Shown here: one piece after another, positions 1 to 64,000 of the stretch
How the letters are laid out: every line of letters starts with the position of its first letter
Position numbering within the stretch: position 1 is the first letter of the stretch
Source of the DNA: a virus
Taxonomy: Duplodnaviria > Caudoviricetes
IMG/VR virus record: IMGVR_UViG_3300021387_001666
Location: 44,189-108,188 of that record
Length of the DNA stretch: 64,000 nt
Reading direction: 5' to 3' (one strand)
Position numbers and translations under genes: made by a program
The notes under the pieces: generated by a model
Databases searched by the model: none
Seen by the model: only the letters and a program-made list of their open reading frames with translations
What the model was told of the DNA's origin: nothing

Positions 1-25
1 GACACTTAGGAAGTTCAGTCCTACC

Positions 26-3000
26 TTGTTAGATATTGTAGAGGAAGATAACATGTTGCCTTGGTACCAGCAACAGGTACAGGATGCAAAAGAATGGGGC
101 AAGGCTGTAGCAGACATTGATGCAGTAATAAACAATACTGAAGAAAGTATAGCATGGAAGAATAATGTCAGTCAGGCTATTGCTGGTGTGGTGGAGAATG
201 CTATCAACAGAGATGGTATTTTGACAAATTTGGAGAAAGCCATTGATGATGTGCAGAACCCTCAAGTAGCTCAGGATTTTGAGAAAGTGCTAAGTGGCCT
301 GGAACAGTTGGGCTATCAGAGAGATGCTACTATCATTGAGAATAGGAAGCAGAGGAAACAGCGTGAGGAAGCAGAGGCTCAGAGGAAGAAAGATGCAGAG
401 GAAGATGCTAAAATAGCTGCTGCTGAAGCACAGGCTGCTGCACAAGAGGCTGCTAATGCTCAACAGGCACAGGTAGTAAATGCTGACGGCAGTAATCTTC
501 AGAGTCCTTGGGAAGTTGCTCCTATAGACCAAAGTGAGGGTACTGCCGAACAAAGGGGAGAGTTGTCTGAGACTATTGATTTATCAGAAGAAACCCCTTC
601 TCATAATGAGCTGGAAATAGAAGTTCCAACATTAGAAGGAGGTACTAGAAAGATTAATGCAGAAAAAATTAATTACTCGGATTTAAAGAAGGGAGATGCT
701 GTATGGTATAGCGGTCCTGAGACACCTGCTCCCATTAATAGGGCAATAGTTGATGCAGTCGATAACAAAGATGTGTATTCATCAGAGGGCCTAATTCCTA
801 AAAATAGAATCTATTATAGGGAAGGTAATTCTCAAGTCAAAAGTAATAAAGAGGTAACTCCTGTCGTTACTAATAGTGTGGAAGAACAATTGGTTATTGA
901 CAATGGAGACAGTGTACAAGGCAAATCTGCTACTATTGATGAACAAATGAGTGAGACTGGTGATGGTAAGGAAGTACATAGCTCCGATGTAAACATAGAC
1001 TATGCTGCTCAGAATGGTACTGGTGAACATGTAATTGAGACCAGTGCTACCTCATTGAGTGGCAATGCTATGTCTGAATGGAAACCAGGACCTCTTAAGA
1101 GTGATGGTAAATTAGAGCATAAGCATGGTGAAAGACCAGATGATTCCATGAGTAAATATTATGCTTGGATTGAGACTGCTGGTATTAAGCTTCAGAATAT
1201 CATTGATCAAGAATTAGGCCAGATACTCAGACAGAATTCTCATGCCAAGGTAAAGTTTATGGTGGTAAGACCTGAGAGCAATGCCACTAATGATGGGGAT
1301 ATGAAAACCCATTTAATGTTGGTATTGGACTATGACAACAAGATAAACAAAGGTATTACCCATATCCATAATGAAGGGAATGGTGGGGTTATTGAGAGTC
1401 AGGGTAAGCAGTATCTGGTAATTGGTACTGCTGGTTATGGGAGCAGGAATGCTGATAAACAGGTTCTGTATGATACACTATTTAGTAATAATCCAAAGAG
1501 TCCTAATGGCTATGGACTAGTGAAAAGAGGACTTGGAGAGTTCTGGAAAAATAATCCTTCAGAGAGATTTTATGTACATCCTATCTTGGAAACTGAGGTT
1601 GTACCTATGTCATTGATTCCTGGTTACATAGTGAAACAACTGGAAAGTGACAGTAATCCTGAGTTTAGAAGTGTTAGGGAGTTATTGGCTGACCCTATAA
1701 GAAATCCCCTTGGATTGGAAATGAATGATCTTGGCTTTGGTATTCAGGAATTGACTAAGTTCATGGTGGTTGGTGCAAGTCTTGATAGGGTAATGGTTCC
1801 AAGGAATGTGGATAGGAATGCTGGTAGTGCCTTTGTATTAATTCCTGCTAGTAATGGTAAAATGGTTCCAAGTTACTTGAAGCCTTTGTTCTACAATGAG
1901 ATGAATGATGGGGCTTTGAAGAACAGGGTGATTGATTTGCTAAATGAAGTTACTGCTCCTGATTATGTTGCAAGACTTCAGGCTGTAGAGAATTTGAGTA
2001 GGATATTTCATTTTGACAAAGAAGGTAATACTATTCTTTTAATGAAGAGCAAGCCTGTATTGTCATTAGTCAGGGATGGTAAGCCTTTCAAGACCTTTAC
2101 ATTGGACAGTAACTTTGACAGGCAGGTATTTATAGAGGCATTTAGTGAAATGAATCCAAGAGTAAATATCACTAAGTCTGTACTTCAGAGTAATGTATTG
2201 TTACAGCAGTATGATGAAGCAGGAGCCTTGCAGACAGATATTGCTCAACTTGCTACTGCTGGCAGTTCCTATAGTATCTATGGATTGGATGCTCAGGGTA
2301 AGATGCTTCAGCCTGAGACTGTGAATAATGATATTCCAAGGACAGGCAGGAATTCTGACTTTAGGAATGGTGACAGGACTCAGGTGGTATTTAAGCATCA
2401 GTACTATAACTATGATGTTAATGGGGGAAGATATTATTTGAATGGTATTTCTGTGATGGATGAAATTCTGGTAAGACACTTGGATTATAATAGAAGGATT
2501 ATTGAAACTGGTCTGTCTCCTATAGAAAGTAATGGTGTGTGGAGTACTTATATTTTAGGTAACAAAGAGCATCCTGAGGCTGTAAGGGTGCATAGGAATA
2601 CTAAGGAGGTTCAGGAGATTCCTGATGCAGAAGCTATACAGATTATAGAGCGTGTGGAGAAGGAACAGCAAGACAAGGAGAGAGCAGAAGCTGCAAGAAA
2701 GGCTATGGAGCCTAAGAAAGCAGAAGATGTTGAACTTGGTATGGAAGAACCAGGTTTAGTGGTGGATGATGAGACTGGAGAATTGGTTACTCCTGATGAA
2801 CTCAGGCAAAGACAGACTGAAAGGAATGCCCAGCTTGAGGAAAAAGAGAAGAAAGAGGGAGAGGGAGAAACCTCTGCTGAACAACTAAGTAATCAGTCTG
2901 ACAAACTTCACAGGAGTGGAGCAGAACTTAGTAATGCTGTATCTGCTGCTACTCAGAACTTTACTGATTTGACTAAGAGTAAAGTATTCAAGCCATTTAT

Positions 3001-3163
3001 GAAAAGGTTCAGGAGTATTATTCAACAGAAGTGGCCAGATGCTCCAAGTAAGGTAGTAGAATTGGAGAGATTCCTAAGAGACAAGAATATTGAGGTAGAT
3101 GTCATTGGTACATCAGAAACAGATATTCAAGTCTGGCTTGATACTATAAAGAATTGTAGGTAA
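26..3163 (+). CDS. Large virion/cargo-type protein of a crAss-like phage (5'-truncated)
   Basis: 1045-aa ORF whose frame is open back to the window edge; charged coiled-coil stretches and acidic linkers; ends at a bidirectional terminator. Role inferred from size and style only. Confidence 0.55.
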   Translation: MLDIVEEDNMLPWYQQQVQDAKEWGKAVADIDAVINNTEESIAWKNNVSQAIAGVVENAINRDGILTNLEKAIDDVQNPQVAQDFEKVLSGLEQLGYQRDATIIENRKQRKQREEAEAQRKKDAEEDAKIAAAEAQAAAQEAANAQQAQVVNADGSNLQSPWEVAPIDQSEGTAEQRGELSETIDLSEETPSHNELEIEVPTLEGGTRKINAEKINYSDLKKGDAVWYSGPETPAPINRAIVDAVDNKDVYSSEGLIPKNRIYYREGNSQVKSNKEVTPVVTNSVEEQLVIDNGDSVQGKSATIDEQMSETGDGKEVHSSDVNIDYAAQNGTGEHVIETSATSLSGNAMSEWKPGPLKSDGKLEHKHGERPDDSMSKYYAWIETAGIKLQNIIDQELGQILRQNSHAKVKFMVVRPESNATNDGDMKTHLMLVLDYDNKINKGITHIHNEGNGGVIESQGKQYLVIGTAGYGSRNADKQVLYDTLFSNNPKSPNGYGLVKRGLGEFWKNNPSERFYVHPILETEVVPMSLIPGYIVKQLESDSNPEFRSVRELLADPIRNPLGLEMNDLGFGIQELTKFMVVGASLDRVMVPRNVDRNAGSAFVLIPASNGKMVPSYLKPLFYNEMNDGALKNRVIDLLNEVTAPDYVARLQAVENLSRIFHFDKEGNTILLMKSKPVLSLVRDGKPFKTFTLDSNFDRQVFIEAFSEMNPRVNITKSVLQSNVLLQQYDEAGALQTDIAQLATAGSSYSIYGLDAQGKMLQPETVNNDIPRTGRNSDFRNGDRTQVVFKHQYYNYDVNGGRYYLNGISVMDEILVRHLDYNRRIIETGLSPIESNGVWSTYILGNKEHPEAVRVHRNTKEVQEIPDAEAIQIIERVEKEQQDKERAEAARKAMEPKKAEDVELGMEEPGLVVDDETGELVTPDELRQRQTERNAQLEEKEKKEGEGETSAEQLSNQSDKLHRSGAELSNAVSAATQNFTDLTKSKVFKPFMKRFRSIIQQKWPDAPSKVVELERFLRDKNIEVDVIGTSETDIQVWLDTIKNCR

Positions 3164-3165
3164 AG

Positions 3166-3197
3166 AAAAGAGGAAGTCATTTGGCTTCCTCTTTTTT
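3166..3197. terminator. Bidirectional intrinsic terminator
   Basis: aaaagaggaagtca-ttt-ggcttcctctttt hairpin with A/T tails between convergent genes. Confidence 0.85.
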
Positions 3198-3211
3198 ATT
3201 TTTATAGGATT

Positions 3212-3424
3212 TTACTTATTCTTAGTAATACTATCTGCTTGTTCCCAAGTTAAATCTCCTTGAACCCCCTTCATCATTTCCTCCTGGGATAGATTAAATT
3301 CCTCCATAAATACAGTATCAACAGGGACATCTTCTACTGTTTCACTCATGTTGTCTTCTGTAATATAATAAGATAGGATGGTGATTATCAAAACTCCTAT
3401 TATTACAAAACTTTTCTTTTTCAT
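3212..3424 (-). CDS. Small N-terminally membrane-anchored protein (70 aa)
   Basis: ATG at 3424 gives MKKKSFVIIGVLIITILSYY (basic N-terminus, hydrophobic helix) then an acidic tail. Confidence 0.7.
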   Translation of the reverse strand: MKKKSFVIIGVLIITILSYYITEDNMSETVEDVPVDTVFMEEFNLSQEEMMKGVQGDLTWEQADSITKNK

Positions 3425-3431
3425 ATAATTA

Positions 3432-5723
3432 TTATTTTGGTCCTTTACCATTCTTATACCAATATTTTCCTGATGTTTCCCACCAGTCCTTAACAGCAGG
3501 GATTTGCCATGCTGTTTTACCAGCAGAATTAACATCTTTAGTATGCTTGGAATTTCCAGTATTATAATCTCCTTGGGCATAATACCTGAAAGCATCTAGT
3601 AAAGGAGGGGTATTTCTATCTACATTGGCATTATTATATTGAAAGTTTCTCACTAAGTTTTCAGCAGGAATATAACCAAAAGCTGTAAAATAATTAGTAT
3701 TACCTAATGCTCTATTATATATAGCATTTCCATCCTTATAGTTAAAATAAGGCATAGCCCCATTATGTGTTTCCTGAGTAGATAGTCCAAGCATCTCATT
3801 CATATTAATTTGTCTGGGAGCACCATATCTACTTCTTTTCTTGCGAGGATGTTCAGACAGTTGAGGGTTTCTATTATAAATACCTGCATATTTAGCCAGA
3901 CTATCCAAGACATTGGTTGAAGTAGTACTACCATTAATAAGAATAGATTTCTCAGGGATAAAAGGAATATCAAAGACAGGATTAGATGCTCCATTCTGAG
4001 CAGCATTATCTACTATCTTTAGTTTCATCTGCCTTTCCAACCTCTCACTATCATTCTTTGTCTTTGAGGTATTTGGTCTTTGCCTCTTTGGAACCAGTTT
4101 CAATTCTTGTTTGTTTGGATAAACAGCTTTAATTACTTCAGCAGGCTTTCCTCTGTAAGTATATTGTTTTGATTTTTTCTCTGGTTCAGAAGAGAATAAA
4201 CCTTTTAGCCATTCTAAGAAACCACCATCTTCATATGTATTAGTCATAGCCATATCTACCATTGGCTCTTGAAGGGATCCTCCAAGTCCATGCTTCCAGT
4301 GTCTGCTATTCAGTGCAAAGGTAGCCATCTTCTTTTGAGCAGGAGTACCATGCTCCTTAAACCATGTGGCAGAATGACCTGTCCTCTCCTTCAGAGCGGT
4401 AAACTTTCCTCTATTCTCTGGCTTGATATGGATTTTACCTCCTGAATCATACAGACTCATCATTTGGGCCACCTCTTTATAGTGCTCTCCAAAATACTTT
4501 GCATCATCCTCATTATCAAATTTTATGGATTGCATATAGCTTCTCTGATCATTCTCAGGAGACCACACATTGTCTATAAATGCAAGGCCTCTGCCAGTAT
4601 CTTGTATTTGAGGAGTTACCAGATTTTCATAAGACCCCACATATACATTGCCTCTTTTAGGTTCTCCAATACCTTTGTCATATTCATATTCCCCAGGCCA
4701 TGTATAGCTTCTGGTGTCATAGTTAGTCATCCTCCTGGCAGTAGGATTGCCAAAATTGGCACTAATAGCCAGCTTTGACTTCATCATTCCAGTCATTGCA
4801 GGATTGGTATCTCCACCCTCAGCAAACTCATTATATTTGTCTTTGATTTCTTGAAGATTGGTAATACCGTTACTAACAGCTACCTTTATCATAGCAGCTT
4901 TCTCATTCATGGAAAGATTCTCCCATGCGTTTTTAGGTTGATACAAATAACCTCCTTCAGACATCTGTTTGATTGGTATATTGACTATAGGTTTACTAAT
5001 TTTGAGTGCATCAGGTTGTTCAGTATGAGATGGGGCACTAACATTAAAGTTAGGTTTATAATCATCAGAATTTAGATTATATTTAGAGAAATATTGTTGC
5101 TTCCATTCCATTCGTTTCTGTGGAGAACCGATATATCTGAATGCAGTAGGAGTCCCAAGAGCATCTGATAAACTACTTAGTCTCTCATTTTTCTTCATTG
5201 TTGGGATAGTATCTCCTTTATAAACTATATATGGAACACTATTTCCATTACTGTAGCTAAAAGTAGGCTCCCCTTTAAATGTTCTACCTGTCATAAGTAC
5301 ACTATGATGAGGTCCAAGTCTTTCGTCAGAAAATTGAACTAAATCTCCTTCTGCAACACTGTCTATTGGGATTACCTCAAATCCAAATTTATCAGGATTT
5401 CTTCTAAATGTTTTATTTCCTGAGACTTTAGCTCCCCTATCATTAAATTGACTAGTAGCAGTATATATACATGTTTCAGGATCAGCTGTTCCAAAGTATT
5501 TAATCCTTTCCTCATCTGACATTCCTATAATGGCAGCAGCAATGCTCCAAGGTGCTCTGCTTGGTATTATGGGGACATTAGGTGCAGTTTGTTGTAAAAT
5601 ATGAGAAGCTGCTGTACTTCTACTTTTAATAGCTTGCTCCTCTATATAACTTTCTAAAGATGGTATTGTGTAATTACCTTTAGGGGTTACTATTATCTCT
5701 CTTGTCAGGTATTTCTTTGGCAT
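3432..5723 (-). CDS. Modular protein: N-terminal NlpC/P60/CHAP-like domain, xxxGG-delimited modules, C-terminal lysozyme-like domain
   Basis: Cys-His pattern ETCIYTAT...GDLVQF...PHHSVLM; five xxxGG junction motifs; crAss-type IHIKPENRGKFT module; C-terminal LGLSTQET..G...YNTG. Confidence 0.6.
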   Translation of the reverse strand: MPKKYLTREIIVTPKGNYTIPSLESYIEEQAIKSRSTAASHILQQTAPNVPIIPSRAPWSIAAAIIGMSDEERIKYFGTADPETCIYTATSQFNDRGAKVSGNKTFRRNPDKFGFEVIPIDSVAEGDLVQFSDERLGPHHSVLMTGRTFKGEPTFSYSNGNSVPYIVYKGDTIPTMKKNERLSSLSDALGTPTAFRYIGSPQKRMEWKQQYFSKYNLNSDDYKPNFNVSAPSHTEQPDALKISKPIVNIPIKQMSEGGYLYQPKNAWENLSMNEKAAMIKVAVSNGITNLQEIKDKYNEFAEGGDTNPAMTGMMKSKLAISANFGNPTARRMTNYDTRSYTWPGEYEYDKGIGEPKRGNVYVGSYENLVTPQIQDTGRGLAFIDNVWSPENDQRSYMQSIKFDNEDDAKYFGEHYKEVAQMMSLYDSGGKIHIKPENRGKFTALKERTGHSATWFKEHGTPAQKKMATFALNSRHWKHGLGGSLQEPMVDMAMTNTYEDGGFLEWLKGLFSSEPEKKSKQYTYRGKPAEVIKAVYPNKQELKLVPKRQRPNTSKTKNDSERLERQMKLKIVDNAAQNGASNPVFDIPFIPEKSILINGSTTSTNVLDSLAKYAGIYNRNPQLSEHPRKKRSRYGAPRQINMNEMLGLSTQETHNGAMPYFNYKDGNAIYNRALGNTNYFTAFGYIPAENLVRNFQYNNANVDRNTPPLLDAFRYYAQGDYNTGNSKHTKDVNSAGKTAWQIPAVKDWWETSGKYWYKNGKGPK

Positions 5724-5725
5724 AT

Positions 5726-5980
5726 TTATCTAATTAACGGTTCTATTATGCTACAGTAAACACAGGGAGTATAGATAAGCCTGTCTCTTTCAGACGCTAT
5801 ACAGCTATCTTTCTGTTCTGAAGTCCAGCCATTGTTTTCTGCTTTTCTTTCAGCTAAATCAACAGCAATAAGTAATTGGGTTTTATTTTTGGCCTTTTGC
5901 TGTTCTGTACAAGAATGGTTTTCTACAACTGCTAATCCAAGCAGTAGTACTCCTATTATTATATATAGTATTTTTTTCAT
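5726..5980 (-). CDS. Small membrane-anchored/secreted protein
   Basis: MKKILYIIIGVLLLGLAVV signal/anchor; preceded by a promoter motif. Confidence 0.7.
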   Translation of the reverse strand: MKKILYIIIGVLLLGLAVVENHSCTEQQKAKNKTQLLIAVDLAERKAENNGWTSEQKDSCIASERDRLIYTPCVYCSIIEPLIR

Positions 5981-5996
5981 ACTTAATTATATTTGC

Positions 5997-6006
5997 TGCA
6001 AATTTA
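5997..6006 (-). promoter_or_regulatory. Bacteroidota sigma-A type -7 promoter element (TAAATTTGCA)
   Basis: Matches TAnnTTTG, 16 nt upstream of ATG 5980. Confidence 0.7.
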
Positions 6007-6084
6007 AGAATTATTTCTATATTGACAAAGGATATAAGAAGTTTTCTTATCTAACAGACTTTTTATTATCAAAAAGACACAATT

Positions 6085-6546
6085 AGTCCCTTATGGACTT
6101 TCTTGGCTCATCATCTTGAAACTTCCACTGCGCGGTCAGTTCAGCTAACTCGTAGCATAATTTAACTGTAATCTCCCTATTACCCCATTTACCCTCTACC
6201 TCTTTTCCATCATAGCTTGGCGGGGAACAGCTTTATATTCAAGAAATTTGTGGCCTATCGGAGTTTGAGCTATCCTGTTATCTCGGAGATTATGTTTCCT
6301 CTTCTGAGGTATCTCCTACAATCCGACTTCTGACCCTTACCATCTGCTTCCTGTTTCTCAATGGCGTAGGGTGTACATGAGACTATGACTCTCAAGGGCC
6401 TAAATATCTGGTAATAAAAACCAGAGAAAGAAAAATTGCAACCCTATAGTGACTCACAGGTTGCAATTATCTCCATCTCTGGTATATATTTGAGGAGCTC
6501 CCTCCGTCAAATCCAACTATGTCCTTGCAATCAGAGTCACTTGATT
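6085..6546 (-). ncRNA. Candidate structured non-coding RNA / regulatory leader
   Basis: No credible ORF; promoter at 6552-6561 points into it; several hairpins, two with complementary loops (6448-6455 and 6534-6541). Confidence 0.45.
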
Positions 6547-6551
6547 ACTGA

Positions 6552-6561
6552 TGCAAAGATA
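6552..6561 (-). promoter_or_regulatory. -7 promoter element TATCTTTGCA firing into the non-coding region
   Basis: Exact match to the recurrent motif; TTTG-like -33 element ~20 nt upstream. Confidence 0.7.
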
Positions 6562-6707
6562 CACATATTTTTATAATAACCAAAATTTTAGCAGTTAATA
6601 TTTATTAAATAGGTACGGGTACATTATTATATGTATTTCAGTTAACTCTTCTATACAGAATAGATAAGGATTGTCCTAAGCTATAGGGTAAGAAGCTGTA
6701 TTATATT

Positions 6708-6717
6708 TATCTTTGCA
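6708..6717 (+). promoter_or_regulatory. -7 promoter element TATCTTTGCA for the lysis genes
   Basis: Recurrent motif upstream of ATG 6761. Confidence 0.75.
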
Positions 6718-6760
6718 TCAAAGAAAATATATATGTTTAGAATTAATAAAAAGATATAAT

Positions 6761-7093
6761 ATGGCATCAGAAGTTGTAATTACACTGGTAGGATTATTCT
6801 GTACGACAGTATCCAGTATAGTCACATTTATCCTCACAAGGAGGAAGTATAATACTGAGGTAGATTCTCAGCAGATAAAGAACATGGATGAATCTTTCGA
6901 GATTTACAAGAAGGTGATGAATGAGTCCTTGAATGCTCAGAATGAAAAGATTGCACTTCTTCAGAGAGAGAATGACAATCTTAGACAGCAGGTTAATAGC
7001 TTACAAGAACAGGTTATTAGTCTTGTAGGTATGCTTGGTGGTTCTTCTAAAGCAGTAAAAGGTCCAGAACCTATTGGTATGAAAGACATGTAA
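6761..7093 (+). CDS. Putative holin/lysis accessory protein (one TM helix plus coiled coil)
   Basis: Hydrophobic N-terminus followed by heptad coil; directly upstream of the amidase. Confidence 0.6.
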   Translation: MASEVVITLVGLFCTTVSSIVTFILTRRKYNTEVDSQQIKNMDESFEIYKKVMNESLNAQNEKIALLQRENDNLRQQVNSLQEQVISLVGMLGGSSKAVKGPEPIGMKDM

Positions 7094-7094
7094 T

Positions 7095-7742
7095 ATGAAT
7101 AAACAGCAAGCTATTATCATATTAGGTACAGCCCATAGGATGAGAGAGCCTGGAAAGGAATCTCCTGACAAGAGACTGAAGGAATGTATATATTCCAGAG
7201 AGCTGTGTAAAGAGATAGCTGATAAGCTAAGAGCATACGGCTGTAAGGTAGAGATAGACTATGAACCTCTTGACTTACCAAGAAGTATGCAGTCTCCCAA
7301 CTATAAGCAGGAGCTGAATAATGAGCTGGCTATGAGGGTTAACTATGTCAATGAAATATGCAGACAGAAAGGTGCTAAGAATGTATTGTATGTTTCTATT
7401 CATGTAGATGCTTCAGGCAGTGATGGTCAGTGGCATAATCCTAATGGTTGGAGTGTAAGAGTCAGTCTTAATGCCTCAGAGAACAGCAAAAAGCTGGCAG
7501 GATGTCTGTTTGACACAGCTAAGCAGAAAGGTCTTAAAGTAAGACAGCCTTCTATGTCTCAGAAATACTGGCCTCAGAATCTATTTGTATTGAGGAACAC
7601 AGAATGTCCCGCAGTGTTGACAGAAAATTTATTTCAGGATAACAAAGCTGATGTAGATTACCTGCTGTCAGATGTTGGCAGGCATGTAATAGCAAGACTT
7701 CATGTAGAGGGAATATTGAAATATGTTAGTGATGCGAATTAA
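7095..7742 (+). CDS. N-acetylmuramoyl-L-alanine amidase (Amidase_3), endolysin
   Basis: ILGTAH...E, YVSIHVDA, PAVLTENLF zinc-amidase motifs. Confidence 0.9.
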   Translation: MNKQQAIIILGTAHRMREPGKESPDKRLKECIYSRELCKEIADKLRAYGCKVEIDYEPLDLPRSMQSPNYKQELNNELAMRVNYVNEICRQKGAKNVLYVSIHVDASGSDGQWHNPNGWSVRVSLNASENSKKLAGCLFDTAKQKGLKVRQPSMSQKYWPQNLFVLRNTECPAVLTENLFQDNKADVDYLLSDVGRHVIARLHVEGILKYVSDAN

Positions 7743-7794
7743 TGATTGTGGGAATTTCTTTTCATTTGAAGTTGAATTAGTTAAATGGTTGAGG

Positions 7795-7827
7795 AGAGGG
7801 AGGCTGTGAAGTTTCCCTCTTTTATTT
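7795..7827 (+). terminator. Intrinsic terminator
   Basis: agagggaggc-tgtgaa-gtttccctct plus T tract. Confidence 0.75.
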
Positions 7828-7887
7828 ACTGTGTTAAGACAGATTAAGCATTATCTTTAGGTCTTAGGCTATCCCTTAAATCCTTTA

Positions 7888-7897
7888 TATCTTTGCC
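7888..7897 (+). promoter_or_regulatory. -7 promoter element TATCTTTGCC for the portal gene
   Basis: TAnnTTTG motif 25 nt upstream of ATG 7923. Confidence 0.7.
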
Positions 7898-7922
7898 TAC
7901 AAAAAGAGTAAAGATTGTTTTT

Positions 7923-10328
7923 ATGGCATATAGTGCAATAGGAGGTTTTCCTCCTCAACAGTTAAGCTTCAGCAGGAAGAATAAGGCATGGAGGGTAAAA
8001 TGTGTGGACTTTGCAGATGACCACAGCATTATGAGGAACCATGCTGCAGGAAAGTCATGGTATAACATGATGATAAACTATGACCTCATCAATGGAAAGA
8101 TACACATGTCTGACATTAAGGCTGTAGTAAATCCCTTTGGACTTGATGCATCTTTTATTCCAGATAATATTCAGCATTATTCAGTTATTAACCCAAAGCT
8201 GAATGTGCTTAGGGGTGAGGAAAGTGAAAGACTGTTTGATCCAAGACTGGTAGTTACTAATCCTACAGCCATCAGTGAGATGGAAGAGGAAAAGAATAAA
8301 CAGGTGAATGCAAGGCTCCAGCAGCTTATTATGGATACCTCCCAGAGTGAAGAGGAGTTTCAGCAGCAACTTCAAAAGCTGGATGACTACTTTAACTATG
8401 AGTATCAGGACAAAAGGGAAATCAGAGGTAATCTGTTTCTCAGTCACTACTCAAGAGAGCTGGAATTTTCCCAGAAGTTCAATAAAGGCTTTGTGGATGC
8501 CTACACTGTAGGAGAGGAGATTTATCAGTGTGATATTGTAGGAGGAGAACCAACTCTTGAAAAGATAAGACCTATGGAGCTTGGTATTATCAGAAGTGGT
8601 GACTCTGACAGGATAGAAGATGCAGATATGCTTATCCTTCAGAGATATAAGAGTCCAGGCTGGGTAATAGATGCTTATTGGGATCAGTTATCCAAGAAAG
8701 ACATCGAGAGGATAGAGGAGGGTAGTAATGGTGAATACAGCGGTTGGAAGGATTCTATGGATAACATAGATGCAAGACCAGGCAATCCATTAGTACCTGT
8801 ACCTTGTGACTGGCAGGCAGGAGACAGCCATATCAATGCCAGTGAGCTCTTTAATGATGATAACTATACCAATATGACTCCCTATGACATTAATGGTAAT
8901 GTCAGAGTATTGACAGTCTATTGGAAGTCAAGAAGAAAAATCAAGAAAGTAAAAAGCTATAATCCTGAGACAGGTGAAGAAGAGTTCAACTTCTATCCAG
9001 AGACCTATCATTGTGATCCCATGAAGGGAGAGGAAGAGCAGATATTCTGGATTAATGAGGCATGGGAGGGCACTAAGATAGCAGAAGACATCTATGTCAA
9101 CATGAGGCCCAGACCTATACAATATAATAGGTTAAGCAATCCTTCTGTATGCCATTTTGGAATTGTAGGAAGTATCTATTCTATTAATGGTGATGAGCCC
9201 TATTCACTGGTAGATGCAGTAAAGCCTGATGCATACTTCTATGATATTGTCAGGGATAAGCTGATTAAGCTTATTTCCAAGAATATGGGCAAGTTGGCAA
9301 GAATGGACTTTGCCAAGATACCCAAAGGATGGGATATAGATAAATGGCTATATTTTGCCACTGTCAATGGTATAGCTGTTGAGGATAGCTTCAAGGAAGG
9401 AACAATAGGAGCCTCCACAGGTAAACTGGCAGCAGGACTTAACAATGCTTCCAATGGCGTTATAGATGTATCTTTAGGAAATGAGATACAATTCCACCTC
9501 AACCTACTTGAGTGGATAGCTAATAATATAGGTGAACTGGCTGGTATCTCAAGACAGAGAGAAGGACAGATAAGTAACAGAGAAACTGTAGGTGGTGTTG
9601 AAAGGGCAACCCTTCAGTCAAGCCATATTACCAAATGGCTATTCTTTATTCATGACAGTGTAAAGAAGAGAGCTATCGAATGTTTCCTTGAGACAGCTAA
9701 GATAGCCTATAAAGGCAGAAAAATTAAGTTTAACTACCTACAGCCTGATGGTAGCAGGAAACTTGTTGAGATAGATGGTGATGAGTTTGCAGAATGTGAC
9801 TATGGTCTTGTAGTAGATACTGGTAATGATGTGCAGGAGCTTATGCAGAACCTTGGACAGCTTGCACAGGCAGGTCTTCAGAATGACAAGATGAACTTCT
9901 CTACCCTGATTAAGATTTATCTCACCAAGAGTCCTACAGAGAAGCAGAGACTTATTGAAAGATATGAGCAGAAAGTGGAGGAACAACAGAGGCAAGCTCA
10001 GCAGCAACAGCAGCAGCAGTTTGAGCAGCAGTTACAGCAGCAGGCTCAGCTTGAACAGGCTAAGATGGATAGAGAATATCAGATGCATCAGGAGAAGCTC
10101 CAGAATAACATCCTTACTTCTGAAATTGCATCTCAGGCAGAGGCTCAAAGATTTGCCATGATGAATCATGATAATGATGAAGCCAATGACATTGAGAGAG
10201 AGAAGATAGCTGAGAATGCAAGACAATTTGATGCTAAATTGAAACTGGATACTAAGAAGCAGGCTGATGATGCAAGACTCAAGGAGAAACAAATTCAAGT
10301 GACCAAGCAGAAAGCCATTAATAAATAG
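7923..10328 (+). CDS. Portal protein, crAss-like
   Basis: ~800 aa; FPPQQLSFSRKNKAWR start, WINEAWEGTKI, GISRQREGQISNRETVGGVERA, Q-rich coiled C-terminus typical of crAss portals. Confidence 0.9.
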   Translation: MAYSAIGGFPPQQLSFSRKNKAWRVKCVDFADDHSIMRNHAAGKSWYNMMINYDLINGKIHMSDIKAVVNPFGLDASFIPDNIQHYSVINPKLNVLRGEESERLFDPRLVVTNPTAISEMEEEKNKQVNARLQQLIMDTSQSEEEFQQQLQKLDDYFNYEYQDKREIRGNLFLSHYSRELEFSQKFNKGFVDAYTVGEEIYQCDIVGGEPTLEKIRPMELGIIRSGDSDRIEDADMLILQRYKSPGWVIDAYWDQLSKKDIERIEEGSNGEYSGWKDSMDNIDARPGNPLVPVPCDWQAGDSHINASELFNDDNYTNMTPYDINGNVRVLTVYWKSRRKIKKVKSYNPETGEEEFNFYPETYHCDPMKGEEEQIFWINEAWEGTKIAEDIYVNMRPRPIQYNRLSNPSVCHFGIVGSIYSINGDEPYSLVDAVKPDAYFYDIVRDKLIKLISKNMGKLARMDFAKIPKGWDIDKWLYFATVNGIAVEDSFKEGTIGASTGKLAAGLNNASNGVIDVSLGNEIQFHLNLLEWIANNIGELAGISRQREGQISNRETVGGVERATLQSSHITKWLFFIHDSVKKRAIECFLETAKIAYKGRKIKFNYLQPDGSRKLVEIDGDEFAECDYGLVVDTGNDVQELMQNLGQLAQAGLQNDKMNFSTLIKIYLTKSPTEKQRLIERYEQKVEEQQRQAQQQQQQQFEQQLQQQAQLEQAKMDREYQMHQEKLQNNILTSEIASQAEAQRFAMMNHDNDEANDIEREKIAENARQFDAKLKLDTKKQADDARLKEKQIQVTKQKAINK

Positions 10329-10350
10329 TTTTCGTAACAAGTAGTTTTCA

Positions 10351-10385
10351 AGCCCATTAACTCACTGATAGTTAGTGGGTTTTTT
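10351..10385 (+). terminator. Intrinsic terminator after portal
   Basis: agcccattaact...agttagtgggt plus T tract. Confidence 0.8.
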
Positions 10386-10425
10386 GTGTGTATGGGTATT
10401 GTTTGAACTCCCCCTTTAATCTCCC

Positions 10426-10435
10426 TATCTTTGCA
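10426..10435 (+). promoter_or_regulatory. -7 promoter element TATCTTTGCA for the six-gene operon
   Basis: Exact motif, with TTTG ~20 nt upstream. Confidence 0.75.
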
Positions 10436-10490
10436 GTGTCTTTGCAAGGATAAAACAATAAGTTTAACCAATTAAATATTTAAGATTATT

Positions 10491-11474
10491 ATGGGAGAAA
10501 ATGGAGTTTTCGTATTCCCTGATGCAGCTACAAGAGATGCATCAAGTATAGACCCAAACCTTTTGCTTGCTCTTCAGAACAATGGAGGCTTTGGTGGCAA
10601 TGGTAGTTGGATTTGGATTCTGTTCCTTTGGATGATGTGGCAGAATGGTGGCTACAATGGTTTTAGGAATAATGGTGGTAGCTTTGCAGACCTGAGTGCC
10701 CAGCTGAATGGCAATGAGGGCAGACAGTATCTTGCTGAGATTATGAATGGCAGGTTTGATAACCTTGGTCAACTGGCTCAGATTGTGAATACCAGTGTCG
10801 AGACTGTGAAGAGTGGTATCTTCAGCTTGCAGAATGCCATTACTCAGGTAGGTTCACAGGTAGGTATGAGTGGCTTACAGGTTCAGAATGCTATCCAGGC
10901 AGGTAATGCAGCCCTGAGTCAGCAGCTCTGTAACTGTTGCTGCGAGAATAGGCTTGCTATTTGCAGCCAGACTAATGCGCTTCAGAGTACTATGGCTGCT
11001 AACCATGCTGCTGCTACTCTTCAGGCTGCTCAGAACCAAGCTGCTACTCAGCTTCAGATGGCTCAGATTGAGAGTGCAGATCAGCTGGCAGTATGTAAGC
11101 AAACTAATGAGTTATCTACACAAGCAGATAGGAATGCCAATACCATTCTCAATGCTATTGCAGGACAGAATACCCTTATTACCAAGGAGTTCTGTGACCT
11201 TAAGGAAAGGGAGCTTCAGAATAAGATTGATACTCAGGGAGACATTATCACCCAGCTGAGGGGCCAGATTAGCAATGACAGACAGACTGAAGCCTTCAAT
11301 GCAAGGTTTAATGCCCTTGAGAGTGCTTTCAATACTCTCGCTGCTAAGACTCCAAACACTGTACCTGTCCAATACCCTAATTTGGTGGCAGCCAATGCTA
11401 CTCCCTATGTAGGAGGCTATGGTTATCCTAACTATGGTGGTTGGGGTGCCTATAATGGTGGTGTAGTACTTTAA
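10491..11474 (+). CDS. Conserved hypothetical: Gly-rich segment, TM helix, long Q/A-rich coiled coil with CCC motif
   Basis: GGFGGNGSWIWILFLWMMW; LCNCCCENRLAIC; Gly/Tyr-rich tail. Confidence 0.8.
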   Translation: MGENGVFVFPDAATRDASSIDPNLLLALQNNGGFGGNGSWIWILFLWMMWQNGGYNGFRNNGGSFADLSAQLNGNEGRQYLAEIMNGRFDNLGQLAQIVNTSVETVKSGIFSLQNAITQVGSQVGMSGLQVQNAIQAGNAALSQQLCNCCCENRLAICSQTNALQSTMAANHAAATLQAAQNQAATQLQMAQIESADQLAVCKQTNELSTQADRNANTILNAIAGQNTLITKEFCDLKERELQNKIDTQGDIITQLRGQISNDRQTEAFNARFNALESAFNTLAAKTPNTVPVQYPNLVAANATPYVGGYGYPNYGGWGAYNGGVVL

Positions 11475-11498
11475 TAATAAGGAAATAGGAGGTTAAGT

Positions 11499-11837
11499 AT
11501 GAGTTGTTGTAATAAAATAATAGCAACTAACGCTGGTGGTATTCCTTATTTTGAAAGTACCAATACCACAATAGGTACTGAGAACATCAATATAGCTCTT
11601 GGTGTGCGCAGAATACAGCCTGTAGGATATATAACTGTAATTATCAGCAATGTTATACCTACTGATACTACTGCAACACTTCCAGTCAATCTTACCCTGA
11701 ATGATGTTACCAAGCCTTTGACTTTGCCAAATGGCACACCAGTAACAGCAGCAGAGTTGCTGAATGTAAGTAACATACTTGTATTCAATGACAGGACTAA
11801 TGGACTACTGACATTGATGTCTCGCACAATAGCTTAG
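11499..11837 (+). CDS. Hypothetical beta-rich protein
   Basis: 112-aa ORF, co-oriented in operon. Confidence 0.75.
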   Translation: MSCCNKIIATNAGGIPYFESTNTTIGTENINIALGVRRIQPVGYITVIISNVIPTDTTATLPVNLTLNDVTKPLTLPNGTPVTAAELLNVSNILVFNDRTNGLLTLMSRTIA

Positions 11838-11862
11838 TATTAATTTTCAAAAGTAATTAACT

Positions 11863-12342
11863 ATGTTTTCAAGTTTAAGCAGGGGAAGTATTCTACAAGG
11901 AGTAGACAGAACTGATGGAATGAAGTGGTTCACAGGTTCTGTAGAGAGTGTTATGCCTTCCATGAACAATCAGTTTCCTTATGTCAATGTAGACATTATA
12001 GCAAATGTCAATGGCAAACAGAGACAGTTTAGGGGAGTACATAACAATGAGAGTATTGCTGATTTTGGTAATGACTCTGTTATCATAGCAGATAACAAGG
12101 ACACACTTTACAACTATGTAAAGTCTCTTCTGAAGGTCAGTGAAGATGCTGTTAATCCTGATAATATCAAGAAACACAAGGAATGGATACCTCAGTATAA
12201 GAGTGTTCTTTCTGAAATGTTTCCAGGTTCTACCAGCAATGATGAAGTCAAGGAGCTTAAGGAGGAGGTCAGCAGCTTGAAGTCTCAGCTTGCGGAAGCT
12301 ATCTCCCTGCTTAAGCAAGGAAACACTAAAACAACAGAATAA
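11863..12342 (+). CDS. Hypothetical protein with C-terminal coiled coil
   Basis: 159-aa ORF in operon. Confidence 0.75.
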   Translation: MFSSLSRGSILQGVDRTDGMKWFTGSVESVMPSMNNQFPYVNVDIIANVNGKQRQFRGVHNNESIADFGNDSVIIADNKDTLYNYVKSLLKVSEDAVNPDNIKKHKEWIPQYKSVLSEMFPGSTSNDEVKELKEEVSSLKSQLAEAISLLKQGNTKTTE

Positions 12343-12344
12343 TT

Positions 12345-12563
12345 ATGGTAGTAATGTTTAAGATGACTCCTGAAAAGAAGGAGAAATTTAGCAAGAAGAT
12401 AGACAAGATGATGGACTTCCTTGAGGAGTTCAAAGAGTGTCTGGAGGATTCTGAGGACTATGATGAAGAGGAGTATGAGGAGCCTATGTATCGTGGTGGC
12501 AGTATGTCAAGACGTGGTGGTTCTTTTATGAGAAGCCGTTATAGCCGTAGGGATGGAATGTAA
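12345..12563 (+). CDS. Small protein with acidic middle and Arg/Gly-rich tail
   Basis: EDSEDYDEEEYEE then YRGG...RRGG...RSRYSRR. Confidence 0.75.
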   Translation: MVVMFKMTPEKKEKFSKKIDKMMDFLEEFKECLEDSEDYDEEEYEEPMYRGGSMSRRGGSFMRSRYSRRDGM

Positions 12564-12575
12564 TTCATAACTGTT

Positions 12576-12611
12576 GGGGTCTGTAGGTCTTAAGGTTTGC
12601 AGACCCCTTTT
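12576..12611 (+). terminator. Internal terminator/attenuator hairpin
   Basis: ggggtctgtag...ttgcagacccc plus tttt. Confidence 0.7.
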
Positions 12612-12626
12612 AAAATAACAAAGACT

Positions 12627-13049
12627 ATGTATCATAAAGAAATGGGAGGCTATGATGATATTCCTGAGGGAATGAAGATATACATCAATAACTATGGTTG
12701 TCACTTCAGCAAGAAGCTCTATGAGGAAGCAGCTAGTAGAATGTATACCAAGTCTGGAGTCAAGAAGGAGCATATCCCTCCATATACCAGAGAAGAGGTA
12801 GACAGGATGCTGGATAAGTATGGTATCAAGCTCAATAGGAATAAGCTGTATGACCATTGTTATGTTGCTTCCATGTGTGCAAATGATTTCTTGGGTAAGT
12901 CTGTTCCTGACGAAGCTCACATGGCACAGTTCATTAAGGATATGATTGATGACCCTGATGCTACTGAGGGCTTCATCTTCAACCGATTTATTGGCGATTG
13001 CTACTTCATGAACAATCCTATTGAATGGGAAGACATACTGGATGATTAG
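12627..13049 (+). CDS. Conserved hypothetical helical protein
   Basis: YGCHFSKKL...YVASMCANDF...DDPD; start moved to ATG 12627. Confidence 0.75.
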   Translation: MYHKEMGGYDDIPEGMKIYINNYGCHFSKKLYEEAASRMYTKSGVKKEHIPPYTREEVDRMLDKYGIKLNRNKLYDHCYVASMCANDFLGKSVPDEAHMAQFIKDMIDDPDATEGFIFNRFIGDCYFMNNPIEWEDILDD

Positions 13050-13437
13050 GCAACATTTCTATGTTGAGCATTATTGGGAGGTCACTGTTTATTATGATTT
13101 AAACTTTGGCCTCTTTCAGTATATTGAAGAAGAACTGGCTGATATAGGATTTCTTTCTGAGGATATAGAGGATGTATTTTATGAGTTGGAGTTTGGAAAT
13201 GCCAAGGCTGTTACCTGTAGTAATCTCTACTATCATACCAGTATTATCCTCCTCTCTCCCCACATCTCTTCTAAAGACTATATAGATTCTATAGTCCATG
13301 AGGCAGAACATGTGAAACAAGCAATGCTTAAAGCCTATAAGATAGAGGATAGAGGAGAACCTCCTGCCTATACTATAGGTTATCTTATTAGCAGGATGTA
13401 TCCAGTTTTCAAAAGTATTATCTGTAATTGCAGATAG
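13042..13437 (+). CDS. Small zincin-like metallopeptidase
   Basis: SIVHEAEH (HExxH) and downstream E..AY..GY. Confidence 0.65.
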   Translation: MIRQHFYVEHYWEVTVYYDLNFGLFQYIEEELADIGFLSEDIEDVFYELEFGNAKAVTCSNLYYHTSIILLSPHISSKDYIDSIVHEAEHVKQAMLKAYKIEDRGEPPAYTIGYLISRMYPVFKSIICNCR

Positions 13438-13514
13438 TATTCACTTATCTTTCTGCTCTCTTTATTTGCAATTAGGATTTTATTTAGCATTTCTCTAATC
13501 AACTATATAATAGC

Positions 13515-13524
13515 TATTTTTGCA
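13515..13524 (+). promoter_or_regulatory. -7 promoter element TATTTTTGCA for tail genes
   Basis: TAnnTTTG 15 nt upstream of ATG 13540. Confidence 0.7.
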
Positions 13525-13539
13525 AAAACTATTAATAGT

Positions 13540-14490
13540 ATGATTACAGATCGAGAGAAATATATAGGTGAATCCCCAATGAAGGACCAGCCTAATAAAC
13601 CCCTTAAGTTTAAGTTGGGAGATAGGGTTGTAAAGAACAGGCATCTTGATGATGACTCTGTAGCCTCCCGCAACCTCATGGATAGTGCTGTCACTCCAGA
13701 CAAGCTGAATGCTGCTGTCATGAACAGCCTTGTGCTGCCAGCTATCCATCGGATTACAGACCCTATCAACAAGGCTCTGGTAGAACTGAGGCAGCTTATA
13801 GGCTCCTATAACAAGCATGGAGTGGCAGTAAGTAATGAGTTTGGCACTGCTGAGGATATAGGCATCTCCCAGAAAGCACTCACAGATGCCATCAACAAGG
13901 TGTGGACAAAGCTGGAGGATATTACAGGAGAGCCTTATACAGGTATTAACATGACTATCTCTCCCAAGTATTTCATCAGTGAAGATGGTGCTTCTGTACA
14001 TATCCAGGCAAGGACAGCAGAGGCCAATGGAGTGTTTGAGAAGATTTCCTTCTATGTGAATGGTTCCCTTGTCATAGAGGAAGAAAACACAGACTACTAT
14101 GAGGGAGATATTGAGCTTACAGAGACCAGTGTGATTAAATGTGTTGCCAAGATTATGGGTATTGAATATAAGAGGGAAGATATAGTTACTCACTACAACA
14201 GCTTCTGGATTGGAGCAGGAGCCTCCTATGCAGACATCATGGATGTAGAGCATGTCATCCCCATTACAGATGGTATGCGAGGTTCTTATGATGTCACTTG
14301 TGCAGACAGTGACCATATTATCATTGTTATGGCAGAGAGCATGAGGCCTGAGTTCATCAGGGCAGATATGAACAGCTTCGAGATTCCCTTTGAAGAGACT
14401 ACTGTCACTATCGACAATAAGAACTATAGTGTGTTTACTTCAAGGAATACTTATGAGGCTGGAACATATAATATTGATATTAACGGATAA
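13540..14490 (+). CDS. Putative tail/structural fibre protein with Ig-like C-terminal domains
   Basis: SAVTPDKL and ISQKALT fibre-type motifs; beta-rich C-terminus. Confidence 0.55.
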   Translation: MITDREKYIGESPMKDQPNKPLKFKLGDRVVKNRHLDDDSVASRNLMDSAVTPDKLNAAVMNSLVLPAIHRITDPINKALVELRQLIGSYNKHGVAVSNEFGTAEDIGISQKALTDAINKVWTKLEDITGEPYTGINMTISPKYFISEDGASVHIQARTAEANGVFEKISFYVNGSLVIEEENTDYYEGDIELTETSVIKCVAKIMGIEYKREDIVTHYNSFWIGAGASYADIMDVEHVIPITDGMRGSYDVTCADSDHIIIVMAESMRPEFIRADMNSFEIPFEETTVTIDNKNYSVFTSRNTYEAGTYNIDING

Positions 14491-14502
14491 AATAATACAG
14501 CT

Positions 14503-15036
14503 ATGTATAACAATATTAATGTAAATGTCAGTGGGCCTATTCAGCCTACAGCTACATATAAGACTAAGGTTCTTAAAGGTAATCATTCCTTTGCTTCTCA
14601 GGTTACTGAGCCTAATATGAAGTATGTCATCAAGCATGACTTTGTGCTAGATGGAGATGTTACTATTCCTGAGAATTGTATATTAGAATTTGATGGGGGT
14701 AGTATTATTGGTGAGTATACTATTACTTGCCAAGATACAATATTCATTTTTGCACAGAATGAGGATGATGTGTTTGTGGGTGTTACATTAAATGGTATTT
14801 TTAAGAAACGTAGTGGTAGTTATAATGACCTTGAAAATAAGCCTGTAATTCCTGTAATACCTGCCAATGTTTCTGCTTTTAATAACGACGTAAATTATCA
14901 AGTTGTGACAGCTGGAACTACTGAAGAAAGACCAACTAATGTTATTATAGGATTTTGTTATTTTGACACAACTCTTAACAAGCCTATTTGGTGGACTGGT
15001 ACTGCATGGGTAGATGCAACAGGTCAAACAGTCTAA
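14503..15036 (+). CDS. Putative tail-fibre-related protein
   Basis: TIPENCILEFDGGSI and C-terminal GTTEERP...YFDTTLNKPIWWTG...WVDATG motifs seen in Bacteroidota phage fibres. Confidence 0.6.
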   Translation: MYNNINVNVSGPIQPTATYKTKVLKGNHSFASQVTEPNMKYVIKHDFVLDGDVTIPENCILEFDGGSIIGEYTITCQDTIFIFAQNEDDVFVGVTLNGIFKKRSGSYNDLENKPVIPVIPANVSAFNNDVNYQVVTAGTTEERPTNVIIGFCYFDTTLNKPIWWTGTAWVDATGQTV

Positions 15037-15046
15037 ACTCTAAGTT

Positions 15047-15217
15047 ATGAACAAGCTATTCTATTTCCTAATGATATGCCTCTACCTCCTTGGAACAATA
15101 GGAGGTATTGGCAATGCTGTCTACAACAAGTCCTATCTCATTGCAGTAGGTGTGGCAGCTGTTGGTTATATGGCCTTTGGTAAGGTTAAAGATTATTTTG
15201 ATAAACTTATAAAATAA
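15047..15217 (+). CDS. Small two-TM membrane protein (56 aa), not in ORF track
   Basis: MNKLFYFLMICLYLLGTIGGIGNAVYNKSYLIAVGVAAVGYMAFGKVKDYFDKLIK fills the gap exactly. Confidence 0.7.
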   Translation: MNKLFYFLMICLYLLGTIGGIGNAVYNKSYLIAVGVAAVGYMAFGKVKDYFDKLIK

Positions 15218-15221
15218 TAAT

Positions 15222-15902
15222 ATGGCAAATAATGAATTTACAATTCCTATTCCTGCAAGACTAAAGAACGTGGCTAAAGGAGGCCATGTTGCAGGAGCGG
15301 ACCAAATAATAGATGATGAACTTGGACTTGAGCAGAGTGTTATCAACAAGGCTGTTTTTGGCAATGCTATAACTGTAGGTTTCAGTGCAAGTCCTGCTAC
15401 TATAAATGTTGGCAGTTCTACTGATGTTACCTTTACGGCTACAAGCACTAAGGTTGAAGCTACAAGCATAGTCATCAAGAAAGATAATGATATATTAAAG
15501 GAAGGTAGCGGTACTGTTTTAAATGCTACTGCTGCTGTTAATCCTATAGATGATGCAGGCAGCACATTCAAGGCTGAGTTTGCTATTGGTGGTCTGTCAA
15601 GGATTTCTACTCTTAGGACTATATTCTTTGGTTTCGGAGGTGCTGAATATTCTGATAATGTACTGAAGAAAGCAAGCTTGAAGTCTGGTGTTGGTGGAAC
15701 ATATACTGTGAATGTAACTGCTGCAAACAGCTATGTATGGTTTGTTGTTCCTAATAGCATGACTATTAGCAAGGCTACTAAGAGTGGGTTTAATTATCCT
15801 CTTGAATCTGCTCAGAATGTTACTGTCGGAGGTACTGCTTATAAGGCATACAGAACTAAGAATACATATGATGTGGGAAATGAAGTTGTTGTACTATCTT
15901 AA
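15222..15902 (+). CDS. Putative structural protein with Ig-like domains
   Basis: Thr/Val/Ala-rich beta protein; C-terminus resembles that of 13540-14490 (Y..N.Y..G). Confidence 0.6.
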   Translation: MANNEFTIPIPARLKNVAKGGHVAGADQIIDDELGLEQSVINKAVFGNAITVGFSASPATINVGSSTDVTFTATSTKVEATSIVIKKDNDILKEGSGTVLNATAAVNPIDDAGSTFKAEFAIGGLSRISTLRTIFFGFGGAEYSDNVLKKASLKSGVGGTYTVNVTAANSYVWFVVPNSMTISKATKSGFNYPLESAQNVTVGGTAYKAYRTKNTYDVGNEVVVLS

Positions 15903-15914
15903 ATTTGAAACATT

Positions 15915-18515
15915 ATGGCAAACAAGAAAACAGGTGATATTGAAATAGGTGGCAGACTGTTTAATACTGCTACTGGTAATATAGTTGCTGGTGCTGATGC
16001 TATCAAGGATGAGGCAAAAGGCAAGACTCAAGCTGAAATAAATGTTGAGACTTATGAGCATGTGGCTGACATTAATGCTGCACTTCAAGAACTCAGTCCC
16101 GACCAAACAGAGGCTCTTGCACTGGCTACAGATGTGGTAAATTTAAAAGGAGATGTTGACCAAGGTGCAGTCTTTGATGTAAGTGCCAAATATCCTACAA
16201 GTGGTGTGGATGGTGGCAATACTTATACTCTTGAAGGTGCGCTTGCTGTACTTAATGCTAATCTTCCTGCCAGCAAGAAGAAGGGTGGAATGAGCATCAA
16301 GTTTGTACAGAGTTCTGACAACAAGTATGTGCAGTATAGATTGATGGCTGATGCATGGAGTGATGATACTGATGATTGGTTTATTTCAGAAGAAGGTGTT
16401 TATGTAGAGAATCCTGAGTTTGTCTATGTAAAGACAGATGCAGAAAATAAAATCTTATGGGCTATTAAGGCTGACGGCAGTATTTACTATGGTGCAGGAT
16501 GTCCACAACAAGTAAAGGACTACATTGAAGAAAAACTCTCATCATTATCTCTTGACGAATATGAGGATATAGTTGCTTTCATGAACGGCTTAGAAGAAGG
16601 GGACAAAACCTTACAGCAGCTATTGACTGAAAAACTTGATGCAGAAGGATTGGATGCTAATGCTCTTGGCACAATTGAAGTTATTGAAAATCAAGAGTGG
16701 ATTGATGTTAAGACAGACTCAGAGGGTAAAATCCTTGAAGGAGTTAAGGCTGACGGGACTAAGGTTATTGAACTACCTCTTGAAATACAAGGAGTACGTC
16801 AGGAAACTGTTGATAATCCTGAATTTATACAAGTTACTACTGATTTGGAAGGGAAGATTATTGAAGGGACTAAAAAGGATGGCAAAAAGGTGTTCTTCGC
16901 TGGGATTGAAGGAGTGGTTATGGATGCCGATATTGATAAATTAGAACATGATGTAGAATATGCCAATAGCCAAATTGCTTCTCTTACTGATGAGATTAAA
17001 GATATAGATGGCTGCTATCATGGAAATAATGCTATTGAACTGGCATATATTGACATGAACTCTACACTTGTTTCAAGTCATTTGAAGAATGGAGAAAAAG
17101 GACTTGTAGTTAGTGCAAGACCAGAACTTGTAATAAAGGATAGCCAAGGCAATGTAACTATTAACGATGATGTTGATTATATATGCTCGTCTGCATTCCT
17201 TTATGGCACAGTTTATTATAAGGTGTTCAGCGATATAGTCAATGGTGTTACAGAATGGTTCTTTGTTGAATATGATGAAAAGGCTGGATACAACAACTTA
17301 AAGAGCGCCTCTGTTCCTCTTATGGAAACTATGCCAGACTATAGTCAAGAATCCTGGGATTGGAGTAAAGATGTAAATGGGAGGTACACTATTATGCAAC
17401 AGGTCTATGACTATCTTGATGCTTTGATGGTTGAAAACCCTACTGTTATGGAAAAGTATGACCCAATGGCTACTCAGGATTATGAAGAAGATGGTGTAAC
17501 TATTCGTGCTATGCCAAAATTACGTGAATGGGACACTAATCCTCCGATTATACAATACATGATTAATCATGGGTATAGCCAGTATCCTTTTTGGTATAAT
17601 GGTATTTCGGAAGGAGATTATGATATAACTGTAGGAAGTAACATTTATCATGCACATCTTAAAGCAACACCGAAGTTTAAAACTTTTGTATATAAGTTAA
17701 GTAAAAAAGATATATGGTATTCAACAAGAAGCAATAGTAAAAAGATTGCAAGAAGAACATTGTATATTCAGGCGGGTGTTCATGGTGACGAGAATATGGG
17801 TCCTGTTGCTACTGCACATTTGGTCAAGGAGCTTCTCAGCGACTCAAAGGGGGCTTATTCAGTATTAGCCAATTATGATGTTTATATTCTGCCGGTTCTT
17901 GACGGCTATAACTCTTTGCATGGTTCATACAATGGTGCTTATGGCACTAATGCCAACAGGAATTATCCTACTCCTTGGTGGAGAGAAGAAGATGCTGCAT
18001 GGGGACTGGCTGCTGGTGACTATTTTGTCACACGACTTGCCTGTGCTTTTATAGATGTTTTCAAACCAGATGTAGCATTTGATGTGCATGACCAGACTGC
18101 TACTGCTCTTGATAGCCAAGGAAACTATTTCCATGACTTTGGATATTTCTGTAGTGGCCTTTACCATACTTGCCACCAGATGTATCAGACTGTTGCGGAG
18201 ATATTGAATGTAGTTCGCAATACACAAAGATTTGAGCAATACTTTGGTACTAAAAACCAAATTCCTCAGTTCAGTGCTCGGTGTGAAAGAATGAATGCGG
18301 CTCATGCTCACGATTATTTCTTCTACAAGGATATGAGAACATCAGGACTTATGGAACTTCCAAGTAGTATTAACTGGGTAGCACAGGAAGATGGTAGTTG
18401 TATATCACAAAGAGTTATTGAAAATGACTATAATGTTCATACATGGGAACTTGCAGCACTAATTCTAATTAACTTTACTTATGGAATGTGCGAATATAAT
18501 TTGATAACAAAATAA
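15915..18515 (+). CDS. Tail spike/fibre with three ~24-aa repeats and C-terminal M14-like zinc carboxypeptidase domain
   Basis: Repeats ENPEF..VKTDAENKIL / ENQEW..VKTDSEGKIL / DNPEF..VTTDLEGKII; HGDE, NANRNY, DVHD motifs. Confidence 0.7.
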   Translation: MANKKTGDIEIGGRLFNTATGNIVAGADAIKDEAKGKTQAEINVETYEHVADINAALQELSPDQTEALALATDVVNLKGDVDQGAVFDVSAKYPTSGVDGGNTYTLEGALAVLNANLPASKKKGGMSIKFVQSSDNKYVQYRLMADAWSDDTDDWFISEEGVYVENPEFVYVKTDAENKILWAIKADGSIYYGAGCPQQVKDYIEEKLSSLSLDEYEDIVAFMNGLEEGDKTLQQLLTEKLDAEGLDANALGTIEVIENQEWIDVKTDSEGKILEGVKADGTKVIELPLEIQGVRQETVDNPEFIQVTTDLEGKIIEGTKKDGKKVFFAGIEGVVMDADIDKLEHDVEYANSQIASLTDEIKDIDGCYHGNNAIELAYIDMNSTLVSSHLKNGEKGLVVSARPELVIKDSQGNVTINDDVDYICSSAFLYGTVYYKVFSDIVNGVTEWFFVEYDEKAGYNNLKSASVPLMETMPDYSQESWDWSKDVNGRYTIMQQVYDYLDALMVENPTVMEKYDPMATQDYEEDGVTIRAMPKLREWDTNPPIIQYMINHGYSQYPFWYNGISEGDYDITVGSNIYHAHLKATPKFKTFVYKLSKKDIWYSTRSNSKKIARRTLYIQAGVHGDENMGPVATAHLVKELLSDSKGAYSVLANYDVYILPVLDGYNSLHGSYNGAYGTNANRNYPTPWWREEDAAWGLAAGDYFVTRLACAFIDVFKPDVAFDVHDQTATALDSQGNYFHDFGYFCSGLYHTCHQMYQTVAEILNVVRNTQRFEQYFGTKNQIPQFSARCERMNAAHAHDYFFYKDMRTSGLMELPSSINWVAQEDGSCISQRVIENDYNVHTWELAALILINFTYGMCEYNLITK

Positions 18516-18539
18516 TATAACTTTTTAAAAATTAAAAAT

Positions 18540-19301
18540 ATGGGTAATTATTGTTTAGTAACTAAGTTAAAAGAAGCTGTTCAAAATGACAACCTTCTTA
18601 AAATGGGCGAATGTATCTTAACAGCAAGAACTGCTGTAGTCAATAACGGATTGTATTTAAAGCCTAAAAACTCTGGTTCGTTAGATTTGGCATTCTCAAC
18701 TCCTGTTTCAATTTATACAGCAGATTGGGAGCTTATTGAATCAAATGTTAGCAGCTATACTGCTACAACAGTGGTTAAGATTGCTTTACCTGTTAATACA
18801 GATGTCAAAATACATATTATCAAAAAGGGCGATATTCAATCAGTACAGGCGATTGGAGATGTAAATGTATCATTTAACGGGTTTGATTATTTGGATTCGT
18901 TAGGGTCATTAGAATTTAATACCAATGGTGTTCTTTCTAATCTTGACATCAATTTCTTGAAAGAGTCCGATAATATCAATTATGTTAATATCAAGAATGG
19001 TGTTGGAGGAGATATTAATGCCGTCTCTGGAAAGAACCTCTCTGAGTTTAGAATCTACAACGCAAGCGATGTGTATGGCGATATTGAAGCATTCTCTGCT
19101 TGTACCAAGATTACAATCCTCATTATTAACACAACTAATATTACAGGAAGTGTTGATAACCTACTTGATGCTTTGGCTGCATCAGGTAAGACAACGACTA
19201 TCAGTTCTTTGAGAATTTCTGACAAGGTAACATTTAGCAAGGGTGGTGCTGGTTCTTATAGTATTGTGTTTAGCAATGGTACTTGGGATGTAGCAAGTTA
19301 A
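18540..19301 (+). CDS. Spike-associated protein with LRR-like repeats
   Basis: GDI..L-type repeats (GGDINAVS, YGDIEAFS, TGSVDNLL); directly follows the spike gene. Confidence 0.6.
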   Translation: MGNYCLVTKLKEAVQNDNLLKMGECILTARTAVVNNGLYLKPKNSGSLDLAFSTPVSIYTADWELIESNVSSYTATTVVKIALPVNTDVKIHIIKKGDIQSVQAIGDVNVSFNGFDYLDSLGSLEFNTNGVLSNLDINFLKESDNINYVNIKNGVGGDINAVSGKNLSEFRIYNASDVYGDIEAFSACTKITILIINTTNITGSVDNLLDALAASGKTTTISSLRISDKVTFSKGGAGSYSIVFSNGTWDVAS

Positions 19302-19343
19302 CACAAAAAACCATAGTTCTTGTAATAACTAGGTACAAAAGGC

Positions 19344-19395
19344 AGTCACTTCGGTGACTTTAATCTAAAAAGTCCCATCCTCAGTGGTGGGACTT
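19344..19395 (+). terminator. Tandem hairpins ending the tail operon
   Basis: agtcac-ttcg-gtgact (cUUCGg) and aagtcccatc...ggtgggactt. Confidence 0.6.
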
Positions 19396-19436
19396 ATAAA
19401 ACAAATAAAGATAATAAAGAATATAAAACAAAAGTT

Positions 19437-19595
19437 ATGTTTGGTTTTCTTAAAAGATTATGCTGTAAACACGAGTATGAATGGAAACGCAATATTTATG
19501 GTGATGAAATAAATTATTGTGGTGGGAAACGTTCAATATGGAAGTGTAAGAAATGTGGTAAAATTCAATATAGAGATAAATTATATGGAAAATAG
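19437..19595 (+). CDS. Small Cys/His zinc-ribbon protein (52 aa), not in ORF track
   Basis: MFGFLKRLCCKHEY...WKCKKCGK. Confidence 0.7.
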   Translation: MFGFLKRLCCKHEYEWKRNIYGDEINYCGGKRSIWKCKKCGKIQYRDKLYGK

Positions 19596-19965
19596 TTTTG
19601 CAATGCCTATTGGCGGCAAAAGTATTTTAAGAAGTACTGGTGAAGAAGTTGAGATTATTGACTTTGAAGCTAAAATTCGTGGTGATAGAGCTGATGAAGA
19701 TTGGGTTACTTATATTGATTCAGAAGGCAAGGAGCATATTAAGGAACATCTTAATATTCAGCTGGACTTTAAGACTGTCGCTAATGACACTTTTGGTAAA
19801 TTGCTAGACATAGCTAAACCAAATAAATATCCTACTGAAAGAAATAGAAGAATATTTGAAGTAGCTAAGGAACTTTATTTAAATGGAAATAGAGGATATG
19901 GAATTAATGAAGCTGTAGAAGTAGCTACCAATCTTGTTGATAAAGTCGGAATTGAAACTGAATAA
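19585..19965 (+). CDS. Hypothetical protein
   Basis: ATG 19585 overlaps the preceding gene; 126 aa. Confidence 0.7.
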   Translation: MENSFAMPIGGKSILRSTGEEVEIIDFEAKIRGDRADEDWVTYIDSEGKEHIKEHLNIQLDFKTVANDTFGKLLDIAKPNKYPTERNRRIFEVAKELYLNGNRGYGINEAVEVATNLVDKVGIETE

Positions 19966-20091
19966 AAATACCAGAAAAATGGATTGTAGTAGGTCGTCTT
20001 CATCTGAATCCATGAACCCGTAAAACAGATATTCTGACAGGTGACAGACCATGAGGTAATTCTCTAGGAGTGCAGTAATGAAGACAAAAAG

Positions 20092-20119
20092 AATCCCATC
20101 CTTAATAAGGGTGGGATTT
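20092..20119. terminator. Terminator between convergent units
   Basis: aatcccatcctt-aat-aagggtgggatt with upstream A tract. Confidence 0.75.
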
Positions 20120-20138
20120 ATCATATAAAACAGACAGC

Positions 20139-20363
20139 CTATCTTTTCCTGCCAATATCTCTTATATTAACCATTCCAGAAATCAAGTTCGCTAAAACAT
20201 TCCTGCCAAAGTCATCCTCATTCTCTTGGTGATGATGGGCTAGGTGAGTGTTAATCACTCCTATAATCTGTCTGAGCATAAGATTATTTTCATGCACCTC
20301 ACTGTAGAGCTCATTTAAAGTTCTCTGAAGCCTTCTTTCTTCCCTTGTGGTCATCTGTACCAT
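20139..20363 (-). CDS. Hypothetical protein
   Basis: 74-aa ORF, ENEDDFGRNVLANLIS. Confidence 0.65.
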   Translation of the reverse strand: MVQMTTREERRLQRTLNELYSEVHENNLMLRQIIGVINTHLAHHHQENEDDFGRNVLANLISGMVNIRDIGRKR

Positions 20364-20481
20364 TCTTTAAATATCTCCTAACCTCAGGCATCCCAGACAT
20401 CTTCTTGAGTGTTTCAATCACCTGTTTCCTTGAGCTGCCTGTAAAATGTGCAAGCTGATTGATGATAACATCTTGATTCAT
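20311..20481 (-). CDS. Small hypothetical protein (56 aa), not in ORF track
   Basis: MNQDVIINQLAHFTGSSRKQVIETLKK...; ATGA overlap with upstream gene. Confidence 0.55.
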   Translation of the reverse strand: MNQDVIINQLAHFTGSSRKQVIETLKKMSGMPEVRRYLKNGTDDHKGRKKASENFK

Positions 20482-20813
20482 ACACTCTGTTCTATTGTAG
20501 GTTCTGTTTCAAAATCCTTTTCTGTAAGTTCCTGCTTTGAGTTATTGTTTGGATTAAACCCAAAGTTACCAGAGAACATACTGCCCATCAAGCCAAGAAG
20601 TGCAAAGTCTGGGACATTGGTATGATCAATATCTTCATACACTTCCATAGTCAGTACCTTTAGATACATCTCTATAGCAATCTTCCTGTTCTCAATCATC
20701 TTCTTCTTGTTAGGAGAAAGTTTGCTATACTTCTCACTATTCATGTAGTCTACTAATCTCAGGAGCCTGTTTTTCAGTTCTACCTGTTCTACTTTCAATC
20801 TCAAATCTTCCAT
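20478..20813 (-). CDS. crAss001_48-like helical hairpin protein
   Basis: RLKVEQVELKNRLLRLVDYM...IEMYLKVL pattern. Confidence 0.6.
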   Translation of the reverse strand: MEDLRLKVEQVELKNRLLRLVDYMNSEKYSKLSPNKKKMIENRKIAIEMYLKVLTMEVYEDIDHTNVPDFALLGLMGSMFSGNFGFNPNNNSKQELTEKDFETEPTIEQSV

Positions 20814-20832
20814 AACACTAAATATTTGATAG

Positions 20833-20941
20833 TGCAAAGATAACAGTTCTATAGTAAGAATAAAAACAATGCCGATTGTAAGGATTGGTTATAAGTTTTA
20901 TTAGTGTGTAAGCCATTAAGAATAGGCTGTATATCTTTGCA
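20833..20941. promoter_or_regulatory. Divergent promoter pair (TATCTTTGCA at 20833-20842 minus, 20932-20941 plus)
   Basis: Two exact copies of the motif back to back. Confidence 0.75.
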
Positions 20942-20966
20942 GTATCAATATTAAAGAAGAGTAGAT

Positions 20967-21251
20967 ATGTTTAATTTCAAGAAGTTGGTTGTTAAGTACC
21001 TGAGGGAGGCTATTCAGATGATAGAAAATGATGATTGTGAATTGTCTGATACTGAAGCTATGGATATAGTGAAGGTAATAGCTCACAGGCCTATGAGTAA
21101 GGAGCAAGCCTGCAATTATCTTAATTTAAGTAGGAGCAGATTTGATGATCTTGTTAGAGAAAGAAAGATACCCAGAGGAAAGAAAAAAGTAGGATTTAAA
21201 GAATTGTACTGGTATCAGGATGAGTTGGATTTCTGTAAGAAAGACAGGTAA
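20967..21251 (+). CDS. AlpA/excisionase-like HTH DNA-binding protein
   Basis: MSKEQACNYLNLSRSRFDDLVRERKIPRG...LYWYQDEL. Confidence 0.75.
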   Translation: MFNFKKLVVKYLREAIQMIENDDCELSDTEAMDIVKVIAHRPMSKEQACNYLNLSRSRFDDLVRERKIPRGKKKVGFKELYWYQDELDFCKKDR

Positions 21252-21278
21252 AAATTTGGTAGAATTAATTATAATGTT

Positions 21279-21288
21279 TAACTTTGCA
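21279..21288 (+). promoter_or_regulatory. -7 promoter element TAACTTTGCA
   Basis: 13 nt upstream of ATG 21302. Confidence 0.7.
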
Positions 21289-21301
21289 AATAGAAATGTA
21301 T

Positions 21302-21427
21302 ATGGCAAGTAAGAAAAGTAGAGGTTCTAATGGAAGAGCAAAACCAGCAATACCTAAAGCAGGAGTTACCAAGAACAGAGCTAGAAGGTACGACTGTGGA
21401 GGTAAAATCAAAACTAAAAGTAAGTAG
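21302..21427 (+). CDS. 41-aa highly basic peptide with YDCGG motif, not in ORF track
   Basis: MASKKSRGSNGRAKPAIPKAGVTKNRARRYDCGGKIKTKSK; first ATG after the promoter. Confidence 0.65.
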   Translation: MASKKSRGSNGRAKPAIPKAGVTKNRARRYDCGGKIKTKSK

Positions 21428-21782
21428 AATCATCAGGCTTAAAAGAACTCTGAAGATTCTTCCTATGATTATGGCAGGATTGTATTGGTTAAATACAGTC
21501 TTGTCATATTTTGATTTAGACTATAGTATTGTATCTTACTTAGCAGGAGTTGGTCTCATACCATTAATCTTTATATTCATAGCCTCTTATGCCTTTAATT
21601 TCTGCAACTATCATAGGATGTTTCTCTGGTATATTGTTGCTAATGATATAATTTGTTGGACAGACTATACTTTTGAGTTACCTATATCTAATTGGGACTA
21701 TATGATGTTACATTGTATTGTTGCAGGAGTGTTTCTTGGTTTAATACTCTATATGAGGCAGAGGTGTAGGAAAAAGTCTTAA
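21330..21782 (+). CDS. Multi-pass membrane protein (true start may be GTG 21396 or ATG 21465)
   Basis: About four hydrophobic helices. Confidence 0.7.
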   Translation: MEEQNQQYLKQELPRTELEGTTVEVKSKLKVSRIIRLKRTLKILPMIMAGLYWLNTVLSYFDLDYSIVSYLAGVGLIPLIFIFIASYAFNFCNYHRMFLWYIVANDIICWTDYTFELPISNWDYMMLHCIVAGVFLGLILYMRQRCRKKS

Positions 21783-21830
21783 ACTATACTAAAAGATAAG
21801 GTCAGATGTAACAGTCTGGCTTTTTTATTG

Positions 21831-21840
21831 TATATTTGCA
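21831..21840 (+). promoter_or_regulatory. -7 promoter element TATATTTGCA
   Basis: 20 nt upstream of ATG 21861. Confidence 0.7.
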
Positions 21841-21860
21841 AAGACTAAAAACCTTGTATT

Positions 21861-22247
21861 ATGTGGAATTGGATAAAATCTTTATTTTGTTGTAATAAAC
21901 AACAGGCCAAAGTCATTCATAGCAATGATATAATTAACGCAGATTATACTATATCAAATGCTTTTGAACACACATGGACTATAGTTGAATTTGCTAAAAA
22001 GCATGGTAAAATGCAAATAAGGAAATGTCCAGAGACAAATAACAGAGAGTCTTATTGGATATGTAGATTTCTTAATAATAAAAACGAAAGTACTTATGTT
22101 TATATATCCTCCAGACTTCAAGGCGTCTCTGCTAAAGAATTTTCTGAGCAGAGGAATTTTATTAAAGTAGGACAGACAAAAACAGGTAACTTTGTTTTGT
22201 TTGACTTTAGAAGTAAGAAGTGGGAGGATGTTGACTTAGGATTGTAA
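21861..22247 (+). CDS. Hypothetical protein
   Basis: 128-aa ORF with its own promoter; ends WEDVDLGL. Confidence 0.7.
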   Translation: MWNWIKSLFCCNKQQAKVIHSNDIINADYTISNAFEHTWTIVEFAKKHGKMQIRKCPETNNRESYWICRFLNNKNESTYVYISSRLQGVSAKEFSEQRNFIKVGQTKTGNFVLFDFRSKKWEDVDLGL

Positions 22248-22343
22248 TTTACATTATATAAGTATTCATTAAAAATAATTATACCTATTGATTTATCGGA
22301 GGATGATTTGTCTGTATTACCAGAATTAGAATAAAATTGGGTT

Positions 22344-22550
22344 ATGATGTATAAGTATTGGAAAAAGTATAAATGGTACATCATTGAGTATACCATTTAT
22401 GTGTGTTTTATTTCTACTATAGTTTCAGATTTCTATAGATGGAGTAAATCTGAATATCTAAAGTTATGGGTAATATGGTGTATTATGTTACCACTAATAA
22501 TTTATAGTGTAGTGTCAGGTATTAAGTACTTTAGAAATAAAAAGAAATAG
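22344..22550 (+). CDS. Small two-TM membrane protein
   Basis: Two hydrophobic stretches, basic termini. Confidence 0.55.
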   Translation: MMYKYWKKYKWYIIEYTIYVCFISTIVSDFYRWSKSEYLKLWVIWCIMLPLIIYSVVSGIKYFRNKKK

Positions 22551-22573
22551 GGAGAGGTTTTGCTCTCTCCCTA
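22548..22573. terminator. Terminator at convergence of plus and minus units
   Basis: tagggagag...ctctcccta hairpin. Confidence 0.7.
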
Positions 22574-22579
22574 CAGTGA

Positions 22580-25500
22580 TTAATAATTGGATGGAGTATC
22601 TTTGAATACTTGGAATATTGAATCATCTTCATCTAAGGTCTGAAGCCTTTCTATGTCCTTAGTAAAAGGGAACATATATTTTAGGAAATTCCTCCAATAT
22701 CTATTTTTACCCTTATGTTTACCCGTCTTTATGGTACTATTTGGACCAATAAGGTCTCCATTGAAAGGTCCATAGAAGAAGGTATATAAAAGAGAATTAA
22801 GGGTGTTAACACCAGCCATAGGTGAATTCAGCATGGTTAGAAGTGAAGACAATGCTTTTGGGTTTGGCATTGATGCCTCAGTTTCTAGTATCATACGTTT
22901 AGTCTGATAAATCCACCAGCGTCTCCAAAACTCTTTTTTATGCTTATCGGGTTCACCTAGTGCAAAGGACAAACCTAACAATGCTATATACATCATCATT
23001 TCCTGATGTACTCTTTTCACATTATAGCGTTGCATTTCATCCAAATTACTCCATTGGCTTTGTGCTCTTAGCATAAAGGTCATATAATCACGCATAAACC
23101 AAGGAAGTGCCATAGAAACACTTTCTCCAAGAGTTGTTCCAATTACTTTAGCTTTACCTAATAGATTCTCATCCCATTGTTCCTTGGTGTCCTCATTAAA
23201 CAGATAATGAAAATAACTTGTCCAATAACCCTCACGTTCCATCCCTAATGATGCATCAAAGTGACGCTTCCTGAATCTACGAGAATAATGCTCTATTGCC
23301 CATTGCCTAAAGTTCATAATTCCACGTCCCCACCAGTGTTGGTGGATTAATCCTTTATCTTCAGCATTCATTGCGCCGTGACAGGTCTGATTACAGTATC
23401 TAATCTTTTTTCTGATAGATTCTATATATTCAGATGTAACAGGGGAATTGTCAAGCATAGTTACCCCATTTTTTAAGCGCAACTCACTATTTCCATCCTG
23501 AGAATTAACCACTTCAAAAGCGTCATATAGTGATATACGTTTACCATTTAAAAGCAGTTTAGTGTTATGTAGTATGCCATACATATTTACATAATGAATC
23601 AAGTATTCTCCAGAACTGTATCCTATAAAAGAACAATCATGGGAAACAAGTTGGCGAAACATACTTTTGTAATATTTGGTATGACTTTTATCACTAAAGT
23701 TTTCATTTAGCGGGTCAAACTTCTCTCTAAAAAGAGTTGCCTTATGACTCATGTTGTTTGTTAGTAACTCCATGATGTCACCTGCTACTCCAGAGGTTCC
23801 AAACAATTTAGAATGTGCCCATGCGTAGTCTTTTAGGTTATAATATTCCCCAGCTCCTGCTTCTATAAGCATTTGAAATTCTCCAACCAAGAAGTTTGCT
23901 ACTGCTCCAGGAACATTGGTTACAAGGCCCTTAAATGAGGTATATGCTATAATTTTATCAAACAATCTTGTTAACAAATGCTCCTCATTAGGATTTCTTC
24001 TCTGTCCATAGATATGCTGTGATATAAATCCATCAATTAATCCAGCAGTATTAGTGTTCTTGCCCCATTTAAACAAGTCCTTGAAGATTCTTATCTGTTT
24101 GTTTTCAATAATATCAGCCTTAGGTTCTTTATCTCTCGCAACCTGTCCTTTGGTAAAATCACCAATAAACTCTACTACCTGAGCAATGTTGCTCATAGCA
24201 TCATAGTTTACAGCTGTACCAGCAAGAGCAGCAATACCAGAGGAGAAGTTTTTCAGGAGTTCATCCTGTTCTACTTTATTGACAAAGAAGATAGGTATCT
24301 GACGCAAGGGAGTGTTATCAAAAGCACCTTCAGTAATCAAGTACTCATCACCATCAATGATACCATTCATATTATAGTTGTCGTCATCTTCTCTTACTTT
24401 CCAAACATTCTCAAACTTGTTTCTGAGAGCCTTTGCTACATCCTTTACATCCTTAGCTTGTCCTAGAGCATCCAACATGTTTCTTCTGAGTTGGGGAGGG
24501 AGATATTGTTTCTGAGCATAAGCAGGAAGCAGAGAACCAATCTCACCTTTAAGCTGCATCATCTCATCATAATATTCCTGTTGTGCCTGTGTGAGTTGTT
24601 GGAATGGCTTTCTATACTGATGGTCTGGAACTCTCTCTGTTCTGCCATTAGTGTTATCCACTACTCTATCCTCAGTATTAGCATCTTCCCAATCCTCAAT
24701 AGCCTGTTTTAAGTCAAAGCCTCTTAAGCCCTGTCTGTACAAGTCTTTAATATGAGCAGTTCGTGCTGCTTTGTAAAGTCCCCAATCAATGTCAGAAATA
24801 ATATGTCCGTCATCCTCATACATAAAAGATGAGTTACTTCCAGACTTATAGAGTTTATCAGTAGCCCTACGGATTCTGATGGACATATTATTCATAATAC
24901 CATCCCTTGAGTCCTGGGCATTCCTGATGATAGTACCCATAGCAGCAATGATGGGATTAGAAGCCCTGCCTACACTATACAAGTAGTCAGAAATACTGCT
25001 GTCAGCAGCAGCCATTCTGATGACATTAATCATAGCCTGTCCATTAGGAGCAGTGCTACCCATGATTTGAGTCATCAGATTAATCATTGTAGATTCTGTG
25101 AGGTTGTCCAAAACTCTTTCCTTTTTATCAAAGAACTCCTTAAGGTCTTTGGCAGACTGACGGATGTTATTTATATCAGTTTGACCAATAGACTCATCAA
25201 TAGTCAGATGTTCATCAGCCAAGGCAGATACCAGAGGATAATATTGTTCCTTAAGAGACTTAATATCCTGAAGGACTCTTGCAGTCTCAAAAGCTTTCTC
25301 CAGCTCTGTGCCAGTCTGAGGAATATTGTTGAGCATATTGTCAATCTCAGAGATTTGAGTCTGGGCTTCATTTAGGAAGTTAAGTACACCAGAGTAATAT
25401 TTTTTATTAGCCAGCTCTCTCATCAACTGATTCAGTACACCTTCCAGTCTCTTACCCTCAACATTATTACCAATCTGTTGTTCCAGCTGTCTGATTTGTC

Positions 25501-26512
25501 TCTGGAGAGTCACTGCAGCATCTGCAGCAGCTTCAGAAAGAGTATTTATTTTATTACCAATGCGGTGAATCTCATTGATGTCAATCTTATACTTTTTGTT
25601 GAGTTGGTGTAGAACTTGTTTCACAGCTTCTTCAGGACTACTTTGAATTACCTGCTGTGACATTTGGTCAACCTGAGTTTTCAGAGCATTTAAGTCAATA
25701 CCTCTATAATTCTTGCAATGATTGACAGCCCTTGCCAATAAAGTCTTCTGAGCATTATTATAACTGCCGGTGTTATGATTAATGTCATCCATAGCCTGAG
25801 CAGCAGCTTCTATAGAACCAAAGCTGTTTATCAATCTTTGTACCTGAGGAGAATTAGCATCCATATTAAACAGTAGCATGGCATCCTTCTTATAGAGATA
25901 ACCTATTGCTACTCTCTGGAGATTCTGAAGTTGAGTTACCAATCCATTATTAGTTGGAGTAAAGGTACTTTTTAGTTCCTGAGGCATGTTTTCTATATCA
26001 ATACCTACAGCAGCAAAAGCCTGTTTCTCTGCATCCCATATCTTTAGTTTTTCCTTAACACCCATAGCATAGGTATGAGTGCGTGAGTTCTTCTCAGCAG
26101 CAATGATATTATAGATGTCACCATGCTGGACTACTGTAGCAGTAAGACCAGTATGAGCATCATTGAAAGCATCAGTCTTCTCAAGAGCTTGTTTACCATC
26201 AGTAAAGTCAATTCTGTTACCATTATTATCAGTGATACCCCATGATATTTCCTCAGAGTTAAGACTACCTATCTCATTAAGCATAGTATAAACATCGAGG
26301 AACTTCATTACATCAGCAGCATTATGTTCTCCCTGAGAGTTTCTCTGATAGCCAGCCTGATCCATTGCATCAGCAGCATTAGAGGCAATATAGGAAGCGT
26401 AGAGCATATTCACCAAAGGTCTGCCTAACTTATTCTTCTCCAAGAGGTCTTTGTACATCTTGCTTGGCTTTCCATTGACCTCAGGATATAAAATACAACT
26501 ATTTCTTGCCAT
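22580..26512 (-). CDS. Large helical virion cargo/ejection protein adjacent to the RNA polymerase gene
   Basis: 1310 aa, mostly helical, hydrophobic C-terminal segments, MNFRQW...EGYW motif; position next to RNAP gene as in crAss-like phages. Confidence 0.65.
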   Translation of the reverse strand: MARNSCILYPEVNGKPSKMYKDLLEKNKLGRPLVNMLYASYIASNAADAMDQAGYQRNSQGEHNAADVMKFLDVYTMLNEIGSLNSEEISWGITDNNGNRIDFTDGKQALEKTDAFNDAHTGLTATVVQHGDIYNIIAAEKNSRTHTYAMGVKEKLKIWDAEKQAFAAVGIDIENMPQELKSTFTPTNNGLVTQLQNLQRVAIGYLYKKDAMLLFNMDANSPQVQRLINSFGSIEAAAQAMDDINHNTGSYNNAQKTLLARAVNHCKNYRGIDLNALKTQVDQMSQQVIQSSPEEAVKQVLHQLNKKYKIDINEIHRIGNKINTLSEAAADAAVTLQRQIRQLEQQIGNNVEGKRLEGVLNQLMRELANKKYYSGVLNFLNEAQTQISEIDNMLNNIPQTGTELEKAFETARVLQDIKSLKEQYYPLVSALADEHLTIDESIGQTDINNIRQSAKDLKEFFDKKERVLDNLTESTMINLMTQIMGSTAPNGQAMINVIRMAAADSSISDYLYSVGRASNPIIAAMGTIIRNAQDSRDGIMNNMSIRIRRATDKLYKSGSNSSFMYEDDGHIISDIDWGLYKAARTAHIKDLYRQGLRGFDLKQAIEDWEDANTEDRVVDNTNGRTERVPDHQYRKPFQQLTQAQQEYYDEMMQLKGEIGSLLPAYAQKQYLPPQLRRNMLDALGQAKDVKDVAKALRNKFENVWKVREDDDNYNMNGIIDGDEYLITEGAFDNTPLRQIPIFFVNKVEQDELLKNFSSGIAALAGTAVNYDAMSNIAQVVEFIGDFTKGQVARDKEPKADIIENKQIRIFKDLFKWGKNTNTAGLIDGFISQHIYGQRRNPNEEHLLTRLFDKIIAYTSFKGLVTNVPGAVANFLVGEFQMLIEAGAGEYYNLKDYAWAHSKLFGTSGVAGDIMELLTNNMSHKATLFREKFDPLNENFSDKSHTKYYKSMFRQLVSHDCSFIGYSSGEYLIHYVNMYGILHNTKLLLNGKRISLYDAFEVVNSQDGNSELRLKNGVTMLDNSPVTSEYIESIRKKIRYCNQTCHGAMNAEDKGLIHQHWWGRGIMNFRQWAIEHYSRRFRKRHFDASLGMEREGYWTSYFHYLFNEDTKEQWDENLLGKAKVIGTTLGESVSMALPWFMRDYMTFMLRAQSQWSNLDEMQRYNVKRVHQEMMMYIALLGLSFALGEPDKHKKEFWRRWWIYQTKRMILETEASMPNPKALSSLLTMLNSPMAGVNTLNSLLYTFFYGPFNGDLIGPNSTIKTGKHKGKNRYWRNFLKYMFPFTKDIERLQTLDEDDSIFQVFKDTPSNY

Positions 26513-26586
26513 ATACTATTATTTAAATGTTATCCTATTAAATCTGCAATATTATTGTAGCACACTGAACTAAAGGGAGGGAACCC

Positions 26587-29500
26587 TTAGCAGAGCTTTT
26601 TAAACTCTGCCAGGGCTTCCTCTTTAGTAAGGTTCAATCCTTTTTGCTTATAAACATTTACCAAGAATCCTGCATAAAGGTCAGGTTTTTCCTTCATCCT
26701 CTCTATTTGATTCAGAGCCTGAGTCTTATTGAACTTAGGATTCTGCTTCTGTATTAAATCAGCAAGTTCCGCAACCTGCTTGGTCTTCTCACTGTCAGTA
26801 GTAATGTCAGTGGTAGAAGTCTCCGCAGCTTCTGCCTCAGCAGGACTGATAGCCTGAAGTTCAGACTCCTGCATATCCTCTATGGTCTCCTTGGTCTCAC
26901 TCATAGGTTTGGTGATGTCAGAAAGATTCATTTCCAGATATTCTGCATTATTACCTAAAGGCTTTACCATGACATAATTCACAGCAGTCTTGTCAGCAAT
27001 AATCTGTTTCCAGAGATAAGTCTGGCCATTATGACGAGTCTTAATATAAGTACTACCTTTCAGGTCAGCCATATCCTTAGGGTCTCTTGCCACCAAAGTA
27101 CCCCTCTTTAAATCTACTGTATAATGAGTACCTTCACCGCCCTTCTTGGGAACCAGTTTGTTGTTATCCCAATTATTGCGAACCCACTGGTCTATTACCA
27201 CATTAGGATTTACACTGGGGAACATTCTATAGGTATCCACATAAGTAGCCTGAGAGCCATTACCAAGGTCAGTGGAGAGTCTTTCCTTAACATAAGCTGG
27301 AACTAAAGACATAAAAGTCTTGGGACTAAAACCTATGCCAGCACGGAAGAAACAGTACTCAAAGAGCTGCTTGGAAAGTTCGGGATTATCCTTATGCAGG
27401 TCTATCCATGCATTTCTGTACATCTCTTTCTGAGACTCATCAATACCAGTGATATTGATAGAGAGAAATGTTCTTCCAGTTCTCTTGGATACATTCTTCC
27501 TAATAGCGGAGATTAAGGCATTGTCAGCATATTTCTCCTTGAATTTCTGGTCATTGAAATACTTGGGGAAGTTATCAATGAATCTCTTTAGATTAGCAGG
27601 ATTCACCATACGGGATGCAATGAGTAGGTATGACTGATAGAAGTTGCTCAGATTGTCCAAGAGCTTCTTATCATTATATACCTTATCTGTTAATCCCTCA
27701 GGCAGAGTAGCCAGCAATTCTCTAAAACCAGTACTACCAGCAGGCATGTCACTGAACATTGCTTTGGCAATATCCACAGTACGAGAGAACTCTTTCAGTA
27801 TAGGATGGTCATAGAAGATGTCATCAATGTCTACAGGATTACCTTTAGAGTCATAGAAGTGAGTACCATCCTCAGAAGCAGCATCTGTGAATTGTTCCAT
27901 CTTATGCTCCATAATAAGGTTGTCAATGATAAGGGGCCCTACAGCACTTGAAACAGAATTGAACCTTGTGGCAAATGTAGGTTTACGTATGGCATCTACC
28001 AAAGACCTTATCTTTTGGAATGCCAGCAACACCTTATAATCAATAACCTCATGGTCTTCAGAAGTCAATCCTTCTACCAACTCCTCTCTTGACAGTGGTT
28101 CTGTATTGATGTTAGAACCGTCATCAATGTTATGCTTGTCACGTAGGTTTCCTATATGCTCCTCAATGATAGTAGAGAGAGGCTTATAATTAGTCAGATT
28201 CTCACGATTAAATTCATTAAGTACTCTTTCGATTACCTCCTGAGACATGAAGAGAGATGCATCATTAGGTGCCATACCCAATCTAAGCAAAGTATTGAAC
28301 ACACCAGCAGTAGTGAGATTAATGTTCATCAGATTTAATACAGGAGTCTTGGCAGCATCAGCAGATGCTGACACACCAGCACCTATAGTCTTACCAATGA
28401 GATTACCTTCATTGTCATGGCTCGGATCAACCTTCATCCTTCCACTAAACTCTGTATCAGCTATGATAAAAGGTTCATTGCCACAGATTTCATCAACAGC
28501 TACATAGTAGTCATTGCTTTCCAGAGTAGCATGAGCCACCTTATTGACAGCAAATACACCAATCAGTGAGGCAGCAGCAGCATTTTGCTTGTAGAACTGA
28601 ATCTGAGTGTCCAGCCAAGTTAAGTCTTTGTCAGTATAACTCAGTTTGTTCAATTCATCAATAGACATCTGCTGGAGCTGTTCCCAAGAGTAGTTATTAG
28701 CAGAATTCTTATAGGCAGCCACCATGTAACCAGCTCTCTTGAATACATCAAAACCACCAGGGTTAAGAATTTTATCGGCAGTCATCTCATTGGTCAGTAC
28801 AGCCCAAGTCATATCCACTATCTTATTGTCCCTATATTTCCTGCCAGAGGTAGGAGCATTAGTAGTATAAGCTACCTTCTGATACTGACTATAGAGCCAT
28901 TGGGTGAAGGCACTCTTGCTTCTCATAGTGTCAGGAGAGTCAAGGAATACCTCAATCTCACTGGCTATGTTGGCAGGAAGTTCCTTACCATTATGTTGCT
29001 TCTTGTAACTATCCTCTACTATGTCAAAGAGTTCTTTGTGAATGATATGCTTGGGTTTTCTTACAATAGGAATATCCTTGCGCATCACATATCTCTTATC
29101 CACATCAAAGTCTGAATCATCAATCTCAGTCAGTTCATAGGGGAACATAATGGCATCACCAGCTTCCCTTGGCATGAAACCTACAGCCTTCATAGGAGCA
29201 CAAGAGTATTTGTCCTCTGTCGGAATTCTGGAGGAAATCATCTTCAGGAGTTCAGGATCAGTAGCTTCCAGAGCCTCCATATTGATAGATCCGTTCTCAT
29301 TGGAGAATTTCTCAAAGATTTCATTAGCCCACATGGGGATAAATACCTCAAAGTATGCAATACCAGCCTGATTCTGCTTGACATATTCCTCATAGGTCAT
29401 ATTGCCTGATGCAGTCTTTCTGTCATACCTTGCATTGAACTTATCAGTCTGAGACATCTCTTTTTTCAGAGGATTCTGCTCATACTCCTCACGGGTCATC

Positions 29501-32500
29501 AACAGTCCACCATCCTTACTATTGAACCTGATATGCAGCTGACGTGAAGTACCAAAGTTAGTTACCTGAACTATAGGTCCTCCAGCAATCTTCTGTTTGT
29601 TTACACGGTTCTTAATAATAGAGTTGATAAGTTGCTCAATACGCTTTGCCTGAATAGGGTCTCCCTTTGGTATTCTGAACTCACCAGTCTCCTTATCAAT
29701 GGAGCAGGCCTGAATAAGGTCTATGCCATATCGAGGGGAAGAGAGTATTTCCCTCTGAAGAATTTTAGATAGAGCAATATTGCGCTCCTTCTTATCTTCA
29801 CTGTTGATGTGCAGCTCCTGAGACAGCTGATCAATACTTTCACGGATATTATCAGCAATGGTCTGTTCATACTCACGTCTGAATTCATTAGCCCTTACCT
29901 TCTTTTTAGTGCCGTCAGGTTCAGTCCATTCATAGAACACCTGATTGTCAGGATCATTGTGGTCTGCATTAGGATTTTTATAGAGGTCAAGGTCAGAAGG
30001 AATAATCATTCTTATCTGAGAGCCATGAGCCTGAGAGTGATTCTTGAAGTGTTCAGGAACCTCCTGCTGCAGACAGTAGTCCTCATATAGACCCTCATGC
30101 ACATAAGTATCAGTAGCATACTCATTGGAAGGATTGCCTTGGTCATCCAATTTGTATACCATTCTCTTCATGTACTCATAAGCAGCTTCCTCACCACCTT
30201 CCATATCTAAGAAAGGATTGAGGTCTATAGGAGCCTGAAGGCCAGACTTAATGGCAGAATCAAACTGAATAGTGTCAATACCCTTAGTAGGATTTAATCT
30301 CTCACTATCTTCCATTACCCTGTAGATAGCTCTTAGGATATTAGGCTTGGAAGTCTTTTCACCTTGCAAAAGGGCATCAGCCATGATGAGCAGGTACTCA
30401 GAGTTCTTGGCTTGGAAAGGTACTGGCATCTGATGGATGGGAGCATTGTCTATACCCATATCATTCTGAAGATGAGTATATACAAAAGGTTTCAGAGGCT
30501 GGAAAGCCACTTCCAAGTCAGTGTAGTTATAGTCACCCTTTAGCAGTTTCTGATAGATGTCTTCTGCCTGTCTTGACCACTTACCAAAGATAAATGCTTT
30601 CTTTCTGTAGGATGAAGGTGAGGAATATGCCTGTCCATCAGTCACATCAATCTTGGTATATCTGCCATTCTCACCTACAAGAGATTCCTTCAGTGCCTTG
30701 AGTTGAGCTTTCTGTCCTTCAGGAGCGGCAGCAATCTTACGGTCAAATACTTCTGCTATATTGGCAATGAGGTCAGTCTTGAATTTCTGCAAACCTTGAA
30801 TAAGGACAGTGCGGTATTTTCCATCAGAAACCCTGTTGCCATTATAGTCAGTAGCAGCCACATTACCCCTGATACCAGGAGCATGTATCTGTGCTAAACG
30901 TTTCTGAAGGTCTTCTGCATCCTTATAGAAAGCAATGTCAGTAATTGTCAACTGGAGAATGTTCTTTGCAGCAAAGTTATCATTCCATAGGAAGTTCTCC
31001 AAGTTAGTCCTAATCTGGGCATCCTCAGTACCAACACCTTCAATATTCTTAGCAGCTTCAATGATACCACTATTCTCCCATTGACTGAGGATAGTAGCTA
31101 CCCTGTTCTCCATATCCTGCCTGATAGCTTGATCAACCAAAGTAGAGAGCTTTGCCTCTTCTTCAGCAGTCAGAACCTCCAGACCATTGATCTTCTTCTG
31201 AAGCAATTTGGCCAATTCAGAGCTATTGTTCTTCTCCAAGAACTGATTAAGGAAAGGCAGGAAGTTGAACTTTCTACCATTAGTGTCAAAGTTGGCAATG
31301 AAATCAGCATCACCCTTTGAGTGATTCCTCATGTTGACAGTTTGGATTCTGGAGAGTTCCTGATTGAATATCTGGTGCAGGCCATAGATGATTTCATCCT
31401 TATAGTTAGTACCTCTGTAGGAATAGAACTTGATGAACTCAGAACTGGGTTTATTAGACATAATAGGCACCCTGAACCATGCAGGAACCAGAGCCTCCTT
31501 TTTCTGACCAGTCTCAGCAAAATATTCAGTAATGAGAGACAAGGTATATTCAGCATCACTCATGTTGCGCATATAGTTATGCTTGTTGAAGTTCAACTCT
31601 ACCTTGTGGTCAAATACCTTACGGGCATTTTCATCAGTAGCCAGCAGTCTGAGCCATTCATTCCTCCATCCCTTGTTGATGTCCCACTGGTTCTTTGCAG
31701 ACTTGAACCACTCAGTACTTCCATATTCCTGCATAATAAAGTCTTCAAACTCCTGACCTTCCAAACGGAACTTATTCATCAGTTTAGTCATAAAGGAAGG
31801 AGTAACATAGGACTGATACATCTTACCTGAATCATAAAAAGCACTAACAGCAGTATCCTCCAGAGTATCTGTGATAGGAGTCAGGAAGTTACGCAGAGTT
31901 CCTGCTATACCATTATCAGAGTTAAATGCAAATGGATTATAGATCTTTGCATTGGGAGTACCAGCATTCCTGAATTGTTCTTCTCTTGCTGCATCCAGAG
32001 ACCTTACCATAAAGCCAAGGCTCTTAGTCATCTTAGAAAGATTCTCCTCATTTATAACATCAGAAAGCATTTCCTCAGTAACAGGATACCCTATCACCTT
32101 ACATACTCCCATGATATTGGCGGCAGCCTCCTTAGACATAGCATTATCCAACTGCTCGCCATGCTGTAATCTGTCCTGAATAGTATTCAAGGCAGTCAGA
32201 GCCTGATGGAGATTAAAGGGAGACTTAGCATCTATAGTGTTGTCTGAACCCAAGAGTTTTCTGTTAATACCCTTGTCAGTAAACAAAGGATGCTCACCAA
32301 TCTTAAATTGAGTGGTAATGGTCTGCATAGCTTCAGAGAGTGCAGGATGACTATTTACAGGGATGCTGTGATACTTACCATCTTCCAGTAATACCACAGA
32401 ATAAGGCTGGAAGTGCTTGGAGAATACCCCAAAGAACTGGCTTTGGAAGTCTGTTTCTTTACCACTCTTGTCAGACAATCTCTCTATTAACTGGTTAAGC

Positions 32501-35500
32501 CAAGGATTCTGAGTAGCCTTTCCTTGCATCTTACCTATCATGTCTTCCAAGGTCAGAGAACCCTGAGTCCATCTAAGGATGCTATTCACAGCCTGACGGG
32601 GATTAATCCTTTCAGCAATGCCCCATTTACTCATCACCTTGTTACCCTCCTTATCCATCTGATAGCATTCATGCAATGCAAGCCTTACCATCTGAGACAT
32701 GGAGTTTAATACATCGATAGTTCTTTGCTCCACCTGCCAATGCTCCTGCTCATCCTTTTCTGACTCTGCCATAGCATCAGGATCATTACTGTAGTCATTG
32801 AAGTTATCAAAGTCCACAGTAGAGTTCTGGGTAGTAGCAAAACCACCCTTGTCATAGTTACGCATAATGCCAAAGCCTTCAGTCATGGCAAAGGTATCAG
32901 TAGCAAGAGTCATAATGGCATCCCAGTTATCAATAATAAGGTCTGCTTGGTCAATGGTATCAAAGTCCTCATAGTCATTTTGTTCAGGGTCAAACTGTTG
33001 CTTTGCCCTATGAATAAGGTTATTGATGCCAATAGCTTCTACAATCTCTTTGCGAGAAGCATTTTTAAAGTCCAAGTCTGTCTGGATATTTGGGAAGAAT
33101 TTCTCAGCTGCCCCTTCTTCTTTTTGCAGGATGGTAATGGTATCACTGATGGAGTTAACCACTAGTTCAGCCACATGCCTTATTTCAGAAGCAGAGATAA
33201 TATTGCTGTCTAGCAGATTGTTAATCTGCTGAGTCATCTTCTCAAACTCTGTGAGATTCTGTTCCACTTTTTCATTTGTCTTAGGTTCATCAGATAACAG
33301 GTTGAGCAAGTCCTCTTGGTTCTTAGCCTCAAGGATTCTTGTCATTCTGTCAAGGATGTCATTGTTTTTTTCTGGAGTCAGTTCAGTATTTATCTGACTG
33401 TCCAGCTCCTGAAGCATAGGAATCTTCCAAGAAGCATCTACAATAGTATCCTCAGTTTTGTCCATGAAGTACTCATAACTTGGAAGAGAGACTCTTTGAG
33501 GTTCTTCTGGAGCTTCCACAGGCAACAAAGCATTAGGATCGGGGAGATAACTTTTCTGATGCTCTACAGCTTCATTATACTGGTCTTTAGTAAAGTGCTT
33601 TTCAATAACCTCACCTTTGGCAGCATCACCTATCACCATAAATACAACTTCAGGATTACCATGATTGGTAGCAATATTGTCATGGTCATACTTCATGTTG
33701 TAGTCCATAGAGGATGCAACCTTGGCTCCAAGTACCCTTTCATAGATTTCCTTTAGTGGCTGCTTGCTACTGTTATAGGTATCCAGATGTGTAGCCCCTT
33801 GCTCTATTAGATAAGGAGCAACAGCACTAAGGAAGCCTTTATTTAGTTGCAGATTGAATAATGATACAAGATTACCATCAGGTTCAATAGCAAAACCACA
33901 AGTTCCGTCCTCATTGAGGTAACATTTACAGTTACTATAGTCATCATGCAAATCTACGAGTTCTCCATTCTTAGTATAGAACTTGACTACTTCAAATATA
34001 TCATGGAATAATTGTGGGTCTACTTGCTCATGAATAGTAAATTTTGTACCAGTCTGGGAATGAGTTAATACCCTTGTGCCCAAGCTACTAAAGCCGCTCT
34101 GGGACTCCAGTTCTCTTTGTAGTAATTTTCCAAGACGTTCTGTGGCATCTTGTCCAATTCCTCCTTTTCCCACGGCTCCATTACTGCCTTTTCTAACTGC
34201 TTCTTGTACTCTTCTAAACTCATTGCTGTATTTAATTTGATTATTATTAGAACGATTATCTCCTTGGTTTATTGTATTAAAAGTATCATCATTCCAATGG
34301 TCAGTCCATTCTTTATTAAATTGGACATTAGAAGGAACTTCGCCAGCCTGTTTGAACATAGCAAGCATTTCCTCTCCCAAGTAACCATTTAGAGATAGTT
34401 TACCAAAAGGATAATGAGATACCTTAAACTGCTTGTCAGGATTCTGACGAGCTGTCTCATACAGTTTCTGAATACCTTCTATTATCTGGTGAGGAGTCAT
34501 TGACCTTTCAGCATTCAAAGGGTGGCTCTGCATTTCAGAAAAAGAATGATTTTCATACCACTCCTTGACTTCCGTCTCTTCTTTAGGGCTAGGTCTGTAC
34601 CACCTAGTGTTTTTAGCCTTGTCCAAGTTTTTAGTAGGGAGAGCATAGGCACTGCCCTGTAGCCCTTCTCCTTGACCTTGAATGGCTCCAAACTTAGATT
34701 TAGCTGTAGCTGCTGTCCCAGCACCATGAATGCCTTTTGGATTACTTCCAAACACAAAGACTGTATTAGCATCAGGAGTAATTAAACCCTCATAGGAAGC
34801 AGGAACTCCATTGTTATTTGAAATCTTACTCTCCGTACTGGTAGTATTTTGGGGAGCTAAAGGACTGCCTTCTGTCTTCACATTATTAGATATGATAGTG
34901 ACAGTGTTAGTAGCTCTTGATACACCCACATATTCCAATTGCTGACGGACATTAGCAATATTAGGATTACTACCGGGGGTCTCTTCAGCAGGAACTGAGG
35001 ACAAATCACCTAAGTCAACATCTTCAGAACTTCTTATTTCCATAGAAGCATCAGCAATAAGTCCTGCATCACCCAAGTCTACTACAGACATGGCATTGGC
35101 AGCATTATTTAAGGTGTTACTTGCCTTTGCCACATCAATGTCATCCATGAGGACATGAGTAAAAGTAGAACCTTGAGACTTGTGGATAGTCAGTGCATAG
35201 CCAAAATCAACAGTCTTAGGCTGGAGAAGATTATGAGTGGTAGGATCTTCAATGTTGTCATTGACAAAGAGGAATTGGTCAATAGAGTTAATCTGAGACA
35301 AGATATTACCCTTAGCTTCCCTGCCAACAGCACGTCTGTATTGTTCCCACAAAGTTTTCTTCTGAGTAGCCAACTGAAGAGCAGCTTGCCTATTCTCCTG
35401 ATTGCCCTTAATATCCATATAATTAAAGGTATCAGTTTCACCAAGAGAGTTCTCCATAGTGATAGGAACATAAGTCATGGTAAATTCTTGACCATTCACT

Positions 35501-38034
35501 GAAATCCTAGACTGAGCTGGCTTTCCTACTTGAGTCACCTTATAGCTCTCAGAATTAATGAACCTGTAGCCTCTGGTATATCTGTCATAACCCCAGTTAG
35601 AATAACCTGTAAGAGGTTCACCCACATGAGGTATAGAATCATTATAGCCAAGGAGACTTCTTACATAGTTGTTATAGTCTGTAACAGCCTTGTTGGTATA
35701 AGCCAAAATCCTGAAGAAGTTAGAATTATCCTTTAATCCTTGGATATACTGTCTGATAACCTTGCCAATTTCTTCACGGCTCTTAGGAGTAAGATAACCT
35801 ACACCTTCTCCTCTTTCATTGAAACTGGATTCACCTGACAGAGGCTTACCATTACGGATATTAGTAGCTTCCTTCAAGATTGCATTGTCATCAGTACGTT
35901 CTACCTGAGTAAGTTCTATTACCCTTCCTTCGGAGTTGCGGAATACCTTAGACACCTGAGTTTCATTGACAGGAGCCAATTGAGCTTTATCCCCTACATA
36001 AATAATCTTCAGACCATTCTCACGGGCTATTCTATTGAGAATACCATAGTTCTCTTCATTAATCATAGAGGCTTCATCTATGACCACTGTAGTGCCTGGA
36101 GTTACATTTGCTTCTTTTAATGCAGTTACCAGATTCCTTGCATTATAAGCCTTTGAAGAGTCAACTTCTACATTAATACCAAACACCTTGTTAAGAGTTT
36201 GAGCATCAAAACCAGCCTTAGATACTCTGGATTTCAGAACAGCAGCAGCCTTGTTAGTAGTAGCACTGAACATAATAGCCTTATGCTGCCTCTTAGCCTT
36301 CTGAGCAATAATCTCCATAAGGGACGTCTTACCAGTACCGGCATAACCTGAGAGAGTCATGGTAGTCTCATTTGAGTTGAGGAAATCATTCATGACATTC
36401 AGTGCTTCTGCTTGCTGTTCATTAGGCTTAAATGGAACAGTAACAGTAGTACCATCATTGAAAGTGAAAGGCTGTGGACCAATCACCTGACGCTCCTTCT
36501 TGGAAGGTTGCTTGGGTTTCTCTATAGGCTTTGCTGTTACAATACTATTATCAATCTTATATGTTCCATTACGTTGTAGGTCTGGAGTATTAAGCCTTAG
36601 GTCAGCATCAATAACCACCAAATTTCCATTAGGAGTTTTTATTACATTCTCATTATGAAGATCTGAAGCATATACAAACTCTGTTGTATAAGTATTGCCT
36701 CTATCCTTGCTAGTTTTCTTAAACCCTGCTTTCTTCATAAAATCTTCTATCTCCAATAATGTAGGAGCTATACCTTCCACAAAGGGCTGGTCAACAATGA
36801 ACTGGAATTCTCCTTTTCCATCTCTTCCAAATCCTACAACCTTTAAAGGGGCTGCTGGGAATAATGTATTGTGTAGAGTGATTCTATCAAGAGCAAATTG
36901 TGGAGTAATGAAATACTCTGTTGAAAGCACTTTCCTAATAGTGTGGCTATCCTTTCTATAGATTTGTGCCTCACCACCATCCATATCCTCATAATGCTCC
37001 ATACCTTTGGTTGCCTTATGAAGATTATCAAACCATACTCCTTGAGCCTTAGCCCAATTCTCTATTATTGCTTCTTGGACAGGTTGTTGTCTTTGGTCTC
37101 TTTCATACCTTTCGGCACTTGAGAGGTTCTGTGATTTTTCCTCATTTGTTCCACCATATCCTCTGAGGAGTAATGACGCTTCTGCATGGATTTTACCTCC
37201 TCTACGGAATCCTTCTGTTGCTTCCTGAGGAAATCGTTGATAAATGAATTTCCCATTTTCAATACCTTTTGCTAAATATTCTAATGCTTTTATTTGTTTT
37301 GGAGACCAGTCTCTCTTAGTGAGTACTCCTTGTTCCTCAGTTGCTCGTAAACTGCTGTTTCGTCCCTTGATGATGGCCTGTGATTCTCCAAGTAGTCCCA
37401 CATCTGCTGATGAGTTCCCTTGACTATCAGTTCCTGCATTTCCTTTACTTCTGCCTTCATATTTATCTAACTGTAATATTTGTTCTAAGTTACTAAGTAC
37501 TTTTTGATTGAGTTCTTGAGTCATTGTAGGTGCAAAGGTAACACTTTTTTCTGAATTAAGCATTCTCTGCCTACTAATTAACTCATAATCTCTTTCATCT
37601 TGCTCTGTAATAACAGGTATCATATTGCCTTCAGCATCATATACAGGAGACAACTTACCATTAGCAAGACTAAGCTTTTCTACAGGCTTCTTGATTCTTA
37701 ACACAAAGTTACCATCAGCATTCTTGTATCTTACTACAGCCTCCTTAGGAAAATAGGTAATAGCTTCAACCCATGCTATATTGGATTCATTCTCACTATT
37801 AAAAATCTTAGGCTCTTGGTAAGATGCCTGCCAGAAACTTCTAACCGTAGGCATTGATTCTACATACTCAATGTTACCTAACTGAGCATTGATGTAAATA
37901 TCAGAAGGAAAGACATCTTCCTGACCAGACTCCCTGTAGTACTTATGTATGATTTGCTCCAGTATGTTACTGTCCAGACTCATTTTTCTGGCTAATCTTA
38001 TAAACTCAGGGCTGTTCTTATCTACACATACCAT
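26587..38034 (-). CDS. Virion-packaged RNA polymerase polyprotein (phi14:2 gp66-like) with N-terminal passenger domains
   Basis: 3815 aa; SRIPTEDKYS and DSDFDVDK (29098-29112) catalytic motifs; N-terminal kinase-like, SF1 helicase, A1S_2505-like and GNAT-like segments. Confidence 0.9.
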   Translation of the reverse strand: MVCVDKNSPEFIRLARKMSLDSNILEQIIHKYYRESGQEDVFPSDIYINAQLGNIEYVESMPTVRSFWQASYQEPKIFNSENESNIAWVEAITYFPKEAVVRYKNADGNFVLRIKKPVEKLSLANGKLSPVYDAEGNMIPVITEQDERDYELISRQRMLNSEKSVTFAPTMTQELNQKVLSNLEQILQLDKYEGRSKGNAGTDSQGNSSADVGLLGESQAIIKGRNSSLRATEEQGVLTKRDWSPKQIKALEYLAKGIENGKFIYQRFPQEATEGFRRGGKIHAEASLLLRGYGGTNEEKSQNLSSAERYERDQRQQPVQEAIIENWAKAQGVWFDNLHKATKGMEHYEDMDGGEAQIYRKDSHTIRKVLSTEYFITPQFALDRITLHNTLFPAAPLKVVGFGRDGKGEFQFIVDQPFVEGIAPTLLEIEDFMKKAGFKKTSKDRGNTYTTEFVYASDLHNENVIKTPNGNLVVIDADLRLNTPDLQRNGTYKIDNSIVTAKPIEKPKQPSKKERQVIGPQPFTFNDGTTVTVPFKPNEQQAEALNVMNDFLNSNETTMTLSGYAGTGKTSLMEIIAQKAKRQHKAIMFSATTNKAAAVLKSRVSKAGFDAQTLNKVFGINVEVDSSKAYNARNLVTALKEANVTPGTTVVIDEASMINEENYGILNRIARENGLKIIYVGDKAQLAPVNETQVSKVFRNSEGRVIELTQVERTDDNAILKEATNIRNGKPLSGESSFNERGEGVGYLTPKSREEIGKVIRQYIQGLKDNSNFFRILAYTNKAVTDYNNYVRSLLGYNDSIPHVGEPLTGYSNWGYDRYTRGYRFINSESYKVTQVGKPAQSRISVNGQEFTMTYVPITMENSLGETDTFNYMDIKGNQENRQAALQLATQKKTLWEQYRRAVGREAKGNILSQINSIDQFLFVNDNIEDPTTHNLLQPKTVDFGYALTIHKSQGSTFTHVLMDDIDVAKASNTLNNAANAMSVVDLGDAGLIADASMEIRSSEDVDLGDLSSVPAEETPGSNPNIANVRQQLEYVGVSRATNTVTIISNNVKTEGSPLAPQNTTSTESKISNNNGVPASYEGLITPDANTVFVFGSNPKGIHGAGTAATAKSKFGAIQGQGEGLQGSAYALPTKNLDKAKNTRWYRPSPKEETEVKEWYENHSFSEMQSHPLNAERSMTPHQIIEGIQKLYETARQNPDKQFKVSHYPFGKLSLNGYLGEEMLAMFKQAGEVPSNVQFNKEWTDHWNDDTFNTINQGDNRSNNNQIKYSNEFRRVQEAVRKGSNGAVGKGGIGQDATERLGKLLQRELESQSGFSSLGTRVLTHSQTGTKFTIHEQVDPQLFHDIFEVVKFYTKNGELVDLHDDYSNCKCYLNEDGTCGFAIEPDGNLVSLFNLQLNKGFLSAVAPYLIEQGATHLDTYNSSKQPLKEIYERVLGAKVASSMDYNMKYDHDNIATNHGNPEVVFMVIGDAAKGEVIEKHFTKDQYNEAVEHQKSYLPDPNALLPVEAPEEPQRVSLPSYEYFMDKTEDTIVDASWKIPMLQELDSQINTELTPEKNNDILDRMTRILEAKNQEDLLNLLSDEPKTNEKVEQNLTEFEKMTQQINNLLDSNIISASEIRHVAELVVNSISDTITILQKEEGAAEKFFPNIQTDLDFKNASRKEIVEAIGINNLIHRAKQQFDPEQNDYEDFDTIDQADLIIDNWDAIMTLATDTFAMTEGFGIMRNYDKGGFATTQNSTVDFDNFNDYSNDPDAMAESEKDEQEHWQVEQRTIDVLNSMSQMVRLALHECYQMDKEGNKVMSKWGIAERINPRQAVNSILRWTQGSLTLEDMIGKMQGKATQNPWLNQLIERLSDKSGKETDFQSQFFGVFSKHFQPYSVVLLEDGKYHSIPVNSHPALSEAMQTITTQFKIGEHPLFTDKGINRKLLGSDNTIDAKSPFNLHQALTALNTIQDRLQHGEQLDNAMSKEAAANIMGVCKVIGYPVTEEMLSDVINEENLSKMTKSLGFMVRSLDAAREEQFRNAGTPNAKIYNPFAFNSDNGIAGTLRNFLTPITDTLEDTAVSAFYDSGKMYQSYVTPSFMTKLMNKFRLEGQEFEDFIMQEYGSTEWFKSAKNQWDINKGWRNEWLRLLATDENARKVFDHKVELNFNKHNYMRNMSDAEYTLSLITEYFAETGQKKEALVPAWFRVPIMSNKPSSEFIKFYSYRGTNYKDEIIYGLHQIFNQELSRIQTVNMRNHSKGDADFIANFDTNGRKFNFLPFLNQFLEKNNSSELAKLLQKKINGLEVLTAEEEAKLSTLVDQAIRQDMENRVATILSQWENSGIIEAAKNIEGVGTEDAQIRTNLENFLWNDNFAAKNILQLTITDIAFYKDAEDLQKRLAQIHAPGIRGNVAATDYNGNRVSDGKYRTVLIQGLQKFKTDLIANIAEVFDRKIAAAPEGQKAQLKALKESLVGENGRYTKIDVTDGQAYSSPSSYRKKAFIFGKWSRQAEDIYQKLLKGDYNYTDLEVAFQPLKPFVYTHLQNDMGIDNAPIHQMPVPFQAKNSEYLLIMADALLQGEKTSKPNILRAIYRVMEDSERLNPTKGIDTIQFDSAIKSGLQAPIDLNPFLDMEGGEEAAYEYMKRMVYKLDDQGNPSNEYATDTYVHEGLYEDYCLQQEVPEHFKNHSQAHGSQIRMIIPSDLDLYKNPNADHNDPDNQVFYEWTEPDGTKKKVRANEFRREYEQTIADNIRESIDQLSQELHINSEDKKERNIALSKILQREILSSPRYGIDLIQACSIDKETGEFRIPKGDPIQAKRIEQLINSIIKNRVNKQKIAGGPIVQVTNFGTSRQLHIRFNSKDGGLLMTREEYEQNPLKKEMSQTDKFNARYDRKTASGNMTYEEYVKQNQAGIAYFEVFIPMWANEIFEKFSNENGSINMEALEATDPELLKMISSRIPTEDKYSCAPMKAVGFMPREAGDAIMFPYELTEIDDSDFDVDKRYVMRKDIPIVRKPKHIIHKELFDIVEDSYKKQHNGKELPANIASEIEVFLDSPDTMRSKSAFTQWLYSQYQKVAYTTNAPTSGRKYRDNKIVDMTWAVLTNEMTADKILNPGGFDVFKRAGYMVAAYKNSANNYSWEQLQQMSIDELNKLSYTDKDLTWLDTQIQFYKQNAAAASLIGVFAVNKVAHATLESNDYYVAVDEICGNEPFIIADTEFSGRMKVDPSHDNEGNLIGKTIGAGVSASADAAKTPVLNLMNINLTTAGVFNTLLRLGMAPNDASLFMSQEVIERVLNEFNRENLTNYKPLSTIIEEHIGNLRDKHNIDDGSNINTEPLSREELVEGLTSEDHEVIDYKVLLAFQKIRSLVDAIRKPTFATRFNSVSSAVGPLIIDNLIMEHKMEQFTDAASEDGTHFYDSKGNPVDIDDIFYDHPILKEFSRTVDIAKAMFSDMPAGSTGFRELLATLPEGLTDKVYNDKKLLDNLSNFYQSYLLIASRMVNPANLKRFIDNFPKYFNDQKFKEKYADNALISAIRKNVSKRTGRTFLSINITGIDESQKEMYRNAWIDLHKDNPELSKQLFEYCFFRAGIGFSPKTFMSLVPAYVKERLSTDLGNGSQATYVDTYRMFPSVNPNVVIDQWVRNNWDNNKLVPKKGGEGTHYTVDLKRGTLVARDPKDMADLKGSTYIKTRHNGQTYLWKQIIADKTAVNYVMVKPLGNNAEYLEMNLSDITKPMSETKETIEDMQESELQAISPAEAEAAETSTTDITTDSEKTKQVAELADLIQKQNPKFNKTQALNQIERMKEKPDLYAGFLVNVYKQKGLNLTKEEALAEFKKLC

Positions 38035-38059
38035 AAATTAAATATTTAATTTGATTTTG

Positions 38060-38069
38060 TGCAAAGGTA
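38060..38069 (-). promoter_or_regulatory. -7 promoter element TACCTTTGCA for the RNAP gene
   Basis: 25 nt upstream of ATG 38034. Confidence 0.75.
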
Positions 38070-38140
38070 ATCTATTCTTATTATCTAAAGGGTCGGTTTA
38101 ATCAAAGCCTTTATATGACTTATTATTCTTGTAAGAATTC

Positions 38141-38173
38141 AAAAAAGAGGGAACAGCATAGCCATTCCCTCTT
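38141..38173 (-). terminator. Terminator ending the replication-gene block
   Basis: aagagggaa...ttccctctt hairpin with T tract on the minus strand. Confidence 0.8.
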
Positions 38174-38178
38174 AATTG

Positions 38179-38358
38179 TTATTCTTCAGTATATTCTTGA
38201 ATAAAAGTTCCAACCATCTGATAAAGAAGCTTTAAGTCTTTCATAGATAAGGTTGGTGTTTCAGAAGCATACCTACCTAGGATAATACTAATTTTAATGT
38301 CTCTGCCATATTTGTCTGGCTCATCAGTGTTGTACACTTTAAATTTATAGTCTTCCAT
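38179..38358 (-). CDS. Small hypothetical protein (59 aa), not in ORF track
   Basis: MEDYKFKVYNTDEPDKYGRD... Confidence 0.55.
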   Translation of the reverse strand: MEDYKFKVYNTDEPDKYGRDIKISIILGRYASETPTLSMKDLKLLYQMVGTFIQEYTEE

Positions 38359-38396
38359 GCTTTAATAACGGAGGCTTATAAATATTATTGTGCTGA

Positions 38397-38969
38397 TTAC
38401 TCATCTACCTCAAATTCATGCACATAAATATAGTTCTCATCATCAGTGCCAGAGTCCTCATGTTCAGCATTGAATTTATCTACATCTTCCTTTGATTTCA
38501 CCTTGCCATAAGTCAGCTTATCAAGCCATTTATAGACCTGTTCTTCAGTTTCAAAGTACTCTGAATTATAGATGTCATCAATAGCAGTATCTACCCAATA
38601 CCTCACAGAAAAGTACTTGCCTTCCTTATCATTGGTGCAGTATATTTCACAACCAGACTCTTCTACTATCCAGTATACCTTAATGTCAGAGAACTTTTTC
38701 TTCAAGAGTTCTGCAAAATCCTGTAGTCCCCATCTCTCTTCTGCATAGAATCTAAGAACTCCATTCTCTAAAGTAGGCTCATCAGATATTTCTCCTCCAA
38801 GTCTTTTATCCTCTATCTTTTCTTCTGTAAACCCAAGATTGATACAAGTCTGATACTCTTCCCAATGAGGCTTGTCACTGTGAATAGCCAAACAAATAGC
38901 CCCAAGAATCTCTACAAGACTCTTCTCACTTCCTTCAATAGCGTATGATACACTTGCCATGTTTGCCAT
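38397..38969 (-). CDS. Hypothetical protein
   Basis: 190-aa acidic ORF in a tightly packed block. Confidence 0.75.
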   Translation of the reverse strand: MANMASVSYAIEGSEKSLVEILGAICLAIHSDKPHWEEYQTCINLGFTEEKIEDKRLGGEISDEPTLENGVLRFYAEERWGLQDFAELLKKKFSDIKVYWIVEESGCEIYCTNDKEGKYFSVRYWVDTAIDDIYNSEYFETEEQVYKWLDKLTYGKVKSKEDVDKFNAEHEDSGTDDENYIYVHEFEVDE

Positions 38970-38971
38970 AA

Positions 38972-39208
38972 TTATCTTCCTTTTAATGCTTCTTTTAGAC
39001 CTTCCATAAAGTTATCTGTCCACTCAGAGTTGCCATTACTAACAAAGCTTTCTACTGTATCAAGAGTATCTTCTTGTCCTAACTCCCAGCCATGCATTAC
39101 ATTCTGGAGATATTCACATTTATACTGCATGTCTCTTATATAGTAGCCACATACTTCTGACTGACCACATTTCTCACAGAGTTCTGCTGCTCTTTCCTGA
39201 TATGTCAT
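38972..39208 (-). CDS. Hypothetical Cys-containing protein
   Basis: CEKC...C...C. Confidence 0.65.
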   Translation of the reverse strand: MTYQERAAELCEKCGQSEVCGYYIRDMQYKCEYLQNVMHGWELGQEDTLDTVESFVSNGNSEWTDNFMEGLKEALKGR

Positions 39209-39209
39209 A

Positions 39210-39395
39210 TCACTTAGGTCTTGTTTTCTTGAGTTTCTTGTCTATATAGTTAAGGATGGTTTCAAAATGCTTTCTCAACCACTCTCTTTCTTCAGAAGTA
39301 AGACGAGATGTTTCTATCAAGTCACACCTGTCAACATCAATTCTCATCTCAGCTATTTTGTTGCGATAGCCTATAATAGGTTTGCTCCAAATCAT
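39210..39395 (-). CDS. Hypothetical protein
   Basis: 61-aa ORF, tight packing. Confidence 0.6.
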   Translation of the reverse strand: MIWSKPIIGYRNKIAEMRIDVDRCDLIETSRLTSEEREWLRKHFETILNYIDKKLKKTRPK

Positions 39396-39406
39396 AAGTA
39401 TTTTGT

Positions 39407-39763
39407 TTATTTACAGTATTGACCAAACATTGGCTGGAACATGGAATGTTCCATATAACATATAGGAGAGTTAATGTCTTTGAACATCCTCTCTTTGGCA
39501 TCTTTGGTGATTCCTACTAATCTGCCAGTGCGATAGGGATTCTTGCCAGATTCTCCGTCCCTGACCTCAATAATCATCAAGCCCTCGGCATCAATGACCT
39601 TCTGACAATCATCACACAGGCCCATTGCCACATCTCTTGGAGCTTCTTTATCTCCCTTGAGTCTTCCAAACAAGGCAACACCAATCTCTTTTCCACAGCA
39701 CTCACAGTGAGTAACTGAAGGATTTACCCCATGTTTGGGGGATAGCTTTATACTTTTACTCAT
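39407..39763 (-). CDS. Conserved phage protein with CxxC pairs
   Basis: SIKLSPKHGVNPS..CECCGK...CDDC. Confidence 0.7.
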   Translation of the reverse strand: MSKSIKLSPKHGVNPSVTHCECCGKEIGVALFGRLKGDKEAPRDVAMGLCDDCQKVIDAEGLMIIEVRDGESGKNPYRTGRLVGITKDAKERMFKDINSPICYMEHSMFQPMFGQYCK

Positions 39764-39778
39764 ACTGCTAAATTCTTT

Positions 39779-39943
39779 TCAGTCAATCATTATACATCCG
39801 TATTGTTTACCCCATTTCCTGTCATTAAGGACTTCTACCTTATATGGAGTGTAATAACTCGGACCATCAAACATTACTATCTCCCTGTCAAGATTTTCAT
39901 CTCCAAGGTCTTGAAGGGCTTTGATTAGTTCTCTTCCTGTCAT
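39779..39943 (-). CDS. Small hypothetical protein
   Basis: MTGRELIKALQDL start at 39943. Confidence 0.6.
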   Translation of the reverse strand: MTGRELIKALQDLGDENLDREIVMFDGPSYYTPYKVEVLNDRKWGKQYGCIMID

Positions 39944-39956
39944 AGTCAACTGAAAT

Positions 39957-40979
39957 TTACATATTATTTGAGTTACTAATTTCATTCCATATACCATGTT
40001 TATCTGCTTCCTCCTTCATCAGAGTAGCAAGCTGCAACATATTGGGATGTGGTTTTCCTGTTGTACCAAAGTATCTGAGGTCAAAGAAGTGCTTCCAGTC
40101 AGAGGCAAATGCAGTATGCACAATCTCAGTAGCTGTGCAGAGAGGTAGAACTTCTCTTGCTTGTTGTGGTTGCCACCCTTGCTTAAGAAGTTCCATATAA
40201 TTATTCTCACTTACTGCCAAAGAATCTAACCATAAATCACATATTTTAGCTTCTTCAAGAGTAAAATAATCATTAGGTCTTACAGAATAAGATTCTTTAG
40301 ACAAATCATTTGGTTGTATTCTATAATTTAAACCGTCAGCCCAATAAGCATTACTTTCAGGAATATTTAACCAACTAGGAATGCAAAACGTTATTTCTCC
40401 ACCAAACTTATCTTTACTATAGTTACAGTATCTTGTACTCTGTTCTGCTATACTATTGACTCTATGACGATTCATCTCACGAGTTACTCCTATAGAAGTG
40501 ATACAACGGAAAGTGTATCTCTTCTCATGATATTCTGTAGGTTCACACATGTGCATTAAAAATTCATTATGTATACCTTGCATATCACCTAGCTCATGTT
40601 CCCAAATATACCTTAGGTTTGTAGTAATGTAAGCATCATAAGTGTTAGGATATTCCTCACTTGGCACTGTGTTGATTCTACAATATGGAGTATTTAACCA
40701 AGGATACATTGCTGTAGATACTGCCCTCCCACTTGGAAATATGCTTCTATTTTCTTTGTCTTGATATGCACATATTATCTTAAGATATACAGTACCATGT
40801 TCCAACATAGCAAAGTGTCGAGATTTAATCATTCTATCGACAAAAGGTTTGGCACTATCTTCTGTAATCTTATCTGTTGACTCATAACAGGTTCTTCCTG
40901 CAAGTTCTATCTGCTTATATATTCCTTCCAAGCCATTAGGTTGGATAAGAAGTTCTGCTTTTGGTTTTATTAGTTTCAT
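39957..40979 (-). CDS. thyX: FAD-dependent thymidylate synthase
   Basis: AGRTCY, H.AMLEH, RHRVNSIAEQSTRY, AREVLP motifs. Confidence 0.95.
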   Translation of the reverse strand: MKLIKPKAELLIQPNGLEGIYKQIELAGRTCYESTDKITEDSAKPFVDRMIKSRHFAMLEHGTVYLKIICAYQDKENRSIFPSGRAVSTAMYPWLNTPYCRINTVPSEEYPNTYDAYITTNLRYIWEHELGDMQGIHNEFLMHMCEPTEYHEKRYTFRCITSIGVTREMNRHRVNSIAEQSTRYCNYSKDKFGGEITFCIPSWLNIPESNAYWADGLNYRIQPNDLSKESYSVRPNDYFTLEEAKICDLWLDSLAVSENNYMELLKQGWQPQQAREVLPLCTATEIVHTAFASDWKHFFDLRYFGTTGKPHPNMLQLATLMKEEADKHGIWNEISNSNNM

Positions 40980-41179
40980 ACTCTCTGTTTTGCAAATTCT
41001 ATATTATAATCCTTGCCCACCAAAGAGGGAAGGCTTTCTTCTACAAACTTCTTGATGTCTTCACTGTTATAGGTTTCAATAACCTTGCCATCAATCAGCA
41101 TAGGAAAGCCCCTTTTGGTGTATTTCAGTTGTTTGTAAAACCTACCATTCTTAATGATGTCTAATAAGATAGGAGTCAT
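40976..41179 (-). CDS. Hypothetical protein
   Basis: 67 aa, 4-nt overlaps on both sides. Confidence 0.65.
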   Translation of the reverse strand: MTPILLDIIKNGRFYKQLKYTKRGFPMLIDGKVIETYNSEDIKKFVEESLPSLVGKDYNIEFAKQRV

Positions 41180-41349
41180 TTCAGTATACCTTTATGCTTG
41201 ATTACTTCGAACTTACCTGCCATCCAGTTACAGTTGTTAAGATTAAATCCTAAATTACTGATATACTCTTCATCAATACTGTCTGGATTATTAACATGAT
41301 ACACATGAACTTTACCAGTTTCATGGTCTAAAACAATAAGTCTTTTCAT
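41176..41349 (-). CDS. Hypothetical protein
   Basis: MKRLIVLDHETGKVHVY start. Confidence 0.6.
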   Translation of the reverse strand: MKRLIVLDHETGKVHVYHVNNPDSIDEEYISNLGFNLNNCNWMAGKFEVIKHKGILK

Positions 41350-41350
41350 G

Positions 41351-41482
41351 CTAATTATAGTTACATTCAGGCTCATATGGATCTACTGTGCAATCCCTAT
41401 CATTACAATAGTTTCTTATACTTCCATCAGGTCTTTTCTCTTCACGAAAATACCCACAATGATAACAACTTGAACGTCTCAT
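41351..41482 (-). CDS. Small Cys-rich protein (43 aa), not in ORF track
   Basis: MRRSSCYHCGYF...YC..RDC...EC fills the gap exactly. Confidence 0.55.
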   Translation of the reverse strand: MRRSSCYHCGYFREEKRPDGSIRNYCNDRDCTVDPYEPECNYN

Positions 41483-41484
41483 AG

Positions 41485-41961
41485 TTACTTCTTTTTAGTT
41501 GATTTGCTTTTCTTTACTATTGTAGGATTCTCAAAAGCATCCTTACTGACTACTGGAGGTTTGATACCAGGAATTTCATAGAAGCATCCTACAGCCAATC
41601 TCACCAGATTACCAAGAAGATAACAGAAAGGTTCCTGATTAGTAAGGGATACCTCAGACTTGATGAAGCACCATATCTCAAGGGCTACATGTCCACATTC
41701 ATGGGCTACAATAGAAGAGGTAAACTCTTCTTTCTTTTCTACCCATATCAATACACATGGAATACCTGTCTCTCTTTCTATCACTCTGTAGGTGCTTCCT
41801 GTAGAAGTTGGAGGAGCAATGTGAGCATTTCTATAAGCTTCCTCATAAGGTTGATAAAGTGCATTAACTTCCTCCTCCATCTCCCCAATTACCACCACAA
41901 AGTCAACTGGATATACTACCAGATTGAATTGCTTGACAATACCTTTTTCATTCAATATCAT
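41485..41961 (-). CDS. Small zincin-like metallopeptidase
   Basis: IVAHECGH (HExxH) and QEPFCYLLG. Confidence 0.65.
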   Translation of the reverse strand: MILNEKGIVKQFNLVVYPVDFVVVIGEMEEEVNALYQPYEEAYRNAHIAPPTSTGSTYRVIERETGIPCVLIWVEKKEEFTSSIVAHECGHVALEIWCFIKSEVSLTNQEPFCYLLGNLVRLAVGCFYEIPGIKPPVVSKDAFENPTIVKKSKSTKKK

Positions 41962-42241
41962 AAGACTGTTCGTATGGATTATTATCTTTATCTAAAAACT
42001 TACTTATGAAAACTTCCTTGGGTACTTCTTCCCAAGCACCACAATGAGAGCAGTGGAAGAGATAGTGGCTGTCATCTTTAGTTTCCTTCAGACCCTTATA
42101 CTTCATGGTATGGCCACAGTACTTGCACTTATGAAATTGAAGCTGTATGAAATAGGGTAGAAGAACAAGTGTCACAATCAGTGCTGCAAGGATAATAAGT
42201 CCTATGCATACACAGCTTAAAATAGTTAGTATTGTACTCAT
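41948..42241 (-). CDS. Membrane-anchored zinc-ribbon protein
   Basis: N-terminal TM, CKYC...CSHC. Confidence 0.7.
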   Translation of the reverse strand: MSTILTILSCVCIGLIILAALIVTLVLLPYFIQLQFHKCKYCGHTMKYKGLKETKDDSHYLFHCSHCGAWEEVPKEVFISKFLDKDNNPYEQSYDIE

Positions 42242-42242
42242 A

Positions 42243-42632
42243 TCAGTTTTCTAAATATGCTGTTTCATCTTCAGACCAATCCTTGCACTCATTGATAATA
42301 GCTTCTGTGAATTTAGGACTTTTAAAGACAATACCTTGTTCCAAGTCTCTTTCCAATACCTTTTCAAGAAGCTGGATAAGTTGGAGGGGGGTGTGGTAGT
42401 CATTACTATGATATTCTTCAGCCCAATCAGTGTCAGAGGTATCATCATACTCCTCATATATTCTGTTGTAGGCCTCACGTTCTACAACATGATTATAGTT
42501 GTTGGTAACTACCTTCACAGTCTTACTGAGAGACTGACTACAGGTAATCTCAAAACTTTTCTCTGGATTGTCTTTCTGCGTCCAGGGAGCCCTTTCTAGC
42601 TCACTGGCTGACATCATGGGATAGTTATCCAT
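42243..42632 (-). CDS. Hypothetical protein
   Basis: 129 aa, NYP...APW motif. Confidence 0.7.
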   Translation of the reverse strand: MDNYPMMSASELERAPWTQKDNPEKSFEITCSQSLSKTVKVVTNNYNHVVEREAYNRIYEEYDDTSDTDWAEEYHSNDYHTPLQLIQLLEKVLERDLEQGIVFKSPKFTEAIINECKDWSEDETAYLEN

Positions 42633-43199
42633 TTATAAATTCTTTTTATGGGTTTTACGTTTCTTAATTTTCTTTAGCCTGTCAGCAATATCTTCATCAA
42701 TGTGGAGAAAACAGAGGCCATTGGTTACAGAGGCTCGTCCTCTTAAATTACTTTCTATAGAACTTTTTGATATAGCATAAATCCTTGCTGCCTCAGAGAT
42801 ACTACAGCATGACCTCAGAAACTCTCCTGATGAAGTATAGACATTAATCTGACAAGTTTTCTTATACTCTTCTTCAGCACTCTTGATAAGTTCCTGTCTT
42901 TCCTTTTCTTTTTGAATAAGAAGCATTCTGTCTTCTATTTTATCCAAGTCTTGAAGAAATATCCTGCCTTTGACAGATAATTTTTTGCCTCTGATACAGG
43001 AGCGAATGGCATTATATGGAACACCAAAAGCTATAGTAATCTGATTAATGTTATTCCACATTCTGATAAATTCCCCATCAAGAGTATATTCCCTAACAGG
43101 ATTAATCAAAGGAGCCTTTTTCTCATTATTAAGTTTACCTTCTTCCCTAAGTTTGATAAAGTCAGATAGGTCATATACTACAGTATCATCTTGTTCCAT
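42633..43199 (-). CDS. Tandem NUMOD1-like DNA-binding protein without evident nuclease domain
   Basis: Two repeats: VREYTLDGEFIRMW..I..I and INVYTSSGEFLRSC.SISEAA. Confidence 0.7.
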   Translation of the reverse strand: MEQDDTVVYDLSDFIKLREEGKLNNEKKAPLINPVREYTLDGEFIRMWNNINQITIAFGVPYNAIRSCIRGKKLSVKGRIFLQDLDKIEDRMLLIQKEKERQELIKSAEEEYKKTCQINVYTSSGEFLRSCCSISEAARIYAISKSSIESNLRGRASVTNGLCFLHIDEDIADRLKKIKKRKTHKKNL

Positions 43200-43202
43200 A
43201 AA

Positions 43203-43520
43203 CTATCTTTCCAGCATCTTTATCTTATCATTCAAATAGAATATAGCCTTCTTCAAGTCCTCAATAGCCTTCTCCTTATCAGACATTCCTTGCTCAGACT
43301 TGTGTCCTTGCCTAAGAATATATTTAATGGCATTGCCAAGGTCAAAATCCATGTGACGAGTAATATCTATTACCTCTATACCACAAAGGTCTTTAAGCCA
43401 GGTATAATGTTTTGGATGTAGTACTCTCTCTTCTTTTTGTTGTCTATCAAACTCCTCCTGCATAGTACCAGCAGTTTTATAAGAGGTATCTATAGGATGT
43501 GAATTACCTGTTTCAATCAT
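43203..43520 (-). CDS. DUF3310-like protein
   Basis: HPKHY...GIEVIDI...F.LGNAIKYILR.G.K...EDLKKA.FYL. Confidence 0.85.
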   Translation of the reverse strand: MIETGNSHPIDTSYKTAGTMQEEFDRQQKEERVLHPKHYTWLKDLCGIEVIDITRHMDFDLGNAIKYILRQGHKSEQGMSDKEKAIEDLKKAIFYLNDKIKMLER

Positions 43521-43959
43521 TCTCTGTTTCCTCCTCTCGATTAGATTGTTCAACCAAATACTCATAGTCTACCTGCTTGATACCTTCAATCTGCATGTCA
43601 TAGCCCTGATGAGACAATTCATTGGCTCTTCGGTTGGCAGCTGTAAGATTATCTGCCCACAGAAGAACTTTATATTTCATTTTCTTTTCAGTACCATCAT
43701 CCTGAAGGAAGATGGCAATGAGAGTGGCAATGAAGGAGGGGATAGAGTTATTGATGCTCTGGTCATCAATCTCCTTAATCTGAGAGAGTTTAAGGTTCTG
43801 AATCTGAAAGTCCTCTACAGTAGTGTCTCCATTAAGCAGTTCTGTCACAGCATACTCTGCCTGAGAGAAGAACTCTTTGTCCATCACATAGGTTTCTGTT
43901 CTCTTCCTGGTCTTGCCATCAATGACTCTGGCAACCTTTGCTTTTACCTCTACTAACAT
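43513..43959 (-). CDS. DUF4494-like protein
   Basis: K..TETYV.D...F.QAE; second half EKKMKYKVL..A. Confidence 0.6.
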   Translation of the reverse strand: MLVEVKAKVARVIDGKTRKRTETYVMDKEFFSQAEYAVTELLNGDTTVEDFQIQNLKLSQIKEIDDQSINNSIPSFIATLIAIFLQDDGTEKKMKYKVLLWADNLTAANRRANELSHQGYDMQIEGIKQVDYEYLVEQSNREEETEND

Positions 43960-44186
43960 ATTTCTTTGAGTTTAGCATTAATAAAATTCTGACGTAACTT
44001 AGCAAGCTCTTCTATGATTTGCTTAGATGTCCAGTCTTCTTTAATAGGCACAAAAGGAGTACCATTGTACGCTATAAACAGGTTTGAGTCAAAGTCAGAC
44101 AGGGTTATTACCTCCTCTGCCTGACGATGGATTGACTCTTGCTTTTTTGTCTGGGATCTTTCCCTGAGTGTTCTTATAAGTTCCAT
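43953..44186 (-). CDS. Hypothetical protein
   Basis: MELIRTLRE start. Confidence 0.6.
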   Translation of the reverse strand: MELIRTLRERSQTKKQESIHRQAEEVITLSDFDSNLFIAYNGTPFVPIKEDWTSKQIIEELAKLRQNFINAKLKEIC

Positions 44187-44187
44187 A

Positions 44188-44391
44188 TTACCAATTGTCA
44201 ATGTCTGTTATGTCTGTCATTGTTTCTGGCAGGTCTTTTACCATTACCTTGGTAGTAAGACCAATGCCAGATTCTGATGACTGAGTAATTAATACTGTTC
44301 CCTGTGAGAGATTATCATCACAGAATTGTTTGAGAGAATTTACTTCCTCTTTAGAAAGCTGAATGACTACAGGAATATTACTTGTTTTCAT
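44188..44391 (-). CDS. Hypothetical protein
   Basis: MKTSNIPVV start; SGIG..T.V...DITD..W. Confidence 0.6.
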   Translation of the reverse strand: MKTSNIPVVIQLSKEEVNSLKQFCDDNLSQGTVLITQSSESGIGLTTKVMVKDLPETMTDITDIDNW

Positions 44392-44404
44392 AATTATAAA
44401 TGTT

Positions 44405-46792
44405 TTAGTGAATCCAGTAAGTCGGAAGGGGTCCCTTAGAATCAAAGCAAGACTTATCCTTAACATCAATGAAATACCACTTGTCTTCTGTGACATTATG
44501 GAAAGAATGTTCATTAATACAAACCAGGTCATTTTTATGTGCAATGATGGTCCCATCATAAGAGAAATCATTAATGCACACACTAAACCTTGATTCATCT
44601 GCATCTAATACCAAAGAGTGGAGAAAAGGCTTTGCTTCTTCCCTCATAATAGTTTGAATGGTATCTTTCACAAGTTCTCCTATTTCAGCAGGAGCTTCTA
44701 CATTGGTCTCATCATGAACAGGAATGCAGAGTTTAACTATATTGAAATAGCCATTATCTACTATCCAGTCAAAAAGGGTCTTATTGAATCTTTTGAATAT
44801 AATAGCACCACAACCCTGTAAGGGGCTGTTGCAGGCATTCTTCTCCCATTTTGTTTTAGCTTTAAAGTGCTTGGAAACCTTTCTTGCTACCTCATCACCA
44901 GTACCTTTATGATATGTTCTGTACTCTTCCCAAAACTCTGGAGTATAAGAAGCTTGTACTTTCTTCCACCACTTCCAATCCCACCAAAAAGCCTTGTGTC
45001 CTGTTACAGGAGAGATGAGAATATAACCATTATCTACCACAAACCTTTTTTGCCTTTGCTGAAATTTAGCTATTCCAGGAAAACCCTTCATATAGTTATC
45101 ATAGATACTTTTGGCTACCTCTTTATCCATGCCATACTGCTGTACTAATGTACTGTCATTACCTGCATAGGCAAAACAAAACTCTGGACCTTTGGCTTCT
45201 TGTCTGTAGTGTTTATAGAGCTTCTTAATATCCTTAATAGGAGTATCACGAGGAATTTCCTTTGGATAAATCATATAGGCTACAGTTGAATGCATATCTT
45301 CTCCTTTAAGGAACACATCCATCATGGCTTTATCCTGAGAGAAATCAGCCATTAGGACTGATTCTTGGCCACAATAGTCTATTGAAATCCAGACATTGCC
45401 TTTCTCTGCACAAAAACAAGCTCTTGTAATCTCATCAGCAGGAAGATTTTGAAGTTGTGGATAGGCACATTTTAATTTAGTATCCTTAACTTCTTTACTT
45501 ACAGGTAATCCTTTAATTCTTGCAAGAGACTGATTTTGCTTTTGAGAACCACAGGCTAACCTGCCAGTGTCAGTTCCAATAGCCCTAAAAGTAGTATGAA
45601 CCCTATTAGTATAAGGGTTGATGGCATTCAGATAGTTCTGGCCATAAGTACTACATACTTTCTGAGCTTCAGTATAAGCTAAATAAATATCATAAAATTC
45701 AGGATTAACATGTCTTTGTGGTTCCAATACTGATGCATCAATGCTGTCTTTCTCTTCTTTTGTCTTTTTGTCAATGCCCTTACAATTAAAGCCTAAAGCA
45801 GTTAAGAATGGAATAACTTGTTTGTTGGAGTTCCAGTTGATGTTACATTTTGGAGCTATATCCCATCCAAGAAAGAGATCTCCCTGTAGATTTATAGAAA
45901 GAAACCTACTATCCCCAAAATCAACTACATATTGGTTCAATTTCCTTAAAGCTTCAGTCATTTTCTTATAGTCAGATGCCATCTTCTGTTGCCATAATGG
46001 GACATTCATATGAACACCACACCATTCATAATAGGCTACAGCAGGGATAAACTGACATTCAACTTTAGCAGCTTGAATGAGATTTAATTTCCTTAATCTC
46101 TGAACTTGCATTTGCATCAGTCTATAGAGAGGTTGAACATCCTTGCCTGCATAAATAATATGTCTGCTTTCCAACCTGTCAAGGTCTTGAGTAAACTCTT
46201 CTCTGACTTCCTTGGACATCTCTTCTCCGAGGTATCTATAGACTAAAGCTTTTAAGCCTACACCACTGTGCTCATAAATAAACTCTGCTACATCGGGAAT
46301 ATCCCTATATAGTCTTTTTTTCTTTTCATCCTTTTTAAGGTCTTCCCATCCTACTATACCATCTACATACTCACAATAAGACATCATCTGCTCTTCGGAA
46401 CAGCCTACCATAAAATTGGGGTAACCCATATAAAGTACCTGTTCAGCTGTCAGGGTATCATAACAGTTGCGGATAATAATATTAAAGCCAAACATGACTT
46501 TAATATCAAACTTTATATTCTGACCTATAATAAAAGAGTGTTCAATTACATCTTTATAGAGTCTGATATTTACCTCTGAAGCATTGACAACCACCTGAAT
46601 GGTCTCTTCAATATTACCAAACTGAACAAGCAAAGCCCTATCAATATGAGGATCCAATCCTGTAGTTTCCGTATCAAACTGAATCATGTGGTTTGTAAAG
46701 GAGTCAATGAGTTTCAAAGACTCCTCTACAGAACACACCTGATATTGGTCATGCTCAAAAGCTTCTTGTTGAGTAGTGACATAGTATATCAT
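44405..46792 (-). CDS. polA: Family A DNA polymerase with 3'-5' exonuclease
   Basis: FDTETTGL, NIKFD, TGRL, QLQNLP, DYCGQE, RQEAK...F...Y, PVHDE. Confidence 0.95.
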   Translation of the reverse strand: MIYYVTTQQEAFEHDQYQVCSVEESLKLIDSFTNHMIQFDTETTGLDPHIDRALLVQFGNIEETIQVVVNASEVNIRLYKDVIEHSFIIGQNIKFDIKVMFGFNIIIRNCYDTLTAEQVLYMGYPNFMVGCSEEQMMSYCEYVDGIVGWEDLKKDEKKKRLYRDIPDVAEFIYEHSGVGLKALVYRYLGEEMSKEVREEFTQDLDRLESRHIIYAGKDVQPLYRLMQMQVQRLRKLNLIQAAKVECQFIPAVAYYEWCGVHMNVPLWQQKMASDYKKMTEALRKLNQYVVDFGDSRFLSINLQGDLFLGWDIAPKCNINWNSNKQVIPFLTALGFNCKGIDKKTKEEKDSIDASVLEPQRHVNPEFYDIYLAYTEAQKVCSTYGQNYLNAINPYTNRVHTTFRAIGTDTGRLACGSQKQNQSLARIKGLPVSKEVKDTKLKCAYPQLQNLPADEITRACFCAEKGNVWISIDYCGQESVLMADFSQDKAMMDVFLKGEDMHSTVAYMIYPKEIPRDTPIKDIKKLYKHYRQEAKGPEFCFAYAGNDSTLVQQYGMDKEVAKSIYDNYMKGFPGIAKFQQRQKRFVVDNGYILISPVTGHKAFWWDWKWWKKVQASYTPEFWEEYRTYHKGTGDEVARKVSKHFKAKTKWEKNACNSPLQGCGAIIFKRFNKTLFDWIVDNGYFNIVKLCIPVHDETNVEAPAEIGELVKDTIQTIMREEAKPFLHSLVLDADESRFSVCINDFSYDGTIIAHKNDLVCINEHSFHNVTEDKWYFIDVKDKSCFDSKGPLPTYWIH

Positions 46793-47215
46793 TTACTTCT
46801 TGTTATAAGCTATCATGTTATTGAAGTCAAGTACAATATTATTCTGCATGAGAAACTTAGAGCCAAGCATACCATGCAAGTGAATGGCATGTGCTTTCCT
46901 GATATTGTCAAAAGCTTCTTTAAGGGAGTCAGATATAATGAACTTAGCCACAAAGTTATCACCATCTAACTGAAAGGCAATATTACAGGCTTCCACCTTA
47001 AAGACACCTCCTACACCTGCAAGAGTGCCATCATGCTCTACCATTTCATACTTGACTTCCTTCAGAGCCTCTTTACAAATAACATTGTCATCTGAACCAG
47101 TGTCTATAATAAAATTCAGTTCCTGTTCTCCCTGATAGAAAGTTGCTATAGGCAGATTAGGACTTGTAAAACCTTTGCTGAATGAAAATGAGAGAAATGA
47201 TTTATTTTTATCCAT
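46793..47215 (-). CDS. Retropepsin-like aspartic protease
   Basis: FIIDTGS catalytic motif and GMLGSKFL. Confidence 0.8.
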   Translation of the reverse strand: MDKNKSFLSFSFSKGFTSPNLPIATFYQGEQELNFIIDTGSDDNVICKEALKEVKYEMVEHDGTLAGVGGVFKVEACNIAFQLDGDNFVAKFIISDSLKEAFDNIRKAHAIHLHGMLGSKFLMQNNIVLDFNNMIAYNKK

Positions 47216-47242
47216 ACACTTTGTTTTAAAACAATTGAGAGA

Positions 47243-47785
47243 TTAATTATTTCCAGTCCCCTCACCGAAGCCCTTTCTTTCAGGATTATTCAGTGAAGAC
47301 ACCCTTTTGAGCTGTACTCCTGATGATAACAACCATCTTAATTTCTGCCAGCATGTTGCTTTTTGGGAGAGCTCCATCTTAAACTGTGCGATTCTTGTAC
47401 CTTTAGGAATAGTAATAGCTCTGGTGGCTACAACAGGTAGCTTCCACTCATCCTTATCAGATGAATAGCTTCTGTCTATAATACCCTCGGAATTAACCTG
47501 TATAAGACCCCATTTCTTGAATGTGGAACTTCTGGGCAACAGATGACACTCCATACCCTTCGGAGCTTCCATGGCAATACCAAGAGGAATGAGAGTAGAA
47601 TCAAATTCCACATCTCTTGTCCTGACCTCAGCTACATTTTCCTTACCTTTGTTTCTGATATGCATTTTATGGGCTTGAGGAGCCTTCAGAGTAATATCTG
47701 TGGCTGTTACAAGGTCTATCCAATCTCCCTGTTCAAACTTTACAGGAAAACATCCTGCTGTTTTCTCTAATACTTTTATAGTCAT
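47243..47785 (-). CDS. dut: Trimeric dUTPase
   Basis: DWIDL, PRSS, GIIDRSY, RIAQF, RKGFG.G motifs. Confidence 0.9.
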   Translation of the reverse strand: MTIKVLEKTAGCFPVKFEQGDWIDLVTATDITLKAPQAHKMHIRNKGKENVAEVRTRDVEFDSTLIPLGIAMEAPKGMECHLLPRSSTFKKWGLIQVNSEGIIDRSYSSDKDEWKLPVVATRAITIPKGTRIAQFKMELSQKATCWQKLRWLLSSGVQLKRVSSLNNPERKGFGEGTGNN

Positions 47786-47922
47786 TTTCTCTTATACTCT
47801 TTTGTTTTTGCCTTAAGGCTTGTTATAATTGTTCCTATGTTTATGTTCCCTGGATATTCTTTTTGTATTTCCTCCAAGATACAATACCAGTTTGTGTACT
47901 TATTATACTCTGCTTCAGTCAT
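47782..47922 (-). CDS. Small hypothetical protein (46 aa), not in ORF track
   Basis: Overlaps both neighbours by short ATGA-type junctions. Confidence 0.5.
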   Translation of the reverse strand: MTEAEYNKYTNWYCILEEIQKEYPGNINIGTIITSLKAKTKEYKRK

Positions 47923-48400
47923 TTCTCTGCATTAATTTGGTTATGTCTCTCCAACTCTTTCCTATAGTATAGTCAGAAAAGTACTTACTATATTGATACA
48001 ATCTCTGGTTAGTAATAGGAGAATCTAATCCTCCAAGTTCTATATCAAAGTGTCCAAGTTTACAATAATCCAAGTGCTCAAGGATGCCAATCTTATCTTT
48101 AGGAATTCTGTCTAACCCACAATACCATGCAGTCTTGACTCTCTTATGAGCATACATAAACAACTCTGTAAGTGCGTCTATGTCTGCCTCACCTCCGAGT
48201 AATAACAGGCATGTAATACCTTGATGCTGATTGAGTAGACCACATAGAGTTTCTACATCAAGGGGAGTACCTTTGTCTTCCCAGAGCTCTCTTTGGTTGC
48301 ATCCAACACAATGAAGTTGGCATCCAGAGATAGAGAGTCCCAGGCTTATCTCACCTGGGATCTCTCTAAAAATTTCCTTACAATAAATATATTTCAACAT
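47915..48400 (-). CDS. nrdG: Anaerobic RNR activating radical-SAM protein
   Basis: GCQLHCVGC (CxxxCxxC), LGGE, TNQRLY. Confidence 0.92.
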   Translation of the reverse strand: MLKYIYCKEIFREIPGEISLGLSISGCQLHCVGCNQRELWEDKGTPLDVETLCGLLNQHQGITCLLLLGGEADIDALTELFMYAHKRVKTAWYCGLDRIPKDKIGILEHLDYCKLGHFDIELGGLDSPITNQRLYQYSKYFSDYTIGKSWRDITKLMQRND

Positions 48401-50562
48401 ACATTTTCTTTTTTAGCAAAATATCTGTTAGAACCTTCCTTCTGTCTTGCCTCACTCCATGCCTTGATGGGCCTTAAGTAGCCAATTATCCTTGTCCATT
48501 GAGTAACTTTATTAGAGCCACAATGAGGGCAAGTATCAAAGGGATGCTTGGCAATGAAACCACAAGAGTCACACTGAGTCTGAGGAACATTGAATGTGAT
48601 ATAGCTGTTACCTACCTGCACTGCATATTCCAAGAGCTTGGTGTACTGAGTCTTATCAAGATTATCCTGTAGGTTCAGATGACTGGCCTGCCCACCATCA
48701 ATCGACTTAGCAATCTGACCTCCCTGCATAGCAATCTTGTCAAGAATAGAAGTGTCATCATGTGCATCATAGATGTAGGAGTTATATAGATTTTCATCCT
48801 CTGGAACCCAGTAGTTTTCAAACTTGTCCCAATTATAGTTCTTTACACCAAGGCTTTCAGCAGGTACTAACTCCAGGTTGAACATAAATTTCTTCTCAGA
48901 GTGCTGCTTGTTATAGTCCTTAATGATACCAAGAATCCATGAAGCAAAGTTCATATAGTCCTTATTGTTGCTAACAGTAAGACCTAAGAACCTTGCTGCC
49001 TCATTGAGACCATTTACACCAATAGTACAGTAGAGTTTGTCAAAAGAGATATATCCTGCTTTAGTCTGAGGAAACATACCTTGAGCATCCATCTTATAAA
49101 GACCAGTCTTATAAGCTTTCTGATAATCATAGACCCTGTCAAGAATTTTTTGCAAGAAATATTTTATTTTAGGCATCATCCATCCTGCCCCTGAAGACCA
49201 GTTTAACTTTCCATGATATTCACAGTCTTTCATAATATCCTGCACAATCCTATTAATGTTAAGAGTCATTACATTACATGAGCCTGTCTGGACACCAGTA
49301 AGACCTGTAGTAGAGGAGAAAGTGTTCTCTGTAATTTCATTTCTCAAGCGGCAACATGAAGATATACTATCCGCATTCTCTGAGAGATATACAAAGAAGG
49401 AGTCTCCTTCTGCCCATTGGGTAGTTACAAAGTCTTTATACTCCTTGTCAAGGACATCTTTACCATCTGTAAGAAGGCATACTGTCATGACAGGGAAGGT
49501 AAGAAGGGTTTTAGTTCTCTCTTCATTAAGCCACTTCATGTATCTCTTCTGAAGCCAGTTGACTGCATCCCAATGAGGTTTAGTACCGTCAGGAAATACA
49601 AAGTCATTAAACATGGTATGCCAATAGTAGAAGTCAAAGACATTGAAATTAGTGAAAGGAGACTGATAGCCACGATTGCCTGCTGGTTGATTAATGTAAT
49701 GAGTAACTGACTGAAAATACTGATCAATAGTCTGGCCAATAGTTCTCTGTTGAAGATTATGCTCATTAGTGATAATCACATCAGCTTTCTTGTAGTACTC
49801 ATCTCCCCATTCTTTTTCACAGAAGTAACTGAAGAAATTGAAAAACTCTCCATAAGCTCCTGCACCTTTTTTCTGAGCAGACAGGAGAAATACAAGATTC
49901 TGGAATTGTCCACAAAAACTGCTAAGATGATGGGGTGCATGATTCTTAGTACCATCCACACTGCTTGTACCATCTACTAACAGAGGATATAAGGTATAGG
50001 CAGAACAGTAAGGCTTAATAACTGCACCAGTCTCATCATGCTGATAGATGATATGATGCTCCAAGTCCTTCACATACTGATCTCTGTAGGGTGAACCAAT
50101 CTCTGCTAGCAGTTCCTTCATCTGAGACCTCTGTATAATACGATTGGTATCTTTATGAAGCTCACCTTCCAGTGTAGCAGAGTTCTTCTTGTTGGAGTTA
50201 GCATTATCATCCGTATTGGAAAGATTAGTAGCAGATTCATTGGAATCCACATACTTATGAATATACTTTAGTTTCTCAGAAATAATTCTTGCCTGCTTAT
50301 GCTGCTCCCTATAGAGCATATAAGCCTTGCCAACAGGGAAACACCTCTTGCATAGCCACTTTTCCACTTGGTCTTGGATAGCTTCAACAGTGGTTTCCTT
50401 CTCCTGAGTTGACTCAAGCTTTCTACAGAACTGATTAATCTCATGGCTCGTAGTCCTGTCAGGAACATATCCTACAGCCTTGTATGCCTTTAGAATAGCA
50501 GTTTCAATCTTGTCTGCATTAAACTCTTCCTTACTTCCGTCTCTTTTCTGAACTAAAATCAT
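48394..50562 (-). CDS. nrdD: Class III anaerobic ribonucleotide reductase
   Basis: ATP cone, SCCRL, PAESL, CxxC-CxxC, TRIIGYL glycyl-radical motif. Confidence 0.95.
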   Translation of the reverse strand: MILVQKRDGSKEEFNADKIETAILKAYKAVGYVPDRTTSHEINQFCRKLESTQEKETTVEAIQDQVEKWLCKRCFPVGKAYMLYREQHKQARIISEKLKYIHKYVDSNESATNLSNTDDNANSNKKNSATLEGELHKDTNRIIQRSQMKELLAEIGSPYRDQYVKDLEHHIIYQHDETGAVIKPYCSAYTLYPLLVDGTSSVDGTKNHAPHHLSSFCGQFQNLVFLLSAQKKGAGAYGEFFNFFSYFCEKEWGDEYYKKADVIITNEHNLQQRTIGQTIDQYFQSVTHYINQPAGNRGYQSPFTNFNVFDFYYWHTMFNDFVFPDGTKPHWDAVNWLQKRYMKWLNEERTKTLLTFPVMTVCLLTDGKDVLDKEYKDFVTTQWAEGDSFFVYLSENADSISSCCRLRNEITENTFSSTTGLTGVQTGSCNVMTLNINRIVQDIMKDCEYHGKLNWSSGAGWMMPKIKYFLQKILDRVYDYQKAYKTGLYKMDAQGMFPQTKAGYISFDKLYCTIGVNGLNEAARFLGLTVSNNKDYMNFASWILGIIKDYNKQHSEKKFMFNLELVPAESLGVKNYNWDKFENYWVPEDENLYNSYIYDAHDDTSILDKIAMQGGQIAKSIDGGQASHLNLQDNLDKTQYTKLLEYAVQVGNSYITFNVPQTQCDSCGFIAKHPFDTCPHCGSNKVTQWTRIIGYLRPIKAWSEARQKEGSNRYFAKKENVC

Positions 50563-50581
50563 TTCTTCATATTGTTAAGCA

Positions 50582-51625
50582 TTAAAGTTTCTTTGTTAAG
50601 CACTTGATGATATTATCCCCACACAGGTTGATGCCATTGGGAACTTGAGGTCTAAGATTCAAATATCCCTGTAATTCTGCACCTAACTCAAAGGGGTCTG
50701 GCCATTCATTACCATCAGAGTCTATGAAGGGGCCTCTTTCCTGAGTTAGTGGGAACTTCCATACCAGTGGGGTTAAAGTCTTACCATTTACAACAATAAA
50801 CCTATAATCATCAAGCTTAAAATCTTTAAAATAAGGGTCTTTATCCAAGTTAGTACGGAGTAACTTATGGTAAATAATAGCCTGTATCAGGTAATGCCAT
50901 TTAACAAAAGACTTTTCAAACTCCCACTCTGGAGTAGAAGATGTCTTAAGGTCTATGGGGTAGATAACCTTGTTTTCATAATCCACCACCACACAGTCCA
51001 TCATGCAACGATAGCCTACACCTTCAACAGTAGCCTTAAACTTCAGCTGATAATACCTTCTGATAGGAGACAACTCATCATTCTCTGCAAAGTATCCTGA
51101 TGTAGCAGGAGACTCTCTAAGTGCTCTGACCATGGCAAGTGCAGTCTGATAGGTGTTAGTGTCTACAATAGTCTTATCATTATGCTTAAGGGCATTATAG
51201 TATTCTGCTATGTTACCAGTCTTGAGTACTTGCTTATACCTTGTATTGTCCCATTTGTCTCCTTGCCAAAAGCCTACACTCTTAGCCACATTAGACACTA
51301 TGCTTTCAGGGATTTCCTCAAAGGCATCAAAAGGCAGATTCTGGTTGACAAGAGCTTTGCAAATATCCATACCACTATCAGTGATATTAATATCAAGAAT
51401 GGTATAGAGTCGATTAAACTCATCCTCTCCTCCTGTAATTGCTGTATCGACTAAGCTTCCCAGCAGTAATGAAGGAGTCTCTTTCTTATCAAACAGATGG
51501 TCAAGACCACTGAACCCAAGAGTCTCATAAGTTGAAATAGTGGAATATGATAGTGCAGGGTCTGCTCTATAGGTTGGTTCATCTACAAGCCAACTAATAT
51601 CTTTTAATTCTTTCAGTATTTCCAT
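50582..51625 (-). CDS. PD-(D/E)XK exonuclease (RecE/DUF3799-like)
   Basis: LSYS, GSLVD, D...IDLKT, Y.IQA.IY. Confidence 0.75.
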   Translation of the reverse strand: MEILKELKDISWLVDEPTYRADPALSYSTISTYETLGFSGLDHLFDKKETPSLLLGSLVDTAITGGEDEFNRLYTILDINITDSGMDICKALVNQNLPFDAFEEIPESIVSNVAKSVGFWQGDKWDNTRYKQVLKTGNIAEYYNALKHNDKTIVDTNTYQTALAMVRALRESPATSGYFAENDELSPIRRYYQLKFKATVEGVGYRCMMDCVVVDYENKVIYPIDLKTSSTPEWEFEKSFVKWHYLIQAIIYHKLLRTNLDKDPYFKDFKLDDYRFIVVNGKTLTPLVWKFPLTQERGPFIDSDGNEWPDPFELGAELQGYLNLRPQVPNGINLCGDNIIKCLTKKL

Positions 51626-51894
51626 TAGTTATGCCGGTTAGGTGCTTTTGCTATATACAAGTCATAGAGAGGCTTTTCAGCCTGATAGATGGCAGCAAGA
51701 TTGTCCATCTTAATAGGGAACTTCTCGTTGGGATTCTTTGCTTGAAGAGCCTCCAAGTCATTATATTCCTTTTCCAAGCATGGGAGAAAGTCATGGAGGT
51801 ACTTGACAAACTTGATAATTTTCTCCGTATTACTGCCAACCTTTGCATAGCTGACAGGATTGTTATTTCCTGTGTTGTGATTTGCTATACTCAT
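51625..51894 (-). CDS. Hypothetical protein
   Basis: 89 aa with overlapping junctions. Confidence 0.65.
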   Translation of the reverse strand: MSIANHNTGNNNPVSYAKVGSNTEKIIKFVKYLHDFLPCLEKEYNDLEALQAKNPNEKFPIKMDNLAAIYQAEKPLYDLYIAKAPNRHN

Positions 51895-52460
51895 AATGTG
51901 ATTTTTACTAGTTTGAAATTAAATCCAAAAACATACTGATTTTTTCCTATGAGAGAGCGAAGAATTGTAGCATAAGATTTACCTTGACAATGGATTTCAA
52001 CTAAAGCTTCTGCAATAGAAGAGAACCTATAGGATTGAACAGGCTTGTTCTTCTGAGGTTTAGAAGTAACCTCTACACAATAACCCAAATAACTCCAATG
52101 ATTATCCAAGGCTTCAAGAAGTTGCTTTTGGTCCTTTACTATATAATAGATAGCATCAGGCTCATTCTCCTTGAGATATTTATAGAACATCTTCTCTTTA
52201 AGCTTGAAGTCAGGAGTCTTCCATCCTTTAGTCTCAATCATTATAGGGCCTATGATAAAATCAGGTGTATATGAAATCTCCATCACCTTTCTCTTCTGCC
52301 ATGGACAATAGAATCCCTCTTGGAGAGTATAAGTTTTAGTCTCATACTCCCAAGGGATGCCCATTTTATCCAGTGTTTCAGCTGTCTTGGCCTCCAAGGT
52401 GCTTTTATATTTAACTCCATTGTAGACCTTAGGCTCTACACCAACAATGTGTTCACTCAT
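51891..52460 (-). CDS. PD-(D/E)XK endonuclease (T7 endonuclease I/resolvase-like) with NUMOD1-like tail
   Basis: YKSTLE, YTPDF, IETKG. Confidence 0.75.
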   Translation of the reverse strand: MSEHIVGVEPKVYNGVKYKSTLEAKTAETLDKMGIPWEYETKTYTLQEGFYCPWQKRKVMEISYTPDFIIGPIMIETKGWKTPDFKLKEKMFYKYLKENEPDAIYYIVKDQKQLLEALDNHWSYLGYCVEVTSKPQKNKPVQSYRFSSIAEALVEIHCQGKSYATILRSLIGKNQYVFGFNFKLVKITL

Positions 52461-52882
52461 TACTTTTTCTTAGGCTGAGCATTTTGCTTCTTCTCTTCCT
52501 TGCCAGGGCAGCCTATGAAAAACTCCTTGAAGGTGTCAAGCATCTCATGAGTAAGGGCTACATAATCCTTATGCATATCCTCAAGCTTGGATACCCTTTC
52601 CTCAAGCGTGCAGAAAGCCTCATAAAGCTGTTTAAGCTCCTCACAGGGCTCACTATCTTGGAAGTCAAGGAGGTCATCCTCAGGAGTATTCACATCCTCT
52701 TCCTCCTCCTCACGCTCCTCAATGGCACCAATCTCCAGCAACAACGGGAGGGACAGTTCAGAAAATGTAATTGCTCCCTCAATAGTATGAGAGCCATGCT
52801 TTGTCTTCTTAGTCAAATCCAGTCCAATAGTGTCTCCAAACACCAACTCTTCATCAGTCTCTGTAATAAAATACTTCTTCAT
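52460..52882 (-). CDS. Hypothetical acidic protein
   Basis: 140 aa. Confidence 0.7.
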   Translation of the reverse strand: MKKYFITETDEELVFGDTIGLDLTKKTKHGSHTIEGAITFSELSLPLLLEIGAIEEREEEEEDVNTPEDDLLDFQDSEPCEELKQLYEAFCTLEERVSKLEDMHKDYVALTHEMLDTFKEFFIGCPGKEEKKQNAQPKKK

Positions 52883-52904
52883 TCTACCTTGTTAAATTAA
52901 TTTG

Positions 52905-53576
52905 TTAATACTCTTGGAACCACTCTATACCTGAACCATTAAGGCCAGTAAGAATGGAATTAATCTCTTTCCACACATCAGAAGGCATTCTCTGCTTCTG
53001 TCTTGCATACCATGAGGGATGTCTTATCCTGATGACATAATTGAACTGCTTATTGATATAAGGCTCAAATGACTGAGCAACAGTTCCCATGAGGACATAG
53101 ACTATACCTGTATGGTACTTTGAAAGATTGGTGAGCAAGGATTTGATGAAAGGTCTCCACATTAAAGTATGGCTTCCTACTCTTCCTACTTCACAGGAAA
53201 GTGCTGAGTTTAACAACAGCACCCCCTGTGCTTCCCACTTCTCCAAACTTGGGTCAAAGTTAATAGTTCTATGTGGGATAGTATAGTTGATTACAGACTC
53301 CTTTAGGATTTCTAAGGAAGGAGAAAGATGACTGTCAGGAGTATCAATGCTGTTGGCAAAGGCAAGACCTGTGGCAACTCCTTTTTGAGGATAAGGTTCC
53401 ATTCCGAGGAGCACAACCTTAAGATTACTGAAAGGGCATAGCCTAAAAGCTCTAAAGATGTCTTTGAGTTGAGGACAAATAATAATCTTAGAGGCTGACA
53501 GTTTCCTAAGGATTCTATCAGCCTCTGTTAAGTCTACCACATTAGACCAGTCACCAAAATATTCCTGTATGGTCAT
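52905..53576 (-). CDS. ung: Family 1 uracil-DNA glycosylase-like protein (atypical motif 1)
   Basis: LKVVLLGMEPYP, ATGLAF, SPSL, QGVLLLN, HPS. Confidence 0.85.
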   Translation of the reverse strand: MTIQEYFGDWSNVVDLTEADRILRKLSASKIIICPQLKDIFRAFRLCPFSNLKVVLLGMEPYPQKGVATGLAFANSIDTPDSHLSPSLEILKESVINYTIPHRTINFDPSLEKWEAQGVLLLNSALSCEVGRVGSHTLMWRPFIKSLLTNLSKYHTGIVYVLMGTVAQSFEPYINKQFNYVIRIRHPSWYARQKQRMPSDVWKEINSILTGLNGSGIEWFQEY

Positions 53577-54295
53577 ATCTCTATTTCATCTATATGCTCT
53601 GCTGCTAATTGAAGCAGGCTTTCATTGGTGACTGATATAGAAGGCACATCTACACCTTTTATATTAAAAGGGCAATCGTCTATTTCTACCTTTATTTTAA
53701 AGAATGACCTATTTGTCCTAAACTGTACTCCATTTGCATAAACCGAATTAGGAGTTGTTATATCCATGTCAAGAGCAGTTGTTAGCATTTTACCGACAAG
53801 AAATCTTTGCACTGGGTCTTCTTTCCTTACAAAAGACATAGGAGTAATATGCAAGATAGGTCTTTTAAAGCTATATGTTACCCTTCCATCATTCTGTCTT
53901 TCCATTTGCCACGACATAACCATCAATGGATTAAGGTCTTTATCAAAGACTGCACCCATGGTAGCATAGTAAATGTTTGAAGTATCATCAATCTGGATTT
54001 TAGACAAATGACAATCAAATGTTACAGATAATACATTTCGCATGATAGCTTCAATAGACTTATAGGAAGACTCTGCACCACATGAATACAAGCTGGCAAC
54101 TATTGTACTGACATTGATACCCTTGTCAAGCATATTGCAGAATTTATGAAAAGCAAACAGAGGAACCTCAAAGACATCAGAATCTACAGGAATCTCCATG
54201 TATTTAATAGATGTAATACGGTTCTCACCAGGATATAAATTAGAACCTCTGTTTAGCTTGAAGATATTGTAGATGATAGAATCTAAGCGCAGCAT
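53573..54295 (-). CDS. Uncharacterised protein translationally coupled to the E1/ThiF gene
   Basis: 240 aa; 1-nt overlap with upstream stop. Confidence 0.75.
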   Translation of the reverse strand: MLRLDSIIYNIFKLNRGSNLYPGENRITSIKYMEIPVDSDVFEVPLFAFHKFCNMLDKGINVSTIVASLYSCGAESSYKSIEAIMRNVLSVTFDCHLSKIQIDDTSNIYYATMGAVFDKDLNPLMVMSWQMERQNDGRVTYSFKRPILHITPMSFVRKEDPVQRFLVGKMLTTALDMDITTPNSVYANGVQFRTNRSFFKIKVEIDDCPFNIKGVDVPSISVTNESLLQLAAEHIDEIEI

Positions 54296-55548
54296 TACTT
54301 AACAGTTTTGAAAATCATATTCTGTGCATCATATTCAGTAAGAAAAGGCAAATCATAGGGAATAACAGGACTAAGGAGATTAGCTACAAAATTAGTAAAG
54401 AGATTCACTATAAAAGAGCCAATCATGCAGGCAAGATAGGTAGTCTGCTTGAGAGAACACTGAGTCTCCTCTGCCTCTGCGTCAGAGAATAGATACTTCT
54501 CCATATACTCACTAATAGCCCAATCATTATCACCTGTAATGCAAAATACCTGAAGAGTATTTATCGAAAGTCTGCCATCCAGATAAAGACATTTCCCTTT
54601 TTCTTCTTCTGACTTATCTCTCAGATGTTTCCTCCAAGCATGAAAGAAAGTCTTTCTTGCAACCATATTATCAAACCCACAAATCATCACATCACCTGCT
54701 TCAGAGGCAGAAGTGAATTTATTCCTGATAGCATAGATGTTACTCATGGTGGTATACCTGGTAATCATATTAGCCATAGCATCGACCTTAGTCTTTCCTA
54801 CATCCTCTTTGCAATAGAGCTGGCCTGACATATTTGCCTGTTCTACCACATCATCATCATACATAAGGAGGGCATCAGGATTCATACGAGCCAACTGATA
54901 TACACAGTTAGAACCAATACCTCCTATACCAGCTACTATAATTCTCTGTTTCTGAATTTCATTATACCATTCAGTACCAGAGAATCTTGATGTAGCAGTA
55001 TTAAGGAGGAGGGTAGGAGAGTTAGGAGGTATTATTGGTGCTCTCTCAGGTAAAGCCTGGGACTCATGCTGCTGAGATTCTTCAGCTACACTGAAGGCCT
55101 CAAGAGCATTATCAGAGACCTGCTCCTCATCAGGATTATGCTCAGGATAGTCATCTTCATTGACACTCTGAACTGCTTCTAAGAAATCATCTTCCGACTC
55201 TTGAATAGCAGAACGGAAGTCACCATTTTCTGTACTTACAGGAATTATGATTCCTGTTTCTTCCATTCTATTCCAATCAGCATCTTCTTCTGCATCAAGG
55301 TCTCTTCCCTCATCAGTATTTACATCCTCTTCTCCACCAATCTCTTCTGCTTCTGCCTCTTCAGTTACTTCTTCCTCAGGCTCAGGCTCAGTAAAACCAT
55401 TGTCTGCAAGGATACTATTAAAGTCCCCTATAGGAATATTTGAAAGAACAGGCTGTACTTCTTGTGGCTGCTCTGGAGTGTCAGGTTGAGCAGCTGCTTC
55501 AGATTCTTCAATTCCTAAAGAATTAAGCCAAACATCTACATCATTCAT
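54295..55548 (-). CDS. E1/ThiF-family adenylating enzyme with acidic N-terminal extension
   Basis: GIGGIGS, D.D.VE..N...Q, G..KV, ICGFDN..AR, DGRL; candidate catalytic Cys364 (TQCSLKQT). Confidence 0.88.
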   Translation of the reverse strand: MNDVDVWLNSLGIEESEAAAQPDTPEQPQEVQPVLSNIPIGDFNSILADNGFTEPEPEEEVTEEAEAEEIGGEEDVNTDEGRDLDAEEDADWNRMEETGIIIPVSTENGDFRSAIQESEDDFLEAVQSVNEDDYPEHNPDEEQVSDNALEAFSVAEESQQHESQALPERAPIIPPNSPTLLLNTATSRFSGTEWYNEIQKQRIIVAGIGGIGSNCVYQLARMNPDALLMYDDDVVEQANMSGQLYCKEDVGKTKVDAMANMITRYTTMSNIYAIRNKFTSASEAGDVMICGFDNMVARKTFFHAWRKHLRDKSEEEKGKCLYLDGRLSINTLQVFCITGDNDWAISEYMEKYLFSDAEAEETQCSLKQTTYLACMIGSFIVNLFTNFVANLLSPVIPYDLPFLTEYDAQNMIFKTVK

Positions 55549-56806
55549 ACATATAACGTGTTAAGACTTCCATATAACTAGTGATGTACTCATTGTCAGA
55601 GTATGGATACAACTCATTGTGCATAGCAGAAGCAATCTTACTATAGTACAAATCCATGTCTTCCAGCACTTCATCAGGTGTTTCCGGATCAACGTACTGG
55701 TTAATCTGGAACTCTACAATGAACTCCCTCCATTCTTCAAATTGTGATGGATTTAAACTAAATAATTCTTCATACTTCTTGTCCATCCATTTGGTAATCC
55801 ACTGCTTTAGGTCTATCTTATTACTGACTATCAAGGAGCAAGTTATCATTTGGCAGACTAATTGATGAATAATCTCAGGGTCTGGTTTCCAGCTTGAAGT
55901 ATCAATCATCTCAGCCATCTCATTCTCAGAGAAGAGGGTCGGTTCTTTGTATTGATTCTGTTTATTCTGCCACTCATGGAATGAATAATCCTCATCAAAG
56001 TCAGAACCAAAGTTTCTTTTGTTTCCAGGAATCCAAGGACTATGATTGCCATCCTCAGATGCTTTGACAACAAGAGGATTGACAGCTGTAGGAGTAGCAG
56101 TTACTCTCTTCTTCTTAGCTTCCTGAATTTCATCAAACCTTGTATCAAGATAGGCAAGAGGATTGTCTACATGTTCTATCTCTACATCAAGCATGAAGTA
56201 CTCAATATAGGTATTTTCTACTACAGTGTCTTCAGAAGGACCTGTCAGAACATTAGCAGTCTTTTCTCCTTCTCCGAAGAACTCATAGGTACTACTGAAA
56301 TCTTTAGTTACTATGGTCTTTTTCTCTTGAACCTTTCGGGTAATAGCAGCAACATAAGTACCTTTGGTATCTACTACAAGTGATACAAAACAGTTAGTGT
56401 CATTTCCTTCAGACCTAATTGTCTGCAAGTCAGTGCCTGAGAGGAAGGCCCCTAGTGCATGATGTGAATGCACCAACCCAGTCTCACATCCGAAGAGGTC
56501 AATGTTTTCAGCTATATATCCTATTACACTTTCATCCATCTTAAAGTCAGTGAAAGTGCCTGTACCTAAATCCATAGGGAATATATCTTCACAATGAATT
56601 TCAAGACTTCCATCATTAAAACTACCCGTATGGCTATAGAATAAGACTCCTGACCATTCTGTAGAAGGGAATTTCCTGATTAGGTACCTGATTTTCTCTT
56701 CTACCTTTCGTGGCACAATGAGCTTATATGTAGTAGACCCTTTGACCAGTGGTGGCAGGGAGGGCTGCTGTACTGATATTGTTGGCTTGATTTCTTCTAT
56801 ATTCAT
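55541..56806 (-). CDS. JAB/MPN+ metallopeptidase
   Basis: TEWSG...GLVHSHH...FLSGTD (E...HxH...SxxD). Confidence 0.85.
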   Translation of the reverse strand: MNIEEIKPTISVQQPSLPPLVKGSTTYKLIVPRKVEEKIRYLIRKFPSTEWSGVLFYSHTGSFNDGSLEIHCEDIFPMDLGTGTFTDFKMDESVIGYIAENIDLFGCETGLVHSHHALGAFLSGTDLQTIRSEGNDTNCFVSLVVDTKGTYVAAITRKVQEKKTIVTKDFSSTYEFFGEGEKTANVLTGPSEDTVVENTYIEYFMLDVEIEHVDNPLAYLDTRFDEIQEAKKKRVTATPTAVNPLVVKASEDGNHSPWIPGNKRNFGSDFDEDYSFHEWQNKQNQYKEPTLFSENEMAEMIDTSSWKPDPEIIHQLVCQMITCSLIVSNKIDLKQWITKWMDKKYEELFSLNPSQFEEWREFIVEFQINQYVDPETPDEVLEDMDLYYSKIASAMHNELYPYSDNEYITSYMEVLTRYMYE

Positions 56807-57950
56807 TTGTATAATGATAATTTATTATTTTAAGAATGTTGTCAAGAATATACATGGCTATACCATGCGAAAGAACGATGGTCTTCTGAGAGGGTGTTGA
56901 TGTATTTTCAAAAATATGAAGAGTGACATCTTGTCCCTTAAAGGTACATACTTTTCTACCTTCATACCTATCATAGTCATTTTCCAAGGGAGAAGAGCCA
57001 TCACGATAGAATTTACCATCTGATACTATTACAGACTTAAGAATACCATAAGAGAAGCACTTTTTAGCAATAACATCGTCTGGATAGTTATTGTTATAAT
57101 ACTCAATGAAAGTGTTGCTGATGTCTATAATAAAGTCAAAATAAGACATTCCTACTTTAAACTCTTCTCCTTGATAATTAAAGGAGAGATGGCCATGCTG
57201 AAGATAATATGAAATAAAATCCTTTATGCATGATGTAAGCCTATGAGAACCAGCATACTCTGCTGTATAAGAAGAATTAAATCCCCCATAACTAGAATAA
57301 ACAATAGAATCGTTTATATTCTCCAGATATTTATATGGGACTCCTCGAAGAGACTCCACTGTGACATAAAGGGATAGCTCATGACAGAACAGCATCCATC
57401 TTGTTTCGTCAAATCCTTCACAGATATTCTTCTTTAAGTTGGTAATAGTGTTAATAATTGGACCAGAACCAAGACAGGGCCTTTGGAAAGCCTGTAAATC
57501 TCCTTTAGGGATTCCGCTTACATGAGAATGGAGGTAGCCACATTTCCATTGGTCAATAGGATAGGTAGCCCTATTCAATAGGAATCCAGTATTTTCTGTA
57601 GGAATATAACCTTCAGAAGTCAATTCAATCTTAGCATACAAATCTTGAATATCTACAAACCTATCATTCTCATTGGTTACTCTGACCTGAGGCCAATATA
57701 TAAGTATAAAAGGAAGTACAGTATTAAAATCGCGTGCCACAGCCTTGAATCTCCTACTATCTGCCTCATAACAGCTGCCATCTTCCCTCATAGGAATATG
57801 CTTAGCTTCAAAGTCTTCTGCTATCTCATCATCATTGGGAAGACCCTGAAGGTCTACCCTTGCTTCACCGAAGAAATTTTGAAATACCTCATAGACCTGA
57901 TATACTTGTTTAAAGCAGTCCCTACGAAAGCTATTGATTGTGTGTTGCAT
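56724..57950 (-). CDS. Putative E2-like (UBC-fold) conjugating enzyme
   Basis: YLHSHV...PCLGSG resembles the E2 HPN/HPH...CL signature (Cys159); lies between Ubl and JAB genes. Confidence 0.6.
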   Translation of the reverse strand: MQHTINSFRRDCFKQVYQVYEVFQNFFGEARVDLQGLPNDDEIAEDFEAKHIPMREDGSCYEADSRRFKAVARDFNTVLPFILIYWPQVRVTNENDRFVDIQDLYAKIELTSEGYIPTENTGFLLNRATYPIDQWKCGYLHSHVSGIPKGDLQAFQRPCLGSGPIINTITNLKKNICEGFDETRWMLFCHELSLYVTVESLRGVPYKYLENINDSIVYSSYGGFNSSYTAEYAGSHRLTSCIKDFISYYLQHGHLSFNYQGEEFKVGMSYFDFIIDISNTFIEYYNNNYPDDVIAKKCFSYGILKSVIVSDGKFYRDGSSPLENDYDRYEGRKVCTFKGQDVTLHIFENTSTPSQKTIVLSHGIAMYILDNILKIINYHYTNEYRRNQANNISTAALPATTGQRVYYI

Positions 57951-57979
57951 ATTATAGGATTAAAAAGAAAGAAATAAAT

Positions 57980-58008
57980 AGGGCAGGATAACTTAATACC
58001 CTGCCCCT
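57980..58008 (-). terminator. Terminator hairpin between Ubl and E2 genes
   Basis: gggcagg...cctgccc stem followed on the minus strand by a T-rich tract. Confidence 0.7.
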
Positions 58009-58039
58009 TGACACAACCAAAATTAAGACAGATATGAGC

Positions 58040-58810
58040 TTAATGGCGAATGCTTTTCATCATGTCATCCATATCAGAAGTAGTAATCTTTGGTTTTTCC
58101 TCTTCCAAGCGGAGGGCCAATTCTGTAAGCAGGTCAGCCAAGATAATGATGTCCTTATTAGCCAGGGTATTATCCTTAACCATAGCCTTGATGCCACAAT
58201 AAAACCACTCTACCGTAGAAGCATGTGGGGCCTTCTTGACATCGGGGAGTTTCTTTTCAGAGGCAGGAGTATTCACAACCTCCTCCACCTTCTTCTGGTC
58301 TTTCAATTCCTTACGAGCCTCTTCAATAGCAGTCTTGCTGGAAGCAGTATTCTTCTCAGCAGTATTGGCAAAGAAGTTAATCAGCTTATCAGTGGAAACT
58401 CTTGTCCAGTTGTCACCAAACTCCTGTTTGATAGCCTCTCCAAGATTGTTCTTCTTGATATAGTCACCAAACTCCTTACGATTAGTTGGATAAGCACCTG
58501 AGCGAATCTGCTTGTTGGTATTAGTGAGCAGCATGACAAGGTTGTTGGTGTACTGGCCCTTGAACTGCACATTAGTAGGCAGTGCTGAGTCTCTTGAAAT
58601 CAGCTGAGTCTTGGTGATGCCTTCAGTGAAGGTAAGACCAGAGATGTCAATAGGAGTGGGATTGCTTACCCAAGCATTACCCACCATCTTGGATACACCT
58701 TCATTACGTGCAATAGCATCCTGGAGTTCACCAAGGGTCTCTGCACCTGTTACAATACGATACTTACTCTGGTCACGGTTGTTAGCAATGAGAATCTCAC
58801 GTTCGATCAT
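58040..58810 (-). CDS. Putative ubiquitin-like (beta-grasp) precursor with C-terminal extension
   Basis: Strand-strand-helix (TLGELQDAI) pattern, final strand LVMLLT then KQIRSG105; first gene of the E2-JAB-E1 block. Confidence 0.6.
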   Translation of the reverse strand: MIEREILIANNRDQSKYRIVTGAETLGELQDAIARNEGVSKMVGNAWVSNPTPIDISGLTFTEGITKTQLISRDSALPTNVQFKGQYTNNLVMLLTNTNKQIRSGAYPTNRKEFGDYIKKNNLGEAIKQEFGDNWTRVSTDKLINFFANTAEKNTASSKTAIEEARKELKDQKKVEEVVNTPASEKKLPDVKKAPHASTVEWFYCGIKAMVKDNTLANKDIIILADLLTELALRLEEEKPKITTSDMDDMMKSIRH

Positions 58811-58828
58811 AATATAAAAGCTTTTAAA

Positions 58829-59842
58829 TTAATGAAATAATGTTTCTAATGATTTGAAATCTTCTTTGTTTGTAAGGGACTTATAATAGTCTGAGTAGTC
58901 TTTCTGTCCCTTTAAATCAGGCACAATAAAAGGAAAGCCTGTTTGTTTTGAGAGTTTCTTAGCATCTTCAATGCCGGGCTTGTCAACATCATAACTGATG
59001 AACACTTTTTTATATCTTCTTTTGAGTTCATTGACAGTTGTTTCTGAAATACCATATCCTTCGCCTTGAGGAGCAATAGCTGGTATATGAAGTTGACAGC
59101 TAAGCACCAGTGCATCTTTCACTGAGGATGCAATAATAATCCTATCTCCATATTCAGGTACTTTAGTCCATAAAGAGATGACACTTGCATCCATGCGAGA
59201 GCACCATTTAAACCCTTTAGTATTTTCGGGTTGGTAGACCTTTAAACTTAAGTTACCCTCTTTTCTCTCCACATATACATAGGCAAGACGGTCTGCTGGA
59301 AAGATGTATTTAGAAGTTTTACCTGTTTCCTTATCCCTTTTAGTAACAATCTTATGGCTAATAGGATATATCTCCGCGTACTTTAGCCAAGGCTTTGTAA
59401 TGCCATAGGACTGCCAATAGTCCAAGTCATACTGTCTCCAAGGTCTCACAGCTACCTGTATTTTGGTCAGTTCTGAGGATTCCTTACGGGTCATCAGCTT
59501 AACCTGTTTAGGCTTAATATTGACCTCAGTATCCTCCTCCTGCTTCTGCATGGTCTCTAAAATCTTATCAAAGACCTGATAGAAGCTACAATTCCACTTC
59601 TTACACAAGAGGTCTAACAGGCTACCTTTGGTTTCACTCTCTCCAAAGTCCTTATATCGGATGTGCCCATCATCATCAAGGAAGATGCTGAAAGAAGGAT
59701 TATTGTCGGTTCTGAAAGGAGAACTGATTATGCATGGAATACTGGTTATCTCAGGGAAAACTGTCGTGAGAATACTTACTTCTGAATATTTCTCGAACAG
59801 TTCTGGAATTGAGATGCTAGATGATGTCTTGCCTACTATCAT
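58829..59842 (-). CDS. DnaG-like primase
   Basis: SPFR.D.NPSF, YKDFG, Toprim SSVKDA...YDVD..G, KDYSDY. Confidence 0.85.
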   Translation of the reverse strand: MIVGKTSSSISIPELFEKYSEVSILTTVFPEITSIPCIISSPFRTDNNPSFSIFLDDDGHIRYKDFGESETKGSLLDLLCKKWNCSFYQVFDKILETMQKQEEDTEVNIKPKQVKLMTRKESSELTKIQVAVRPWRQYDLDYWQSYGITKPWLKYAEIYPISHKIVTKRDKETGKTSKYIFPADRLAYVYVERKEGNLSLKVYQPENTKGFKWCSRMDASVISLWTKVPEYGDRIIIASSVKDALVLSCQLHIPAIAPQGEGYGISETTVNELKRRYKKVFISYDVDKPGIEDAKKLSKQTGFPFIVPDLKGQKDYSDYYKSLTNKEDFKSLETLFH

Positions 59843-59939
59843 AAGAAAAGTCACTAAAAGGGTTTAAGGGAAAATGGGATTAGGAGAGGAAGGCATTAAT
59901 ACCCGATTATTCCTTCCCCTCCATAGTAGTGGCAGCTAC

Positions 59940-60878
59940 TTAATCCCAAGGCATACCACCATTATCTGCTGAAGGAGCATCAAACGGCATATCACCTGTA
60001 GTGTCAGCAGGCTTTTCAAGGTTAGTGGGCTCCACTGTCCACTCTTTGAGTTCACAGACTCTGTAATCAGTGTTCTGATAGGCACCATTCTGCTTGGCAT
60101 TTACCAAATCCTTCTCCAACTTTGTCAGTGCATTGGCACTTGCAGCATTGGGAAGAATAAGCTCTCCACGGGTACATACAGCCTGATACTGCTTACCTTC
60201 ATCATTAGTGCGGACACCATAGAGCAACTTAACCTTATTGTTAGGCTGAAGCTTCAAAGCCTCCTTCAACTCCTTGAAGTCACCTTTGAAATAATCCTTG
60301 ATGTTCTCCAGGGCAAACTTATAGTCATCAGCATCTTCCTTTTTCATCCATGTGCCATTGACATAGTTAAAAGCATCAGGCACACAGAGATACTTCTTAA
60401 GGAAAGCCACAAGATCACACTCACCTACACAGGCCATGCGATATTTTGTGTCAATCTTAGCAGGATTGCCATTATGGGTAATTGCCTTGCCAGCCTTTGC
60501 ATCCTCAGTATCTACCCATGTATAGTTACCATACTGGTCAATAACCTGTACCTTGGTCTGGTCTCTGTTATATGCTGGAGTAGCACGCAAGGTAAACATA
60601 GCCCTTGACTTCAGCTCAATGCCATTGCAGGTCTCTGGGTCAGTCTGTAAGAGGAAAGTAATATGAGCTTCTTTACCATTCTCACCATCTTTTACATACT
60701 CAGGTTCTGCCTGAGACTCAAAGCCAAAGAACTCATCAATCTCCTTCTTAGTAGGCTGCACACCTTTGACAAAAGTGCTTCCTACACCTACATAACGCTT
60801 GAAACCTTCACTTGCTTCCTTACTCTCCTGTGTCTTACCAATAGCAAGGAAACTCTTGCTAAAATTAATTGTTTTCAT
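59940..60878 (-). CDS. crAss-type single-stranded DNA-binding protein
   Basis: FKRYVGV start, acidic tail DMPF...MPWD; adjacent to primase. Confidence 0.7.
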   Translation of the reverse strand: MKTINFSKSFLAIGKTQESKEASEGFKRYVGVGSTFVKGVQPTKKEIDEFFGFESQAEPEYVKDGENGKEAHITFLLQTDPETCNGIELKSRAMFTLRATPAYNRDQTKVQVIDQYGNYTWVDTEDAKAGKAITHNGNPAKIDTKYRMACVGECDLVAFLKKYLCVPDAFNYVNGTWMKKEDADDYKFALENIKDYFKGDFKELKEALKLQPNNKVKLLYGVRTNDEGKQYQAVCTRGELILPNAASANALTKLEKDLVNAKQNGAYQNTDYRVCELKEWTVEPTNLEKPADTTGDMPFDAPSADNGGMPWD

Positions 60879-60918
60879 AACTGTCTATTTGTTGCTTTTT
60901 AATTGTGATAAAATTCCA

Positions 60919-61395
60919 TTAGTTGTTGTCCCAAGGCATTTCAGCATTCTCTGCCTTCTGCTCATTGGCAGGCTCATTATCCACTTCAGATACCTCTGGC
61001 TCGGTCCCTTCAGAATGAAAGTCAACAGCTTCTTCCGGTGTGGCAGAAGCCTCTGATGCAGGAGCATCTGGAACTTCAATAACATAGACCTTGTGCTGCT
61101 CATCATAGGATACAATGTCAGTGGGCAGATACTTGGTAACCTTGATAGGCTTACCAAACTTATCAGTAGCACCTGTAGGCTCAATGACCTTCTTGACAAG
61201 GTCTGTTACATGGAAGCCAATGACCTTAACAATACCTTCCTCCAGAGAATCATTGAGAGCTTGGTACTGTCTCATCTCCTCAACAAGAGGCATAATCTTC
61301 TTCTTGAGTGCTTCAATCTTACGCATGTTAGGGTCAATCATCTTGGCTGCACTCTTTACCTGCTGAAACTGTGAATAAGAAATTTCTTTTTTCAT
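60919..61395 (-). CDS. Hypothetical protein with acidic tail
   Basis: Coiled N-terminus; tail ends EMPWDNN. Confidence 0.75.
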   Translation of the reverse strand: MKKEISYSQFQQVKSAAKMIDPNMRKIEALKKKIMPLVEEMRQYQALNDSLEEGIVKVIGFHVTDLVKKVIEPTGATDKFGKPIKVTKYLPTDIVSYDEQHKVYVIEVPDAPASEASATPEEAVDFHSEGTEPEVSEVDNEPANEQKAENAEMPWDNN

Positions 61396-61443
61396 AATGT
61401 TACTTTTTGAATTTTGAATTAATTAATAATGTTGTTTGTATCT

Positions 61444-62145
61444 TTAGTCCATTTTATAGTAGTTACGGACTGTTTGGTCTACTAATTTAAGAGAATTGGG
61501 AATCTCAAAGTCTGCAAACATTCCTAGAGGAGTTTTTGCTGAACTATGGTTAGCTTTAGTCTGGAAGAAATATTTATTATCTCCATCATCACCATAGTCC
61601 ACACGGGTCATCAGAACAATTGGATAGAACCCCTCGGGCTGAGTCTTAGTAAGCTTCTTACCAATGACTGAGAATACCATCTTCTCTGTACCATCCTGCT
61701 GAGTCTGAAGCATGGTATGACCAAATATATAAACTATTTGATCATTGCGAAGTGTTGAGTTACACAACATATTTAATTCAATAATATCGTTGCTAACTTC
61801 GCGCCACTGGTCAAAAGACATCTTCTTTCTGTCATTAAATTCCTTCATAGCCAGATAGATATTCACTGTATCAATAGCTACAGACTTAATCTCTGGTTTC
61901 TTCGCACAATACTCCAGTGCCTTACGGATACCATCAAAATTAACAGGTTCCATGTAATTCTTTTGTTCTGTTCCCCACATACCTCCAGGAAAAGGAAGGG
62001 TCTTTCTATCAAGATTGATGATGAAATGACTCTTAGGATTCATACCTTGATAGTTTTCAAGGTCAAACTTACCATCAGGATTGATGATTGTTGAGGTGGT
62101 CTTTCCATCTCCAGACGCACCTAAGATAGCAATTGTTACTGCCAT
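61444..62145 (-). CDS. AAA_24/Sak4-like ATPase
   Basis: GASGDGKTT Walker A, AIDT Walker B, GH, SAKTP.GMF. Confidence 0.85.
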   Translation of the reverse strand: MAVTIAILGASGDGKTTSTIINPDGKFDLENYQGMNPKSHFIINLDRKTLPFPGGMWGTEQKNYMEPVNFDGIRKALEYCAKKPEIKSVAIDTVNIYLAMKEFNDRKKMSFDQWREVSNDIIELNMLCNSTLRNDQIVYIFGHTMLQTQQDGTEKMVFSVIGKKLTKTQPEGFYPIVLMTRVDYGDDGDNKYFFQTKANHSSAKTPLGMFADFEIPNSLKLVDQTVRNYYKMD

Positions 62146-62181
62146 ACTTTTTTCTTCTACTCTTTTAAAATTGTTTGTAAC

Positions 62182-62191
62182 TGCAAAGATA
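62182..62191 (-). promoter_or_regulatory. -7 promoter element TATCTTTGCA
   Basis: Exact motif upstream of the ATPase gene. Confidence 0.7.
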
Positions 62192-62257
62192 CCTGTCTGA
62201 AATGAGACAAGCTACTTGCTTAAAATTCTGATATAAAAATTGAAGGGAGTTACTAAG

Positions 62258-62405
62258 TTACATGCCACTGTTTCTTTGAACTAATTGATATACTTTACTT
62301 AGCTCAGAGATACAGTCAGCCTTGGGGAGAGGGGTGAAGTAATTAGTTGCACCATCAAAATAAAGTGGTAATACAGAATTACTCTCTCCTTCACGATTAA
62401 GTACC
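62258..62405 (-). CDS. DnaB-like helicase, 3' exon
   Basis: Reads (V)VLNREGESNSVLPLYFDGATNYFTPLP...SGM*, the C-terminus missing from the helicase ORF. Confidence 0.8.
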
Positions 62406-63482
62406 CATAAAATTGTTATCATACAGGCTCTTTATCCTGTATTTCTGTATGTTACCATACAGGTCAGACTATATCTTCACTTCACAGTGCTGGGATTTCG
62501 TGTCAGGATTATATTCTATATAAATAGTTTCACCTGTTAGTCGTTTGACCTTCCACAACCATTTAAATTGTGGCTTGGTAAAGGATTGTCCCATAGGGAG
62601 TTCCCCTTTTTAACCCAGTTACGAGGCAGTACCTAATTTATATTTTAAGGAATCTATTACATAAGGATTAATTAACTCACGAAATTTACTAAATTCTTTA
62701 CGGTGTAACCTCATTCTATATCCTTTGTTTCTTTTACTGAGGCCAAAATGCAGATTGAATTTTTCTTCAAAGAAAGCTACTAACAGCTCTACGCTTTTTC
62801 TGGAAAATCCTTCAGTACAAATATCTGCTGTTCCTTGGTGAAAGCAACCATCATCCATATATAGATAGGCTAAAGAGATTTCGGTAAAGTGTTCTAAAAC
62901 TTCCCTGCATACCTCTTTTTTACCAGTATTATACAGCAAATTGTATATTTTATGAAAATACTGATTACTTCCTGTAGTAACAGTGTATGAAATTTGTTCT
63001 ACGTTTCTGCGTTCATCTATTCTGGAATAGATGTTAAGTTTACTACCTAAAGACTTTAATTTGTTATCCAATAAAACTGCATATTCTTTTTGAGCAACTC
63101 CGTGGTCACATTTAAATTTAGGAGCACTCCAACCATATTTAGGATAGTATTGTAAACTAGAATCTCCAAGAAGAGTCCCTGTTAATATTTGCAGTTGTTC
63201 TTCTGTAGGTATAGTTTCCTTTACCCTCAAAGATGGTTTGGTGTGCATTGGGGGAAGGCCAAAACCTTTTCTCCACCTAAATATAGTTGAGTCAGAGATG
63301 TTCATTTGTTTTGCAATCTCGTAATCATTTAAACCTTGATTGTAATAATTTAAAAACTCTTGTTTTCTACTTTCTTCTATCTTTTTCATTGAGGCTATAT
63401 TTAACTGTACAAAATTAGCATCAATTTAATATAGCTTCTATAGTCTTAAAATGTTCCTTAATAAATATAAAAAGAAATGTTT
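62406..63482 (-). mobile_element. Group I intron in the helicase gene
   Basis: Minus-strand P (aaaaggggaac), Q (aatcctttacc), R (ggtcaaacgactaac), S (aagatatagtct); exon ends in U, intron ends in G; splicing restores RFLEVVLNREG. Confidence 0.88.
62619..63389 (-). CDS. Intron-encoded LAGLIDADG homing endonuclease with N-terminal HTH
   Basis: ILTGTLLGDSSL and LAYLYMDDG motifs. Confidence 0.88.
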   Translation of the reverse strand: MKKIEESRKQEFLNYYNQGLNDYEIAKQMNISDSTIFRWRKGFGLPPMHTKPSLRVKETIPTEEQLQILTGTLLGDSSLQYYPKYGWSAPKFKCDHGVAQKEYAVLLDNKLKSLGSKLNIYSRIDERRNVEQISYTVTTGSNQYFHKIYNLLYNTGKKEVCREVLEHFTEISLAYLYMDDGCFHQGTADICTEGFSRKSVELLVAFFEEKFNLHFGLSKRNKGYRMRLHRKEFSKFRELINPYVIDSLKYKLGTAS

Positions 63483-64000
63483 ACCTCAAGGAATCTAGCA
63501 TATCCTTTAAGTCTTCTGATGTCATATTTCAGATACTCTGGAATCTCAAAGGAATAAGGGCAAGTAAGACCTAAAACCATCGAACTGTCTTGCCCTGGCT
63601 GCTTGGAATCCATAAGACCATTATAGGTAGGTCTGATTTTATTTGCTTTAAAAGCATCTAATGATACAGTATCTGAATTTTGTTGCTGAATGAGTACAGG
63701 AGTATAATGAAAGTGGTCACGGAATACCATAAAATACTCTGAGAGCTTATCAATGGTTTCCTTTTTGGTCATACCTCTTTCCTGTTCCAACCTGCCTGCA
63801 TGATCTGCAAGGATAATGACATACTCATCAGGATCTTTTGGCTCATAATAATCAAAGACAATCTTCTCTTGCTTAACACCAGTCTCTTTATTTTCAATAA
63901 TAATAGGTTTCCTGTGAATAGTACCAGCATCCTGTGCATACCTGTTTACAGTCTTCCAGCAACCAGTTGGATTACGCTCTGTTATGAAATGCACATGGTC
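63483..64000 (-). CDS. DnaB-like replicative helicase, upstream exon (continues beyond the window)
   Basis: IILADH, VLIQQQN, DSK...QDSSMVLGL SF4 helicase motifs. Confidence 0.8.

Follow-up and report, generated by a model that had tools for sequence, protein, structure and literature searches.

An uncultured crAss-like gut phage carries a virion-type RNA polymerase that is joined, in one polypeptide, to kinase, helicase, macro-fold and GNAT-fold domains. Among the phages of the human gut, Crassvirales are the most abundant. In the window, the whole 64,000-nt stretch of DNA that was analysed, the polymerase gene and its surroundings comprise the following features, where residue n of the protein corresponds to window position 38034-3(n-1):

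26587..38034, minus strand: whole polymerase gene P0001, one ORF of 3,815 aa with a head module, a passenger slot and the RNA polymerase body
37525..38034, minus strand: N1 head module, aa 1-170, with a conserved core at ~aa 1-125 and the start M-x-C-V
36535..37314, minus strand: kinase cassette, aa 241-500, with the Kinase-PolyVal domain at aa 319-482 (36589-37080)
34858..36453, minus strand: Dda/RecD-like SF1B helicase, aa 528-1059
34225..34857, minus strand: A1S_2505 cassette, aa 1060-1270, with the family match at aa 1092-1243 (34306-34761) and a predicted macro fold
33514..34224, minus strand: GNAT-fold cassette, aa 1271-1507, with the predicted GNAT core at aa 1330-1471 (33622-34047) and a helical lead-in before the core
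26590..33513, minus strand: RNA polymerase body, aa 1508-3815, with DFDVD at 29098-29112 and the 6VR4-matching stretch at 27142-29265
22580..26512, minus strand: partner gene downstream of the polymerase gene, 74 nt beyond its stop, homologous to the cargo protein gp49 of crAss001 ('RNA-polymerase subunit')
38062..38069, minus strand: TACCTTTG, putative -7 promoter element of the Bacteroidota type (TAnnTTTG), read in the sequence 28 nt ahead of the ATG
38141..38172, minus strand: terminator-like hairpin AGAGGGAA...TTCCCTCT followed by a T-run, read in the sequence

All four passenger domains proposed in the initial annotation are confirmed in their places. Every motif it quoted is present in the polymerase ORF, and its domain borders lie ~20-60 residues from those found here. 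Profile matches identified the kinase, the SF1 helicase and the A1S_2505 domain, and the GNAT-like domain was identified by an AlphaFold model together with Foldseek and VIA-align.

The integrity of the fused ORF was checked against two independent contigs, L019 and L020. It is extremely improbable that assembly or gene calling created the fusion, whether through a chimeric contig or through the merging of separate genes. The IMG/VR record does derive from a metagenome, and strain mixtures with swapped cassettes could in principle assemble as mosaics; however, the ORF is free of stop codons over 11.4 kb, has at least 810 homologous giant proteins from several assembly sources (ENA, JGI, Logan and NCBI), and shares the same continuous frame and flanks with both independent assemblies. 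Moreover, the cassette borders coincide with domain borders, and purifying selection acts on all of the domains, which are intact. A megablast search of the gene against the phage collection gave no match.

The C-terminal ~2,300 residues, judged by sequence, are a crAss-type two-barrel virion RNA polymerase. Residues 2924-3631 match residues 1324-2030 of gp66 of Cellulophaga phage phi14:2 (PDB 6VR4, chain A) with an E-value of 2.7e-12, and the catalytic metal-binding motif DFDxD is present as DFDVD at aa 2975-2979. The aspartates D2805, D2807 and D2809 (P0002 numbering) are invariant in the relatives, and the final residue of the polymerase is a conserved Cys. The body is colinear in all relatives, shares 52% identity with that of cr116_1 and 27% with crAss001 gp50 over ~2,000 aa, and evolves at a dN/dS of 0.04-0.07. 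Like the polymerase here, phi14:2 gp66 and crAss001 gp50 have a two-barrel body with DFDxD, and a gp65/gp49-like cargo gene adjoins the polymerase gene in the same order. They differ in size: gp66 (2,180 aa) and gp50 (2,412 aa) both lack passenger enzymes, and gp50 has only ~225 aa ahead of the shared core with no passenger region, compared to ~1,500 aa before the body here.

The gene neighbourhood is also of the crAss type. The downstream partner matches crAss001 gp49 (BLASTP E-value of 2e-52), the gp49-like gene likewise follows the polymerase gene in L019 and L020, and a portal gene lies at 7893-10328. The hairpin upstream appears to close the preceding unit, so the polymerase gene would start a unit of its own, preceded by the putative -7 element, which fits the Bacteroidota consensus TAnnTTTG. 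The gp66 polymerase of phi14:2 is packaged in the virion, translocated and transcribes early genes (10.1101/2020.03.07.982082), and crAss virion polymerase subunits have been described as ejected cargo (PMC10136315). From homology to phi14:2 gp66 and crAss001 gp50, which have no such passenger region, and from synteny, the polymerase described here is probably also present in virions and injected with the DNA.

At the opposite end of the protein, the N1 head was matched in 153 cluster representatives and sits at residue 1 of the protein in all 153. Homology links it to the N-terminus of cr116_1 gp051 (E-value of 2e-8), whereas it shows no detectable similarity to that of crAss001 gp50, and it matches no family in Pfam (E<=1) or PHROGs. 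Its dN/dS is 0.15-0.19. Such polymerases have a head of ~125 aa fixed at residue 1 and a hypervariable slot after it, an arrangement that is new.

The position of the head bears on whether the protein is a polyprotein that undergoes cleavage within the producing cell, so that only the body, perhaps with the head, is packaged and the passengers act late or in assembly. In the literature, huge fused crAss polyproteins were proposed to be 'likely cleaved into individual components' (10.1101/2020.03.07.982082). Between N1 and the kinase, the consensus of the relatives has an HExxH (HEVLH) module, and a putative host-type promoter of its own is consistent with late expression of the gene. However, Pfam scans found no recognisable protease module in this copy of the gene, and the analogous N4 virion polymerase is packaged without processing (PMC5512222). 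The head is always at the extreme N-terminus, before the passengers, which is hard to explain if the stretch between is discarded, and late-acting enzymes need no fusion to a cargo protein. We regard cleavage before packaging as improbable.

The first passenger is a member of the Pfam family Kinase-PolyVal (PF18762), with an E-value of 5.2e-35 and 121.2 bits against a gathering threshold of 27, over profile positions 3-159 of 160. Its motifs are GGEAQIY (aa 353-359), LDRITLHN (382-389), DQPFVEG (415-421), DLHNENV (458-464) and VVIDAD (473-478). Of 63 distinct kinase copies, at least 95% retain GGE 353-355, K368, D458..N463 and D476, and the motifs DLHNENV and VID are likewise conserved among these copies. 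With the ATP-binding Gly/Glu, the strand-3 Lys, the catalytic-loop Asp/Asn and the metal-binding Asp all retained, the domain is predicted to be a kinase. Its dN/dS is 0.09. In L020, this kinase is swapped, with sharp DNA borders, for a second Kinase-PolyVal type that is 36% identical.

The second passenger is a complete Dda/RecD-like SF1B helicase, which matches the Dda-like helicase family phrog_325 (E-value of 2.8e-75), AAA_30 (1e-31) and the Dda structure 3UPU (7.7e-12); the Pfam families PIF1 and UvrD_C_2 also match the region. The motifs quoted in the initial annotation lie at aa 563-570 (GYAGTGKT), 653-657 (DEASM), 681-689 (GDKAQLAPV), 949-957 (TIHKSQGST) and 1035-1041 (YVGVSRA), and within them the SF1B motifs I, II, III, V and VI, which are invariant among the relatives, correspond to GTGKT 566-570, DEAS 653-656, GDKAQL 681-686, HKSQG 951-955 and VSRA 1038-1041. 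T4 Dda has all of these motifs in common with the helicase here, which differs in two ways: an acidic insertion of ~75 aa separates motifs V and VI, and the enzyme is part of a polymerase chain and not a free protein. Membership of this family predicts ATP-dependent unwinding in the 5'-3' direction. The 108-kb genome encodes no second such helicase, and PADLOC returned helicase-like matches only. Because crAss001 and cr116_1 have none, the helicase is an accessory enzyme and not the replication helicase.

The third passenger matches NCBIfam A1S_2505_Nterm (NF049995) over positions 1-109 of 109, with an E-value of 5.6e-24 and 84.5 bits against a cut-off of 45, as well as phrog_2072 (1.4e-25). 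It contains the motifs VFVFGSN (aa 1092-1098) and IHGAGTA (1102-1108). The AlphaFold model of the cassette has a pLDDT of 75.5, and a Foldseek search with this model placed macro domains on top, with a probability of 0.99 and an E-value of 8e-3. An exhaustive VIA-align search also gave macro domains on top, with Z scores of 9.9-8.1, including DarG, TARG1 and alphavirus nsP3. Individual Z scores were 9.8 for 4GUA, 9.4 for 2AFC, 9.2 for 3GPG, 8.9 for DarG (5M3I) and 8.8 for TARG1 (2LGR), with 120-137 residues aligned at 3.3-4.0 Å. While the TARG1/DarG and viral nsP3 macro domains superpose on the model at Z 8.8-9.8, the A1S_2505 piece has no match to a Macro family in Pfam at E<=1. On a medium-confidence model and middling Z scores, A1S_2505 is predicted to have a macro fold, which is a new assignment. 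By eye, the conserved FGSN..G.HGxGxA looks like the N..GGG loop of macro domains. The cassette has a dN/dS of 0.17 and is missing from L019, with sharp borders.

The fourth passenger has the GNAT-like motifs GFAIEPDGNLVSLFN at aa 1380-1394 and GATHLD at 1413-1418. The segment has no usable match in PHROGs and no family match in Pfam at E<=1, including no Acetyltransf family, and its 49 small stand-alone homologs also lack any Pfam domain. Its AlphaFold model has a pLDDT of 91.2, and the top Foldseek matches are all GNAT acetyltransferases, with E-values of 2.5e-4 and below. Superposition by VIA-align against 1Y9K gave a Z score of 9.6 and an rmsd of 2.6 Å over 130 of 152 residues; in total, 101 chains were found at Z>=8, all of them GNATs. 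This model assigns a predicted GNAT fold to a viral family that lacks a Pfam entry, which is new. After strand 4, the position of the pyrophosphate-binding Q/RxxGxG/A motif is occupied by NKGFLSAV (aa 1398-1405), with KGFLxAI as the homolog consensus, which is non-canonical. As the domain lacks a clear Q/RxxGxG/A acetyl-CoA motif, it may not be an acetyltransferase. A feature search of the ESM Atlas with the GNAT piece returned only viral clusters without names. Both L019 and L020 have unrelated sequence in place of this cassette.

A GNAT-like domain of similar structure (TM 0.60), to be taken only as a lead, was seen in a viral cluster carrying Phage_Mu_F. Phage_Mu_F is a known carrier of effectors packaged in the head.

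The content of the slot varies greatly among the relatives. Approximately 48 different module orders occur among the 120 nearest homologs; slot modules were grouped by greedy masking, in which U1 and U5 are composites, so the module counts are approximate. Across 58 long representatives, the polymerase core starts anywhere from ~aa 200 to 3,300, and the passengers found here recur at different frequencies (helicase 21/58, kinase 7/58, A1S 4/58, GNAT 4/58). Other occupants in the relatives are ART-PolyVal, NADAR, cpYpsA SLOG and a second kinase type. A search for ART-PolyVal in the phage's own genome gave no match, but neither did the control genomes.

Compared to the gene described here, those of L019 and L020 differ only at three sharply bounded cassettes and are elsewhere ~89-91% identical in nucleotide sequence. 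Each cassette border is a domain border, and conserved anchors flank the borders, namely ..KxEGSPL at the end of the helicase and ..VSLPxYEYF at the start of the polymerase body. Inspection by eye revealed no linker peptide repeated from border to border. N2 and both alternative cassettes of L019 and L020 gave nothing usable against Pfam (E<=1) and PHROGs except the second Kinase-PolyVal type. The passengers have dN/dS values of 0.03-0.17, compared to 0.04-0.07 for the body; they are intact and under purifying selection. The passengers behave as independent cassettes swapped by recombination between otherwise ~90%-identical phages. The initial annotation had suggested a comparison with related polymerases for presence or absence of the domains, and the outcome, with other polyvalent-type modules in the same slot and swaps between near-identical genomes, is the predicted one.

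Comparison with named crAss-like phages revealed the same plasticity. The closest named relative, cr116_1 gp051 (Pamirivirus faecium, Steigviridae), also has the N1 head at residue 1, and an A1S_2505 domain lies directly ahead of its polymerase body, with 47% identity to the one here (E-value of 5e-44). Unlike the slot here, that of cr116_1 holds ART-PolyVal and lacks the kinase, helicase and GNAT domains, and its polymerase gene is split by a LAGLIDADG endonuclease gene. In cr50_1 (Cohcovirus, Suoliviridae), gp059 is annotated as 'DNA helicase' and is 4,774 aa long; it contains the virion polymerase core (6VR4 E-value of 4.6e-29) and, in this order, a Dda-like helicase and an A1S_2505-like domain, which share 35% identity with aa 523-1245 here. 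This helicase-A1S pair is C-terminal of the polymerase in a different Crassvirales family, whereas it is N-terminal here, which points to an independent fusion.

The architecture recalls the capsid-delivered polyvalent proteins of phages and conjugative elements (PMC5512222), which likewise hold many unrelated effector-type enzymes in one polypeptide, in combinatorial architectures. N4-like virion polymerases that carry fused ART, zincin, lysozyme and BECR RNase domains belong to them (Iyer et al. 2017, PMC5512222), and most occurrences of Kinase-PolyVal are in polyvalent proteins encoded by phages of Bacteroidetes and Verrucomicrobia (PMC5512222). The polyvalent signature is given by Kinase-PolyVal here and by ART-PolyVal in the relatives, and helicases and GNATs are among the listed polyvalent components (PMC5512222). 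[quoted passage not shown] The polyvalent-type character of the domains and the crAss virion polymerase as their carrier, both put forward in the initial annotation, agree with the family matches and with 6VR4. The carrier, a crAss two-barrel polymerase, is unrelated to the T7-like N4 enzyme, and the GNAT family, as far as sequence families show, is not among the two of PMC5512222. Polyvalent N4-like virion polymerases and "huge multidomain" crAss transcription proteins were already known; a search of the crAss and polyvalent literature found no explicit fusion of a kinase, helicase, macro or GNAT domain to a crAss RNA polymerase.

What the passengers do can be read in two ways. They might serve the polymerase and the phage genome, as an accessory set for transcription and entry, rather than modify the host. 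The helicase would then open the entering DNA or pull it in, and the remaining domains would control or shield the DNA or the polymerase: release of the packaged polymerase from self-inhibition, for instance, might fall to the kinase or GNAT domain, and removal of ADP-ribose from phage DNA to the macro domain. The biochemistry of gp66 fits such a role: it is efficient on ssDNA or denatured DNA but poor on dsDNA, its relative in eukaryotes, QDE-1, requires the helicase QDE-3, and packaged gp66 is self-inhibited and needs activation (10.1101/2020.03.07.982082). With a dN/dS of 0.03-0.06, the helicase is under constraint as strong as that on the polymerase body; it is also the commonest passenger, and it is fused to virion polymerases at either end in two crAss families. 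However, 37 of the 58 long representatives, crAss001 and cr116_1 have no such helicase, so the polymerase needs none in cis. Kinase, ART, NADAR, SLOG and GNAT domains are typical conflict effectors (PMC5512222), and the rapid swapping of modules looks like an arms race, not housekeeping. Service to the polymerase and the phage genome, instead of host modification, seems rather unlikely.

The best explanation of the whole, and in our judgement a probable one, is that the polymerase and its passengers form a rapidly changing kit of enzymes for delivery into the host cell. We propose that the gene would be made late from its own host-type promoter and the whole chain packed in the capsid with the gp49-like neighbour. 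It would be ejected, unfolded, together with the DNA into the Bacteroidota host, as shown for phi14:2 gp66, and the passengers would be at work ahead of all phage gene expression. Covalent modification of host proteins or metabolites may be the task of the kinase and GNAT domains, while the macro-fold domain may bind or remove ADP-ribose marks and might in this way offset ADP-ribosylating defences or keep phage ARTs in balance. The helicase, loaded on the entering DNA, would give the polymerase a single-stranded template, the kind preferred by this class of enzyme. Of the earlier proposal of an injected host-modification toolkit fused to the polymerase, the fusion, the domain identities and the carrier stand; injection and host targeting we infer, and the helicase may just as well serve the polymerase on the phage's own DNA as modify the host.

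We further suggest, tentatively and as something that may well prove otherwise, that crAss-type virion polymerases possess a dedicated insertion site between head and body, at which recombination continually exchanges injected enzymes (kinase and ART alleles, macro, NADAR and SLOG ADP-ribose modules, and the new GNAT family). The polymerase gene would then be the main first-strike counter-defence locus of these phages, and the recurrently fused Dda-like helicase the missing factor by which a polymerase with a preference for ssDNA could start on incoming dsDNA.

Altogether, two families gain a predicted structural assignment, the macro fold for A1S_2505 and the GNAT fold for a viral family that lacks a Pfam entry. 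The helicase fusion offers a possible answer to how gp66-type polymerases, which are poor on dsDNA in vitro, start on the incoming genome. If the kit is indeed injected and rapidly exchanged, the slot would amount to an existing inventory of activities for early takeover and counter-defence, and its content could mark host adaptation at the strain level.

The C-terminal ~2,300 residues of P0001, the 3,815-residue product of the window gene, constitute a crAss-type virion RNA polymerase (body, residues 1508-3815), in which residues 2924-3631 match phi14:2 gp66 (PDB 6VR4) with an E-value of 2.7e-12. By tblastn, the body shares 52% identity with that of cr116_1 (Steigviridae) and 27% identity over ~2,000 residues with crAss001 gp50. 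Compared to P0001, gp50 has just ~225 residues ahead of their common core, and thus ~1,300-1,500 residues of P0001 are extra. The source IMG/VR record (108,188 bp; estimated completeness 93%), whose bases 44189-108188 form the window, carries portal, PolA, NrdD and ThyX genes in the neighborhood of the polymerase gene.

Features of the P0001 locus (window positions unless residues are given)
26587-38034, minus strand: P0001 gene, a single open reading frame without a stop, 3,815 codons
22580-26512: homolog of crAss001 gp49 (E-value 2e-52), the next gene after the P0001 gene
38062-38069: TACCTTTG element, upstream, 28 nt ahead of the ATG, read from the sequence
38141-38172: terminator-like hairpin upstream of the P0001 gene, read from the sequence
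Residues 2975-2979: DFDVD of the polymerase body

The TACCTTTG element is what we take to be a match to the Bacteroidota promoter consensus TAnnTTTG. Late transcription by the host polymerase has been proposed for cargo genes (PMC10136315), and the promoter-like element accords with such transcription of the P0001 gene. A small open reading frame of ~58 codons (38181-38357, minus strand) sits just upstream and ends at the hairpin. Among its 3,815 residues P0001 has 12 cysteines, two of which, Cys3 (38026-38028) and the last residue Cys3815 (26590-26592), are kept in nearly all full-length relatives; 113 long homologs start with M-x-C-V and 111 end with K-x-C. The gp49-like neighbor has a Cys6. 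Tethering or metal binding are possible roles of the terminal cysteines of P0001.

Four passenger domains had been proposed ahead of the body in the initial annotation; its quoted motifs were all found in P0001 at the positions claimed, and all four domains are supported, by family profiles or, for the GNAT-like one, by fold. The Kinase-PolyVal domain (PF18762; residues 319-482) matches with an E-value of 5.2e-35 and a score of 121 bits (cut-off 27), and its GGE, K368, DLHNENV and VID are kept in at least 95% of the distinct copies (n=63). The Dda-like SF1B helicase (residues 528-1059), with motifs I-VI invariant among relatives, matches phrog_325 (E-value 2.8e-75), AAA_30 (1e-31) and the Dda structure 3UPU (7.7e-12). 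Between its motifs V and VI sits an acidic low-complexity insertion of ~75 residues (residues ~958-1034; window ~34930-35160), which has repeated DLGD elements, is kept in relatives, and is presumably far longer than the equivalent loop of Dda.

Residues 1092-1243 match NCBIfam A1S_2505_Nterm (E-value 5.6e-24; 84.5 bits against 45) and gave no Pfam Macro match. A model of residues 1080-1262, built from an 11-sequence alignment of IMG/VR loci, has a pLDDT of 75.5. Macro domains ranked first in an exhaustive, Foldseek-independent VIA-align search, with Z-scores of 9.8 and 9.2 for alphavirus nsP3, 9.4 for B. thetaiotaomicron Q8A8B0, 8.9 for M. tuberculosis DarG, 8.8 for TARG1 and 8.3 for DarTG; Foldseek concurs (probability 0.99, E-value ~8e-3). 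In a viral structure library, the best matches are cr116_1 gp051 and the “DNA helicase” of cr50_1, followed by small Klebsiella/Escherichia phage proteins and then macro domains. As macro domains top the structure searches, we read A1S_2505, on this medium-confidence model, as a macro-fold module, which probably binds or removes ADP-ribose. An insertion of ~31-37 residues (RWYRPSPKEETEVKEWYENHSFSEMQSHPLNAE; residues ~1139-1170, window ~34525-34620), modeled with low confidence, is missing from cr116_1 and from 10/10 aligned IMG/VR homologs.

The GNAT-like segment has no sequence-family match, even at E≤1. Its AlphaFold model (pLDDT 91.2; fold core at residues 1330-1471) retrieves exclusively GNAT acetyltransferases as top Foldseek matches, and aligns by VIA-align with a Z-score of 9.6 and an RMSD of 2.6 Å over 130 of 152 residues, with 101 chains at Z≥8. 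This domain shows no clear canonical acetyl-CoA motif. Three of the 12 cysteines of P0001 fall within 11 residues here, in the stretch 1367-1377 (DYSNCKCYLNE; 33904-33936) together with Cys1379; an alignment of 49 small stand-alone homologs that we gathered showed Cys1371 to be nearly invariant. The cluster may be catalytic or metal-binding, which would be unusual among GNATs. A similar structure (TM 0.60) turned up in a viral cluster with Phage_Mu_F, an effector carrier packaged in the head; this resemblance is a lead only.

L019 and L020, the two closest relatives, were compared with the window gene at the DNA level. L019 is 89% identical over residues 1-1059 and 1511-3815, with 281 unrelated residues in place of 1060-1510. 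L020 is 89-92% identical over residues 1-240, 501-1270 and 1508-3815; another Kinase-PolyVal type (36% identity; PF18762, E-value 1.9e-31) replaces residues 241-500, and 238 unrelated residues replace 1271-1507. Three cassettes, kinase, A1S and GNAT, are thus delimited, and their borders are the domain borders seen in the folds. Slot B is bounded by two anchors, ..EGSPL and ..VSLPxYEYF, both invariant. Three independent assemblies (window, L019 and L020) agree in this open frame and in its flanks, which argues against a mis-assembly. Nei-Gojobori dN/dS against L019 and L020 is 0.03-0.06 for the helicase, 0.09 for the kinase, 0.17 for A1S, 0.15-0.19 for the head module N1 (residues 1-170) and 0.04-0.07 for the body; among the regions measured, only the low-complexity stretch of residues 171-318 is relaxed (0.55). 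Purifying selection and intact motifs indicate that the passengers are functional.

An HMMER search with N1 retrieved 153 proteins among 1.8 billion cluster representatives, and, fragments excepted, the match begins at residue 1-5 in all of them. The body is present in 58/58 N1-bearing representatives of at least 2,300 residues, starting anywhere from residue ~200 to ~3,300. Passenger content varies among related polymerases, as the comparison suggested at the outset revealed: the helicase is detectable in 21 of the 58, the kinase in 7, and A1S and GNAT in 4 each. Across the nearest 120 of at least 810 homologs, head, helicase and body are colinear, and the modules in between are present, absent, duplicated or reordered; greedy masking resolved ~25 sequence modules in 48 distinct orders, that of P0001 being seen once. 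ART-PolyVal, NADAR, cpYpsA SLOG and DUF7831 are further Pfam-recognized occupants of the slot in relatives. In cr116_1 gp051 (Pamirivirus faecium), N1 is followed by ART-PolyVal and later by A1S_2505 immediately ahead of the body. The body of this closest named relative is divided into gp051 and gp049, the gene being split by a LAGLIDADG homing-endonuclease gene (PF03161, E-value 9e-25; L001 12242-12889, NC_055882.1 47634-48281).

Among the 120 homologs, by descriptive counts that ignore relatedness, A1S occurs in 11/15 proteins with ART and 15/105 without, whereas the kinase occurs in 1/15 ART-bearing proteins and 89/105 others. This co-occurrence and near-exclusion suggest that ART and A1S form a writer/eraser pair, and that ART and kinase are alternative protein-modifying “alleles” of slot A. 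The single protein with both ART and kinase has NADAR and lacks A1S. Most relatives (P0006-P0033 among them) carry an extra module of ~220 residues between head and kinase (about residues 170-390), with a conserved HEVLH, a zincin-like HExxH; it is missing from P0001 and its closest kin, and is a candidate for the family's processing protease. No protease module is recognizable in P0001.

The fused helicase is the only Dda-like helicase in its genome, and none was found in the crAss001 and cr116_1 genomes; it is thus accessory for its family. In cr50_1 (Cohcovirus, Suoliviridae), a 4,774-residue “DNA helicase” holds the virion polymerase core (residues 2730-3228 against 6VR4, E-value 4.6e-29) and has helicase and A1S-like domains at its C-terminus, whereas in P0001 the pair precedes the body. 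Joining at opposite ends in two families argues for a functional link between this pair and the polymerase. Gp66 is efficient on single-stranded or denatured DNA and poor on double-stranded DNA, and the related QDE-1 requires the helicase QDE-3 and RPA (Drobysheva et al. preprint, 10.1101/2020.03.07.982082). By this analogy, opening the entering DNA for the polymerase would be a reasonable and testable role of a co-delivered helicase.

Polyvalent proteins, as defined by Iyer et al. 2017 (PMC5512222), count kinases, GNATs and helicases among their components and include N4-like virion RNA polymerases fused with zincin, ART, lysozyme and RNase domains. The crAss transcription block was described as “several large, multidomain proteins” (Yutin et al. 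2021, PMC7886860), and Drobysheva et al. noted that gp65 orthologs contain a zincin domain and mentioned fusion into “a single huge polyprotein” (10.1101/2020.03.07.982082). Our literature search found no description of the head-plus-slot organization, the cassettes of P0001 or their exchange. We propose that P0001 would be expressed late, and its whole chain packaged together with the gp49-like partner, ejected unfolded and refolded inside the host, where the passengers would act at once. Proteins or metabolites of the host may be the targets of the kinase and GNAT domains, and ADP-ribose marks those of the macro-fold domain; the helicase would work on phage DNA on behalf of the polymerase.
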